DNA from: Lingula anatina | Lineage: Eukaryota > Animalia > Brachiopoda | Assembly (NCBI GenBank): GCA_051362555.1 | Contig: CM120644.1 | Coordinates: 7,634,954 to 7,698,953 of the forward strand | Direction of reading: 5' to 3' | Length of the DNA stretch: 64,000 bases | Shown: positions 1 through 64,000 of the stretch, piece by piece | How the letters are laid out: each line of letters starts with the position of its first letter | Numbering within the stretch: position 1 is the stretch's first letter | Translations under genes and position numbers: made by a program | Notes under the pieces: model-generated | Databases searched by the model: none | Told to the model about the DNA's origin: nothing | The model's input: the letters and a program-made list of their open reading frames with translations, nothing else

Positions 1-479
1 TAATCGCCGCTGTTTTGGAAGTTCACGCTGCGCTTATCGCTTTTTTTAGTAATAGAAAAATTACCGAGAAGGGCAGAAATGTGAATTTTACGCCTCTAAT
101 CTAGAACTATAGGCCTATGTCAAGGCAATTCGTGTTAGTTTTTTTAAATGATGTTTGACCGGGAAACTATGCAACACATGAAAGCGGCCAGCGTGGGACT
201 CTTTTTACACAACACAGAAAAGTGGGCAACTAAATAGATTTTTAAAAGATGTCTTCACAAATTTTAATTTTGGACAAGCATCTCTATTAGACATTTTATT
301 ATTATCCAGTGATCTTGCAGAATAAAGAAAGAGGACGCTCAGTCTCTCATGAAATCGCTTAGGGATTCGTTTGATTGTGTGTGTGCGCGTGTGTGTGTGT
401 GTGGGGGGGGGGGGGGACGCCTCATACATAAAGCGCTACGTATTCACCGTGTGATTTTTCTCATTTTTGTCTTTGCACC

Positions 480-751
480 AGGAAGTGCGACGTTGAGAGG
501 GTAGACCTACAGCATTCACCCGACTTGAACCCCCCTCCAGATTTTTATCTATGGGGTGTCTCAGGGATGTGTACCAGTACAACTCTCAAACTATTGATCG
601 GCTGAAGGCAGCAATCAAAGCAAAGATCAGGGAAATCCCCAAACACGAATGTGTTCGAGTAATTTTACGCGACGTATGCAAGTGTGCCTTCAACGCCACG
701 GAGACCATTTAGAGCAAATTTTGGAAATAACATAACTTTTATGCAAAGCGA

Positions 752-796
<45 letters not shown>

Positions 797-887
797 GTTG
801 AGGAAATATCGTACACAGACTGAAGTTAAAGACCTTTGTAGGATTTAATAAACTTTCATGGGTTCTGTAATTTTTTGGGTCACCCTG
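480..887 (+). mobile_element. Degenerate 3' fragment of a Tc1/mariner-superfamily transposon (transposase C-terminus plus right TIR)
   Basis: Frameshifted translation gives HSPDLNPP / DFYLWG / QTIDRLKAAIKAKIREIP / FTRRMQVCLQRHGDHLEQIL, matching the C-terminal SPDL-P-DF-LWG region of these transposases. It ends in CACCCTG followed by TA (reverse complement TACAGGGTG). Confidence 0.7.
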
Positions 888-3518
888 TATATGTGCATAA
901 CACGGCCTCTACAGTAAACAAAATGGTGAGATCAATTTATAACATAATAATTGGACATGCGGTATTGGGGAAAATGGCTTGATGTGATTTTTCAGAGTAA
1001 TGGGCAGATTACATCAACCAAATGATCAGGTTAGGACAATACTGCGATAAAAAAAATTAATTACTTGCCAAATGCGTTTGTATAATAATGTCAAAATGTA
1101 TATAATTTGTCCATTTGCTAATGGCCAGATATGAAACGATCCTTTCCTGTGCATTAGTCCCCATAAATATAACATCAGCGTTCATTTTCGTTTCAGTTTT
1201 TAAAAGCACTAATCATAGTATGGGCTTGAGTCCGTCAGTAGTCTTTGTCTAGTATAAAGATGAATAATTAAATAGCCTTTTTATCCTATTAAGTAGCATG
1301 TAGTTAGCAAATTGACATTTTAATATGATTACTGCCGGACTGATGGTAATTGTTCGGTGCGTTGATAGATGGCGTTCGTATGGACGCAAGTGTACTTGTA
1401 CCGTCCTGCGTGTCTGGGTGGGACCTTACGAATGTTCAACCCTCTAAAAGCGGCAGATAACAGCAATTGCTAGCTAGAAGACTGTCCGTGGTATTTAGGG
1501 TAGTGTGCTAACAAATTGTTGTAAGTGAAAAATTGTGTTTTCCTACGCAATTACCTACGCTAATTTTAACAGGTTGTGGAATAGCAGCAGTGGCAATAAG
1601 GCAAGGTTTGACGACAGATTACACGCTCGAGGTGTGGCGGGTTTAAAATGAAGTGTTAGTCACGTGAGAGTAATCTAAGTAAATAGACGTGGGTTTAAAG
1701 TGGACTTCGGATAAACTGGTTCTTAAAAAAGTAGTCCTGTGTTCTAAGAGAAATAGTGACAGATTTTTAAACATGTGGCATTAATGATATCTGTTTCTCA
1801 TCATTTCATAAACAGATTTTAGAGCGGGAAGTTTTTTCTATCTAAAGTGTACAACCATATCAAACTGCTACTTTTTGAAAAGTATGAAAATACTTAAGAG
1901 TATTTAAATGCTTAAAAAAATTAAACATTTGGATATACATCCACGTTCCTCCATCCTATTTGACGTCTTTGACATCTTTACGTCTTTGCACAAATATTTG
2001 GATCCTTTACATCTTGAGCAGCATTTACTGAGTCTATGTAGATAACATGAAAACATCTTCAACTTTTCAGTAATATTGTTTTCTTTAAATGATGAAAAGC
2101 ACATTTTTCAGTCAATAGCTTCATTTGTGGAGGTAGCTAGGTCGTCTTTCCTTTCGCAAACAAAGTGTGTGTTGCCTGTTTGAAAAATCACTTCCTCTAA
2201 GATCCATTATTTACAGTTATTCCCGTATTTAAGTGCGCTTAAAAGCGTTTTAGCTAAATTTTGTGTAACATTTTTTTGTCAAAAACGACAGACTTTATAA
2301 AATGAATAATTCAGTGTTGTCGCTTAATGGTCCCGAGATTAAGTTAGTGCAACCGTTAACGTAGGCTTAAATAATCTCCGGATACAAAAGCATCTGTCTA
2401 CTGATTAAAAAATAATCACCAACTTCAGATGGGCAGTCCCAAAATAAACTGGTTCCCCAATTTTTCATTTCCTACTGGTGATTCTTGGCACCAAGGCCAG
2501 CAACATCAGAGTAGTCAGGATCCGTGTCTTCATATTTCTATACAGAGCCTGGGGATATGGGGGATGGGAGTGGTGGTGGTGGTTTTTGTGTCCCTACTGC
2601 CATGGCCGTTAAATGACGCACCCCGCACTTATCTGACGCTTAATCTGAGCCAGTTGGCTTTTAGTAACTCACAGAAGCCAAACACGTTAAAAGGGAAAGG
2701 TGTTCAGAAAAATAAAATCACATTTGTCGGTGTTTATTATAGTGGATGTAGAGGTTATTACTATGAATTGCTTTAGAGCAGGGCGTAATGGTGCAATATA
2801 ATGTATTGATTGTCGGCTTATGGACATAGACACAATAAAATAATCTCGGTATTGCAGTCTATTCAGGTTTTAACTCCAAACTAACAAGTTAATGTACCAC
2901 CATGTTCGAGGATTTATGGTCATTATAGTGAGCTTTTTACCCGTTTTTTACTTGCTTTGACGCTTAGTTCAAAATGAGCTTACACTTATTTCACGTCAGA
3001 CAAGTGCAGTTTCGTAGGCTGCTTCAACAGGCCAAAATATACACACTTTTCGTCACAGTATAGTTTTGACAAAAAATACCGACCCATAAAAATAAATAAA
3101 TAATGATAATAATGATAAAGAATGACTGCACCTAAGCACATTAAATCTGGGTTGTAATATTGTCACCACAAACAGTATACATGTATTTCAGACTTGAATT
3201 GAACCATTGTCGCCTTCTGATAGTCATGCCTTTTGTAAAGGCTTGTAACACAAACATGGTCAATGTTGGAAAATAGTTGAATTCATCTTTTTTCAGAGCA
3301 TACCGATAGAGATAAAACATCCAGACAGCCTCGCTATATCGATTCAATTCCTTGGCTGCTCTTAGCAAACATCGCACTGAAGCAGAAGATGCTTTAATTG
3401 AATGATATCGGAGACAGAACCCCCCCCCCCCCCCGCAACCTCACCTAACTCACCCCGGTGTCTTTGCTGCCGAGAAAAAAAACTCTTCTCCGTCCATTCC
3501 ACATTACTAATTGCTAAA

Positions 3519-3668
3519 ACCAACAGTTGATTGACTCCATATGTCAATGACGACTAAAAACAACATTATCAAATGTGAAGATCAACAGTTGGTTGATTCC
3601 GTATGTCGATGGCGACTAAAAACAACATTGTCCAATTTGGAAATTAACAGTTGGCTGATCGGTATGTC
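3519..3668. repeat. Degenerate ~62-bp tandem repeat (~2.5 copies)
   Basis: Recurring CAACAGTTG(G/A)TTGA..ATGTC..GACTAAAAACAACATT unit. Confidence 0.65.
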
Positions 3669-3805
3669 TAAGGCCGTGACTATACATCAGTCTGAATCGA
3701 TTATGTATGCAAACGCGTTAGTTAGGCAATTTCTCTCGCGCGTTTTAAACGATGGCAGTGACGTTAACGGAAGTACTTCACGTTTTAATGATTGCAAAAC
3801 CAAGA

Positions 3806-3808
<3 letters not shown>

Positions 3809-3898
<90 letters not shown>
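3809..3898. repeat. Compound (TG)n(AG)n microsatellite
   Basis: Seen directly. Confidence 0.95.
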
Positions 3899-3902
<4 letters not shown>

Positions 3903-5509
3903 AGGAGGGGTGTTCACCATCGTATTTCCCAGAGGATCGCTGTGAAGTTAGGAGCGTTTTAATAGCTTTGTTCTAGAAGTAAGCACTAAAAAATTCATGG
4001 AACCTTTTAGAGCTTTAGAATTTGTAATGTTTCCATAAAAGGGTCAATCTATCCGCCGGCTGCCCTGGCCTCGGGGACATAAATAGATAGGACAAGGGTG
4101 ACTGGAGATGTAAAGTTCACTGACCGATATTTGACTAGAATTGAAAGAATCCGTCCTTCAAATTTTCATCTATATGTGTAGACAACCAGACATGTAATAC
4201 AGTGAGGTCTGACCACTAGAAATCTGGGCCTGTTCAGATCCAAGTTGATACTCGGAATAACTAATCCGCGGATCAAATATGACTGACGCACTCGAAAGCT
4301 TGCCATGCAATCCCCTAATGGGTCCCTCGCGGCGTTAAAGGATAAAGCAGTTAATCAACTTTAAGCTACAAGCATGCGTTTAAAAAAAAGATAACTCACG
4401 TAGCCTACTGCTGCATCGTGGGTATCACCACTCGTATGTTTTACACTGGATTCCTGGGTTTGAAAGCATAGACACCATTTCCAGAGATTAGATCGATCTA
4501 CTTTAGATTGACCTAACTCCCTGGGGGTTCACGCTAAATAGCTGTCAGCCGGGCGGACACGAAAGTTAATAACCCCCTTACTGCTTGTAGTAGGCGGGAC
4601 GGACATTTAAGCCGGATTATCTGACAGTAATCTACTGAGACTCCTCGCGGGGATAGATCGATCTAAAAGCTCTGGGAGTACAGCCATAGTTACACGCTCT
4701 GCCCATAGAAAGTTTAAACACATCAATTTCTCAACAGTTACAACGTAAATGAAAACTAGGTCTGAACATGTCCCCTCCTCTTGTGCAACATTCATTTATT
4801 ATTTTATTATAAATATTTTTGGCAATAATCTTACGCAAATTATCATTTCTATGCCATAATGGAGCGATTGATTCCATTGTATTTTACTAGTTGAAGGCAA
4901 TGTTTTGTTTAGTAATTTATAGAAATCTTGACAGCACTTCTCATTTGCAAAGAAAGTACATAAATATTTGGTAATTAAGGGAGTGATTCCTCAGAATCGG
5001 ATGTTTTAAAATTTATTCCAAGGGCACCCAAGTATTGCATAATAACCTTTATAACCACACTTTTATATTCTAGAGAGCAGGCCCGTATCGCCTAGTTATT
5101 TCTTCTTTTTCTTTTCCTAATCATTATTGCCTTAATTTTCTTTGGAATGACACAAGTTCCTATGAAGCAAAAATGACTGATATAAGAAGGTGCACGTTTA
5201 AATGCGTGGAGCTCTCGGCGGCGCCTGATACTTCAATACTAACAAGCAAACAAAGTGCGATTCAGAAATCTGTTTTATTTAGCTTAAAACCGTGAGAAAA
5301 TATCATGTCCCAGGTAAACACACAAGATTGCTCCGAGAATTCAAATAGTTAAAAAAACAACAACACAAGATGAATCTGTAAGATGACAGAATTACACTTA
5401 AATTTACCATTTACTAGCCATAATTATTCCTGTCAAAATGTTCATGAAACATCTCTTGCAATACACGCCAATTCTATTCTTTACGGATCCAATAAAGTTA
5501 ATTTTTTTG

Positions 5510-5746
5510 CCGGCGTGAAGGGAATGATGGTCCCAGAGACGGATATCTAGGGCCTCGCATGTTCAGTACAGGTTAGGGTTAGTCGGATGTATCGGGGCTA
5601 GTACACTCTGAAAACACTCCGGTTAAAAATAACTGAAAAAAAAAATGGTGGAAACCAACCGATTCAACCGTTCAATATGTGTCTAACTAATAGTCCGGTT
5701 GATGTAAAAAATTAATGATCGGTAGGTACACTGACTGACTGACTGA

Positions 5747-5778
<32 letters not shown>

Positions 5779-6067
5779 ACAAGATTCAACAAGTTTGTAG
5801 AATTACTTTATAGTCTTTCGATATTCTTGTTAAATGTCCTCAGTTCAGTGGTACAATAACCAATCCACACGGTAACCATGTTGACCAATCGACTGATTGA
5901 CCAATAACCGAATAAACTTGTTAGTAACTGATTTATAGTCAACCGATTTTATCGGAAGGGTCGGTAACCGATTCGTTTTTAGAATGTACAGTATATTGGA
6001 AGAATGTCACCGGTGCAAAGTAATGGGGACTAAAGTTTCTAGCTGACTACCGTTCTTGTCACACAGG
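5510..6067. mobile_element. CCGG-ended MITE copy (same family as 22170-22340), split by a nested insertion
   Basis: 5510-5603 and 5987-6067 align colinearly with 22170-22340 (shared GTACAGGTTAGGGTTAGTCGG, CAAAGTAATGGG, GACTACC..CTTGT.ACAC.GG). Confidence 0.7.
5604..5986. mobile_element. Nested MITE with CACT-type imperfect TIRs and TA flanks (CACTA/EnSpm-like non-autonomous element)
   Basis: Ends are TA|CACTCTGAAAAC ... GTTTTTAGAATG|TA. Internal AACCG/CGGTT motifs and (ACTG)n, (AAT)n repeats. Absent from the sister copy at 22170. Confidence 0.6.
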
Positions 6068-6390
6068 CTCTGGTTTCACAACGTTGGATGTTTTTGGTTG
6101 TCAAGGCTCACTGTGTTTATTCAGTTTTTGATTTGTAAGATGGTATATTGTAGTTTGACCTTCTTGACTGGCAGAGTGCTGCTTCAGAAACACGCCAATG
6201 AAAATTGTAGAAAGGAAATAAGACACAACTAGACAAACATGACATGATGAACAGTGATTCCTGTTTCTTGTTAAAACAGCATTTTCTGAATCGGATTGCT
6301 GTGAACTTAACACCATGGAAAAAGAATGGAAAAGTGTCATTTCTGGGCGGCAATTTCACAAAACAATCATCACCTAGCCACTGTGGATCT

Positions 6391-8282
6391 TCATGTGAAC
6401 AACCAGAAATCTCTCTCGCCATCCGTCACTTTGTCTGTATCGCTACTTTCATCCTGGCGGAAAAACCTGTCTAATTCAAGGAGCATGTTGCTGCCGCCAG
6501 GATTCATATGGTCCAGTATTCGCTTCAGTGTTTGACACTTCCTTGTATCCCTATAGACGTAGCAAGAGGAATTGGACCGACTGGGACTTTTACCACTTCG
6601 AACCGACCTCATGGGAATGTTGAACGGGTCGACCCGGACGTAAATTTTTTTGGTTGGACTTCTTCTTACCGGTTTCATTTTCCATACATCTGGCTCTATA
6701 GGCATAATGTCCCCCTTTTCAGCAAACTCATCTACTCTTTGATGCCTAGTAGGAGCTTTGTCGTCAATATGTGCATCATTCTGCACGTAGATGATCTCCA
6801 GATACGGTGCCACAGAACTTAACGAATCAGCCTCAGCAAGATTTCTTTCCAGGCGAGATGGTTTCATAGATCTACGTTTTCCTATTAGGTTATATGGATC
6901 CGTTCTAGTACGCTTTCTTATGTTAAATGGGTCCATGGAAAGGCGCTTTCCTAAGTTAAATGGGTCCATGGAAAGACGCTTTCCTAAGTTAAATGGGTCA
7001 GCAAGATTTCTTTCCAGGCGAGATGGTTTCATAGATCTACGTTTTCCTATTAGGTTATATGGATCCGTTCTAGTACGCTTTCTTATGTTAAATGGGTCCA
7101 CGGAAAGGCGCTTTCCTAAGTTAAATGGGTCCATGGAAAGACGCTTACCTAAGTTAAATGGGTCCATGGAAAGACGCTTTCCTAAGTTAAATGGGTCCAT
7201 GGAAAGGCGCTTTCCTAAGTTAAATGGGTCCATGGAAAGACGCTTTCCTAGGGTGGCATGGGTCGGAGCAATTTGTTGCCCAGGATAAAAGTCAGGGTTT
7301 TCAGCACTATAAGACCCAAGTGAACGGCGTTTTCTAAAGTTTTTGTGGCCATTTTGATGTCTTTTTCCGAGATTAAAAGGGTCCATGGACATCCGTTTCC
7401 CTGGGACAGTTGATTTTATGGTGAATTTTTTTCCAAGATTGAAAGGGTCCATAGAAAGGCGTTTTCCCATATTGAAGGGGTCCATGGAAAGGCGTTTTCC
7501 CATATTGAAGGGGTCCATAGAAAGGCGTTTTCCCAGATTGAATGGGTCCATAGAAAGGCGTTTTCCCAGATTGAAGGGGTCCATGGAAAGGCGTTTTCCC
7601 ATATTGAAGGGGTCCATGGAAAGGCGTTTTCCCAGATTGAAGGGGTCCATAGAAAGCCGTTTTCCCATATTGAATGGGTCCATAGAAAGGCGTTTTCCCA
7701 GATTGAAGGGGTCCATAGAAAGGCGTTTTCCCATATTGAAGGGGTCCATAGAAAGGCGTTTTCCCAGATTGAAGGGGTCCATAGAAAGCCGTTTTCCCAT
7801 ATTGAAGGGGTCCATAGAAAGCCGTTTTCCCAGATTGAAGGGGTCCATAGAAAGCCGTTTTCCCATATTGAAGGGGTCCATAGAAAGCCGTTTTCCCATA
7901 TTGAATGGGTCCATAGAAAGCCGTTTTCCCATATTGAAGGGGTCCATAGAAAGCCGTTTTCTCAGTGGTTCTTGTCCTGTCATTTCATGATAGTTTGACT
8001 TGTCTATAGATCCTTGTGCTTTGAAGGCGAACGTCTTTTTGGGGAGCAACGTGAAATCCGTTTGCCCATCTTTGCTTTCCAGGAGGGATACACCTTTCGT
8101 TGGGTTGACTTCATCCATCGGCGTATTTTCGCCCTTCAACCCAGGGTCATCTTCAACAGACTTTGTCCAATATCGACTTTCGTAAATATTCACTTTTTCT
8201 GTGTTTAAACCGTCATTGTGGCCACTAACAGTAGAGTAAGTAGGGTCCTGCAGCTCCTTCCCCAGGCCGAGGTGCGTCAGTC
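6391..8282 (-). CDS. Neuropeptide precursor, distal terminal exon (isoform A): multi-copy LSMDPFNL-amide / LSMDPFNM-amide peptides
   Basis: Long ORF of tandem LSMDPFN[L/M]-G-KR units (Gly amide donor plus dibasic cleavage site). Strong acceptor ttgtttttgttattttcag|GA at 8283/8282, phase 1. The first ~22 aa of the listed ORF are intron pyrimidine tract. Confidence 0.95.
7426..7953 (-). repeat. Coding minisatellite, 16 x 33 bp (9 LSMDPFNMG, 7 LSMDPFNLG units)
   Basis: Counted from the translation and cross-checked against the antisense ORF 7385-7990. Confidence 0.95.
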
Positions 8283-9093
8283 CTGAAAATAACAAAAACA
8301 ACAATAAATCATAACTCTGATGAGTGTGAAATCTAAGAACAACCAACACTAGTTACTATACATTTATGAAAAGAAGTTACATCAGGTTAGACTGGGATGT
8401 TTAATCGGTGCAGTATGATTAAGATGCTGGGGCATAACACGATAGAAGAAGTAAAGTTCCGTGTTTTAGCCAGGAGAGATAAACCCAGCACAAGACAAGT
8501 AAGATGATTCCGAGCAGTACAGATTGGTTGCCATTATTCAATCTTTGATGTCCATAGCAAAAGTAGCATTGGATCCTGGCAGGAAAAAAAATTCATCAGA
8601 AGAAGCCTGAGACAAGAAACCACGAGCTCTTATACTTCACTTTGCCGGTCAAGGCCCAAATGAAATTCCTGACACTGGTGAAGAAAACGACGTTGAACCA
8701 TTGATTTTACACCCCCCCTCCCCAAAAAAGTTTAGGAACGAATTTCAAAATGAGAGCGAGCCGCTCTTCGACTCTCACGCTGCACAGAACAATGCTTTCC
8801 AAAGGGTTACTGCATGCTGATTTTGAATTAGTATTTGCCTCTCAAAGTGTTATTGTTAGTCCCAGAGAGCGTTCAGAAATAAAGTGCTTGCGCATGTGCA
8901 GCAAGAACACTTTTTGGCAATGAAGTAAATTCTGAAGTGCTTACCATCTGGTTGTTTTTTGATGTGCTTTGTTTTGTGGTGGTGTTTTAAAAAAAGGATG
9001 TTGGTTACTTTTGGTTAATTTATGTGTTAAAAGGTAAAAACAACGGACTTTGAAATACCCCACAAGGCAAAATGATCGTTATATTGCAAAATA

Positions 9094-9145
<52 letters not shown>

Positions 9146-10763
9146 GTTTGTTTGGTCGACGAGTATATGTAACTGATTAAGTATTTATAATTTCGATTTT
9201 TATCAGTCTTGCAAACAAGTCACGTAGCTAGGAGCACGCTCGACTGTCACCTTAATCGGTAAATGGACCACAACGAATCCGAACCAGATTTTTGCATAAA
9301 AACACCTTTTTTTGTTTGTCTAACTCCATATCTATCACCATAATTAGTAATGTAAGCAATGGCCTATCCTACATTTATCGCTTGGATTTTATCACGGGGG
9401 CACAATAGAATAAGTATTGAGATTAAGCCAAAGACATATCTGAGAACGCATATTGAAAAAAAAAAACTTGTGGCAATGCAGATGGTATATAGGCCCTTTG
9501 TACACCCAGTATATGTACGGTGCAAAGGTCAAGGACAGTGAGAACATTAGCCCATACATGATTTTTTAAAGATAAGGGCCAAAAGCCGTCCTCAGTCAGA
9601 ATAGACAAATGCAAACTTTGCTTAATGCCATATGACCGAAATTGTTGACAGTAAAGATGCACATTATATATAAAGATACTGTCAGAAAATTTATAATTTG
9701 GTCAATGAGCACCACCGACCCTGTATATTTGAGGCATCAGATTTTTTTGTCCTTTATTTAACAAATAGGGAAATGCATTGGGTATTGGTTTGGTAAGTGG
9801 GCAATTTTATAATGAACAAAGCTGAACTTTTTTATGCCCTAAAATTGCCCAGGCTGTATTTTTGACACTTCCTTCACATCCTCAAAAACTTTACCGCGCA
9901 TCTGAAACCTGCAACCGGAACATTGCACATAATTGCGTATGTTTACCAACAGTATACATGTACATGTTGCTATGGCGCAACATGTAGAAGAAGTGAAATT
10001 TCACATGAGAAAGTCTACAGATAAGACAACATTTTACAGAAAGTCACGCCGACCATGCAGATAGGACAGTGGCCACTGAAGGGGACAATGAAGCGTGTAG
10101 AAACGTCTACAACCAATTTGAATCAGGAAAATGAAATGATAGTTATCAAGACTAAGATTAATGACATCCCGAGATCAAGAAATATTCCAGTTTTTGTGTG
10201 GGAGCCAGATAAGTATTATTTACATTCCGTTAAATTCCGAGCGTCAAAGTTTGGTTTAGAGAGTTAGTACACTCCTCTGCTCTGTTTATATGCAGGTAAT
10301 GTGTTCACGATTTCTTACACAAGTGAATGTTTAGATGTAATTAATTTATCATGTTCTGTTGAAAAATCCCCATTCACTACAAAATGCAAACAATTTTGTA
10401 ACCATAATGTACTGTCAAGTTAAGTTTTATTATCATTTAAAGTTTAAATATGGATATTCAAAAATTCCTGTCCAAATTTGTGTGTTTAAGTGTTGTTACC
10501 CTGGCAACAGAGAGGATAAAAAAAAAAAAGATGTCCATTATGTTGGTTTGGGGCTATAATGAACAAATCATCATTTTCATCAAAATCATGTGCCACCCTA
10601 TTCTGAACTTTACAGAGACTGGTACTTATTGCTTAGCCATCGAGTGGACAGCCGACAATTCACCCTTTCCAATAATTCGAAACACTTTAATTTTGCAAAT
10701 TTTTATTTTTATTGTTGTAAAAGGAGCACTTAAAAACAAAAACAAAAGAAGCAAGCATCTTAA

Positions 10764-11101
10764 AGGGATAATAACTCTTCGTATGAGATCTATATTTCAC
10801 AATGAAAACATTGTGAATAACTCACAGAAATATAATATATTCTGTTTTACCACAAAAACGGCAGTTATAGCTATTTTTTCTGATATCTGAGCTTGTCTTT
10901 AGACCACGTGACCTCCATTGATGGCTATACTCTGTTAAAATCTCTTAAGAGATTTTAACAAAAAAGCAAACTTTTTAGAAAAAAACCAGGGACTAACTTT
11001 GAATGTAAAAATGGATTCATTAACCATTGGTAAGTATGGGAAAATTGTTGTTTACTCCAGGAAAATTCATTTTTTGGCCGAAACGAAGAGTTATTATCCC
11101 T
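10764..11101. mobile_element. TTAA-flanked MITE (Kolobok-like), 338 bp
   Basis: Perfect 19-bp TIR AGGGATAATAACTCTTCGT / ACGAAGAGTTATTATCCCT, with TTAA on both sides (10760-10763, 11102-11105). Confidence 0.85.
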
Positions 11102-11507
11102 TTAAGTAAATTACAAGTATTCTACGAAAAAGATACATAAATAACGGCAAAAGTCCTGAAAGCCAACACAGTCAATGCACAATTCTTTCATTCTGCTTGT
11201 TGAAGTACACTTTTTTTGTTTCTAAAAAAAAAGAAATTAAAGGCCGGACATGTCATGCACTAACATATGTGTTTTAGACTGGTATGTTTAATTCATTTCT
11301 TCAGTAACATGAATATTGTCACACTGTGATACGCTATAACCAGTTAGTATGGTTTTGTAATAGAAACCACATGCTACAATGTATGTTAAGGCGAACCTCG
11401 GCGTTACAGATGGAATGATCGCATATTTTTGACATGTCAGCTTGGTAATCGCAAGCCTTTTCAGCTAGCGGCTCGAAATGGAGCTCACCAAGATGTTTTC
11501 TCGGCTG

Positions 11508-12106
11508 CTAGAGGTGCATATTGTATGGGTCAGCTACGTCGTGCCGTTTGCTACCAAATCCCCAATCTTTCGGGTACACAGCATAAAGGTGAAGACCATT
11601 CAGTTCAAATATAATGGGCTTTATTTTCTTTAACACACTAACTTTTGTTTGTTTTGCTTTTAAAGGCAAGTTCCAGGGATCAACAATTCTGATAAATAAC
11701 CCCGTGTTCCGAAGTTGCCTTTTATGGCGTTCGTTAAAAAAGGCAAAGCCGACCAACTTCATAAGTATAGGATATTCTTGACCATCATTAAGATTCAGAT
11801 ATTCTTGTTTCCAAAGAACATCCGGGTAATTTTGGTACCGGTGCACATCCGGGTATTCACGTGTCCCACAAAGAGAATAAGAGGTAGGCATGCACAAAAT
11901 TTGAGGCATTTTGAGCGTCAAGCGTTTGTGAGGGTCAAACTGCGGTTGCTGCTTGCTCTGATAAAAAATCTTGGCAACCAAAGGGTCGATGATTTTTAAT
12001 GGTCTTTGCTGGTGGCTGTCTCGAATCCAAAAGTTGCCTGGTTGATTTGGACTTGTTTTCACCATAGCAGGAAGCCATTCCTCTGGCGGCATACCACCGG
12101 CACACA
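11508..12106 (-). CDS. Neuropeptide precursor, proximal alternative terminal exon (isoform B) with DPWNL / DPYNM peptides
   Basis: ORF with KR sites, IRIVDPWNLPLK and terminal KR-HDVADPYNMHL*, resembling YVRVDPFNIPMR and DPYNL in the distal exon. Acceptor gtcatctttttgcatccag|TG at 12107/12106 is phase 1 and in frame with exon 1. Alternatively a stand-alone gene from the ATG at 12152. Confidence 0.75.
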
Positions 12107-13336
12107 CTGGATGCAAAAAGATGACATAAACATACACACAAAATTTCACCATAGTTTTGAATGCATTTATTTCGAATTTATTGCATTATGAAAATAGGGC
12201 AACATTCTGAATGTTCAACATTTAGAACATGGATGCTTCTCTGGCTGGCACAGTAATGCGAACGCTGGTTCAATTTTTGCGAAGACGCTGTCGCAACTTG
12301 CAGAGCACTCGCTTCAGCACCAAGGGGAGCGAGCTTTCAGTTTCGCTGCTTTGTAAACTGGTGAGAGGCTGTGCTCGGTTTTGACAACTAGGGCTTGAAC
12401 AACAATCTGGCGGCAGCACTTGCTGGTTTTACCTGTTTTTTTTTTTGCTTTGGAGATATGAGTCCCATAGCATGATGCTTTATAAAACTTCGACATGGTT
12501 TCTACTCTTTACTAATTAAATCATAACAACGCCTTCCAAGAATATTCTCTGTCACCAGGTTGTACTAACTGTTGTGATTGAATAGGCGTTAAAACAGTGT
12601 CAATATCTGTTCTGCTGACGGAGATCTGCTAAAAATCTATACTACAGTTTTCACCCCAAAAACGTTGCCGTTACGTCATCAACTTGAGTGACCGTATTCA
12701 CCCCGATGTACTTCAGATGCAACAGCATTATCTCATACTATGAGACTGTTTATTTTCGCGTTTTCTAAAGCCAAAGCGATGCTTGTGCCTCCTTTCTACG
12801 ACCACAGCAATGCTAGTTTCATGGTCGCACAAAGGACGCAGAAAGGACGCCGTCCAGTGTCAAGGGGGTTTAAGGGGATAAGGAAAGATCTTAACCTTTC
12901 GATTCCCCTTATAACTATCGTAGGTCGGGTAATTTTGATATACAAGAAAACGCATATATACATGTATTTTCCATTGGTCGAAATTATTGCATGGGCCAGC
13001 ACCCTTCAGCATAAAACGATGACGTGCTTAACTTTCGTCTAGAGCTATGATATTTTCTTGAGCATTGTTTTCTTCATTTTTACCAAGGAATGAAGAATTG
13101 AATTGCTTCACATTAAATTTTATAGACAAACCATTCATTGTGCATGTCTGTTACTGGCGTTATCACAGATTTTCGTAAACAGATTTTGTTTCTCACACAC
13201 AGACAATCTTTCGCCAACAAATCTACGCAGGAACCAACCAAAATAGAAACCGACATGAGAAGTGCATTGCCAATAAGAGCGTACATGTAGATGTGCGGTG
13301 CATTGATGTGTACATGTAGGTTTATGACGCACATTT

Positions 13337-13450
13337 CAGGGGCGGACGGAGGCCGTCATCTGGGTCTTCCGGAAGACAGTCACATTTTTGTCAAGTTAAC
13401 ATTGTTGGGCATCTAATTTTTTCTGTTGGAAGACTGAATGGAGGATGCAT
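13337..13450 (+). mobile_element. Truncated copy of the CAGGGG-ended MITE found at 30855-31021
   Basis: Shares CAGGGG.GGA..AGGCCGTC.TCTGGGTCTTC..GAAGAC.GTCA.ATTTT...TTTTTTCTGT.GGAAGAC...ATGGAGGATG with the 30855 copy. Confidence 0.7.
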
Positions 13451-13472
13451 TTTAAGCTTAATAATTGTTTAA

Positions 13473-15589
13473 GGTGACTGATAGTAAAAGGACCAAAGTC
13501 ATAGAAACAAAGCCCTGGGCTTATAAGTTTTTATAAAAAATTAAAACAAACTTCCCAAAAGGCCAATTAAAGACGGGGATTAAGTACAGTGTCCAACGGA
13601 TGACGCTCTGGCGCCAATTTGAGGGGAAAAATGCCGTTTTCGGTATTGGGATTTTCTCTATAACCAAGACAGTCATTCAAGTGATTCAAAAGGCCTCATA
13701 AAGCTGGGTGAAAGCACTACAGCGGGGTACCAGGGAATTGTCTTAAACTATTTACTTTTGATTTTATCATCTTTTACGTTAAATCAGCCCATATTTCAAT
13801 GGGTTATTCACTTCAAAAGGCGATAACTTTCAAACAAACAATTTCCTCTTAAACCCCTGATATCATGCTGTAGTCCACATTCCTAACAACAATAGGTGCA
13901 ACTTTTGTAACGATCGGTTGCTCAGATAGTGAGATATACTTGGCAGCGATTCACTTATCTCGTCAATATAGAAAGCTGTTAAAACAGCCAAAAACGTTCA
14001 CAGGTTGGTTAACAGGGCTTAGTCAAATGCTTAGCTGGCAAATTTACCTGTTATCGGTTATACGATCAGATGGAACCATTGCTTATTGTCATCTAAAAAT
14101 ATTTTGTTTGGGTGCTTTGAAGGGGCAGAAAATCGTGCTTTTGTTACATTTTCCGACCACTCATTAGGCATGTAAGCGTGCCGCCATTTTGATTGACAGC
14201 TCTGGAGAGGGCCCTAGCCTTGTGATGCCCCGTAGGGTGTCAAGGATATGTAGAAGGAAGCGCTAACAAAGGCGATTACGTTTAACCGCAATTAAGAGGT
14301 GTGAAGTTGCATTTGAACGTTTCAATGGCTCTTCCTCGGCAATCGAGTAATTTTACCTGAGAGATTACTTCTTTGTTATCGGCAAAGTGATCAGATAAAA
14401 CTGTGTCGAGAGCAAGTGTCCGTCACTTGTGTTAATACGAGTTTTTTGACGGGTAACGCTGCAGGATTATTTTGCACGACACTTAGTAATCGTCAGATCA
14501 ACGGAAAAATCCAGTGATTACTTCATAGCGGTATTTCTCAGAATGCCAGCTAAGATAAAGGGGAGACGCCTAGCTGCACAAGAATCAGCGATAAAAGTGG
14601 CTGAGAGAAGGCTTTTGAATAAATATTTTATTTTTACACACATGACACTTAGACCCTATTTGCTTTTTACCTGCTAGTCTTGACTATTCTCGGGGTCTTT
14701 TTGTGATTTTCATCTTTGGATACATTTTGAACTCTTTCTTCCCGCTTGATCAGTGATTTTGAAATTGTTTTTCTCCAAACATCGCAAAATGCAAAGCCGC
14801 TAACATGCGTTTTTATTTTTATTGTTTTAATCATGCTGTCAACCCTTGCTTGGATTTCTCTCGTTTGGCCATTCACATCACAATTTTTCGTGTGTCTCTC
14901 AAGCTCCATGATATCATATCTTGGAGAATAAAATTTTATTTTGTCAACATTAGATTTACCTTTTGCAGACGGCGACCAACAATCATTTCCGGTTTCGTAA
15001 CGTGTCGCAGATACGCTCGCCGATATAGATATTGCAAAAATTAGCTAGGCTAAAAGTATCCTTTTTAGCGTTTTTTTTTAATTTATCGATTTTTCTTTCA
15101 TTTGTCAATTAATTTAGACGATTCGATTAACTCTTTTGCCCATTTATTAGGTATTCAGAAATCAGTCATCCGTCTGAACAAATAGGACCGGTTTTCCCCA
15201 ACCGCCACGCATAGGTCCAAAATTTTCTTTCTTTCCTCAGGAAATGGACTTTTAATTCGAACTTTTCTCTTCCCCATAGTGTACTAGCTAGACTTCTTCG
15301 CTGCTAAGCTGATGTAAGACTTATGACCTATTACCGCACACGTAATCGGCTTATAACTCATTAACTGTGCTCCGACCCCCTCATGGCAACGGCCCTTAGT
15401 AACAGAGGCGTGGCTTAGTTGTCAGCCTGACTGGGGCGCGTGCCGGTTGAAAAACTCATCAAAAGACACATTTTGAAATGCAAATTCATAAAAATTATTA
15501 CATCCAACGTTAGATACTTTTTTGATTAATATAAACACACAAAAAACTCAAAAACATGATTTTAAGCGTATTTAACCCTATCACCGGCC
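13473..15589. mobile_element. Possible old TTAA-flanked (Kolobok-like) non-autonomous element
   Basis: TTAA|GGTGACTGATAG ... CTATCACCGGCC|TTAA; only 8/12 TIR match and no recognisable ORF. Confidence 0.3.
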
Positions 15590-18500
15590 TTAAATGGTGA
15601 ACTACTTGACATTTTGTTAGTTAATTTTTGTTCTTGATAGGTATCTGATACTGTACTTACACATGCGATCAAAGTATATATCACTTCAATATCATTTTAT
15701 ATTCATACTTGCGGAATTAGGAAAAAAAGGAAGAGGATGGAGGATTAAAAAAACACCTCTTTCAAATCATCCTGAATTCATAAGAGTAATGATTAGAACG
15801 GAGACATGCAAAACGGAATATATTGAAAATTATTTTATTCATTTATAAATAGCAAATAATAGTTATTTATGGGTGTGGGTCCATTGTGGTATTAACGCTT
15901 AAACGGAAAAGCCTTCCGTTTGTAAATGCGTATCACGAGTACTCGAACAATTAAGCATTTGCTTCAAAACTTCATTGTCTTTTTGTAAAATGTTTGGCGA
16001 CCGGCAGTTTATTTAGCTAACATGTATGATAGCACATGCCTGATAATAGAGTGTGGTGTTAACAGTCAAAAGATTTCTGCTGTCACGCTAGTAATGTCAG
16101 TAGTTTAAACGAGCCCCAGGACAATAATCAATTAGAGTCTCATAACGCTAATGGGCTACTGTTTGTGCTTTTGTATATGCACCGCATATCAATCAGAGAT
16201 ATACTGGATTCGGTTGAACCAAAACATAACATAGATCACACTTCGAAGAATCTATGCAGAATGTATGCGTTCTGTATAAAAATAATAATAATAAACTCTT
16301 CTGAAAAATAAATGTATGGTTTTACCGTGACGTCGAGCAGCTCCTGTTTTTTCCTATAATTTTCTTTAATTTAATTAATTAATTAATTTATTTATTTTCA
16401 TTTTTTTATTTGGGGGGGGGGGGGGAGTGAATGGGGGTGGATATTAAAGGATTTCAGACCGACCGTCAAAATGGCTTGAACGCAGCATATCCTTCAGAAA
16501 ACATGCCCAAATAACTATTTCTTTAACAAAATACACAAAACGGAAGTTCATTTTGTAAACATCGAGCATCAAAGAAGAGCCCTTTTCGCCAGGTCTGGGA
16601 GATTATGAGCTACGTGGTCACGTGGTCCGGTGACGACATGCAAGCCACAGGAGAAGAGGGCCAGTGTGTTTAGCTGTCAAACTGAGCTGCCATTATCTAA
16701 ATGTAAGATGACTATTCAAACTCCTGATAACAGTTAACACCCATTTGCCTCTCTTACCCGAGGGATTTAAACCCTCGTGAATGCCTGTGAAGCCATTATC
16801 CTGTCTATTCAATCAATGAAATAGCATTAAATTACGACTATATCTACTAGTGTAAAAAGATATGCTCAATATACATGTATATGTCCATTTGAAGTAAACA
16901 GAAAATCAAAAATTAAGTTAAAATCACATCCGCAAATTTTAATTTTTATAAAACTCTGGTAAAAGAAATTGATAAATCTATTTTTTGTTTGTAATCATGC
17001 AAACATCTTGAGTAACGAAAGTTTTTAGAATAACAACGTTTTTCTATAATATTACACGTTTCTTATGTTAAAAAATTTGGAGACGACACACTTAAAATTT
17101 ATTACGATATGTACGTTTAATTTACTGATAAATTTGTCCTCAACTTCAAGTAGGTTTTTAAAATGTCTGGTAACGAACAACTTTTGTAGATTACTTTCTA
17201 AAAAAATGCATTTGTCACCGTATCGTTTCCTCATCATGGATGTATCTGAAAGATATTTTAAATGGCTAAAATATTGCAAAAACATCAAACAACTAAAGAT
17301 GATGACCTGCGGCAAAAGAAGTCGCGATTTTTTATGCCGGGCGACACTGTGAAAGTAGCCTCAAGCTATTTATTGCGTTATTTAACATAAACATTCTAGA
17401 CACACACCCACACTTCGTTTGATCTACTTGTCATCAGATGTATCTCTGGAACAAATAACTAAGTGGCCAATTTGACTTTTCTCTATCGTTAAATGTTTGA
17501 AGTGTTTGATTACAAAAACCAGTTGAGACATTTCTAAAAATATGCCATCAAAATAGCTAACTGCAATGAACAATATTCACGGAAAAATAACATAAAAGTC
17601 ACGGAACACCTCAGACAAAGCGAGATTATCGTCAACGAGCTCAAGATCCTTTGCTGCTTTTTTTAGTGCATCCCACGGCAACGCAGATGAAGCAAAGGCC
17701 CTGGGCTTGTATGTCGTCACAGTACCACGTGGCCCAGAGCTGTTGCTTCATTTTTTGCAAATTCAGGTAGGGTTTATTAAATCGCCTTTTTTCAACTAAG
17801 ATGTTTTTATTTATACTATTCATGGGGTGGTAATCCATCCAAACATATTTCTAGTGTGTAGATTGAGTGCTGGATCTACGAATTTTAACGTGTCTTAAAC
17901 CCTTTAAAACATGTGTTTGTTTTCTTGAGTGCGTGAAAAAAATATGACGGTAACTTGCAATTGCGTGAAGTCTATACGGGTCATTGACCGAGTGGCGGCG
18001 TTAAAAATATGTTGACCATATGTAACATAATAACACAAAATGAAATGACAAAAAATACTGACACAGAATTCTAAATAACCATAAAATGTTCAACCAAACA
18101 AAATCAAATTGAAATAAATGGTATAAATGCAAACGAAATCTAAACAAAATAAACGGGACAAAAATCTGAAGTGTATGAACGCATACTTTAACGCATACTT
18201 TTCTTGTAGTAAATAAAAAGTTGAAGCTCCCACAAATAAATTCGTATTCTAACTCTGGCTGGGGATGTCGAGTCTTTTCCAATTGCCGCAAATTGCCAAT
18301 TTTTGGTCTATTTAGGAGGACTAGCGCTGGATTTCATCAACAAATTAATATCATTGCCGGGGAATTGATCTAAACCCATTGCACTAGTTCTAGCGACGAT
18401 TAACACACCCAACATCAAACCAAATCTAAGTGATTAGGCCATGATTTTACCTGCTAACGACGTTCGATTCGTCTTTGTCCTCATAAGGGAAAGGAATCGT

Positions 18501-21329
18501 GTTTGCTTGAAATTGATATACTGAAGTCACTCCTGGCAGCTGCGGTTTGCAGCGTCGCACCTGCGTTTAATGGCTTATTTCTGTCTTAACAGAATTCAGG
18601 CAAAAAATTAATAGGTCTTGTGATTATGAATGTAATCACATCAAGGTGTTGCAGTGACTTGCGCTATGCATCAGGACCTGTCAAGTAGCACGCCTTTTCG
18701 TCGCTTTGGGTGCGTACACAGAGAAATATCATGCAAGCTAGTGCGACACTTGAAGTGTAAACATTTGACTAAACTAGGTTATGCAGCGTCTCATCATCTT
18801 CCAAACCAAGGGTGTTTTGGTTCCTCACAGGCTTACACACGGGGAAAGGAGACGCTCCCAGTGCTTTTCTAAAGAAAGGAAGAATGTTTTGCAAACACAA
18901 TTAAGCTGCCTGCATCAAACACACACGTTAGTTTGCGTTGGATTCAGTGGAACCACCACAACATCATATTCTAAAAGGTGTATACTTACAGTATGTTTGT
19001 AAAGAGCATTTTTTCCTCCTCATTTCACTAATAAAGTAGATTATCAGATCGACTGAGAGTGCACCTCTGATGTTGAAAAAAAGTAGCGGTGAGGAATACA
19101 TACAACCGCAGGGGTGCCTAAGCGTGCTTTAATTGTGTTCTTTGGGGCAGCTATTGCCTCCAAGTTTGGTTTTTGGTTTCTTCGATCGCATTGAAAAGGA
19201 GAATAACGAGCTAATAATGATCTCAGTATCTACTCGAACCATTTAAGACCTAGTTCCTGTAGGCTTTGTTTAAACCAAATACTACTTTAATTGTTCCGAA
19301 GCAGAAAACCTTATTGGGACAAAACCAATCTACTGGTGTGATCTCAAGCCTAGTAGGTGCCACTGAAAGCTCTTTCTGATTGGAGCTAGATCTGAATGTG
19401 AAATTTGCATCACTTGCACGTTAATCTTAAAGCACCGAAAGTCTTACGAGACCACCCCCGCCTCTCAAGGGACGCTCACTCAAAACAACAGCGCAAAATA
19501 AGCAGACGTGCCGAAACACGACATTTAGGCCTACCAACTTTTGTAGGATGTTTCATATGAGTCTAACTTTGAAAAACGTATTCCTAGTTATGAAAGTTTG
19601 ATGTGTCGTAAAACAAATCTTTTGGGCTCGTTGTAGGATGTTGTTAATGGATTTGATTTGATTTTTTTTGACGTTTTTTAGTTTGTTGGTTAAGATTTGT
19701 ACAAAGTGGAACAAGTGGCATGTAATCTTTGCATTTGATTAAGTCTATCTTTTGTTTTTATTCGAGCCTCATCAAAACAACAATAAAAAATGTACAGAAT
19801 ACTTCTTTGTTGATGAACTTTTTTGTTTATTTTGCCGTACAGAAGCACTTGTCCAATTAACTCGGGCTAAGCGTTGCGCGCTTAAATGAATCTGGCGTTA
19901 ACGCTGTTTGCTTTAGAGACCTGCAGAGTATTGAAATATTGTTTGTTTCTGTGTGTTAGCATACATAATTTAGAGGTGCATTAAAAGCTCCGGCAATTTG
20001 TTCCACCCTTGTGGCTTGATTGTCAGTTACTTTTGTCGCTAGAGGCAGGAGATCTTTGCATTGGATGGATTAATAGAATTATAGATACTCCTTGCATGGC
20101 TACTTTTACCCTATGGGATTTTAATGAAGTACGTTCTCTCTAAAGAGTGGGAGGACCTTGAATCTTTCCATTTTCGACCAAACTATGACAAAGACTCCCA
20201 CAACAATGGCAACAAATGTCATCTTGCAACACAAGGGGCCTCGTGGAATACATGCACATCCCTTAAACTATGCACTGCTGGGTTTGCGCAGTTTGTGCTA
20301 TTGACGGCAACGCATCTACCCCACAAAACAATGCAATGTCATCCAGACAGCGCAGCCCAGGCGCCCCTATTGCCATAGTTAAATGTTAACTGAAATGGTC
20401 CTTTCATATCCGAAAGACGTGACGGCTGTAATGTACAGCATATGCATCAAATAGGTGAAAAAACGTACAATTATTACTTCCTATGATACTGCTATACTAA
20501 TAATAATAATAATAATAATAATACACAAACACAAACACAAATACATGTTGTATGCCCTTGAACAGGCTTGAACGCGCCTACTCAAAGCGGACACGCGCGT
20601 AGGAACGCAAGCAGAAACGCACGCACGTATTTTAACTGGTAGTTACAAATGCCTCACGCAAAACACCTATAAATATAGGGGGTATTCTCTTTGTCCAAAT
20701 GGCGAGGATTGTATTGGTTGTCATACATTGACGAACCTTCGGCGCGTTGAAAATATTCACGCTTTAACTGTGGTGAAAATGTTTTGGAATTTGAAATCTA
20801 GTTCGGGGCCCTACTGCGGCAAAACATGGTTATGAATTTCGTTAGCAACAAATGCTACAAATGCCAAATAATTGTCTTAAAGAATACCAAATAAGAATAC
20901 GGAATAAACATAGGCCCGAAAAAAAGGAAGGAAAACAATGGGCCAAATACGTGACTCTAGGAAAGGTGTCACTGAGAAAAATTTGGAAAGTATCGCAAAA
21001 TCAGTTCGAATCGGTTGCATGCGGTACCGATTGCGGTAAAGTTACAACATAAGAAATTTACAACATATACATCCAATAGAACGGAGGTTTGATCATCGTT
21101 TCGATTAACTTAAAATTCTTCCCTGTCTCACATCGATGGCATCCACGTACATCACAATACAGTTCTTTCCCTCTACCCTGTTATATCTCAATAATTTTTT
21201 TTAACAACTAGTGCACTTTAAAACTTTCAAGCGTGGCACATCTGACATAAGATATTCCCCTTGATAATAAAACTCTAGAGATTGTCACAAAAGCTCGTCC
21301 GAGATAATGGTGGTACAACAGCAACCTAC

Positions 21330-21390
21330 CTGAAAGCAGGAAAATGGAGAGAACCACTTGATTCATCGTATGGCTGCCTTTCTGTTGCAT
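21330..21390 (-). CDS. Neuropeptide precursor exon 1: N-terminal part of the signal peptide (MQQKGSHTMNQVVLSIFLLS-), shared by both isoforms
   Basis: ATG at 21390 (second in-frame ATG at 21366), hydrophobic core VVLSIFLL, strong donor CAG|GTAGGT at 21330/21329 in phase 1. Completes a signal peptide with either downstream exon (...LLS-G-LTHLGLG or ...LLS-V-CAG). Confidence 0.8.
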
Positions 21391-21470
21391 GATCGTGCGG
21401 TTTGCCTTCACAACATGGTATTCTTCTTTGCCTTCCTGAATATTGGTGTCCCAGCAATTGCTTAACAAAT

Positions 21471-21506
21471 GACTGACAGCTCGCTCTAGACTCTCATGTT
21501 TATATA
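21471..21506 (-). promoter_or_regulatory. TATA box plus initiator core promoter of the neuropeptide gene
   Basis: Minus-strand TATATAAA (21506-21499) lies 30-32 nt upstream of an Inr-like TCAGTC (A at 21474), which is 84 nt before the ATG. Confidence 0.7.
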
Positions 21507-22169
21507 AGGTCCAGGTTTAGATACGGCTGACAGGGTTCCTTTACCTATTACGAAGCACACATTTATTTATTTATAAATTCGGTAATGGTATTTTGCCGTG
21601 ATGACACCCGAAGTTTCCGGGTGCCATCGACCAAACAAGCCGCAGTCGACAGGCCCAGTGTTTTTCAACAGTATGCGCCGCCTCCACAATCGTGCGATCC
21701 AGATAAAAGCAACGTGTTCCGGTGACAGCGGTTGCGACAACAGAAAAGTTACATGAATGGCCAGGAATCCTCTCGAGGCTATTGAAAATGGAATGTAGAT
21801 GCGACCAAATATGATTAGATCAACTGAAGGTTATTATCACTCATTTATTGGACTGTTAGGAAGAATTGTTTTACCGGGGTACTGAAACGCCGTGGAAAGG
21901 TTTAGATACGCGACAATGGCTCTCAATGCAAACTTCATGTCGTTTGAATAATGTATGTGAAATGCGTCACTATTGATGTTCACGATCATTTCATCGGCTT
22001 ATAGATCTCTCACTTATATAACACCCCCGGCAATGAAGTTGTATTAATAGCTGGAGGAATCGGCATGGTGGGAAGTGGGGGTGGGGTAGGGGTGACGACC
22101 CTCCTCTCTGCTAGGTATTGAAATGGGACAAACGTTTGGTCAGTATGGGGGATCAGTTAGCTGGACGAA

Positions 22170-22340
22170 CCGGTGTGACAAGAATGGTAGCCCTAGGAAT
22201 GGAAGTTCGGGGTCCCACATGCTAAGTACAGGTTAGGGTTAGTCGGGGTATTGTGGTCAGTATATGGGACGAAGGTAACCTGTACAAAGTAATGGGAGAC
22301 GGTCTACGGTTCCTAGCGGACTACCATCTTGTTACACCGG
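22170..22340. mobile_element. 171-bp MITE with CCGG termini
   Basis: Imperfect TIR CCGGTGTGACAAGAATGGTAG / CTACCATCTTGTTACACCGG; second copy at 5510-6067. Confidence 0.7.
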
Positions 22341-22460
22341 GCTACTCCTTGGGAGACATAATATATAAGATAAGCATTTGGATTTGAATTCCAATTGTGA
22401 TCCCCCCCCCCCCAAAAAAAAAGAAATAAAAAAATAAATAAAAATAAAATAAAATAAAAT

Positions 22461-22491
<31 letters not shown>

Positions 22492-23369
22492 TAAAAAATC
22501 TAACCTTTTTACTAAAGATTCAGCATTTTTGATCTGAAAAACACAAGCAAATTCCTGATCGCTTTTTAAAACATGCAGTCCATAAAGTCTAAGTTCTTCC
22601 CTCCCCCAATCATTATTTCTCCCTAAGTTCATGATCTCCTGCTCCCACGTCTTTTCAAACAACTGATAAATACTAAATTATTGGCGAAGACAATATACTT
22701 CGGGAGTCTCTCTCGCTAGAGCAGTCAAGATAACTCGCCACAACTCAAGACCGACAGAAGGTAGGAAAATTTATTTTCACCCACCAACCCTCTCCTCTAC
22801 ATTTGCATCTTTATTTCCGATATCTACTATATATGCTATATATCTGCTACTCTGCTGGCGTCTTTATCGACCCCACCTTCCATAATTGCCAACCTCGCTC
22901 AAGTATCCATCTCAGGATTTTACCAATTTATCGCGCCTCTCGGTCATCAAGGTGTTTCTGCTCGAGCAACACAGGGTGACTCCCGCTCTCGCCACCAACA
23001 ACAACCAATTATTGAACCGGGCAAATCATTTCTCCCTCTCCTTTCATATAAAACTATAAAATTCAATATAAATCTTAATTGGTTATCAAACACAGCACTT
23101 GCTACATTTCAATGCATTAAAGTAGATAACTAAATGAATAACTAAAGAGATATCTAGATATATATAAAGCAAGCAATAAAGAGACATAATCCTTACCGGA
23201 TTTATCTCCTTCCCTTTGATAACAAAAAGTGCTCATATACGTTGAAATGAAAGGACACGCAAACTCATTGGACATACATAAGGGACACGCTACTTGATGT
23301 ATTTTAATTTCCGTTAAGTTACCGTACGACTGACAACTTTATTGCTTAAAAGCGTGTAATGGGCAGTTG

Positions 23370-23451
23370 GGATAAAAGTGTAGTTTTACATAATGAAAAC
23401 CAGGTAGAATGGATAAAAGTGTAGTTTTACATAATGAAAACCAGGTAGAAT
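23370..23451. repeat. Perfect 41-bp tandem duplication
   Basis: GGATAAAAGTGTAGTTTTACATAATGAAAACCAGGTAGAAT x2. Confidence 0.95.
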
Positions 23452-23895
23452 AAGGACAGTGGCTATTATCTGTGCTGTCCTGCTGCAGCAGTGTGATATT
23501 GTCCAACACTATTGTTTTTATTATTAAATGTCGCTTCCGTTACTGAGAATTGCACGTAAATGAATTGGAAATGACGTCCACAATTGTTTAAGAATCGCAC
23601 CATACGCGTGGGTTATCAAATGAAAACTAACTGAAGTTCATTTCTGATCATCTACCGGGGCATTAAGTGCTTTTGCATTTTCTTTACGTTACTTCTTTTG
23701 CTATATGACCAACACATTTTAATATATAAAAAAACCAGAACACGCTATGAGTGTAAAAACAAGTAGCATTCATATTAATTAGCCTTCTTTTCCAGTAAGT
23801 CTTTAATGGCTGTTTCATTATTGTAAATGCACTCCAGTTTCTTAAATTATACATGTGGTGTATCTCAACCCTTTTGTCATCCTACACTACACTAA

Positions 23896-24136
23896 GGCCT
23901 CATTCCCATTGAAACTATCGGTTTACGGAGATCGATCCAACTCCGAAGGGACTCCCGCTGAATGCAATCAGTTAAAACAGATTGACACTCACACTCTTGT
24001 TTCCAACGTACTTTCTGTGTTCCACTCAATGCCAGGAGGGGGCGTGTGAATCTGTTACACTGATTGCATTCAGCGAGAGTCCCTTCGGAGTTGGATCGAA
24101 CTACGTAGACCGACGGTGTCTATGGGAAAGGTGTCT
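23896..24136. mobile_element. ~240-bp fold-back MITE (Tourist/PIF-Harbinger-like)
   Basis: ~90-bp inverted arms (TCGATCCAACTCCGAAGGGACTC.CGCTGAATGCAATCAGT and its reverse complement), with TAA on each flank. Confidence 0.75.
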
Positions 24137-27049
24137 TAAATGTGATGCAACTTTCTCGGAGAATTCGGCACGCGCTATTTAGCGCGAAGCACATTAGTGT
24201 GATTTTCATCTCAAATTGCTTGATTCCCTTGGGGCGACAAACACGATGTTCTACTCTACGTTAGCTGAAGTAATTGCTCTAATTGGTAACTCCTAGCATA
24301 TGTGTATTCTTTGTTAATTTTAATTAATCTCTGTTATGTTACATATGATTTTAAATGTATGCTGCATGATTTGTATTTATGATAAATCTCTAAAGACAGC
24401 AAGGAGTTGTATCTCACCATTTAATTAAGATATTTTATTAGCAATTTTACTGGTACATCTGTTCTTTATATTACGATACATGCTAATTCACACACTGTAT
24501 TATCATTATCATAGTATTATATTGCACAAAGTCGTGCTCATCTAGGTACCAGTACAGAATAAATAAATTGACTGAACTGATATTACAAAGCGATTTGGGG
24601 TCCCCTTGTAGAGTTTCATTGGTAATGGTTCGTTATCAAGTGCATAGCTTTATAAGTTTTGTCAATAGCTGAATAGTACATACACATAGTTGACTTATGG
24701 GTAAATATAAGAACTTTAAAAATTATTTAACACTGCTATTGACAAAATAATCTATACATATGATTAGGTTTGATATTGGCATTAGGTATTCCCTTTGTTC
24801 CCGCTTGAAGTTACTATACTGCTGTTATTGCGGGAAGCTGGCTTGGGGTTCAATTAGTTGTGACACATTCATAAACTTCTCGTACTTGAAATAGTTGATA
24901 AGTCACACCGACCGGTCGGATGCTGTGTAGCCAAAAAAAAGTTTTGTTTTAATGCCACAGTTTTATTTCGAATTGTGGGTGGCACTTTTACTCCCTTGGT
25001 ACTTTTAAGCGTCCATGTTTTGAACACCAAAATCGATTGAGCAGAGAAAGAGAACAGCTGAAACGAATTCGCACTAAATCACAAGATTTGTAACCATGCA
25101 CAATCTGAAGAGAAATGAAGGAGCGTAAACTGAAAAAAATACAACTTAGAATTGATTGTAAAATCTCAAAGAAAAAAAATGACGAGATCAAAACAGCACC
25201 CTGAACTTGACAACCATGATATAATATATCTCAGCATCACATTGAAGATTCCCCATGGCAGCACAATTATCTTTCTATGGCCATTTCCTTGAAAAGCCAC
25301 CTTTGGGAGCTTTTATCTTTTATAGGTAATAGAATATTCCACTTTATGGAATGTGGTTTCGGCATTTATCGGCCACTTATATTGTTAGTGTATATCTCGT
25401 CGGGGTGCTTTTAAGTAAAGTATATTGTGTGTCCGAACTTTGCTCCTTTTAACGCGCTTTATAGGCACGTGTCCACGGGAACTATGTCTGCTTTATCTGT
25501 AATACAATCCTGGAACGCCCAACCGTTAAGGTTCAAGACGACAGGTTTTGGCAGATTTCGATGTATCTCTTATGCAAACGGTTCCAACAAACTTCATTGG
25601 CGACAGCGACTATTTTGACTTTCCGATCGTGAAATCTAATTTGATGCTGTTTTTGTGAATGGTGCTATTAAAGCCTTTCCAGATATGACACCTACAAAGA
25701 GAAGCTACGTAAATTAACCAGCAGAACTCGTTGCATTTTGTTTCGAAAATAATCGCCTCCTTTGCCTTTTAGATAATGACATAGAGCACCGAACTATGCG
25801 TCGGCAAGCAAATGTAATGTGAAGGAGACGGTTCTGCCCCACGCTATAATTTAGACAGTCGGAAGAGAGGTTGAAATGCAAAAAGCGTTATCAAGGAACG
25901 ACAGAGCGCTCAATGCTACAACCAACAGTAGTTGATTTTTGTAGTTTTATTGTTTGCATATGTGTACATGTGTATTCTACCTATACATATACACCTAACA
26001 TGTACAACTTCACGCAACATTGCACCATTACTCGCATGCAGTGATGAACTACAATTTTCTCATTTTAAATCTTCACTTTTAAGTGCGTCCTTAATTAATA
26101 ACCCCATGACACGAATCGTGCTGCATCCTACGCACATCATTTCTTCGAAAGCCAACACCCGAGTATTTCAACTTAAGCGTGAAATAAAAAAACGCTGTAA
26201 CGCGAGTTTGCTTATATTCATACACCCAAGTAACCGTCGCTTTACCAGTTCCTAAATATATCAAACACGCACTAATTACCTCGAATCAATTAAGTAGACG
26301 CTTTGGTTTAAGAAAAAGTAAAAAAGAAGCAAGGGGTGATCAGGAGGCTGTGAGGTATTAATTTTAATCCTGATGATAATAACCTCTGTGTAGAGTTCTC
26401 TAAATTCCTTGTATTAATTTTGAATAAGTAACTAACAGTAATAGATAAAGTAACAAATCAAGAATCTGTCAGGTTAAAAATGGAGAAAAAGATACTATCG
26501 CTCTAACAGACCAAGTTAGCCACCCCCTCCTTTCATAATAATACTGGTACCATTTACAAGACGCTTTTATCCATAAATTTACATAAATGATCACAACGTA
26601 ATGTATTCTACACTCGCACCACTGTACTAGTGAAAACTGTCTTCCTCAATTTATATGAGCAAACATCACCGCCATGTGCAAAACGAAAATATTCCACGTT
26701 CTTTTTTGAGTTGAATGATCTCTTACTGAATCTAAAAAATTGATTCCGTCCTTGGAAATCAATTTCTTTTAATATAAAACTACGAAGATTGATTTTTAAG
26801 GTGGTAGGCCTACTACAAAGCATGATAACTAAACTGCTTGAAATTTGCATGATTTACTAGAAAAGGTACATTATGGAGAATGACAAGACCATTGGATTAC
26901 AAACACATACCAAGGACATTTCTTTAAATTGATTATGTACTACTACATGTCTGCGACACGTTGTCTAGGTGCGTTGTTAGTTTGTTGTGGACCCCCACCC
27001 AGATTACAGCTTATGTGTCTTTTAAGAATTATATAATACTTAACATCTG

Positions 27050-27782
27050 GCCCCCGTTTCACAAAGAATCTTAAATCCGTAGACGTCTTACTCGAGCTGG
27101 GTGGCCTAGCTAGGTCGACTTAGCTGAAGTCGACTTGGAGTGTTTCACAAAGAATCTAACGTCTTAGCTTGGCGTGCTTACCGTAGTCAACGCGCACGAG
27201 AAACTCTTCAAGAAAAGGAGGTGTAAAATTGAAAAAGTTTCACAAGACATGACGTTTCATGGCCTCTTTCGGCCGAGAACGATCGTTTGTCAACAATAAA
27301 AGTCAGCCAAAACACAAACAAAGTTTGTTTTTGAACTTTGTTGATTAGTTTAACTTCAATACAACTTCAAAGTAACAGTTAAACATTAGCTTGTCGTGGA
27401 ACACTACTGAGGGACCTCTAGCGGTCAAAAACAGAAACAAACAGGCGATCGGCTGGGTAAAGTGGAATTTTATTTTTATTTTAATATTCCATAAATGTCA
27501 GTGCTATTCAAGGGTATTGTAACACAATATCTTGAAGGAGGTATGTTCTTTCCAAATTTTTGCTGTTTGTGCTCTCATTTACCGAGTTTTAGTTGAGCTT
27601 CTCGACTTAAGTCTCCTCCCGAGGAGGCTTGAAATCGTCGACTTACAGCTAAGAAAAAAACGACGTAAGCGACCTTTTAGATTCTTTGTGAAACGGGACT
27701 TAGTGACGTATCGACTTAATTACGTTGATAACCAAGCCCTAAGTCAGGGAAACCGACTTAAGTTTTTTTGTGAAACGGGGGC
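27050..27782. mobile_element. PIF/Harbinger-like MITE, 733 bp
   Basis: Perfect 16-bp TIR GCCCCCGTTTCACAAA, 3-bp CTG duplication on both sides, and subterminal repeats of GTTTCACAAAGAATCT. Confidence 0.85.
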
Positions 27783-27785
27783 CTG

Positions 27786-28035
27786 ATAATATCATAAATC
27801 TCTTAATGAAATTATAAAATGACCTTATACTTGATTAGATCTTAAGTCTGTTGATATGGTTATAAAATTACTGTACACTTGATTATATAATAAATCGCTT
27901 AATAAAATTATAAGATGATTTACACTTGATTATATCATAAATCTATATTCAAAATGACTTAATATTTGATTATATCATAAATCTCTATTCAAAATGACTC
28001 TATAGATTTGGGTTATATCATTAACCTCTGTTGAA
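27786..28035. repeat. AT-rich degenerate minisatellite (~35-45-bp unit)
   Basis: Recurring CTTGATTATATCATAAATCTCT..AAAATGAC. Confidence 0.6.
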
Positions 28036-30819
28036 TCTGTAGGCTGATATTTCCCGAACGGTGTTTAATCAAATGGTGTTTAATTATTAAATTAAGCCCG
28101 TTATAGGTGCGCTATTGATATTTCAGATGGACTGAATTGAAATTGGGGTGTGGGTGGGGGGTGCTTACATAGATGACAGCAGCCTGTGTCATAAACATTT
28201 CAATTTACTAGTCATTGGGACCATCACTTACCTAAAATCTACTGATCCAAATCATGATTCACTTGTCTTTCAACAAGACTAGGCATTTCCCCAACTGCAT
28301 TAATATTATAATTACAAAACTTCATTTTGTCAAAGTTTTTTAGAATCATCATGTAACTGCTACATTTCAGAAAAATTAGATCTAGTCGAAAACTCTTGAA
28401 AACTATGCCATGTCGGGTCACTAACGTCTCAGACTGGGAGAGCGAGAAAGAAACTATTGGGAACACTTTAGACCCTTATATTGTTATGCTCCGTCTCTCT
28501 TGCTTCAGTGACAAAGATTTTTTAAAATCTATAACCTCGGTAGAGAGTAGCACCGAACCCTATACATAATAGCGAGCTTGCAAATGACGTGTTGGGCATC
28601 GCCAATAATATGTTATAAAATGTGAAAATTATTAATGGGCTTTAAATTTGGACACGTTCTAAATCATCTGGTGGGTAACGCGATGTCATATAATTCCTAG
28701 GCTCGTAGACAAAATCTGAGAAATTCCAAGACAGACAACGATAGCCATTTTTAATAGTTAAATGTTCTCTTATACAAGCACTTTTCTTACCCGTCCTTGG
28801 GAATCAACCCCTTTTAGTATAAAAATTCAGCCAAAGGGTTTGTTAAATGCTAATCTTTAAACGGGCTACTAAACACGATAACCCTATACCACGTAGATTT
28901 TACAGGAGGTATTAGAAAAGGAATTATAAAGATTATCATTATATGACTTCGGGCTACAAACACGTAAAAATACATTGCGTTAAATTGATTTCGTATTATT
29001 ACATTTCTCCAACAAGGTGTCAATTAAAAAAGCAAAGATCTATTATTCTATTTTTAGCACATCATACTTCATATTTAAGCAGTTTGACGGGTTTTTATAT
29101 TCGTTTGTTAGGTTATTACATTGGGTTTGATCTAATATTGAATCGTTTCTCGCTTAAATGTGATGAAATTGGTGAGGCGATTAAATCTAATAACGGAAGT
29201 GCCCACTCCAACGCAAACAAAGCATCCTCCATTGAATGTCAACCCTTTTAGCTTTAATGTGATAATAAACGTTTAAAAGTTAAATGGAGTGTCCTGAGAC
29301 GGCCTTTTATGCTTACAGAATTATCACATTTATCCTGGAGGAAAGTGCGCCATCAGTTGATGTCAAAGTCCGGATAATTTTACGCAAGAATGGTACATGT
29401 TCTTGCAGGTTTAGGACGCTTAAAAGAAGAGCTCAGTTTGTTTTTTTTCTGTAACGGTACTTATTCTATACAATACTTGTTTCGATCTTCAATATATACT
29501 ATACGGTACAGAACGGTAATTAGCGAAACGAGACTAAGCCATGATGACATCGGAGTGGTGTAAACCCACAGTGTGCAGGCTAATAAAGCTAGCAGTTAGA
29601 TGTTTGATTGATAACGCGTTACTTTTCATCAATGTACAGAGTTGATAGTGTACATATCAATGGTGTTAGTGTCAGTGGTTTTAGCGTAAAAGTTGTCAAT
29701 TTTAAGCACGTTTTGGTCTCTCTCTATCTGTCCCCCTCTCCCAATCTCTCTCTATCTTCTTCTCGCCTTTACATGGTGAAATAACAATGCAGTCTTCACT
29801 CTGTCAACTTTATGTCGCAAAATATCGTTAGAAAAAGTGCACTAATATGATTGACACATTTTGTTCTTCTAGCATTAGCGCAATGGTTTGCCCCAAGCTT
29901 CCATACACTTACTTTATTACGTGGCCTAGCTACAGCAATTGTTATAGCAGCATTCCCCAAGCACAGCTATCGCAATTTCAACACGTCTCTCTGTCGCACT
30001 CTCCAGGAACAGTCGATAGAAGTTTGCATATTGGCCTTGTTATCACTTATTGTTATACATTACTCTGTAAATATTCTCGTTCACCGACTCCTTTCATATG
30101 CACTTTCCAATGAACAAATCAACAAAGTGACAGGTTATTCAAATTCGTTATTTTCTTTTTTGAAACGAGAGTTGCCAACTTTGTAATTCATGCATGATCT
30201 CGTATAATTTTTTTAGTAAAATGTCTGTTTTCCCTGGTCAGACTTTGGAGTATGTTGATGGTGATTTAAAACCATGGCAAACGAACCGGAAACCTTCCTG
30301 AAATATATAAAGACGGAAACATAAATCTCTAAAATTTAAGAAATTCGAATTCACAACTTGCGCACGCGCGTACGGTCATTTGCTCCTGACAAAAACAGCC
30401 AAATATCATTAATGATTTATGAACGCGCTGATATCTCACTTAAGTCAGAAGTAGTATATCAGACGTTTAAAGTCTGGTTTAAGTGTTCCTGGTTCATCTT
30501 TTAGCAGCCTTTCACGAACTGCAAAATATTGATTCTTTTCGTTTCACAAGCTAACGTAATTCAATTTGTAAAAGATCAGTTTATTGAATTTCCCAAAATA
30601 TCTGTGCTCATTTTCTGCTTCTGGATAACTGTCAGCTCTTGATAGACTCCATTCATGTACGTCATACATGTATTTTAAAGAATAAGTGTTGTACATTTAG
30701 GAGACAATGACAGGAATACATCCTCTTTTTCAAAGAATGTGTACCTTCAAGCACATTAAAATGTTTCATTATCGTGAGTCTCTTGAACCAGTACTCCACA
30801 TTGAAAATGTATTACACAC

Positions 30820-30854
<35 letters not shown>

Positions 30855-30858
<4 letters not shown>

Positions 30859-31018
30859 GGAGGATTTAGGCCGTCTTCTGGGTCTTCTAGAAGACGGTCA
30901 GATTTTCAAGTTTACATTGACGGGTATCCAATTTTTTCTGTCGGAAGACGGTCAAAAATGGAGGATGGATCAACAAAGGTAATTTGAAGACTGTCAGAAA
31001 ATATATCTGGATCCGCCC

Positions 31019-31021
<3 letters not shown>
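30855..31021. mobile_element. 167-bp MITE inserted into a (CA)n microsatellite
   Basis: TIR CAGGGGAGGAT / ATCCGCCCCTG with (CA)n on both sides; partial second copy at 13337. Confidence 0.75.
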
Positions 31022-31065
<44 letters not shown>

Positions 31066-31076
31066 CATACATTTAC

Positions 31077-33059
31077 CTTTTCTAATGCGGGTAGGTCCTT
31101 CCAGAAGCCCAAATTCGGTATCAGTTCTACTCCTGATGCACCTCTCCTTACTCGCAGGTACAAAGCACCTCCTACGAGGTATAATACGACCAAAACAATA
31201 AACCTAAAAAAGAACAAAATCAGCACAAGCTATTGTTGGTCTTGCCATCTAGGTTACAAATGTATATATTACATCCATCTAGGTATACATTTAAGCTAGC
31301 TAATTTTATACAAATATATCAACTCGAATGAAGTTCTCTAAATTGTAAAGGTAAGAGCAGATAGAGTCTGTTACACACAAAATGTGAACATGTTTCGGTT
31401 TAAAATATAGACTACTAAAATCGGATAGCTGACTGCGGTAAGTGGGCTTTGCGATAGAAATCACAATGCACTATAGAGGCTTTGCTATAATAAATAAACC
31501 AATAGGAGTAAATAAATAGATAAAAAGATAAATTCATGTTAATAATAGATAAATTAAAGTAAAAAAATGAAAAGTACGAATAAGAATACAAATAAAAAAT
31601 CTGAGTACAAATTAAAAACACGAAAGCGGTTTTCATCATTCTTTTCAAACACAACATAGTCGTCAAAACCGATAGCATTCTTCTTTTTTATTATTTTTTT
31701 TTGCTCAGACAGAGTAACTCCTTTAACCACTCTGTGAAACAGGTCCCACAAACAAATTTGGTAAGTTCGAGCAGGTCAAAGGTCAAGGTCAAAAATATCT
31801 ACTCACGTGACCACCAGTATACTCCCTACGCTAAGGGTAGCTATATAGCATGCATATTTACTTCTTAGAATCATATCCTAAAAATGCGTGAAAATGTCTT
31901 TATGAGATTTGTTTCTGTACTAATCAAGTCGATAGATAACAAAAATGAAGAATCCGTTTTTTAAAAAGAATCTATTTGCGGATAAGCAATTGGTTTGAAG
32001 TAAAACGCAACTTGCAATTTCGATTCTTGATAATATTGTCATACATGTATATATACACACTGAATTTATGAAGTAAAAATAATCAATAGTAAATGATAAC
32101 TTTTAACTTGCGTAAGATAATAAGGATATTTGAAAAATTCCCTATACGTTTGTATTGATTACACATATTTGCCGACTTACATAATCGTATGTTTGGGGTT
32201 TTGAGTTAGCTCGAACACCGATTGCCTTGAAAATTCCTTCAGTCTCGCGGTCGCATACCAAAGCCACATGGGAGATCCTTCAAGTTGGAAAAAAAGCAAT
32301 TTTACATATCCTATATAAAGGAGGCAGCTCTACAACATGAGAAATAATGATGATCGCCACATTGTTTACCAATAAACACTGCCTTGTTAACCTGACAACA
32401 TACAAACAACATTTTATGAAAGGCATGGTATACCTTGAAAGCTTTATCAACAAAAATTCTTCCACAATATCTCTCACAAACAGGTCATTTTTCTGACTCG
32501 TATACCTGAAGTAGCCGTATACCTCAAATACCCATATGTATCCTTAGCTGAATATCTGAGCTCCAATTGCCCGTTCTCAACTCCGAACTCAGCCGAATCT
32601 TGTGTTCCCAGCGACGTGGGATAGGTGCCGCTAACCTGGCAAACCTACATATCAATAGTATTTACATGGAGTATAATGTAAATATTAATCATCTATTTCT
32701 ATTTTCGATCATCACTTGCTGTCTTCAAGTATTTTGCAGTTACACATTATGGAAACTTCAGGACACAAATTTATTCATGCTGCACTTTAAGTAAAAAATA
32801 TCGAGCTGAATAGCAATGTAAACATATCTGATCATAATAAGAATAATTATACTTTTAAGTGAAAACATAGCTTTATCATAAAAATGCTGTCATCAATTTT
32901 TACAACTTGAATTTCGTTTTGTATATTTAACCAGTAATACCGCAACATCGGTGCAAGTGTCCTGTGTTCCCTGTACGTCTGTAAAAGCTTTGCAGGGGTT
33001 CCATTCATACGTCGCTGTGCTTCTGTATGCATTCACTATATCAGTAAACCTAAATTGAA

Positions 33060-33110
<51 letters not shown>

Positions 33111-33153
33111 ATGCAAACCGCACAGAATGAAATTTATACTTCAATCATGCTCA

Positions 33154-33188
<35 letters not shown>

Positions 33189-33757
33189 AATGCCAACCGC
33201 ACAGAATGAAATTTATAATTCAGTCATGCTCATTTTGACATAATGGCAGTTACATAATGCGTCGTGTGCAAATAAACATTTTTGTTTACCGGTCTAGTTC
33301 CTGCTCGCACGAGAAAAAAATACTATATATTCTCCGTATTAAATATCCTTACTAAATATAAATATTACAACGATATTGAAGACAAAATTGCTTTTAAAAA
33401 ATCATATATGTTAACAATTAGACAATAAATATGTCTCCTCCCCCTCCAAAAAATAACAAAAATAGTAAACTGATACAAAGGTGAGTAAATGGGTAACCAA
33501 ATAAGCAAAAACATATTTTCGAAAATAACACGAACCTAATATTTAATACTTAATATATAATAACTTATATATAATAAGATATTTATAATAACATCACCGT
33601 ACCTAGGTTTATTGTTTGCTCTTGCCAAAGGCGTTAGATCTATTGTTCCATCCTCACTGCGACATTGGCATGGACCTGTCTTGGTGCAGCCTGACACCTC
33701 CCGGAGAAACGTCAACACTAATAAGATCCAGCAGCAGCTGAAAATAATTGTGAACAT
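31077..33757 (-). CDS. Cation-dependent mannose-6-phosphate receptor-like / Atg27-like type I membrane protein (single MRH-type domain), multi-exon
   Basis: Phase-consistent GT-AG exons: 33757-33603 (signal peptide, CTKTGPCQC..GTIDLTPL), 33049-32941 (YEWNPCKAF..CTDVA), 32644-32523 (VCQ..SLGTQDSAEF), 32277-32181 (SHVALVCD), 31877-31807 (LRSKYAC..LSVGSILVV), 31203-31077 (TM, GASGVELIPNLGFWKDLPALEK). These motifs are typical of the family. Terminal exon unresolved. Confidence 0.85.
33058..33232. repeat. Intronic tandem duplication of (TAAA)n plus a ~43-bp unique segment
   Basis: ATGC.AACCGCACAGAATGAAATTTATA.TTCA.TCATGCTCA occurs twice, each copy preceded by (TAAA)n. Confidence 0.85.
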
Positions 33758-34145
33758 GTTACAGTTTTCGAAAGTTATGTGAAGAGGGCGCATTGTTTGA
33801 ACCCATGTCTAAAAACCAAATTATGTTATTTTGTCTGAATAATAAATCGATGACTATTTCACGATATATCGGACAGCACAGGTCACCAACAATGGCCCAG
33901 AGATACCAGTATCAATTAGGATAACAAATAGCTGCAAATAGTCCATTATTACTAATAGGTTCCGTGATTTATACTGATAGCCGTGCACAGATGAAATCAT
34001 ATTGGAGCCTGAATCTCAATCACAGTGCTGCATCTTGATAATTAAGAGATAAAGTTGACTGTTCACACCGATTGGATTGAATTGGGTTTAATCAAACTGA
34101 TAAGTTAGGTTATCGTATTTTAACTCTGCGTTTATAGACCGAGTC

Positions 34146-34300
34146 CAGCAGCCTGAAGGACAAGGTATTCACTGTGCCCCTCTCCCAGCCTGAATGGCTG
34201 TGTACTGACTGTGCCCCCCCAGCCCTTCTTGAAGGGCAATGAATTGACCGTGTCCCTCCCTGTCTGAATGGCGGGGTACTGACTCTGCTCCTCTCCCGCT
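34146..34300. repeat. Degenerate ~40-bp GC-rich minisatellite
   Basis: Recurring GCCTGAATGG..GTACTGACTGTGCCCC motif. Confidence 0.6.
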
Positions 34301-34353
34301 TAGAAGACCCTTTCCTTCGCTGTATTAGCAACATAGGAGTGCTTGCATGGTAT

Positions 34354-34621
34354 CAGGGCCGTAGCCTCCGGGGGGGCAGGGGGGGCAGCTGCCTCCCCTG
34401 GGATTTGAGGTGCAAAAAAATAATCGCAATTTCTGACTTCTAATTGAGCAATAAATAACAGTTAAAATGCACCAGAATGCAGTATTATAGGGGCCTACAT
34501 ATAGTTTTAAAAAAATTTCCACACCGTGGGAGGGGGACCTCCCACACCCCCCCCTCGGGGGCTTTACCCCCTCGTGTCCGCTTACTGCCCCCCCTGGCAT
34601 TTTGCTCAGGCTACGACCCTG
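34354..34621. mobile_element. 268-bp MITE with 5-bp flanking duplication
   Basis: TIR CAGGGCCGTAGCC / GGCTACGACCCTG, inner GGGGGGCAG / CTGCCCCCC, and GGTAT on both flanks. Confidence 0.8.
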
Positions 34622-35454
34622 GGTATTGAGTTGTTTCAAAACACTAATTTTAAACTCAGAATACACGCAGTGAAAAATATCCAATGGGTTTTTCAAATCA
34701 AGGTGTAAACTCCACACATCAGCTTATGCTGGTTGTAGAGCAGACGTAAGTTGGTGTCACAGAATTTTAATTTGGCGTCTGATATAAGTACACGGCAACC
34801 AGGGTCTGCTAGCTGTGTAACTGAATATCATGTACATGTTTTCATGATTTCCCTTGGCTGTTGTATTTTGGTGCAGTTTGTATTTGTGTCATTCATCTTG
34901 AATGCTCCCCCTAAAACATTTATGATGAATAAATACCACCACCGTTTTTATTCAATCTTTGATGTAGGAAATTGAGAATCTATTTATTTGTTATTGAATG
35001 GAATAAATAGAACAGGTAGTTTTCTATAAAAATATCCTCAAACTGCAGTATGTTTATCTTTACCACGAGCGCATCATTGATTTTAAAAATAGGTCCTGAT
35101 ACATGTGCTGTACATGCATTTCAATAGTCAACATCGTGACAAACCAAGACTCTTGGGGAATCTATATATAGAAGATGCGTTTGGATACATACTGCAAATA
35201 GAAATGATTTGTTGTCATTTGATTCCATCCTTTTCCCCTCCTCATCTTTATTGGTCACCAATTGATTGAATCTAATGGATAAATGGTTAAATAGAATTAC
35301 TGACAGCATCATTACTCTGATGTTTTCTCAAAGGCAAATAAATGTCGTTTCTATTTCCTCATCAATTGCTTCAGTACGTTTCTTGTAATCGATATAGACA
35401 GTGTATGTGTGTTGTTAAAAAATCCGCCATTCAGTCTATAAAATTACCATGGCC

Positions 35455-35496
<42 letters not shown>

Positions 35497-37165
35497 TTTA
35501 AGCAAGTTTAAGTTTCCAGCCTCTCAATCTGTAGCGGTACAGGAAACTGTTCCCTGTTGATGTGATGAGGACCTTAGACTTGCAATTAATCGCACCTCTT
35601 TTTTTGGTGCTCTCTAAATTAATTGACACATTTTTCTAGTAACGCAAAAGGGAGATCAATACCATTTGTCAATTAGCAAACTATGACAAATTAATCACTA
35701 ACAATTATGTCTTTATTTGTACCCCTGAAGAATACACGGTATACTCCACAATCTGATTAACATTTCTGTTAATCCCAAGAGCCCCGTTCCATCCTGTAAA
35801 TTACTCCAACAGACAATATTCTGCTTCACGATTTACAAGTATAAATGCAAGGGAGGCGTAATTTAAGTGCTACATGTAATAATCATTTGTTATTTTGCAT
35901 GTAAGTCTCGTACATGTAGCAAAGGCAGTTCTGGGAGAAAACTATGTTGATTCATATAAAATACCTTCAGAAAGGGTAAGAATCCGCACTAGGAGGTCAG
36001 TGAAGTCGGCATATTTCTGTATGACTTTTCCTTAATGTTATACTTGAGCTTAAAATGAAGGAATATTTCGGATATTAGATATACATATAATTATTATTTC
36101 GAAGTACACTGTGATAATTGTCACGAAACCGTTCATAAAAAATGGTGCCATTTGCTACTGGTAGTGCCCAATTTGGTCGTAACTTTCTGGTTCAATATGG
36201 CACAGCATTTGTAAGTTTCAAGAAGAATCTGAAGTATGACTTCAGCGCAAGGCCTATAGTTGTTTTAAAAAGAATGGTTAAGTTTATTTGGTGAAATGTG
36301 TATCATAGCTCGTGGAAATAGATTACGAAAAACGCACCTCTGGAAAATCAACTGGCAAAGGGCCAAATGCTACGAAAGGAACTCGAATTAAAATTTGTTA
36401 CAAATGGAGCATAAATTGCAGACATATACCTACATGGATTCAAAAATTACTATTTTGATTTTTACAAATTTAAGTTTCCGAGATGAACTGTCATCAAATA
36501 CAACTAGCATGAAATACTACGCTCCTATTTCACGTTTTCGTTTATGGCCTAGGGTCTATTTGTGCGACCACCTAGTATATACAGACTGTATATCAGAAAA
36601 CATAAAACAGGAGTGCTTATGAAGGAGATTTTGTGCTTATTGCTAACCTGTCCCCATAGGCAATGGGTTGAAATAGAGTTCAGATTACGGCTCGAAGGGC
36701 AGTACGTTAATTTGATTTTTTAAATTCTCCAAAAAAAAAAAAAAAAAAAGTTAATTAAAAAATTTTTAAAAAATATAATAAACAAATAAATAAGGAAAAG
36801 CGGGTTTTGTGTTTTTTTTGGTGTGTGTGTGTGTGTGTGTCGTGGGGGAGGACGTAGGGCGTGCGAGAGAATCTCCTTCTCTGCCAATTGTCCATTTTGC
36901 CAGGTATGAATAATGTGAACATGGCTGACATTTTCAGGTCTAGTAATTGACACCATTGCATTCGTGCCCGTATAAATGTCATCCGCCGTGAATTAGCTAT
37001 GTTATGGAGGGACAGAGATTGCTGGAAATATAGCGCAGCTGGTGCTGATTGCAACACTCTCTCCTCCTCTATCCGTCCCTCCCTCCCTGCCTCTCTCTAT
37101 ATTCCTCTCTCAAATCTTACCGTCTTCTATTCCGCTCTCCCTTGCCTTTTCAATACGCTGTGCAC

Positions 37166-37203
<38 letters not shown>

Positions 37204-38045
37204 GATAAACAAACCACCTTATTATTCTACATAGTACACTCAGTTGTGTTTCAGGTGCGACTCAAAGCGAGGTACGGCAAAGAAAAAGGTCTCTGAACGG
37301 CATGCCACCAGACCGCGTGGGTTGAACGTTGGAATATAAATAACAGCGCCGTTTACTGCAACAAATTAAAACTTCAGAGAAGAATTTCATCAGCTGTGTT
37401 ATGTTATAAGAACAGTGTAATTTTTTTCTTCGATCAACAGCTAAATATTGAAATTGTTTACCTCCAAAATTAAAACCATATTCTAGAGGACATCTTGATA
37501 GCCAAATGAAGGTTTGTATATTATTATTATTATTATTATTATTATTGTTGTTGTTGTTAACTTATCTTTGTGGTTTTTACTGGACGCTGAGAAATGGCAA
37601 AACATTAATTACTTAAAACTGTACTATATGGATGCCTATGTACCTCCACAGAGCTTTACCCTTAACGTATGAATAGAGGCCATAAGTGTGACATTTGAGG
37701 ACAACTTTTTACTAAGTTAATTACTAAAATATAGCTACGTTCTCCAGGTATCGTTAGATATCATTAAAACAATTATCATACAGAGCATAATTCTACAACT
37801 TGGGAAACCTACAGAAAAACTGCTCCGCGCGGCAACCATTAGTCGAGTTAGGTCAAGTTAGGTCAATTTACCGCAATCAATCCACCTGCAAGATTGCCAA
37901 TTTTGAGGTACATGTACCAGTATAGTCCTACATGTTATATCAGTGGATGACGATGCCGACAATGCATACACATTAAAAACGTGTAAATACCCGACCTAAA
38001 GCTTGCAAACCTTCACTTGGAATTCGTTGTGCATTTTTAATACCA

Positions 38046-38046
<1 letters not shown>

Positions 38047-38126
<80 letters not shown>
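38047..38126. repeat. Compound (TG)n(AG)n microsatellite
   Basis: Seen directly. Confidence 0.95.
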
Positions 38127-38128
<2 letters not shown>

Positions 38129-41100
38129 TGTACGCAACATATCATGTTTTCTCTGAATTGTGCCAAGCAAATGTTTTAGCGATATTCATGTAAGTTCTTT
38201 GGTAAAAGACCATATAAAAAGTGCAGATCAAAATCTACAATTAATAAGGAATATTGAATACATTATAAGAATGGTAATTGCCTTCGCTGTATCATAGTAA
38301 GTCAAAGTCTGCCTACTACGAAGATTCGTTATCTGAAGGATCATTCTAATGAGGTCTAACGCCCCTGACTTTGAAAACTTCTATACCTACGATCTAAATA
38401 AAGTGCTCTGTTAAAATACCGTCACAGTCAAAAGCTAGAGAGATGCTATGCTATTCAATCTGATGGAATCATTACTTCGTTTTGAAATTGCTCACAATAA
38501 AACGTCAAAGCATTAATATAGCCTTGGAAGAGAGACAAAAATCCTGCTTCAATTAAGATGCACATTTTTAGTTTGATAGGTTTATTCCATGGTTATGAGA
38601 TTACATTGAGTACAGCTTTTTAGGGATATTAACTGATTGACGTCACCATTCGATCGAGTCAAAGGCACTATTTTGAAACTTATCTTTGACTATACTGTAA
38701 AATAGAATAGGGAACGCCAAAGCCTGAAACATATGTGATACGTTCATTTTTGGCACATTTTGTGAGTTTAACGAAGTTCATGGTGACCACAATTGTCATA
38801 TATTATACGTGTTGTTTTAGTTGCCATGTTTATTTTCGAATGCCACTACATAATTTGTGATAGGAAATCGTTATATTTCCTCTAAAAAATCAGATACCAG
38901 CTGTCAAATTAGCTTTGTTAATACCAGGTCTGTGATGACATTTCCTGTGGGGAAAGAAATGAATGGCTTATTAATGCTGTCACGCAGTTTTGCGTGGGAC
39001 TCTCTCTCTCTTTCTTTCTCTCTCATTTTCTGCGGGAACACGCACATAAGTCGAGACCCGTAAATGCACCTACGTTGTTGAACATGTATAACTGCACGTA
39101 CGCAAACACACAATCACAAATCACACACACACACACACACACACACACCATTCTTACCATATACAATGTATATACACTTGTGTACAGTACAGCAAGAATT
39201 ACTCCAATATGTAATTACATGTATATAGTGGATAAAGTGGAAGACACAAAGGACGCTTTATTGGACAAACAAATGTAAGTATAATACAAAATGAAAACTA
39301 TAAACATAAGCTGTTCCGTCTGAAACATATGCGTGCTTGGAGCCTTGTAAAAAAACGACTAAAATATTGATCATAATTAATTTTCTGTCATCTGGGATTT
39401 GGTAAGAAATATTTATTGACATTTTGTCTCAACCACCATTTATTATTGAAGATGGCACATTATATTTGATTGACTTATTGGCCTGCAGGTATAACAATTA
39501 ATTTGGTGTTTTGCTCCGCTGTTTAAATCACGAAAGGATCGTGATGTCTGGATTTTCATTTTTCACTTCATTAATTCTTAGTCTCACATTCGGTGTCCTC
39601 TCGGCTTCTAGTCAAAACAGAGAAGAGTCTTTCTTGAAGAATGAAGAAGTATTTTTTTGTGATATAGATGAAGAGCAAGGCCGAGTGACCGTATTGGATC
39701 GTCATCATACAGTATAGTTAATATAACAAAACTGTGTAAGTATCCCGCTATTATATTATGGAAACATTAACATTTGGTTGATAGCAGGCCTGTATTTTCC
39801 ATTCGATCATAGTCGAATTGAGGCATTCCAGAGGTTTGTCTTATTTGTTTCTTTTCTTCTAAAATTCAATTTGGGATATATTTATATTACCCCGAAGCCC
39901 TCAGGAGATGATTTGTTTCGTCGTGTTAACACCTCTAGCTACAATGTAGCTAGGGGCCTTAAATTTGGCGCCAACTTCATGGAACGGAGTCAAGCTTATT
40001 TATACCCTGTATCTATTCATTTCTTGGCGCAGTACAGTAACGACCAAGTCCGAGCCAATTTCAATGACGCCACTATGAGATGTTTAAATGGTCCTGCGAC
40101 AACAATCTTGTGCGCAACCGTTCTTCGGAAGCTATTGTGCAGTATGTAAGCGTTGAACTCCAGTCATTTATCTGTGTTCTTATTTTGGTATTTTTTAATC
40201 TAAGCTGACAGTCAGTGTTACCCTGCATTGTAAGGCTAAAACCTTAAACAACTGATCATTACCGTTGTCGCTTTTACGTAAATTGCTCGACGTGCGTATC
40301 GTAAAAGACAAATGAGAGACAACTTTATCTTCTTTTGTCCCTTTTTCTTGCGACAAAACTCGACACTTTATAACTTTGTAAAAAAAGTCTCGCAGCTGGG
40401 TCAATTAAGGAAAATGACGTCACCAGGTAAGTACGTGTATTTTACAAAAAACGGCCATTGCTCCTTGAGGCACTCCGTGTAGCACTTTGATTGATTGGTG
40501 ACGTAGGTAAATATATAGCTGACATACATGGGCTATTTGGAGACCAGTACAAGTCATATCAGCCAAAAAAAGTGGAAAATGCTACTGTGCCGAGTCGACG
40601 ACTCGGGTGAAAAAGCAGCCAAGTAAAACGATATGTATCAACAAATCTGTTTAAGATGTTAAAATCTTCGTCTTTCAGGTTCGATGCCCGTGTCGTCCTT
40701 GTACTACGGCGAGCTACAGCGCCTTTGCAACATTGGAGTATCGCGTTGTGTGCATAAACAGCCGACCTCTGTTTCATCGCGTAAACAATTAGGATGTATA
40801 GGCTTAAAGAAAAAAGAGAGGGCAACATACATGTGATGCCGATCAATTTTTAAAAGCCTGAGCAAAGGGTCCTGTTGTATGTGTGAACGAAACCATTCAA
40901 TTCGCGGTATATACAGTATATCTATATTCTACGAGCAGAATAATCAGACCTTTAACTGAATCTCTAGCGTAACGGTATTTTGAATACCGTGTGTTGACAC
41001 CAGCGATGCAGAGAAATAAGATATCTACATGTGCGTGAATCGGGTGTCATTGACCGTGTGTACTAGTGCACTTGGTTTTGCACGGCGATTTATTCAAATA

Positions 41101-41698
41101 CATATATCTGTTGACTTTTGACGCAAATATCACCTATAGGGTTTTGTGCACAACGATGTTGAGCGTCACAGCTGGGAAAATAGGATATAAGTAACATAGA
41201 TCGAGGGTTCAATTTACAGTAACTTAAAGGAAAGGCAAGCAAAGTTCATCGCTTTGATGACAGAGAAATTGAAATTACTGACGAAAGTTAGACAAACGGA
41301 GGTTAGTCTTTGCAAGAGGAATTACTTACAACAGAGTCTCGGTGAAAAGGATCACGTCTGGAGTTTGGATTGTCCAGCCAAAGTAATATATTTTTGTTGA
41401 CCAAGGATACAATCTTTAGCATGAAGGAGACTATACTTGCACTGTTGTCAACACTATAAGCACGTCTCATGCTTAGTCATGGACTAGATTTGAAAAGATT
41501 GGTAAATCCGTGCATTCCAGTAGTGAATTAGTCTACGAACCGTTTGGAATTGTTCATGGTTTCGCAGAGAATTTTGTATCGAATTGACTGAACGGTGTGA
41601 TATACATAAACATGTAGCATTTGGTGCCACTTGGAACGTAGGGATTTTAGAACGCTGAAGGCAACGTGGCTGTTTGAACTATTCTTTAATTCTTCATC

Positions 41699-42754
41699 AT
41701 GATGGTCACTATGGACTTCACTCCACCCAGCAACATAAGCGGAAACGGGACAGATCGTAACGTCACCCAGGATCAAGATGGCGGCGATGTGAACGCCTAT
41801 CAGCTGGTCACCTTAGTAGCCCAGGCCATCCTCATGATTGTGATATGTTTTGGTAACGGCATGGTGATTGCAGCGTTCTACCGCTCCGAGGTGATCCAAA
41901 CTATCACCAATTACTACATCATGCACTTAGCCGTGGCCGATTTTACTGTTGGACTTTCCTTGCCTTTCCATATTGCCTGCTTTCTGAAGCCAGACATTCT
42001 GAATAATATATACGTGTGTATATTTCGGTACTCTACTCTGATGACCACGCAGTCGGTGTCTGTTCTTTGTCTCCTAGCTATCACCATAGATCGGTACTCT
42101 GCCGTCGTATACCATATGCGATATCACAGTCTCATGACGAAATGGAGAGCGGCCGTCACCATAGTAGCGGTGTGGATTATTCCTATAGTTATGGGGGTAA
42201 TCGTCCCGTTTCTGTGGCATAACCCGTGGCCCGAAAAAGAAAGTGAAAGAGATTGTGACTTCGGTAAGACTTTGTCACTCGATTTTCATAGGTACATATC
42301 CGTTGGGTCGTTCGCTATCGTCACTGCCGTGATGTTGACGCTGTATTCCAGAATATTTCAGGTTGCCAAGCGACATGCTGCGCAAATCGAAGACTTGATG
42401 GCGAACATTCCGGACAAAATGGCGTTCAATGTGAATTTAAAAATTGCAAAAACTGCCGCCATAGTCATCGGGTTGTTTTTGTTATTTTGGGCACCATTCT
42501 TTCTTATCTTAACCACACAGGCATACGGGAATCTCATCCACTCCAAGTTGTTAATAGAACTGCGGGTATATGCCAGCATTTTAGCCCTTGTTAATAGTGG
42601 TGTGAACCCTGTTGTGTATGCCTATCGTCTGCCTGAGTTTAGGAGGGAATTTCGAAAGATACTGCATCTCAAACAAAGCGGCGGGGCAAACTCCCCCGAG
42701 CATGATAACTTCTCGGCAAATGGACCAATGCCACCCCCTAACCCACCGGTGTAA
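41699..42754 (+). CDS. Intronless rhodopsin-like (class A) GPCR, adenosine-receptor-like orphan
   Basis: 351 aa with 7 hydrophobic segments, N-glycosylation sites (NIS, NGT, NVT), TM1 GN, TM2 LAVAD, TM3 TQSVSVLCLLAITIDRY, TM6 FWAP and TM7 NSGVNPVVYAYR..EFR. The TM3 and TM7 segments resemble adenosine receptors. Confidence 0.93.
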   Translation: MMVTMDFTPPSNISGNGTDRNVTQDQDGGDVNAYQLVTLVAQAILMIVICFGNGMVIAAFYRSEVIQTITNYYIMHLAVADFTVGLSLPFHIACFLKPDILNNIYVCIFRYSTLMTTQSVSVLCLLAITIDRYSAVVYHMRYHSLMTKWRAAVTIVAVWIIPIVMGVIVPFLWHNPWPEKESERDCDFGKTLSLDFHRYISVGSFAIVTAVMLTLYSRIFQVAKRHAAQIEDLMANIPDKMAFNVNLKIAKTAAIVIGLFLLFWAPFFLILTTQAYGNLIHSKLLIELRVYASILALVNSGVNPVVYAYRLPEFRREFRKILHLKQSGGANSPEHDNFSANGPMPPPNPPV

Positions 42755-43997
42755 ACCGTAGGCCTAATTGAAATATAGAACAGGTAATTCATGTAATCTA
42801 TTCGTGATTTTCCCCGCCAAAACGAATTTCCCTAAGGGGGGAGAGGGAGAACTTTCTCCTGATCATAAATCATTACTCAACGCGTCCTTACACCTGGAAT
42901 TTTTGCTCATTCCATTTTTTATTTATTAAACTTGTTTTAAATAAGTGGCCATTCGGTCAGAAAACGCAAACAGTAATACAAGTAAATAAATCATTAAAAC
43001 TGTACGATCATCTGGCCTGATACGCAGGTTCTTATCTTTGCACTCGTGGTCCTTTTATTTGCAATGCCACAATCTCAATTTGCAGCCCAAATGTCTCCAC
43101 ATTGTGCAGGAACGTTTGCCTACACAAAGAGCTGGCTCTTTGCCGCACGCACATGTACGAGAACAAATTTCAGGCAAACCGCCCGGTTAGGGATTCTGTT
43201 ATTTCATTATCTGCATTTGAATAAAAAATGAAAAAAATTTCATTTACCTTTTGTTTTCTGTTAATCTTTTCTTTTATCCTATTGTTTATTCATTTGCTTG
43301 TTTTTTAGTCTGTTTGTTTATTCCCTCTGTCATTTATTCTAGTGCTATCCCGCCAAGGATTACTTTGTTTCCAACTCGAAAAACCACCATTAAATAATTT
43401 TTAAGAACCCCGAACCCTTAACTAACTTGATAAAAGCTATTGTATTGCCTCGGCCCATAAAAAAAATCAATGTAGACTTTTTTTGTTATCTACATATCGT
43501 GTGATATGTCATGAGATATATCAGCAGGCTATCAAATGAAAAAAGGTAGAAAAATAAGAAGGTATAGGAATATAAAAAAAGATGAGTAAAACAAAAAAAA
43601 TTAAATTACACAAAGACTACATGACGCGTCAATGCAAATGTGCAAACAAGGAGTGTCACTCAGACTGGAAAGTACATGTCTACCAGCTGCCTATGGTATG
43701 GGGCGACTGAGTTTAAATAGGGATAAGATACTAATCAGTTATGGGTCGCTACCCTCTACCAGGGCCGCAGTTATTATTCTGTAGACAATTTTGCTAATTA
43801 GCCATCCATACATATATGTTAATTTCTTGTAAAAAAAATCAACCTGTCGCCCTTGTAGAGGGTAATGGGCCGTTCCACTTATGTCGTGTTCCTGTTTATT
43901 ATTATACCAACATGAAAAGAGACGTTTGATGGCAATATACCCAGACGATGTAAAAGCCGGGAGAAGGGAGGGTCAACCACATCATTCTTAGCGCAGT

Positions 43998-44033
<36 letters not shown>

Positions 44034-44788
44034 GGCTGGGGATTTAAGGAGACCAGTAACTGATCTTTCTTCTCATTGGCAGACTAGCCTCTTCAGATAT
44101 GCATCGATAGCCTGTGGTTGCACTTTGCACCAAAACACATGGCTGTTCTGGAAGAGATTTTACATTGCTATTTGCTGTCACAGAGTGTCAGTTTTGTATC
44201 CATGCAAATACATCCTGTAAAAAATTCATACAACAAATGATAGTCATTTTCGTGTTAACCATTGCAGAACAAAATGACAACACTGCACTGGTATATGCAC
44301 TGAGAACAGGCCCATTGCCTTCACATGAGATTGCATCAGCGACGACTTCAAGGTTTAGCACATTTTGCACATCTGGGGCATTTTTGTTTTCTGCCATAAA
44401 TGGCAAAACTGTGATTTTGTCTTAACTAATGATTCTAGCAGAAATACTCGTGGATGTTCTTTTATTATTATTATTTATTATCTTTTTTATTCTTAGTGTT
44501 ATCATTCACGTACATTCTATCTAAGACATTGATTGGACCTTGTATATTCTTATGTTATATATCCAAATGTTTTGGTTGCGTTTGAGGGTGCGCGCGCGCT
44601 CGTATGTGTGTGTGTGAGAGAAAGAGAGAGAAAAAGAGGGCGCGCTTGTGTGCATGCTCCCAATTGTGCGTATTAAGGGCGACATCGTTTTAATACAAGG
44701 CATGGAAAATTACGACTTTCGGACTAACGTTTTAGCGATTGTATTCAGCAAAGCAATCTGCTTCGAAATCAAAGTACAATAAGGATTA

Positions 44789-45322
44789 CCTGAGGAGACG
44801 AGAATTGATCAGAATTGTGCCGGAAGTGACGTGTAGTGGTGTAAGACGCGAAGCTGAGTGGTCATATTTCGCTGGAGCTGAACGGGAGAAAAGCCGTGGA
44901 CTCGGAGAAAAAAAGCAGTTATTCTAACAACACTTTAAGGTAACAATTAATCAATATGCATTTGGGGGAGAGAAGACGTGTAGAAATAATAGGAGCATGG
45001 TATGAAAACGTGTCACGAATTTTAAGAGTAAAAAATCGTGCTTAGTTTGCAGACAATTTGTTTTGAAATATATGCTGCATCGACCGCCGGCGCAAGAAAG
45101 AGCGTCAAGGGAAAAGAATTCCCGGGAGGCTATAATCATTATCATGTGGAATTTTTGCATGTATGCAAACTGTTATGCCCACCATCATCAGAGACGGAAG
45201 GGTCTCCAAGTCCACGTCTTTACTCCCGATCACCTCCAGCTAAAAATGACCACTCAGCTTCGCGTCTTACACCACTACATGTCACTTCCGGCACAATTCT
45301 GATCAATTCTCGTCTCCTCCGG
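44789..45322. mobile_element. 534-bp TA-flanked MITE with ~120-bp terminal inverted repeats (Tc1/mariner-like)
   Basis: GAGGAGACGAGAATTGATCAGAATTGTGCCGGAAGTGAC.TGTAGTGGTGTAAGACGCGAAGCTGAGTGGTCAT is mirrored at ~45245-45320; TA on both sides. Confidence 0.88.
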
Positions 45323-45772
45323 TACCCTTTATTCAGTGTCACTTTTCTGATTGAAATGAAATGCGATGCATCTAACAGATATGTTAGAATAGGACAGAGC
45401 CTATGATTATATTAATAAGTGTAATTACAGGGATATGTGTTTTTTTAATTTCATAAAGGAGTGTTTAACTGAACGTAACAGAGCGTAAAACTGAACGAGA
45501 AGAACGGACAAAAAACGAAGCTGAAATCGCGTTTTGACGAATAATATACACATCTAGTGGTGATGATTATTTAAGATAAATAATTTTAAACACCACTCTT
45601 ATGTTATCTCAACAAACATTATAGCACCCTCACTCGCTTTGTATGCCCCTTTAAGTAAAGGTTTGCTATTCATCATTAATTAAACAACGTAAGTGAACTT
45701 TTTTCATAAGTCATTAATGTCGTCCGTTAATTGTTAGGGCACGAACCATATCGCGCGTCCGTGCCCCTCCGC

Positions 45773-47059
45773 TTAAACACTGGCAAACGTCTCATTGATT
45801 TTCCCCATGTCAGTTAACATCGTGCCCTGCTTTGTGCTGGTATCTGTGACTGTATGTCCACCCACCTGTCTCTTCTTGATCTTAGAGACCATTTCTTCAT
45901 ACAACGCTCGATTACAGACCAAGGACCCAAAGACGAAGACACCGTCAAGCGTCGCCAGGACAATAAAAACATACCACAGGGCCTCTGTGTTGAGCAGGGC
46001 CGCCAAAAATCCGAAAGTCCAGTTTGCGCCCAGAAGGACAAACAGCTTGACGTATATGCCAATCGGGTGCTCTTGGCTTGTGTTTTTCAGCTTAGCTGTT
46101 CTGGCAACCGCTTTACGCAACAGCCGCGCACAGTGGATGTAGAGACCAAGATTGGAGACGATGATTACCCCGACCGGCGATACGAGGAAGATAATGAGTG
46201 GGTATTTACGCGATATCCAACACAATCCTATTCCGTAGCCTGGCTGAAATGCTGGATCCATTTCAACATGGTCGATCACTATGGCGATGGTTACTATGGC
46301 TACTGGAACAAGAAGAGCATATATGCAATACAGGATGAAGAGACGCCTCTTGGCACCGGCAGTGTTAAACTTCATAGAGGCCGTGAAATTTAAGACACGA
46401 CACATGTCGATGGTCAATACATTCATCCAGAAAAAGGAGACGAGTATAGTCCAGTGTAACAAGATGGCCATAACTTTACAAACGCCTTCTGACGCAAAGG
46501 GAGCAAGAAGGAAAATAAGTTTTGAAAATAATAACGCCAAACACAAACAAAGCTGTAAACGCGCTGGAAAAGTGGCGTACTTCTTGATACAGGGCTGAAG
46601 AATGATCCGTGCCGAAAGACAGATTATCGAAACACTCAAGCAGACGATGGTTACAAGTCCCATGGTGGCAGATGCATTCATTGTCATAGGTGGCGGCAAT
46701 GTCTCCAAGACGCTCTCATTTTGCTGATGACCATACAAAGCGGTGATGTTGTTCAGCAGATCTGCACAGATCATTATGGTGCCATTAATGACTTTATATT
46801 CCTTTGACTGTAAAACCCTATTAAATGTCCTTAACTTAATCGTGTCATTTGCAGTCCATTTATAATCTGTGTCCCTTAGCCTCACGCGCTGGCAATCTAC
46901 TTTCGAAAATACAGACGAAGGGTCATTCGACGGCAAAGAACCGTCATTCGGCAAAGGATAGCCACCTGTTTTCTCCGAAATAGGGGGAAGACCATCGAAA
47001 ATAGGTCCTACCGGTACTTCTTCTTTGCCTTCCAAGTTAGGGACCTCGGGAGAGTAAAC
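45773..47059 (-). CDS. Family-2 (adhesion/Methuselah-like) GPCR, terminal exon encoding the 7TM region
   Basis: Seven TM segments with family-2 motifs (CLSVSIICL, CKVMAILLHWTILVSFFWMNV, PGYGIGLCWI, KLFVLLGANWTFGF, LATLDGVFVF). Acceptor ttattcataag|GTT at 47060/47059, phase 0. Confidence 0.9.
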   Translation of the reverse strand, partial: VYSPEVPNLEGKEEVPVGPIFDGLPPISEKTGGYPLPNDGSLPSNDPSSVFSKVDCQRVRLRDTDYKWTANDTIKLRTFNRVLQSKEYKVINGTIMICADLLNNITALYGHQQNESVLETLPPPMTMNASATMGLVTIVCLSVSIICLSARIILQPCIKKYATFPARLQLCLCLALLFSKLIFLLAPFASEGVCKVMAILLHWTILVSFFWMNVLTIDMCRVLNFTASMKFNTAGAKRRLFILYCIYALLVPVAIVTIAIVIDHVEMDPAFQPGYGIGLCWISRKYPLIIFLVSPVGVIIVSNLGLYIHCARLLRKAVARTAKLKNTSQEHPIGIYVKLFVLLGANWTFGFLAALLNTEALWYVFIVLATLDGVFVFGSLVCNRALYEEMVSKIKKRQVGGHTVTDTSTKQGTMLTDMGKINETFASV

Positions 47060-47152
47060 CTTATGAATAAAAATAATAATAAGTATTATTATTATTGACT
47101 CATTCTGAGATCACCACAAAGCTAGATATCAACCCGAAGCTGGGATACTTAC

Positions 47153-47174
47153 CGCTACCGACAGGTCAGTAAAC
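47153..47174 (-). CDS. Candidate 22-nt micro-exon of the family-2 GPCR (FTDLSVA)
   Basis: ctag|G TTT ACT GAC CTG TCG GTA GCG|GTAAGT; converts a phase-2 end of the large exon to the phase-0 start of the 7TM exon. Confidence 0.5.
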
Positions 47175-47625
47175 CTAGCTGAGCGTTGATCGAGTCAAAG
47201 GTGACCAAAGTACGAACAAAATCTACAACTTCATTTTTTACATAATTAAGAGTTTTTAAGAATTGATTGAAACAATAATGATACATGACTCATGGACGAG
47301 GAGTCTGGCTCACTCAGTTTACATGTAGATGTAAAATGTGTAATAAGTTGACTAGGAGGTCAACTACTATGATAATTGACTGCTCATGATTATCTATCAA
47401 ACGACCGTCCAATATCAAAATACGTGATCATGTAACAAATGAAGTAATGAATACATTAGTAAGTCATTTACGAGTTTTTCAGGGTGCTTCGCTAACAACA
47501 ACGGCAAACCTGTGAAACACGAGCCTACAGCCATCAACCGTATAATATAATGACCTTAAGTTTATCAGGGCAAGTAGCCTGAAACCGTGCAAATAATATT
47601 TAAGTTACCTTGTGTATGTTTGTGT

Positions 47626-49554
47626 TCACTTTTGCAAAATGAAGGGAAAGGTGGAGTCGTCGTACTCTAGGAGAGTTCCCGACTGGATATCTTGGACCGC
47701 CGTCTTCACAGTCTCGGTGATATTCGGTCGTTTCCGTCTCACACGAAGCTTCAGGCTCAGTGAGCAGTTGACGTTAGCCGCCTGAGGTTGAAAATGAATG
47801 TCGTTACGAACCGTGCTTAGATATAAGGTTGACAAATAAGTATCCCCTAGATTTGCTGCCCAGTTAAACAGTACACCTTGAGTGAAGGACCAGTCTACCT
47901 TAACAATTTCTGATGTGATATTCCACGTAAAGTCAAAATCAACTAGATAGATTTCCCACTGATAACGACAAGCTCCACCTACCAGCTCGTAATCAGGGAC
48001 GCACGAAATCGGCCGACAATCGCCGAAGCCAACAGTCCCCTCTTTGCACGATAGGGTTTCAACTTCGCTTGCGACGTCCCTCCGTGAGAGGCCAACGCTG
48101 AGCCCCGAAGAGGGATTAAAGTCCATGAGCACCGAGAAAGAAAATCTACTCAGATGGGGTGCTGTGAACGTTGGTGGGAAATAGCTTGGGATATCGAAAT
48201 CAAAGCATACTAACTCGGCGACTGGGGCGTTGTCACACATGGCACAGAACTGATTCTTGTACGTGGCGCCCCAAAAGCGGACAGGGTTGCTGAATTTCCT
48301 GCACATGTCTGCCATATGGGTGCTATTGCATGTTTCTGTGCATGTGGATATCTCTACTCTTGTGTCACACGTGTGTATTGCCGTGTTATTAGGTGGATTG
48401 ACCGTCAGGCTGCAGGCGGAGAACAAATCAAGATCTGACAAGTCCAGTCTCGTGACGGCATCTGTGCAATCGTAGTCGCGGGACCAGAAGGTGTAGTTCG
48501 TTACGTCATTGCAGATGGCGCAGAACACGTTTTTGAAGTGTAGACCTGTTGACAGATCGGTGACGGGGGTGATGTAGGCTGCCTCGCTTCGCGTACTGAG
48601 ACAGCCCTCCTCGTATTCACTTCCTGTCCATTTGTCGGCGCACTGCTCCCCTAAAACTCGAACGCCAATGTCACTATTGTCACTCCAGCAGATCGGTTTG
48701 CCTAGACCGTCATCAACCTTTGTCTGACTTTCCGATGCAACTTTTTTGCATACGTAAGGAAAGTCAAAACAACAATCTCCATATATTTCACAAAAGTCGT
48801 TGCAAGAGCAAGCCATTGTAACATAACCGCTAAAGCTAGCGCTGTCCTGCTTGCCTTCACGGAAAAGCATTCCACAAGCGTCGGAACAAGTGTACTTCCA
48901 GGACGGAGTTGCTTTTTCACAAGTCACAATTGCAGAGGTATTTTGCATTAACGTTTCGGTGATGTTCGCGTTAGATGCACAGAAGTCGTCCATCTCTCCT
49001 TGTGGCGCTATGGTTAGAGGTAATCCAGGTATTGGTAAGGGGTGTCCATATGGCGGCCAGAAGGAATCATAGTCTCCGTAACTGCCGAAATAGTTATGTG
49101 ATTCCATATCCTCCAGTGGCTGGGTTGCAGTTTCGAAAGGATCAGTGGCATTGAAAGTTCCGTCATGAACTCCAGACGCACCTGCAATAGATGACTCACT
49201 TGTAGCTATTTTAGCAGCATCGAATTTACTAGAATTCGAGGAACCATCTCCGTGCTCGTTTGTCTGTGGCGAAGGGCTGATTGTTAAGTTGTTGGGGTCT
49301 TCTATGGCATTGGCTGTTACGTTACTAAGTGTGTGCATGGACTTCTCCGTAATTTGGCAAGGAGTGACAGAAGTCAAGTCTTCAAGAGCACTATTATTCT
49401 GAAAGGACTCGTTTCTTGCTTGTCTGTCCCTGTCTTCGGCGCGTTTGTTCCTTACGTTGCTATGTTGTTTATGGATTTCTATGGCACCAGTCAGGGTAAA
49501 ATTAATATCTGTCGTGGTCATAACGAGAAACAACAAGTTCATCATCCACGCCAT
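47626..49554 (-). CDS. Family-2 GPCR, large first coding exon: signal peptide, Ser/Thr-rich stalk, somatomedin-B-like domain and Cys-rich modules
   Basis: ATG at 49554 (ATCATGG context), hydrophobic leader, furin-type RNKR site, SMB-like CSDAC..CSCNDFCEIYGDCCFDF..C, two [F/Y]KNxFCAxC motifs and SFSVLMDF. Same strand as, and ~570 bp from, the 7TM exon. Confidence 0.85.
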   Translation of the reverse strand: MAWMMNLLFLVMTTTDINFTLTGAIEIHKQHSNVRNKRAEDRDRQARNESFQNNSALEDLTSVTPCQITEKSMHTLSNVTANAIEDPNNLTISPSPQTNEHGDGSSNSSKFDAAKIATSESSIAGASGVHDGTFNATDPFETATQPLEDMESHNYFGSYGDYDSFWPPYGHPLPIPGLPLTIAPQGEMDDFCASNANITETLMQNTSAIVTCEKATPSWKYTCSDACGMLFREGKQDSASFSGYVTMACSCNDFCEIYGDCCFDFPYVCKKVASESQTKVDDGLGKPICWSDNSDIGVRVLGEQCADKWTGSEYEEGCLSTRSEAAYITPVTDLSTGLHFKNVFCAICNDVTNYTFWSRDYDCTDAVTRLDLSDLDLFSACSLTVNPPNNTAIHTCDTRVEISTCTETCNSTHMADMCRKFSNPVRFWGATYKNQFCAMCDNAPVAELVCFDFDIPSYFPPTFTAPHLSRFSFSVLMDFNPSSGLSVGLSRRDVASEVETLSCKEGTVGFGDCRPISCVPDYELVGGACRYQWEIYLVDFDFTWNITSEIVKVDWSFTQGVLFNWAANLGDTYLSTLYLSTVRNDIHFQPQAANVNCSLSLKLRVRRKRPNITETVKTAVQDIQSGTLLEYDDSTFPFILQK

Positions 49555-52489
49555 GATGGTTTGTAACACGCTTGGGCAGCTTGTACTATATATGAAAATT
49601 CTTTTTTATGACCTTGATTTTTCTTGTGAAACTTCACAAATTCCGAAGTCTCCTTATTGTACCTTGCACAGGCAAAAGATCAAGCATAAAATGTTTTTCA
49701 GTGATTTAGGTTTACGCCTTGCGGACTTCGAAGGTCTTCATCCCCTAACACGTTGTCTATGTGAATACTATTAGTACAGTATTTTACGTTTCTTTGAGCG
49801 TAACGAATTAGAACATAAATAAGTATATATTCCAATTGGCGACCTTGATGTTCCGTTGGACTTTCCAAAATAAACGTCGTTTGCACGTAAATGTATGCTT
49901 ACTTCGACGAAATTTTAAGTTTGAATTCTTTGATGATCAACGAATAATTTGATACTCTTTTACAGGCACCGTGGCAAATACGGTTAGCATTTACAAAGGT
50001 CATGACAGTCTTATTATTACCAGAGTATTCTGTTCCAGTTCCTATGAGACTCTTGGTATTAGTGGCGCATACGTCAAGAATTCTCCCAGTACTATGGAAC
50101 AAGGAGGTTACAACACAGATCCTATTGCATGTCGTAGACACCTGACCCCTCTTTCTTTGCAAAGAAAAACAAATATCTGATTAGACTGTGTTTGTTGGCG
50201 TATTAAATAAATACACTGATATCATTTTACACTTTTGTAAACGTTTTAAATTTTTGCTTTTTATGGTGTCTTCTGAAATCTTACTAGCATGTACACCTTA
50301 TATATATACATATTCTGAGCAGCGTCCGCTTATGTCCTTTAGAATGATGGCAGACAGATCAATCGACAACTTCTTAACGTACATATGTATGTACGGTGGC
50401 ATGCGCCTTTCCGTGATTAATGAAACATAGTTTGAGCAACGTTTTTCTGTATGTTTGTCTGTTCTTCTTTTTTTTGCCACTACATACACATGTATCAACT
50501 GATGCGACCTTTTTATAACGCACTGTTACTGCGCTGTCTTTCCTTTGCTCTTAAAAAGTGCCTGGTCTTAAATGTGAAGCATGCCCCGTCTTAAAAGGTC
50601 ATTTTCGGCAACGTGGACACTGCCAGACGGTTGCCAGTACCGATCGAATTCCGTGGTAAAGTTGTATGAAATACACTTAAGGACTCACCCTTATGTTATA
50701 TGAAGGATCGAAGGTGCGTCTTATGATAAGAACTTGCTCCAATGAACTTATTTCCAACCGTGGGTGCCTTTTCTTCTTGAAATGGAAACATTTATATACC
50801 ACGAAATAACATCGTGTGAATAGGGATGCAATGGGTGCGCCTGTCAAATTGATATATGGACCTTTACAATAAAAATTAAGACAAAACTACGTTATATCCC
50901 ATGGGCAGGGTAGTGTAATACCTTCATGGTATCGAGTCAGTCATGTGAATACTAATTATTTTCATGATTAGTCCAAATAAGCCATTTATCAACCCAGTTC
51001 ACTTCTTGATAAGACTTTTGTATATCAGCAAAGATCAATCATCTCCTTGTAATGGATACCCCAATTTAAATGAAACGCACGACATACGCAGGATCGGTTA
51101 TCATTCATTTAGACCAAACTCGTCTTTCTCATTGTTAACTTTTAGCACTAAGTGTCCAGGCAATCGGAGTTGCTTTATTGTTGGTAATATTTTATCAACG
51201 TTGCATTTGTGAGGGTGTGGTTATCACTAATCAAGTCGTGTGTTTTAATAGGTCATTTAGGCAAAACACACAATATTGGTGCGTTAACGGAGTGTGTTTT
51301 TGGTAACGTGAACATGTTTTCGGCGATAGTAACCAGACATAATTTTATTTTCACAATATTCATATAATATTATGGTACTGGTCCATTTTTACAAGACCAT
51401 GTCCTATCAATATGTCAAATAACTATGGTTTTAAGCTACAAATGAAGTAACAGGGTTATGTCACTCTGCATATTGAACCACAAACTAAGGCTTTTTTTAT
51501 TTATTCTTCTTTTACATATGCAAAAACTTACTCTTCTCGGAATGGATATTAATTATTCAAGACAGCTAGGCCAGTCAGGCGCCCGACTGCTTGATCACAC
51601 ATGAAGGCAATAAAACAAAAACATTCAAAGGGCATTTAATTAATACCACTTGTGCTTCGTGCAAAACCACTAAAGATTAATTTCATTTGGGCCCACCGTA
51701 CCTTTTGCACACCTGTATCAAAATAGTTATTACTTTGTCTGATTGGCAACAACCGCAACGAAAACGTAGGCCTACCGTGGGTTATTACGGTTTCTGTGTC
51801 GTGAAATCGGATTGATGATTGTTCTGCTATGCCTGTGTTTGCCACGCGGGCATGTGAACACAAAAGCAGCCAACAACATAGTTATTAAAAGGCATATTTC
51901 ATAAAAACTTGAATGAATATGTAAGCTCAAAAATACATATGAAATGACATAAAAATGAAATCACATAAAATACACAGTTCATCATTATTGTTCTGATTCC
52001 TCAAGTATCTCCAGTGACCTCTCAAACTCAGTGAAACTCTAGTGGAAAATTTAAAAAAAATGGGGAATTAATTGGGGAGGGGATAAAGGTAGATATTTTA
52101 AGATCATGAGAGAAGCAGACCTCCAGATTAAGGGAAGGCTACAATGAGAAACTCATATTCCGCTTTGGACCTGTTTTTATCATTAAGTTCTTTATAGCTT
52201 TCCAGAAAATTATATACACTTATCTTTTTATTTGTGCTTCGGCATTCAATACACTAAAATCGACAATTTTTCTTCATATATTTGGAAATTCTTGTGTTAC
52301 ATTAATTTTAAATATTCGTATGCAGAAAGCTTTTGTTGAACAATATTGTCACAAATGTTCAATAAAAACCGTGGAAATGGACGCCTCACGAGCTATCGAT
52401 TGTTATGGCAGATATATACATGTACATCTAAACTGGCCCTCTCAGTGAGAAAGTACAAAGTTTCCATTTGATTACAATCGTACCAACGA

Positions 52490-52760
52490 AGCTCGAATGG
52501 CTCCGTGGTAACACCGTCGTCTTGGACACAACTAGATACTGTACACGGGTTCAAATCCCAAGATGTTGGCGTGATCTTTTTTGTTCGAAATAATTTCCAA
52601 AATTTGAGTTTGATTACTATAAGAGGAAACTTATACCCACGGAAGGTGGGTGGGTCTTTGACGGCGCAGTCGGTAGCGTGCTTTGTTGCAAAAAACAAAT
52701 CAGGCCATTAGCAAACCATAATAACGACAAGTCAGGAGTTCGAATCTCAGATGACGCATG
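52490..52760 (+). mobile_element. Two degenerate tRNA-derived SINE-like heads
   Basis: A-box/B-box-like pairs TGGCTCCGTGG..GGGTTCAAATCCC and GGCGCAGTCGGTAGCG..GAGTTCGAATCTC; no complete cloverleaf seen. Confidence 0.4.
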
Positions 52761-54768
52761 TCACTTCACCACAACAATGAGATAGCCCAGCAATCGAAAA
52801 CGAATGCAGACTCTCGTGGGTCCGGGCAAATCATCTTTTGCATAAAAAAACGGTATAGTTCAGAATTAGTGATTGATTTTACAACAATTTATTGCTTGTT
52901 ATTATCATAAAGTCTGCGTCGTCAATTTTCTCTTCACTTTAAAGTCTTAAAAATGATACTTATTGGTAATGGTCATTGATCTCTATTCTTCACCAACTAC
53001 ACAACAGATCACACTTGAATTGAGTCAATATCTTACACGACATGGCGACATGCATGCCATATTGCCCTTTCATCTAAAAAATCTGCTCGTTGGGATTATC
53101 AGTAAGAAAAGATTTTTTTTCAAAAGTCACGTCGCCGCTATTGCTTTACTTAATCATACATTTTGTTTTTTATGCCTCCCTTTGACCTTGCTTATCAAGA
53201 CTGTACATATATTCATACAGTACCCGGATAACTTCACAGTGAAATGGTAAAGACTACTGACAACTAAAACCGCCTATTTGTGAACCGCTTTGGCTTTCAT
53301 CGTGCTCAATAACGTCACAGGTGAAGCCAAACGTAAACCTAGTGTAAAAGACATTTAGCTCATTTTGTGTTTATTTATGTCGTCATCCTACTATGACTGC
53401 AGCTGCGAACTCCTCATTTGCCCAATTCTACCATCCACGTTACTGGGTAGCGATATAACGAAGCGTTACTCGGGCGTAGTTAAGACGATCATTTTTTTGT
53501 CTTGGTGCAACGGACGTAAGCAGGGTGAATAAACCCGCACTGACGCCAGGCGCTGCGGTTTACGACAGATTTACGCCCGTTGGTGCAACCGGACGCTGGT
53601 GAATAACATCCATTGATACTATCTTAACGATAACATTTTGGAGATGTCATCTGACGATATGAGACATGGTGATCTGTGTCGTTCTATTACCTTCAGTTGT
53701 GTTTTATTGTGTATTTTGTATCCATAATGGCTAACAACAATGTTGATGACCCCAAATGGAGGTCATCAGGACGGCTTTATTGTCCAATGTGACGTGTTGT
53801 CATTCTCTCTTGGTAAACCGACAGTTTAAGAATAGCGTCGAAAATTGCCTTTTGTGTTGGTAATTGGCGACGACCTTGTCACTGTTGACCAAATATGTGA
53901 AACAAATTGCACGTTTATACCAGCAGTGACTTTGACAATGAATATCCACCCATCATTAAAGTGATAAACATATATATCGTACTCTGCGTCATACTCTTGT
54001 GATCATGTATGGCTTCAGACCTGCGCTAGATGGCGCCCGAGAGCATGCGCTATATCTGACCGGTGAGCTAGAAACGTTTTGAGAGAAGAGTCGTCATTTG
54101 GTGTCAGATATTTTATATGCCTCACTATAGGATTGATAAAGGTAAAGAACGGACAACTATGGCACCAAAAATGAATTCTCTACTATCCACAATAATTTAT
54201 TGTATAAAATTGAACTACTGGTAGACCTAACTGACACGAAAAAAAAAAAAAAAAAAAAGAAAGAAATTCGGTGGTGTACTCTTATAATAAATGTAACAAA
54301 TAACACGTTCTTTATTGATAATGATGAAGACAATGGAAATTATCTCTGGATTGATTTATGGATACCCCCACTATAAGAAACATACACAAGACTGCCTGTA
54401 ATTGTTCGATGAGGTTTAATTTTCTTATGTTTTTTCTCAGAAGTGTACAAAGATTGATACATGTTATATAATTAAGGTATGCTCATCTTTATCCCACTTT
54501 TATTTAGATTTAAGAAAATTCTCCCGTCACAGGCAGTTTTCTTATTACAATGCTGGATAACCATTTGGCACAAAGTTGTCTTTTAAAGTGTGAATACAAT
54601 TGTTTAACGTTGACAATAGACCTAACTTCATAAATATATTATATGCATTTCTATGATTAAAAAGTTCAAAAATGTCACGTGTTCACGTATATGAAATTTA
54701 TTACAGATATATTAAAAAAGGAGCGGTTACTTTTCAACCCCTACCAGTTTCAATATTATTATCAGTAA

Positions 54769-55182
54769 TTACCTCCGCCAAGGAGGTTATGTTTTCACCC
54801 GGTTTGTTTGTTTGTTTGTCATCAACATAACTCAAAAAGTTATCGATGAATTTCGATGGAATTTTTAGGGTAGGTCAGAAATGGGTTAACTTAGCAGTTA
54901 TTAGTTTTTGGTGGTGATCTGGATCAAGAATCAATTAATAATCAATTATAAAAAATAAAAAAACTAAGTTATGGACCGATTTTGATGAAATTTTCAGGAA
55001 CTGTCAGAAGTGGGTCAAGGAACAGATGATTAGTTATTGGTGGTGATCCGGATCAATAATCAATCAATAATCAAAAATAATAAAACTAAACCATTATAGA
55101 ATGAAAATTTAGGGGTGAAACGGCATTGGATGGAGACTTTGCTGCCTTGGCGGAGGTCTGCGCTCTCTGAGTGCTTTTCTAG
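54769..55182 (+). mobile_element. Helentron-associated non-autonomous element (HINE / DINE-1-like)
   Basis: Subterminal inverted repeat ACCTCCGCCAAGG / CCTTGGCGGAGGT, (GTTT)n, ~2 internal ~130-bp repeats (TTGGTGGTGATC.GGATCAA), 3' hairpin GCGCTC-TCT-GAGTGC, ending in CTAG followed by TT. Confidence 0.85.
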
Positions 55183-57803
55183 TTTCAATATATGTTCATA
55201 TATAGGTGATAAATATTTGGTGTCAGTATTATATAGCTATTGAAAATTGGTGAATCGTCCCTTTACTTCAAAGGTAAATGAGTCAATGGTTTTAGAAATC
55301 TCGTTTTAATGGATAAACGTCCCCTTTACTGATGACAAATGATGCATATTTCAAAATGAATTCTTACATAATTTCTTTTTCTTTCTTGGCGTGCTCCTAG
55401 TACTTATCAAATCAGTCCTGTGTCTGTGTTAAGTAGTGTGGGACCTTTCAGATTTTTTGATTCCGAGGTAAAAGAGCAACGCATTTTATCTTCCTCCAGT
55501 GAATTTTCTTGACATTTCACCGGAAGAAGATAAAATGAGTTGATCTTGAGAAAAATGAATCGAAAAAAAAAAAAAAAAAAAAACACTAGTGAGAATGCCA
55601 CTTTCTGAATATGGCAAATGAAACGGAAAAGGTATTTGCCGTGCGGTTTTCCCTAATGTGTATTTAAGTATTTGGTGATTCGAGAGAAGATAAAATACTT
55701 TTTTTTAAATATTAATAGTAACAAGGCCGAACATATATCAAACCTGAGCTTAAAGTTGGACAAGGAGTGTAATGTGCTTATTATCCTTAAGGAAATATTG
55801 CAGCAAACTGTCCTTAAAAGTAATGATGAAGGAGGACAATGGTGGTTAGCTTCCATCATTATTATCTTAGTAATTCAATTAAAAGTGTTGCGGTGAGACT
55901 AAAATGTCATTGACATTTAATCATAAAGCGTCAAATCCAGAATGTTAAGTGAGGGGGGGGGGGGGGGGGGCTGGTGGTAATGGTGAAATACCTTTGAAGT
56001 ATCTCTTCGTTTTCTTAAGCGCAGCCTCCGCTTCGACTCCTTTCCCGTCATTTTGTCAACGCGGTTGTCTAAAGATGTTTAAAATATCGTTTCATGTTAT
56101 AGACAAAATGGGCTTGTGGGGTAGTTAGGAAAGTCTGGCGCTCCGGAGACGTTCTAAGCGAAGACTTCAATCGGACACGCCATGCCAATTTGACTGCCAT
56201 TATTTGACATAATTGAAAAGCAGCACTCATTATGTTTTAGATAGGAGATAAACGTTGATGTGTTGTAGGTTTTATATGCCTTGATTTTATGAAGTGTATC
56301 GAATACATTTCATTCGTAAATCATTAAAGACATATTGAAAACTAAATTAAAGACGTTTCATTATTGTGGTTTAAATTAATATAAGACGCAAAAGTAAGCC
56401 ATTTCCTTCTAGCATGATGAGTAATAAATAAAAGCTTCATTCCTATTTATTTAACAGCCAGACTCTTTAACAACTCTTCATTTACAATATTAGAGCCGAG
56501 GGCCAGTATTATTTCAAATCTATAAGATATTGGTCTGCAATGAGGCACACAGTGGCGACGCTCGGTCCTGTTACCACGCTTTTTCCTTCATTGAACTCTT
56601 CTCTTGTTTTATCTAATAAAGAGATCAGTTGGTCTAATGAATGGTATCAAAACATTAAGAACAATTTTTGTGTATTTGTTCTGTGCTACAAAAAGGATAA
56701 ACATGTGAGACAGCGTCTTATTTTTATTTTAATTTAGAAACAAATTGCATTATATACAAGAGTAAACTATATTAAAACAAGGACATAACTAAATAATATC
56801 ATACATAGAAAGAGATCACATGTCCACAAAATATCATTAAAGTGGCAGTTTGTGAGATTTCCCTTCTTAGAATCTTTAAAATTTTCCATCAAATAGCCTG
56901 CTGTCATTTTACAAATATAGCATTTATCCTGTATAATGGAAAAGATATCCCCCTCTAAAAAACGAATAATGTGTAATTCGTCTTGAAAATGCAACAAAAT
57001 GCGTGCAACTATCGACTAATTGCAAGTCAAAGATGAAAAGTAGTCTTTAAATCGATATATATATATATATGACAAATGTTTGAAGATGGCACTCGTCGCC
57101 TTAATTGTAGGCCAGTACTTAAATACTTGTCGGAGACGACACTAATAGTACTTATACTTAATCAGGTGCACCTTAAACCAGAAGAACGATGTCTATGAGT
57201 TTTTAAAGCAAGGCTTTTTTTGCAATGTAACACAAATAAATTTCTTTTAAAGGAGAGATGATTGAAGACGTCTTTTTTAAATTATCATCTTCGCATACCA
57301 AAAAGTCTATCTCTGAGCCAGGAGGGTTTTATATATTGACAGGTATAATTTTGAATGCACAAAACGCTAATCGTATCATAATTTATTTTATTTTATTTGT
57401 AGTGATTACAACGAAAAAAGATGGGGTAATTTTTGAATAACGACAAAATTCGTGATGGGAAAGTTTTAAGCAATTTAATAAACGGATCTGTTTATGCTCT
57501 AGTTTTATGATAATTGTTAGTGAAATCTTGTCACCTGTTTTATTATACATTAACTCTTCGTGGTTTAGAATTATGTATATTTTTCTCTTTTAATCATAAT
57601 TTACTTTACCACACAACTGGTGTTTCTTCTTTAACGCCACTGCCACATATAACTTAATGCTTGCCGTCTTGGAAAAAAGGGGGAAAAGAAGGTTTCCATT
57701 TCATTCTATACCAAGAAGGGAATTACAGATAATAATAATCATTTCATGTAGAATCAAAATCTATCAACTTTCATCGAGCTACTTATCAATCGTGGCGTTC
57801 CTA

Positions 57804-57817
57804 GAGTGACGTCACTC
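57804..57817. promoter_or_regulatory. 14-bp palindrome containing a full CRE (TGACGTCA)
   Basis: GAGTGACGTCACTC, ~1.3 kb upstream of the 59149 exon; function not shown. Confidence 0.35.
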
Positions 57818-59148
57818 ACGGTTCACGTGTCACGCGATTTCCTTTAATCTCAGCAGTCAGAGAATTAGTCATAATTTCCTTACAAATATTGCAATAGATA
57901 ATGCTATTTGTAAATTGATCGAAATTAAGATATCTTTTATGAGCTAGAATATACTAAAAGACTAATTATACAGTTACGAAAGGCCCTTTATTAACACACG
58001 TAAAGCCGCAGAAGAGGATACTGAGTATTTGGAAATTTAGAATAACTTACCGGTAAGTGAGAAATGACTTGCTAGTAAGCATGTACTTATTACTTGCAAA
58101 AATTTATCCAAGATTCATTTAAAGACACAGGTTCTAAGACACGATTTTTGGCCTTTTTTAAACTTATGGAGTCGAAGATGAGCTTTACTAAAAGGAAACT
58201 AGTAGATCTAACTGAGCAATCTGTATTCAAACATACGCATCAGATACAATAAAATTACACATTTTATTAATGGAATTTCTGTCCTAAAAGTCTTATTAGA
58301 AGTACGGGTTATACGTGTACAGACATTGACATGTAGATGTAGTTTGGGTAACACAGAATGATTATGTAATTATGCAGTGACGCAAGTACATTGTAATTCA
58401 TACGCATTTTGCTCAACATAACGCATTTTCTGAAATAAAAATGGTTAAAATTCACTATGACAGCATTACACAAACGCGCGTGCTCGCCCGACACGCACAA
58501 AACCACCGTGTATTTCTTCTTACACAAATATTTGTAGATTTCGCGCCTGCGCAGGAGGCTCTTCCCTCTACTGGCCAGGAGCCGAAGGTTATCAGATAGA
58601 GTGAGTGGCGCAGTGCTCTACCTGAGAATTCATTAGCGGTCCCTTGCTCCCACTAAATGAGGGCAAGGCACACACAGTGGTCGTTAACGGGCCTCTTATA
58701 AGGACGGCGCGTTTGTCGTGTCGGCTGCTCCAAAACAGGGTGCTGCGCATCGGTGAAACGTCTTTTGGCACCGGGCAGGGGCGAGTCACCCCCAATATAG
58801 TTTTCTTGACTTTGGTGCTCGTGAGGAAGTCTGATTTAGAATTTCCTGAACGTGCGTTAAGTCAGCTGCAATAAGCGGTACAAAAGGCAAGGACAAGTCT
58901 GAATCAACCAAACCCTGTTAAAAAGAGTCAACAGAAAATTTTCGTATTGGCATCCAGAAATTTGTTGGAGAACGAACACGCTCGGGTTGCAGCCTAGTGA
59001 TTCTTCAACTTCACCGCGGATTTTTTCACTCAGCCTCAGACAAAACCTCAAACACCAATTGATCGGTTTCGACAAGGGAGCAAAAGAGGAAACAACCGTC
59101 AGACTTGGCACCAATATCAATATCTCAGGGATATTTCTGTCGACCATA

Positions 59149-59221
59149 ATGGAGAAAGTTACTTTAATTGGACTATGTGCGTTGGTAGTGGCGTCATTCA
59201 CAAGCACATCTGCGGAGCCAA
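59149..59221 (+). CDS. First coding exon (signal peptide MEKVTLIGLCALVVASFTSTSA-EP) of an unidentified secreted or membrane protein
   Basis: ATAATGG start context, typical n/h/c signal peptide, consensus donor A|GTAAGT at 59222 (phase 1). No downstream exon identified in the window. Confidence 0.7.
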
Positions 59222-59514
59222 GTAAGTACAGAACAACTGAGGTAGATATTAGCCAAAAAATTAAGTTTATAAATTCGTTCAGTACGATCGATGCAACTTC
59301 GTGAACCAACAATTTCACTGTATATTGCGTTGCGAAATACGCACTTTGTTATAAGGAGAGAGAGAGAGAGAGAAAGAAAGAGAGAGAGAGAGGGGATGAC
59401 ATTACTAGATTCCATTTAAGGTATTCTTTACATAATTCTTAAACCAAATTAAATTTACCCCAAGGAAAAATTCTCCTAGTCACGAATCATTACAAATCGT
59501 CGTTCATGTATTAT

Positions 59515-59548
<34 letters not shown>

Positions 59549-62500
59549 CATTTTTGAGGATCCACCGTTTTTATTAGGAGATACTCAATAGAAAAGATTG
59601 TACTAATACAAAAAATATGACTTTTGGTTATTTTAAAAAGTGTACAGAATACCCCTAAATTATCAATTCGTCTTTCTGCTTTAAATACACTTGGACAAAT
59701 ACACTTGGACAAATGTCAGCATAAAGATGTGCATCAAATAGCATATTTCATTGACATGTAATCCTCCGGTCCTTCATTAACACAGGAATTACATAGTGTA
59801 CACGGTAATTAAGGTGATGAATGCTAATCGTTTATCGTTTACATACATATCTGATGGGAAAGCCAGGCATATCAAATTTCCATCATAGCTTAATCCCTTT
59901 GAAAGTTAAGTGCACTTTTTTTAATTTCATATCTGAAACTGAAATAGCTTACAGTATATGTTTGATATTTTAATATTACATAATACAAAATAAATGTAAC
60001 ATATACCCTTATTACATAGATTTTGACACCGGTTTGTTGTGTGGAATGCAAGCGAGAATGGGTATATGTAGGTATTTATATGAAAAACAGTGGAAAAACC
60101 AAAGAAGTTAGCTGAAAATGGATTTCATGCTATGCAAAGGACGCTGATAAACCTATACATTAAATAGGCGTTTTGTTTCTGAACAACACCCATTTGCAAC
60201 GAACGATTATTCCCTAGAGTAAAACTGATAAATAAAAACAAAACACACTTTGGCACGACAAATATGAGTTATAAGTACAACTCCAAGTGCTAATAATCCA
60301 TTAGAGTTTATCTTTCTTCCTCCTGTTTAAAGCACTTCCCCTATGGGTGGGGTACATGTAGCGATAGTCATACCAGTCTAACAATATACAGTGGGGTATT
60401 GTTTTGGGGGATGACCATTACTAGCCCCAATGACGTGAGATATGTGGCGTGGATATAATAGGGGGTTGAGGTCAGATAAATTGACCGACACGTGTTTATG
60501 GTACGGTAAATCGTGGCCTATAGGTGTGGACACGCGTGTCCGATCTTCGCAAATTTCGACTGGAGATTTGAAATTCGTTCGCTACGGCTTTACTTGAATC
60601 TTGCGCACATTTGTGTGTGGGTATTTGTGCGTACGCGTGTATGTATGTGTGTGTGTGATTAGTTTTTAGTGCTGATTTTGTGTACATGTGTTGGCTCCCA
60701 TATAAAGCGCACGCACGCTTGTGTGTGTTTGTTTTTGGTTACGTGCCTGCGTGCGCGTGTTTGAGAGAAAGATAATCACTGGACGAAACAATGACGACAA
60801 AAAATACAGCACCTCTCTGGTTTATTTCCCCATAGGCAACGGCTAACTGGACGTTTGTTTTATAATTCATTCTGTATATATCAATTTGACTGCCCCTTGA
60901 CATGAGATGTTGTTGGTTACAGCGACCATGAACTCAACAGAAAACATCAATTACATTCCGTCTCCGTTATAATTGATCTAGACATGTTCTTATAGGAATG
61001 TCCTGGCCATCTAAATACAGCTCAGACGATGCGTGAGGCAATAAATTTCAAACGTATACACTGGCCACATGTATTTTTCCGAACTTGTCAAATAGCTTCG
61101 TGGTTCCTCTGGGTTTAAAATGTAATGCTTTCACGTATTATGGTAAGAAAATAAATAACACAAAAGTGCAGAATATTTTCTATATTTAACCGTTCGGTAC
61201 TTATTGTGTATTTCTTTAGGGGATATATTGTTATATATTGCTTCGCAAATTGATTACACATATGCAGGACAATAGCGTATTATTCCAGCATTCTTGCGGT
61301 AAGGAGACGGTAAGGAAAACAACAGTGCAATGTCACGCGTGTTCTTAATGTATTTCACATATCTTCAATGCACCAAGTATAACTTTAACTAATTAAAATA
61401 TTTTTATTAATGGCCATCAAATTTCATCTAATGAGTTTAATAATTTCGTTTATTTTTATAATTTTTGTACGATCCATCTTTTTTCAATTCCAAATAAACA
61501 TCATTGCATGACGCGAAAGGAACAAAAATGAGAAAGGTATTTCGGTATTTTGGTGAGACACATAAACAATCACCAATTTGATAGAAAATGCCCCATCACT
61601 CTAGATACCATTACACCATTAGCCGCATACAATCAGCTAATATCTGGAAGTGCAAGATATTCAACTTCATTATTTAGTGATCTACTGGAGTGCTTAGAAG
61701 ACCCCCAGTATGAAATCAAAGATAACTATACTTAAGTATAAGTGTCACGACACATTAAAATCTCTACACAGTTGTCCAAGACATCTGATTATCATACTGG
61801 AAACAATGTTAGCCACATACGTAATCAGTAAGCTAGATTCTTACTTCCCTTTATAGTGTAATTTGTAAATATGCCGGTAGAATAGTCATCGTGTTGAACG
61901 AGAAAATACAAAGAGGAAATATGGAGAAGAATAATGGTTGCGATGAACATGTGACCTCTTGTCTCCCCCCTCTCCCGTTGTACATCCGAAACCCCATGGC
62001 GTCCTGACGTGTTGGACCCATTTCACTCTCTCACTCCCTCCTTCTCAACATTAAGAATATGTGAAAAACGCATTTGATATGCCAACTCACTGCATTACTT
62101 GACAAATTATGAAGTCCTCATGTTTATGCAGATGGTGAAAGGAGAGTATTGTACCACTGGTATGTGTTAACTCTCCGGACCACCTGTATAACATGAGCGT
62201 GCTGTGTCAACCTGTCCGATGATAAATGTCCAAAGACACTGATGTGAACCTTCAGAGTTGTGTATTAGTTTTATCTACTAAATCTGAAATGAAAATTTTG
62301 TTTAACGACTTCATAATCGGCAGCGCGTACAGAGTGTGAACGAAGAATGCTTATATACACGTAGGCCTACTAAATAGCCTTTACTTGTCAACCATCCTAG
62401 CTTGATTTTGAATTTTTGAACAATAAATCTCATCTAAATTGTACTTTTAAAATTGTTACAAATTTAGGCGGCCGCTTGTGAATAAAGATATAAAATTTCT

Positions 62501-63869
62501 GAACTATTCTTTAAAAATAATTGGATGTAAAATTGCACAAGGAGTTCAAACGACATCATTATCTTGTCATTTATTATGGCTGTCTCATGATCATACTTTA
62601 CTAAAATTTTGAAAGCGCCAGATCCATTAACCGTGCGCTTTTTGATTAGACAAAACCATTTGGTATGTTCCACTATTTCTTAGTGGATCGTTTTGGCTAG
62701 GGGGTGTCATTTCCACCCAAGGTACCAGTACACTCCGATAAGACACACAGTGTACATGCCACTTCGCTTAAGCTGCTAGAGTTGTGTTTCATAATTAATT
62801 GTATGATATTCGAATTCAGACTAGAAAGAATTTCTGAAACGATAATATCTTTTTCTGTGAAAAAAGCTATGATAAACTTTAAAAAGTTCTGAGCCAAGAG
62901 CACCATAATCTCTGTAAATTATCACAGTTATTTAGATGCAATCTAATGGGATGAAAAAGTTGATATAAATACCAGAAACACTCAAATAGCGACAGTTAAC
63001 TTTAACCAAATGAAAATACAGGGTGATATACTATAATATATGCGACTAGCCACAAAGATTACGATGAGTTGCACGCTTGGAAGCCACGTTATGATAAGAT
63101 TTATGACACTGATAAAACTGACATCCGTCTGCTACGAATAAACTGAGAGGTGACTGGGAATTTAGTATCAAGGAAATCATCAAACCACAGTCAGGATCCA
63201 TTGTAAAGTGCACAAACCGCGATACTGAGATTCGTGACGAGAAAGTAAATATACAAACCTCAAAGAGCAGAACGCCATTTTGACAGATCATTAAAGAGCT
63301 AAATAAAGATAATCAAAATAAACAAAGAAACCAGGAATAAGTTGACGGTGAAATTTATTAACTGTTGCGGTCGATAGAAATTGAAGTAATTTAGTGTGGT
63401 GTAGTAAGCTTTGGAATGGCTGCATGTGAAAGACACGCCTGGAAAATCCTGTCGCCAAACAGGTAACGTCCGTGTATTCATTACAGCTAGTTAGTCGCGT
63501 AGACATTTCATTATTCCAATGATTTCATCCAAACTTGATAACCTATATAATTAGCACTATCGGGCAGATTATCAGTGATTTAGAAAGCATCTTATCAGGG
63601 AATGGCGCTTAGCTTTTGTGCTCTTAATGCGTGCTGTGTCACTTATTAATTTTGCGTGACTTTCGTTTAAGATCTTGATCTGAGTAAACTCTATGTCAAT
63701 GGAGGTTTAAGTATAATTTTTATTGACATCTAATAAAAATGGTAATTATTCAACCTGTTTCATATGACTAAAATTGAGCCCCCCCCCTCTATCTCAGCAG
63801 CTGATATTTTTTACTAAACACAAAACAGACAATTTAATATCGCAAACTTATAAATATCTAAGCGCAAAC

Positions 63870-63875
63870 TCTCTC

Positions 63876-63956
<81 letters not shown>
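63870..63956. repeat. (CT)n microsatellite followed by a poly(A) run
   Basis: Seen directly. Confidence 0.9.
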
Positions 63957-63958
<2 letters not shown>

Positions 63959-64000
63959 GAATTGTGCACGGACACAATCACGCTCCGCACATAGCCCTTT

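Follow-up and report, generated by a model that had tools for sequence, protein, structure and literature searches.

A predicted multi-copy amidated-peptide precursor gene in Lingula anatina and a candidate alternative last exon in its intron

Can a single signal-peptide exon of a brachiopod serve two different peptide exons? A preliminary description of a Lingula anatina locus proposed so, with two mutually exclusive exons for an amidated and a non-amidated peptide set. Here, we analyse this gene in a window of 64,000 nucleotides, the whole stretch of DNA covered by our motif and promoter counts; all features of the gene lie on the minus strand. The reading we favour, tentatively and at somewhat less than an even chance, is that exon 1 spliced to the distal exon beginning at 8282 makes a precursor from which about 25 amidated peptides are predicted, and that the proximal stretch 12106-11508 is a likely old duplicate of that exon, probably serving as a rare or cell-restricted alternative last exon. 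The term mutually exclusive does not fit, as there is no common downstream coding exon. Since each open reading frame (ORF) ends in its own stop codon, the two would be alternative last coding exons and not mutually exclusive internal exons.

Promoter, first exon and distal exon

Both promoter elements of the preliminary description were found: the TATA box TATATAAA at 21506-21499 and an Inr-like TCAGTC at 21476-21471, from which transcription would start near 21474. The TATA+Inr pattern matches five times, at four places, in the whole window, with 1.45 matches expected. The 61 nt given for the first exon (21390-21330) are present and end in CAG|GTAGGT, but they are only the coding part of exon 1, which would begin near 21474. 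This part consists of 20 codons and one base, includes a second ATG at 21366 and forms the n- and h-region of a predicted signal peptide. The phase-1 donor after 21330 has the top score among the 767 GT sites between 8300 and 21400.

Concerning the acceptors, 674 AGs were ranked with a small model made from eight acceptors of a neighbouring gene. The strong distal acceptor (8283-8305) ranked first; the phase-1 AG claimed at 8283/8282 is present. The distal coding exon (6391-8282; 629 codons), recognised by sequence and RefSeq match, has a candidate poly(A) signal AATAAA at 6116-6121. Together with exon 1 it gives the 650-aa open frame that had been claimed. Once repeat units are collapsed, the product is the same as XP_013401647.1 (LOC106167403), an uncharacterized Lingula anatina protein with an identical exon 1 N-terminus. 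The two differ in repeat number, the unit arrays being 10/5/1 in XP_013401647.1 (606 aa) and 15/4/1 in the gene of the window (650 aa). In RefSeq the protein has a single form without isoform suffix, no neuropeptide annotation and no annotated proximal isoform.

The distal exon encodes 28 DP[FY]N units, nearly all flanked by KR, KK or RR sites, and a Gly amidation donor precedes the dibasic site in 25 of them. These Gly-extended units are 12 LSMDPFNL, 9 LSMDPFNM, one MSMDPFNL, one N-extended DPFNL and two TRTDPYNLI. The predicted signal peptide of this form has a hydrophobic core averaging KD 3.29 over 8 residues and, by a heuristic, a -3/-1 site. Among the Atlas rows listed, all nine were peptide-precursor clusters (0.76-0.89), a lead only. 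The product of exon 1 and the distal exon is supported as a neuropeptide-type precursor with 25 predicted Gly-extended peptides. By default the transcript would be spliced onto the strong distal acceptor; convertase cleavage of the precursor at KR sites, with amidation of the Gly, would yield mostly LSMDPFN(L/M)-amide with a presumed neural role.

RNA data came from eight of nine raw-read runs with the same label (X2 was left out); 6-30% of each was read, and the tissues are unlabelled. About 70 reads cover the distal exon at low depth in 7/8 runs, and the coding part of exon 1 shows depth in 2/8. Depth bins of run X9, worked through by hand, agree with a single pair covering 115 bases of exon 1 and 35 of the distal exon, an indirect result. 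The neuropeptide-type precursor is backed by the RefSeq model and by RNA cover, low as it is.

A protein search with the distal exon gave P0001 as sole match; shorter relatives of P0001 were sought and none appeared at E<=1. Peptides of the LSMDPFN(L/M) type are absent from two lophotrochozoan neuropeptide catalogues searched; DPFNL, DPFNM, FNLGKR and FNMGKR have no occurrence in the PMC8557429 supplement with its ~1,300 precursors. Literature searches by motif or accession returned nothing relevant to the gene, and a search by peptide name was swamped by unrelated words. PF13369 had no passing stretch on the distal exon and was read as a repeat artefact. An FMRFamide-related identity was rejected, as no predicted product ends in RF-G and a separate Lingula FMRFamide precursor exists. 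Allatostatin A/buccalin was rejected too: the peptides end in N-L/N-M-amide, without Gly before the last residue, and no such Pfam match was obtained. A fusion with the upstream mannose-6-phosphate-receptor-like gene (P0003) was dropped because a separate last exon of that gene lies at 30297.

The proximal open reading frame

The proximal ORF (11508-12106; 198 codons past the junction) is a likely diverged paralogue of the peptide exon. Its place between the two exons, whose strand and phase it shares, counts in favour of an alternative last exon; joined to exon 1, it gives a 219-aa open frame. It holds four dibasic sites, and a motif scan located DPWNL at 11681 and DPYNM at 11531. A Gly-dibasic amidation site was sought in this ORF and none was present, in line with the non-amidated set described before. 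The distal exon has 28 copies of DP[FYW]N, a class to which W was added post hoc with the data already seen; the proximal ORF has two, and the rest of the 127,996 six-frame codons has none. The sharing of a DP-aromatic-N motif by both exons is confirmed, and lies beyond chance: at least two copies of DP[FYW]N arose in 5/200,000 shuffles, the strict distal motif DP[FY]N[LMI] alone in 204/200,000, and the strict motif with a dibasic site 2-5 residues upstream in 19/300,000. Among 95 DP sites outside the distal exon, the best two both fall in the proximal frame. Stop-free runs of at least 225 codons appeared in 2/1500 simulated 13-kb introns, and the next longest actual run is 125. The GC1-GC2 asymmetry is coding-like (3/1000 shuffles) and there are 27-nt in-frame internal repeats (16/1000). 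Because so long a frame is rare by chance and DP[FYW]N occurs only there outside the distal exon, the proximal ORF probably arose long ago by duplication of the peptide exon, and both exons would then have a common origin.

Neither synonymous codon use (965/1000 shuffles score as high) nor full codon use (1819/2000) of the proximal ORF is coding-like. Its whole-protein alignment with the distal product is not significant (198/2000 shuffles; 91/2000 for the tail alone) and no real DNA alignment is left. That the frame is open despite this deep divergence suggests selection. With the proximal ORF as query, nine candidates gave no match at E<=10, 1.84 billion representatives none at E<=0.001, and Pfam no family; Atlas gave only deaminase-like leads at shuffle level (0.75-0.77), and a PDB sequence search one match at E 0.87. 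A single-sequence fold was uninformative (pLDDT 30.5).

The earlier claim of a phase-1 acceptor at 12107/12106 opening a 219-aa frame stands as far as both are present, but the acceptor ranks only 25th of the 674 AGs. Its score of 2.8 is at the low end of true acceptors (2.3-9.0). That the junction completes a plausible signal peptide says little, since 206 of the 674 AGs pass the same -3/-1 test. The adjoining T-rich stretch (12107-12152) is either the acceptor tract or signal-peptide coding sequence of the ORF itself, as an in-frame ATG, overlooked in the earlier reading, lies 14 codons upstream at 12152. Between the proximal ORF and 8282, a scan for signal-peptide first exons scored none besides the ORF's own 5' end. 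The proposed ATTAAA poly(A) signal lies at 11292-11287, not at 11293-11288, and is no better than chance because 42 AATAAA/ATTAAA hexamers occur on the same strand in 5000-21400.

Several further candidates were rejected. A third exon copy near 18000 had an E of 0.46 and comes after a stop. An apparent duplicate of the distal acceptor region at 11440-11150 matched at 18/19 positions (4/1000 shuffles), yet was only third of 626 real windows. An origin of the proximal 5' end by copying of exon 1 was suggested by 12/17 matching positions, the highest value among 674, but true acceptors go up to 11, and locally it scores 15, under the window mean of 18.4. A MITE-like repeat with perfect 24-nt terminal inverted repeats lies between both exons (10759-11106; strand not assigned) and shows a very deep pile-up of reads with unlike flanks. 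Over the proximal ORF there are no repeat-derived reads, unlike over the adjoining repeats.

Expression and fate of the proximal frame

According to the favoured reading, some cells or stages would pick the weaker proximal acceptor and the RNA would end upstream of the distal exon. The 219-aa precursor would thus begin with the same signal peptide, and cleavage at its four dibasic sites would release a small number of non-amidated peptides, including the C-terminal HDVADPYNMHL. In the RNA runs, only the distal one of the two peptide exons had cover. RNA depth over the proximal exon is 0 in 8/8 runs, where 9-13 pairs would be expected at the level of the distal exon, and neither 21330->12106 nor 21330->8282 is among the junctions listed, each of which needs 3 reads. 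Absent proximal reads, the single RefSeq form, the lack of a protein match, codon use, alignment, the low-end acceptor, the chance-level poly(A) signal and the ATG at 12152, which allows a reading without splicing, all stand against an alternative last exon.

Alternatively, the proximal ORF could be a copy of the peptide exon that has fallen silent or almost silent, a recently inactivated pseudo-exon, and the gene would make the distal precursor only. We regard this as rather unlikely, even though zero reads in 8/8 runs against ~70 on the distal exon, one RefSeq form, the lack of a database protein and of amidation signals, codon use and the weak acceptor all agree with it. DNA alignment with the distal exon is lost, yet a 225-codon frame is still intact; neutral decay should break a frame fast, so silencing would have to be very recent. 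Moreover, the tissue-unlabelled runs barely detect even the distal form.

We consider it unlikely that the proximal ORF is a separate intronless paralogue nested in the intron, starting at ATG 12152, with the T-rich stretch being signal-peptide codons that resemble an acceptor. The ATG is in frame, has A at -3 and G at +4 and provides a hydrophobic N-terminus (mean KD 2.64 over 8 residues), and independent control would explain why this form is absent when exon 1 and the distal exon show expression. Signal-peptide codons can mimic acceptors, as the coding end of exon 1 scores 5.6, more than 12106. On the other hand, an ATG of such kind arises by chance in 73/600 site-phase pairs, and a new promoter would be required inside the parent intron: TATA+Inr is not found close by, the nearest (13124-13088) being one of the four places and lying in repeat-covered DNA. 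The proximal 5' end does not significantly resemble exon 1 or the exon 1 promoter, which leaves no clear whole-gene copy or retrocopy, and a stand-alone gene is likewise unexpressed in 8/8 runs. It is very improbable that the ORF is unrelated to the neuropeptide gene, as a chance frame or the remnant of another coding element with a coincidental motif. The non-significant alignment, the lack of homologue and reads, codon use and the late inclusion of W agree with such an origin; the shuffles for the strict motif (204/200,000) and for two relaxed motifs (5/200,000), the restriction of the motif to this ORF outside the distal exon, the rare frame length and the lack of repeat-derived reads, in contrast to the repeat neighbours, oppose it.

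A broader proposal is gene birth from a duplicated exon, in which the old acceptor tract, preceded by ATG 12152, would also encode a new signal peptide. Such a proximal unit might be the parent's alternative last exon or a nested stand-alone gene, or it might use a phase-1 GT at 12095 to act as alternative first exon of the distal array, and the parent could represent an undescribed amidated peptide family, ligand of a brachiopod GPCR group without known precursor. Taken jointly, these statements are improbable.

Significance and comparison with known systems

What is gained most firmly is a predicted amidated peptide in many copies, LSMDPFN[L/M]-amide, from an uncharacterized Lingula gene and in neither of the lophotrochozoan catalogues searched. 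PMC8557429 reports brachiopod receptors for CCAP, tachykinin and DH44/ELH, with precursors found only in nemerteans. Orphan brachiopod GPCRs are therefore a possible screening set for the synthetic peptide, without any pairing being implied. If the favoured reading were true and the proximal exon spliced in, it would be a brachiopod case of isoform switching via exon duplication, with one form losing amidation and copy number. Even so, surprise would be moderate because alternative exons are a well-known mechanism in molluscs and insects (Lymnaea FMRFamide, insect orcokinin A/B, myosuppressin).

In layout, the distal precursor resembles Allatostatin A/buccalin and other lophotrochozoan multi-copy precursors, which have a signal peptide, a spacer, tandem KR-peptide-G-KR units and Leu- or Met-amide ends; the Lingula AstA precursor is a different sequence with GL/GI/GM/GV-amide endings (PMC8557429). 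According to PMC4237046, insect orcokinin A/B, Locusta myosuppressin (exons 1+2 or 1+3), neuroparsin and termite calcitonin A/B use alternative exons for related but different peptides, one form at times carrying many copies and its counterpart few; both transcripts are known, and orcokinin B may be midgut-specific. No sequence relation between the Lingula gene and these genes was found, and the minor Lingula form would, unlike them, lose both amidation and the tandem array. The Lymnaea/Helix FMRFamide gene (PMC4208409) has a signal-peptide 5' exon shared by alternative downstream exons for different peptide sets; the existence of both mRNAs is established there, and single cells contain one or the other. 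This is how the Lingula locus would work, where one form only has support. The Lymnaea heptapeptides GDPFLRFamide and SDPFLRFamide also contain D-P-F, and end in RF-amide whereas the Lingula peptides end in FN(L/M)-amide. As in the Lymnaea FMRFamide and orcokinin type of gene, the two Lingula exons would encode related but distinct peptide sets.

The distal precursor and its gene model

The coding part of exon 1 (21390-21330, minus strand) is predicted to start a signal peptide and ends at a phase-1 donor with the top score among 767 GT sites. Promoter-like motifs, this donor, both acceptors and both frames were found where the preliminary description had placed them when it proposed that exon 1 is joined either to a distal exon (8282-6391) or to a proximal exon (12106-11508) in the intervening intron, both on the same strand. 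According to a small model built from the 8 acceptors of the neighbouring gene (training scores 2.3-9.0), acceptor 8282 ranks first of 674 AGs and acceptor 12106 ranks 25th, its score of 2.8 lying close to the training minimum. A two-codon upstream ORF (ATG TTG TGA; 21415-21407, minus strand) stands in the 5' leader predicted for exon 1. Two supporting arguments of the same description do not hold up. A completed signal peptide hardly speaks for the two acceptors, as 206 of the 674 AGs would equally provide exon 1 with a -3/-1 cleavage site. The ATTAAA cited for a proximal 3' end, located at 11292-11287, counts among 42 hexamers of this kind on the same strand between 5000 and 21400. Moreover, the two exons would act as alternative last exons rather than as the mutually exclusive cassettes of that description.

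The sole relative of the distal ORF among 7,994 candidates scored is XP_013401647.1 (database protein P0001; uncharacterized LOC106167403, Lingula anatina). Its N-terminus comprises the 20 codons of exon 1 and continues into the exon at 8282. After collapsing repeat units, the spliced product of the window is identical to this protein, so that the predicted 21330->8282 junction is matched by an independent gene model. The repeat arrays at 6886-7960 (minus strand) hold 15/4/1 units in the window vs 10/5/1 in XP_013401647.1, reflecting copy-number polymorphism or an assembly difference; a 165-nt block is present there twice, at 6886 and 7051.

The distal precursor contains 28 DP[FY]N units, and in 25 of them a Gly and a dibasic site come next (12 LSMDPFNL, 9 LSMDPFNM, one MSMDPFNL, one N-extended form and two TRTDPYNLI). 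Under the established rules for convertase cleavage and amidation, these 25 would yield amidated peptides. All nine feature rows listed for it in the Atlas resource are peptide precursors (scores 0.76-0.89), with no single family favoured, two of the best ten entries sharing a family. Lingula allatostatin A and Lingula FMRFamide are distinct precursors. The peptide motif did not occur in the PMC8557429 supplement (approximately 1,300 precursors from nemerteans, phoronids and brachiopods, Lingula among them) nor in six supplements of PMC6425005, two of them partial. Full-text searches with motif and accessions, most subscription papers and bioRxiv supplements being outside their scope, returned nothing relevant. 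The gene is unmentioned in the available passages and three supplements of PMC13121700 and in passages of PMC4595640, whose large data tables and gene models may bear on isoforms. This is a real multi-copy neuropeptide precursor, apparently undescribed within the literature and supplements searched.

A probably paralogous frame in the intron

The proximal ORF is not a chance frame. Of 1500 simulated introns of 13 kb, two contained a stop-free run of at least 225 codons, the class to which this ORF belongs, and the next-longest real run is 125 codons. The ORF carries two DP[FYW]N motifs, a number reached in 5 of 200,000 shuffles, with none elsewhere outside the distal exon (127,996 codons). When the 95 DP sites outside the distal exon were scored against the distal units, the best two were both in the proximal frame, and its last motif stands four residues after KR, as in the distal units (19/300,000 shuffles). 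In addition, GC1-GC2 asymmetry is coding-like (3/1000) and internal repeats recur in frame at 27-nt spacing (16/1000). The predicted product has four dibasic sites and no amidation site. On the opposing side, aligning its full length with the distal protein gives no significant score (198/2000 shuffles), and synonymous codon use is not coding-like (965/1000), a weak test because genuine pieces of the distal exon reach just 255 and 266/1000. Protein, Pfam, Atlas and structure searches and a single-sequence fold gave no homologue, Pfam family or fold. From these features we infer that the peptide exon was duplicated long ago to give this ORF, its frame probably under selection at least until recently; that the frame is unrelated to the neuropeptide gene seems very improbable. 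A stretch at 18000-17965 (minus strand; E 0.46), directly after a stop codon, weakly resembles the proximal C-terminal peptide and was taken as chance.

The intron also contains repeats. A 348-bp MITE-like element (10759-11106), bounded by perfect 24-nt terminal inverted repeats, is very abundant in poly(A) RNA of other loci. A probable second non-autonomous DNA transposon (16616-17734) has 31-nt inverted arms, 87% complementary and 1057 nt apart, and repeat-type read cover. Directly upstream of the proximal ORF lies a repeat-derived block (12278-15910) with diverged reads in all runs and a TATA+Inr-like match at 13124-13088.

RNA cover and use of the two exons

RNA reads were drawn from eight of nine runs of the same species label (X1-X9), 6-30% of each being read. 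The distal exon is covered at low depth in seven of the eight runs (approximately 10,100 letters, or 70 reads). Of the proposed junctions, neither 21330->12106 nor 21330->8282 is among the joint rows listed, for which three reads are the threshold. In X4, X5 and X6 the first mate is on the plus strand in all distal-exon reads, the orientation that common stranded libraries would give for a minus-strand RNA; in X1 most of the few reads are oriented the other way. Of the eight runs, only X8 and X9 show depth in the exon 1 bins. Counted by hand, X9 has 115 letters on exon 1 and approximately 187 in the first distal bin. Indirectly, these counts fit a single read pair with one mate divided 115+35 over 21330->8282 and the other of 150 bases; another 35 letters in the exon 1 bin have no placeable partner. 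Depth on the proximal exon is 0 in all eight runs, with 13 pairs expected at equal abundance (9 without the 3'-most bin), and therefore the proximal form is at most minor in these samples. A restricted isoform is not refuted, because the gene is barely expressed, the tissues of the runs are not given and the animals may differ from that of the window.

Very probably, exon 1 is by default joined to the strong distal acceptor across 13 kb, giving an amidated peptide in a great many copies. The weaker proximal acceptor might be chosen in some restricted context and the RNA ended early, so that the same signal peptide would precede a short set of non-amidated relatives. We hold this alternative last-exon use to be possible, slightly short of an even chance; the alternative-splicing claim is plausible and unproven. 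The paralogous exon is real, but without expression in the runs examined, and that it is a silent duplicate appears rather unlikely. These likelihoods are judgements, not computed values.

We consider it unlikely that the proximal ORF is a stand-alone nested gene. Its frame does reach an upstream ATG at 12152 (A at -3, G at +4), which would open it with a hydrophobic N-terminus of its own, but chance produces an ATG of this kind in 73/600 cases, and neither a nearby promoter nor significant likeness to exon 1 was found. The coding end of exon 1 scores 5.6 as an acceptor in the 8-acceptor model; signal-peptide codons and acceptor tracts thus mimic each other, which leaves room for this nested gene. 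Two phase-1 GTs on the minus strand would allow other arrangements. With the one at 12095, 58 nt after the ATG, 12152-12095 could serve as first exon for the distal array; with that at 11489, 19 nt past the proximal stop, the proximal exon could be a stop-bearing cassette.

Neighbouring genes and known systems

A multi-exon mannose-6-phosphate-receptor/ATG27-like gene (35793-30240, minus strand; Pfam PF02157, PF09451) has its own last exon at 30297 and ends in a YxxV-type tail. Database protein P0003 (850 aa), which fuses it to exon 1 via a weak AG near 21435, is most likely a gene-model artefact. An intronless rhodopsin-family GPCR (41702-42754, plus strand; Pfam 7tm_1, E 1.7e-44) lies 20 kb off the neuropeptide gene, a receptor role being unsupported. 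Two long ORFs at 45773-49605 (minus strand) together resemble a secretin/adhesion-type GPCR with a somatomedin B domain (Pfam 7tm_2, PF01033), and a 133-codon open frame at 58903-59304 (plus strand) has a hydrophobic stretch, no Pfam match and neutral codon tests.

Mammalian calcitonin/CGRP is a comparable case. Their C-terminal motifs exclude the peptides predicted here from the FMRFamide and allatostatin A families. In the Lymnaea FMRFamide gene, according to the available passages of PMC4208409, exon 1 is spliced either to exon 2 or to exons 3-5, and a single cell contains one mRNA or the other; if confirmed, the Lingula gene would work the same way. It would likewise resemble insect orcokinin A/B, myosuppressin, neuroparsin and calcitonin A/B, as described in passages of PMC4237046.
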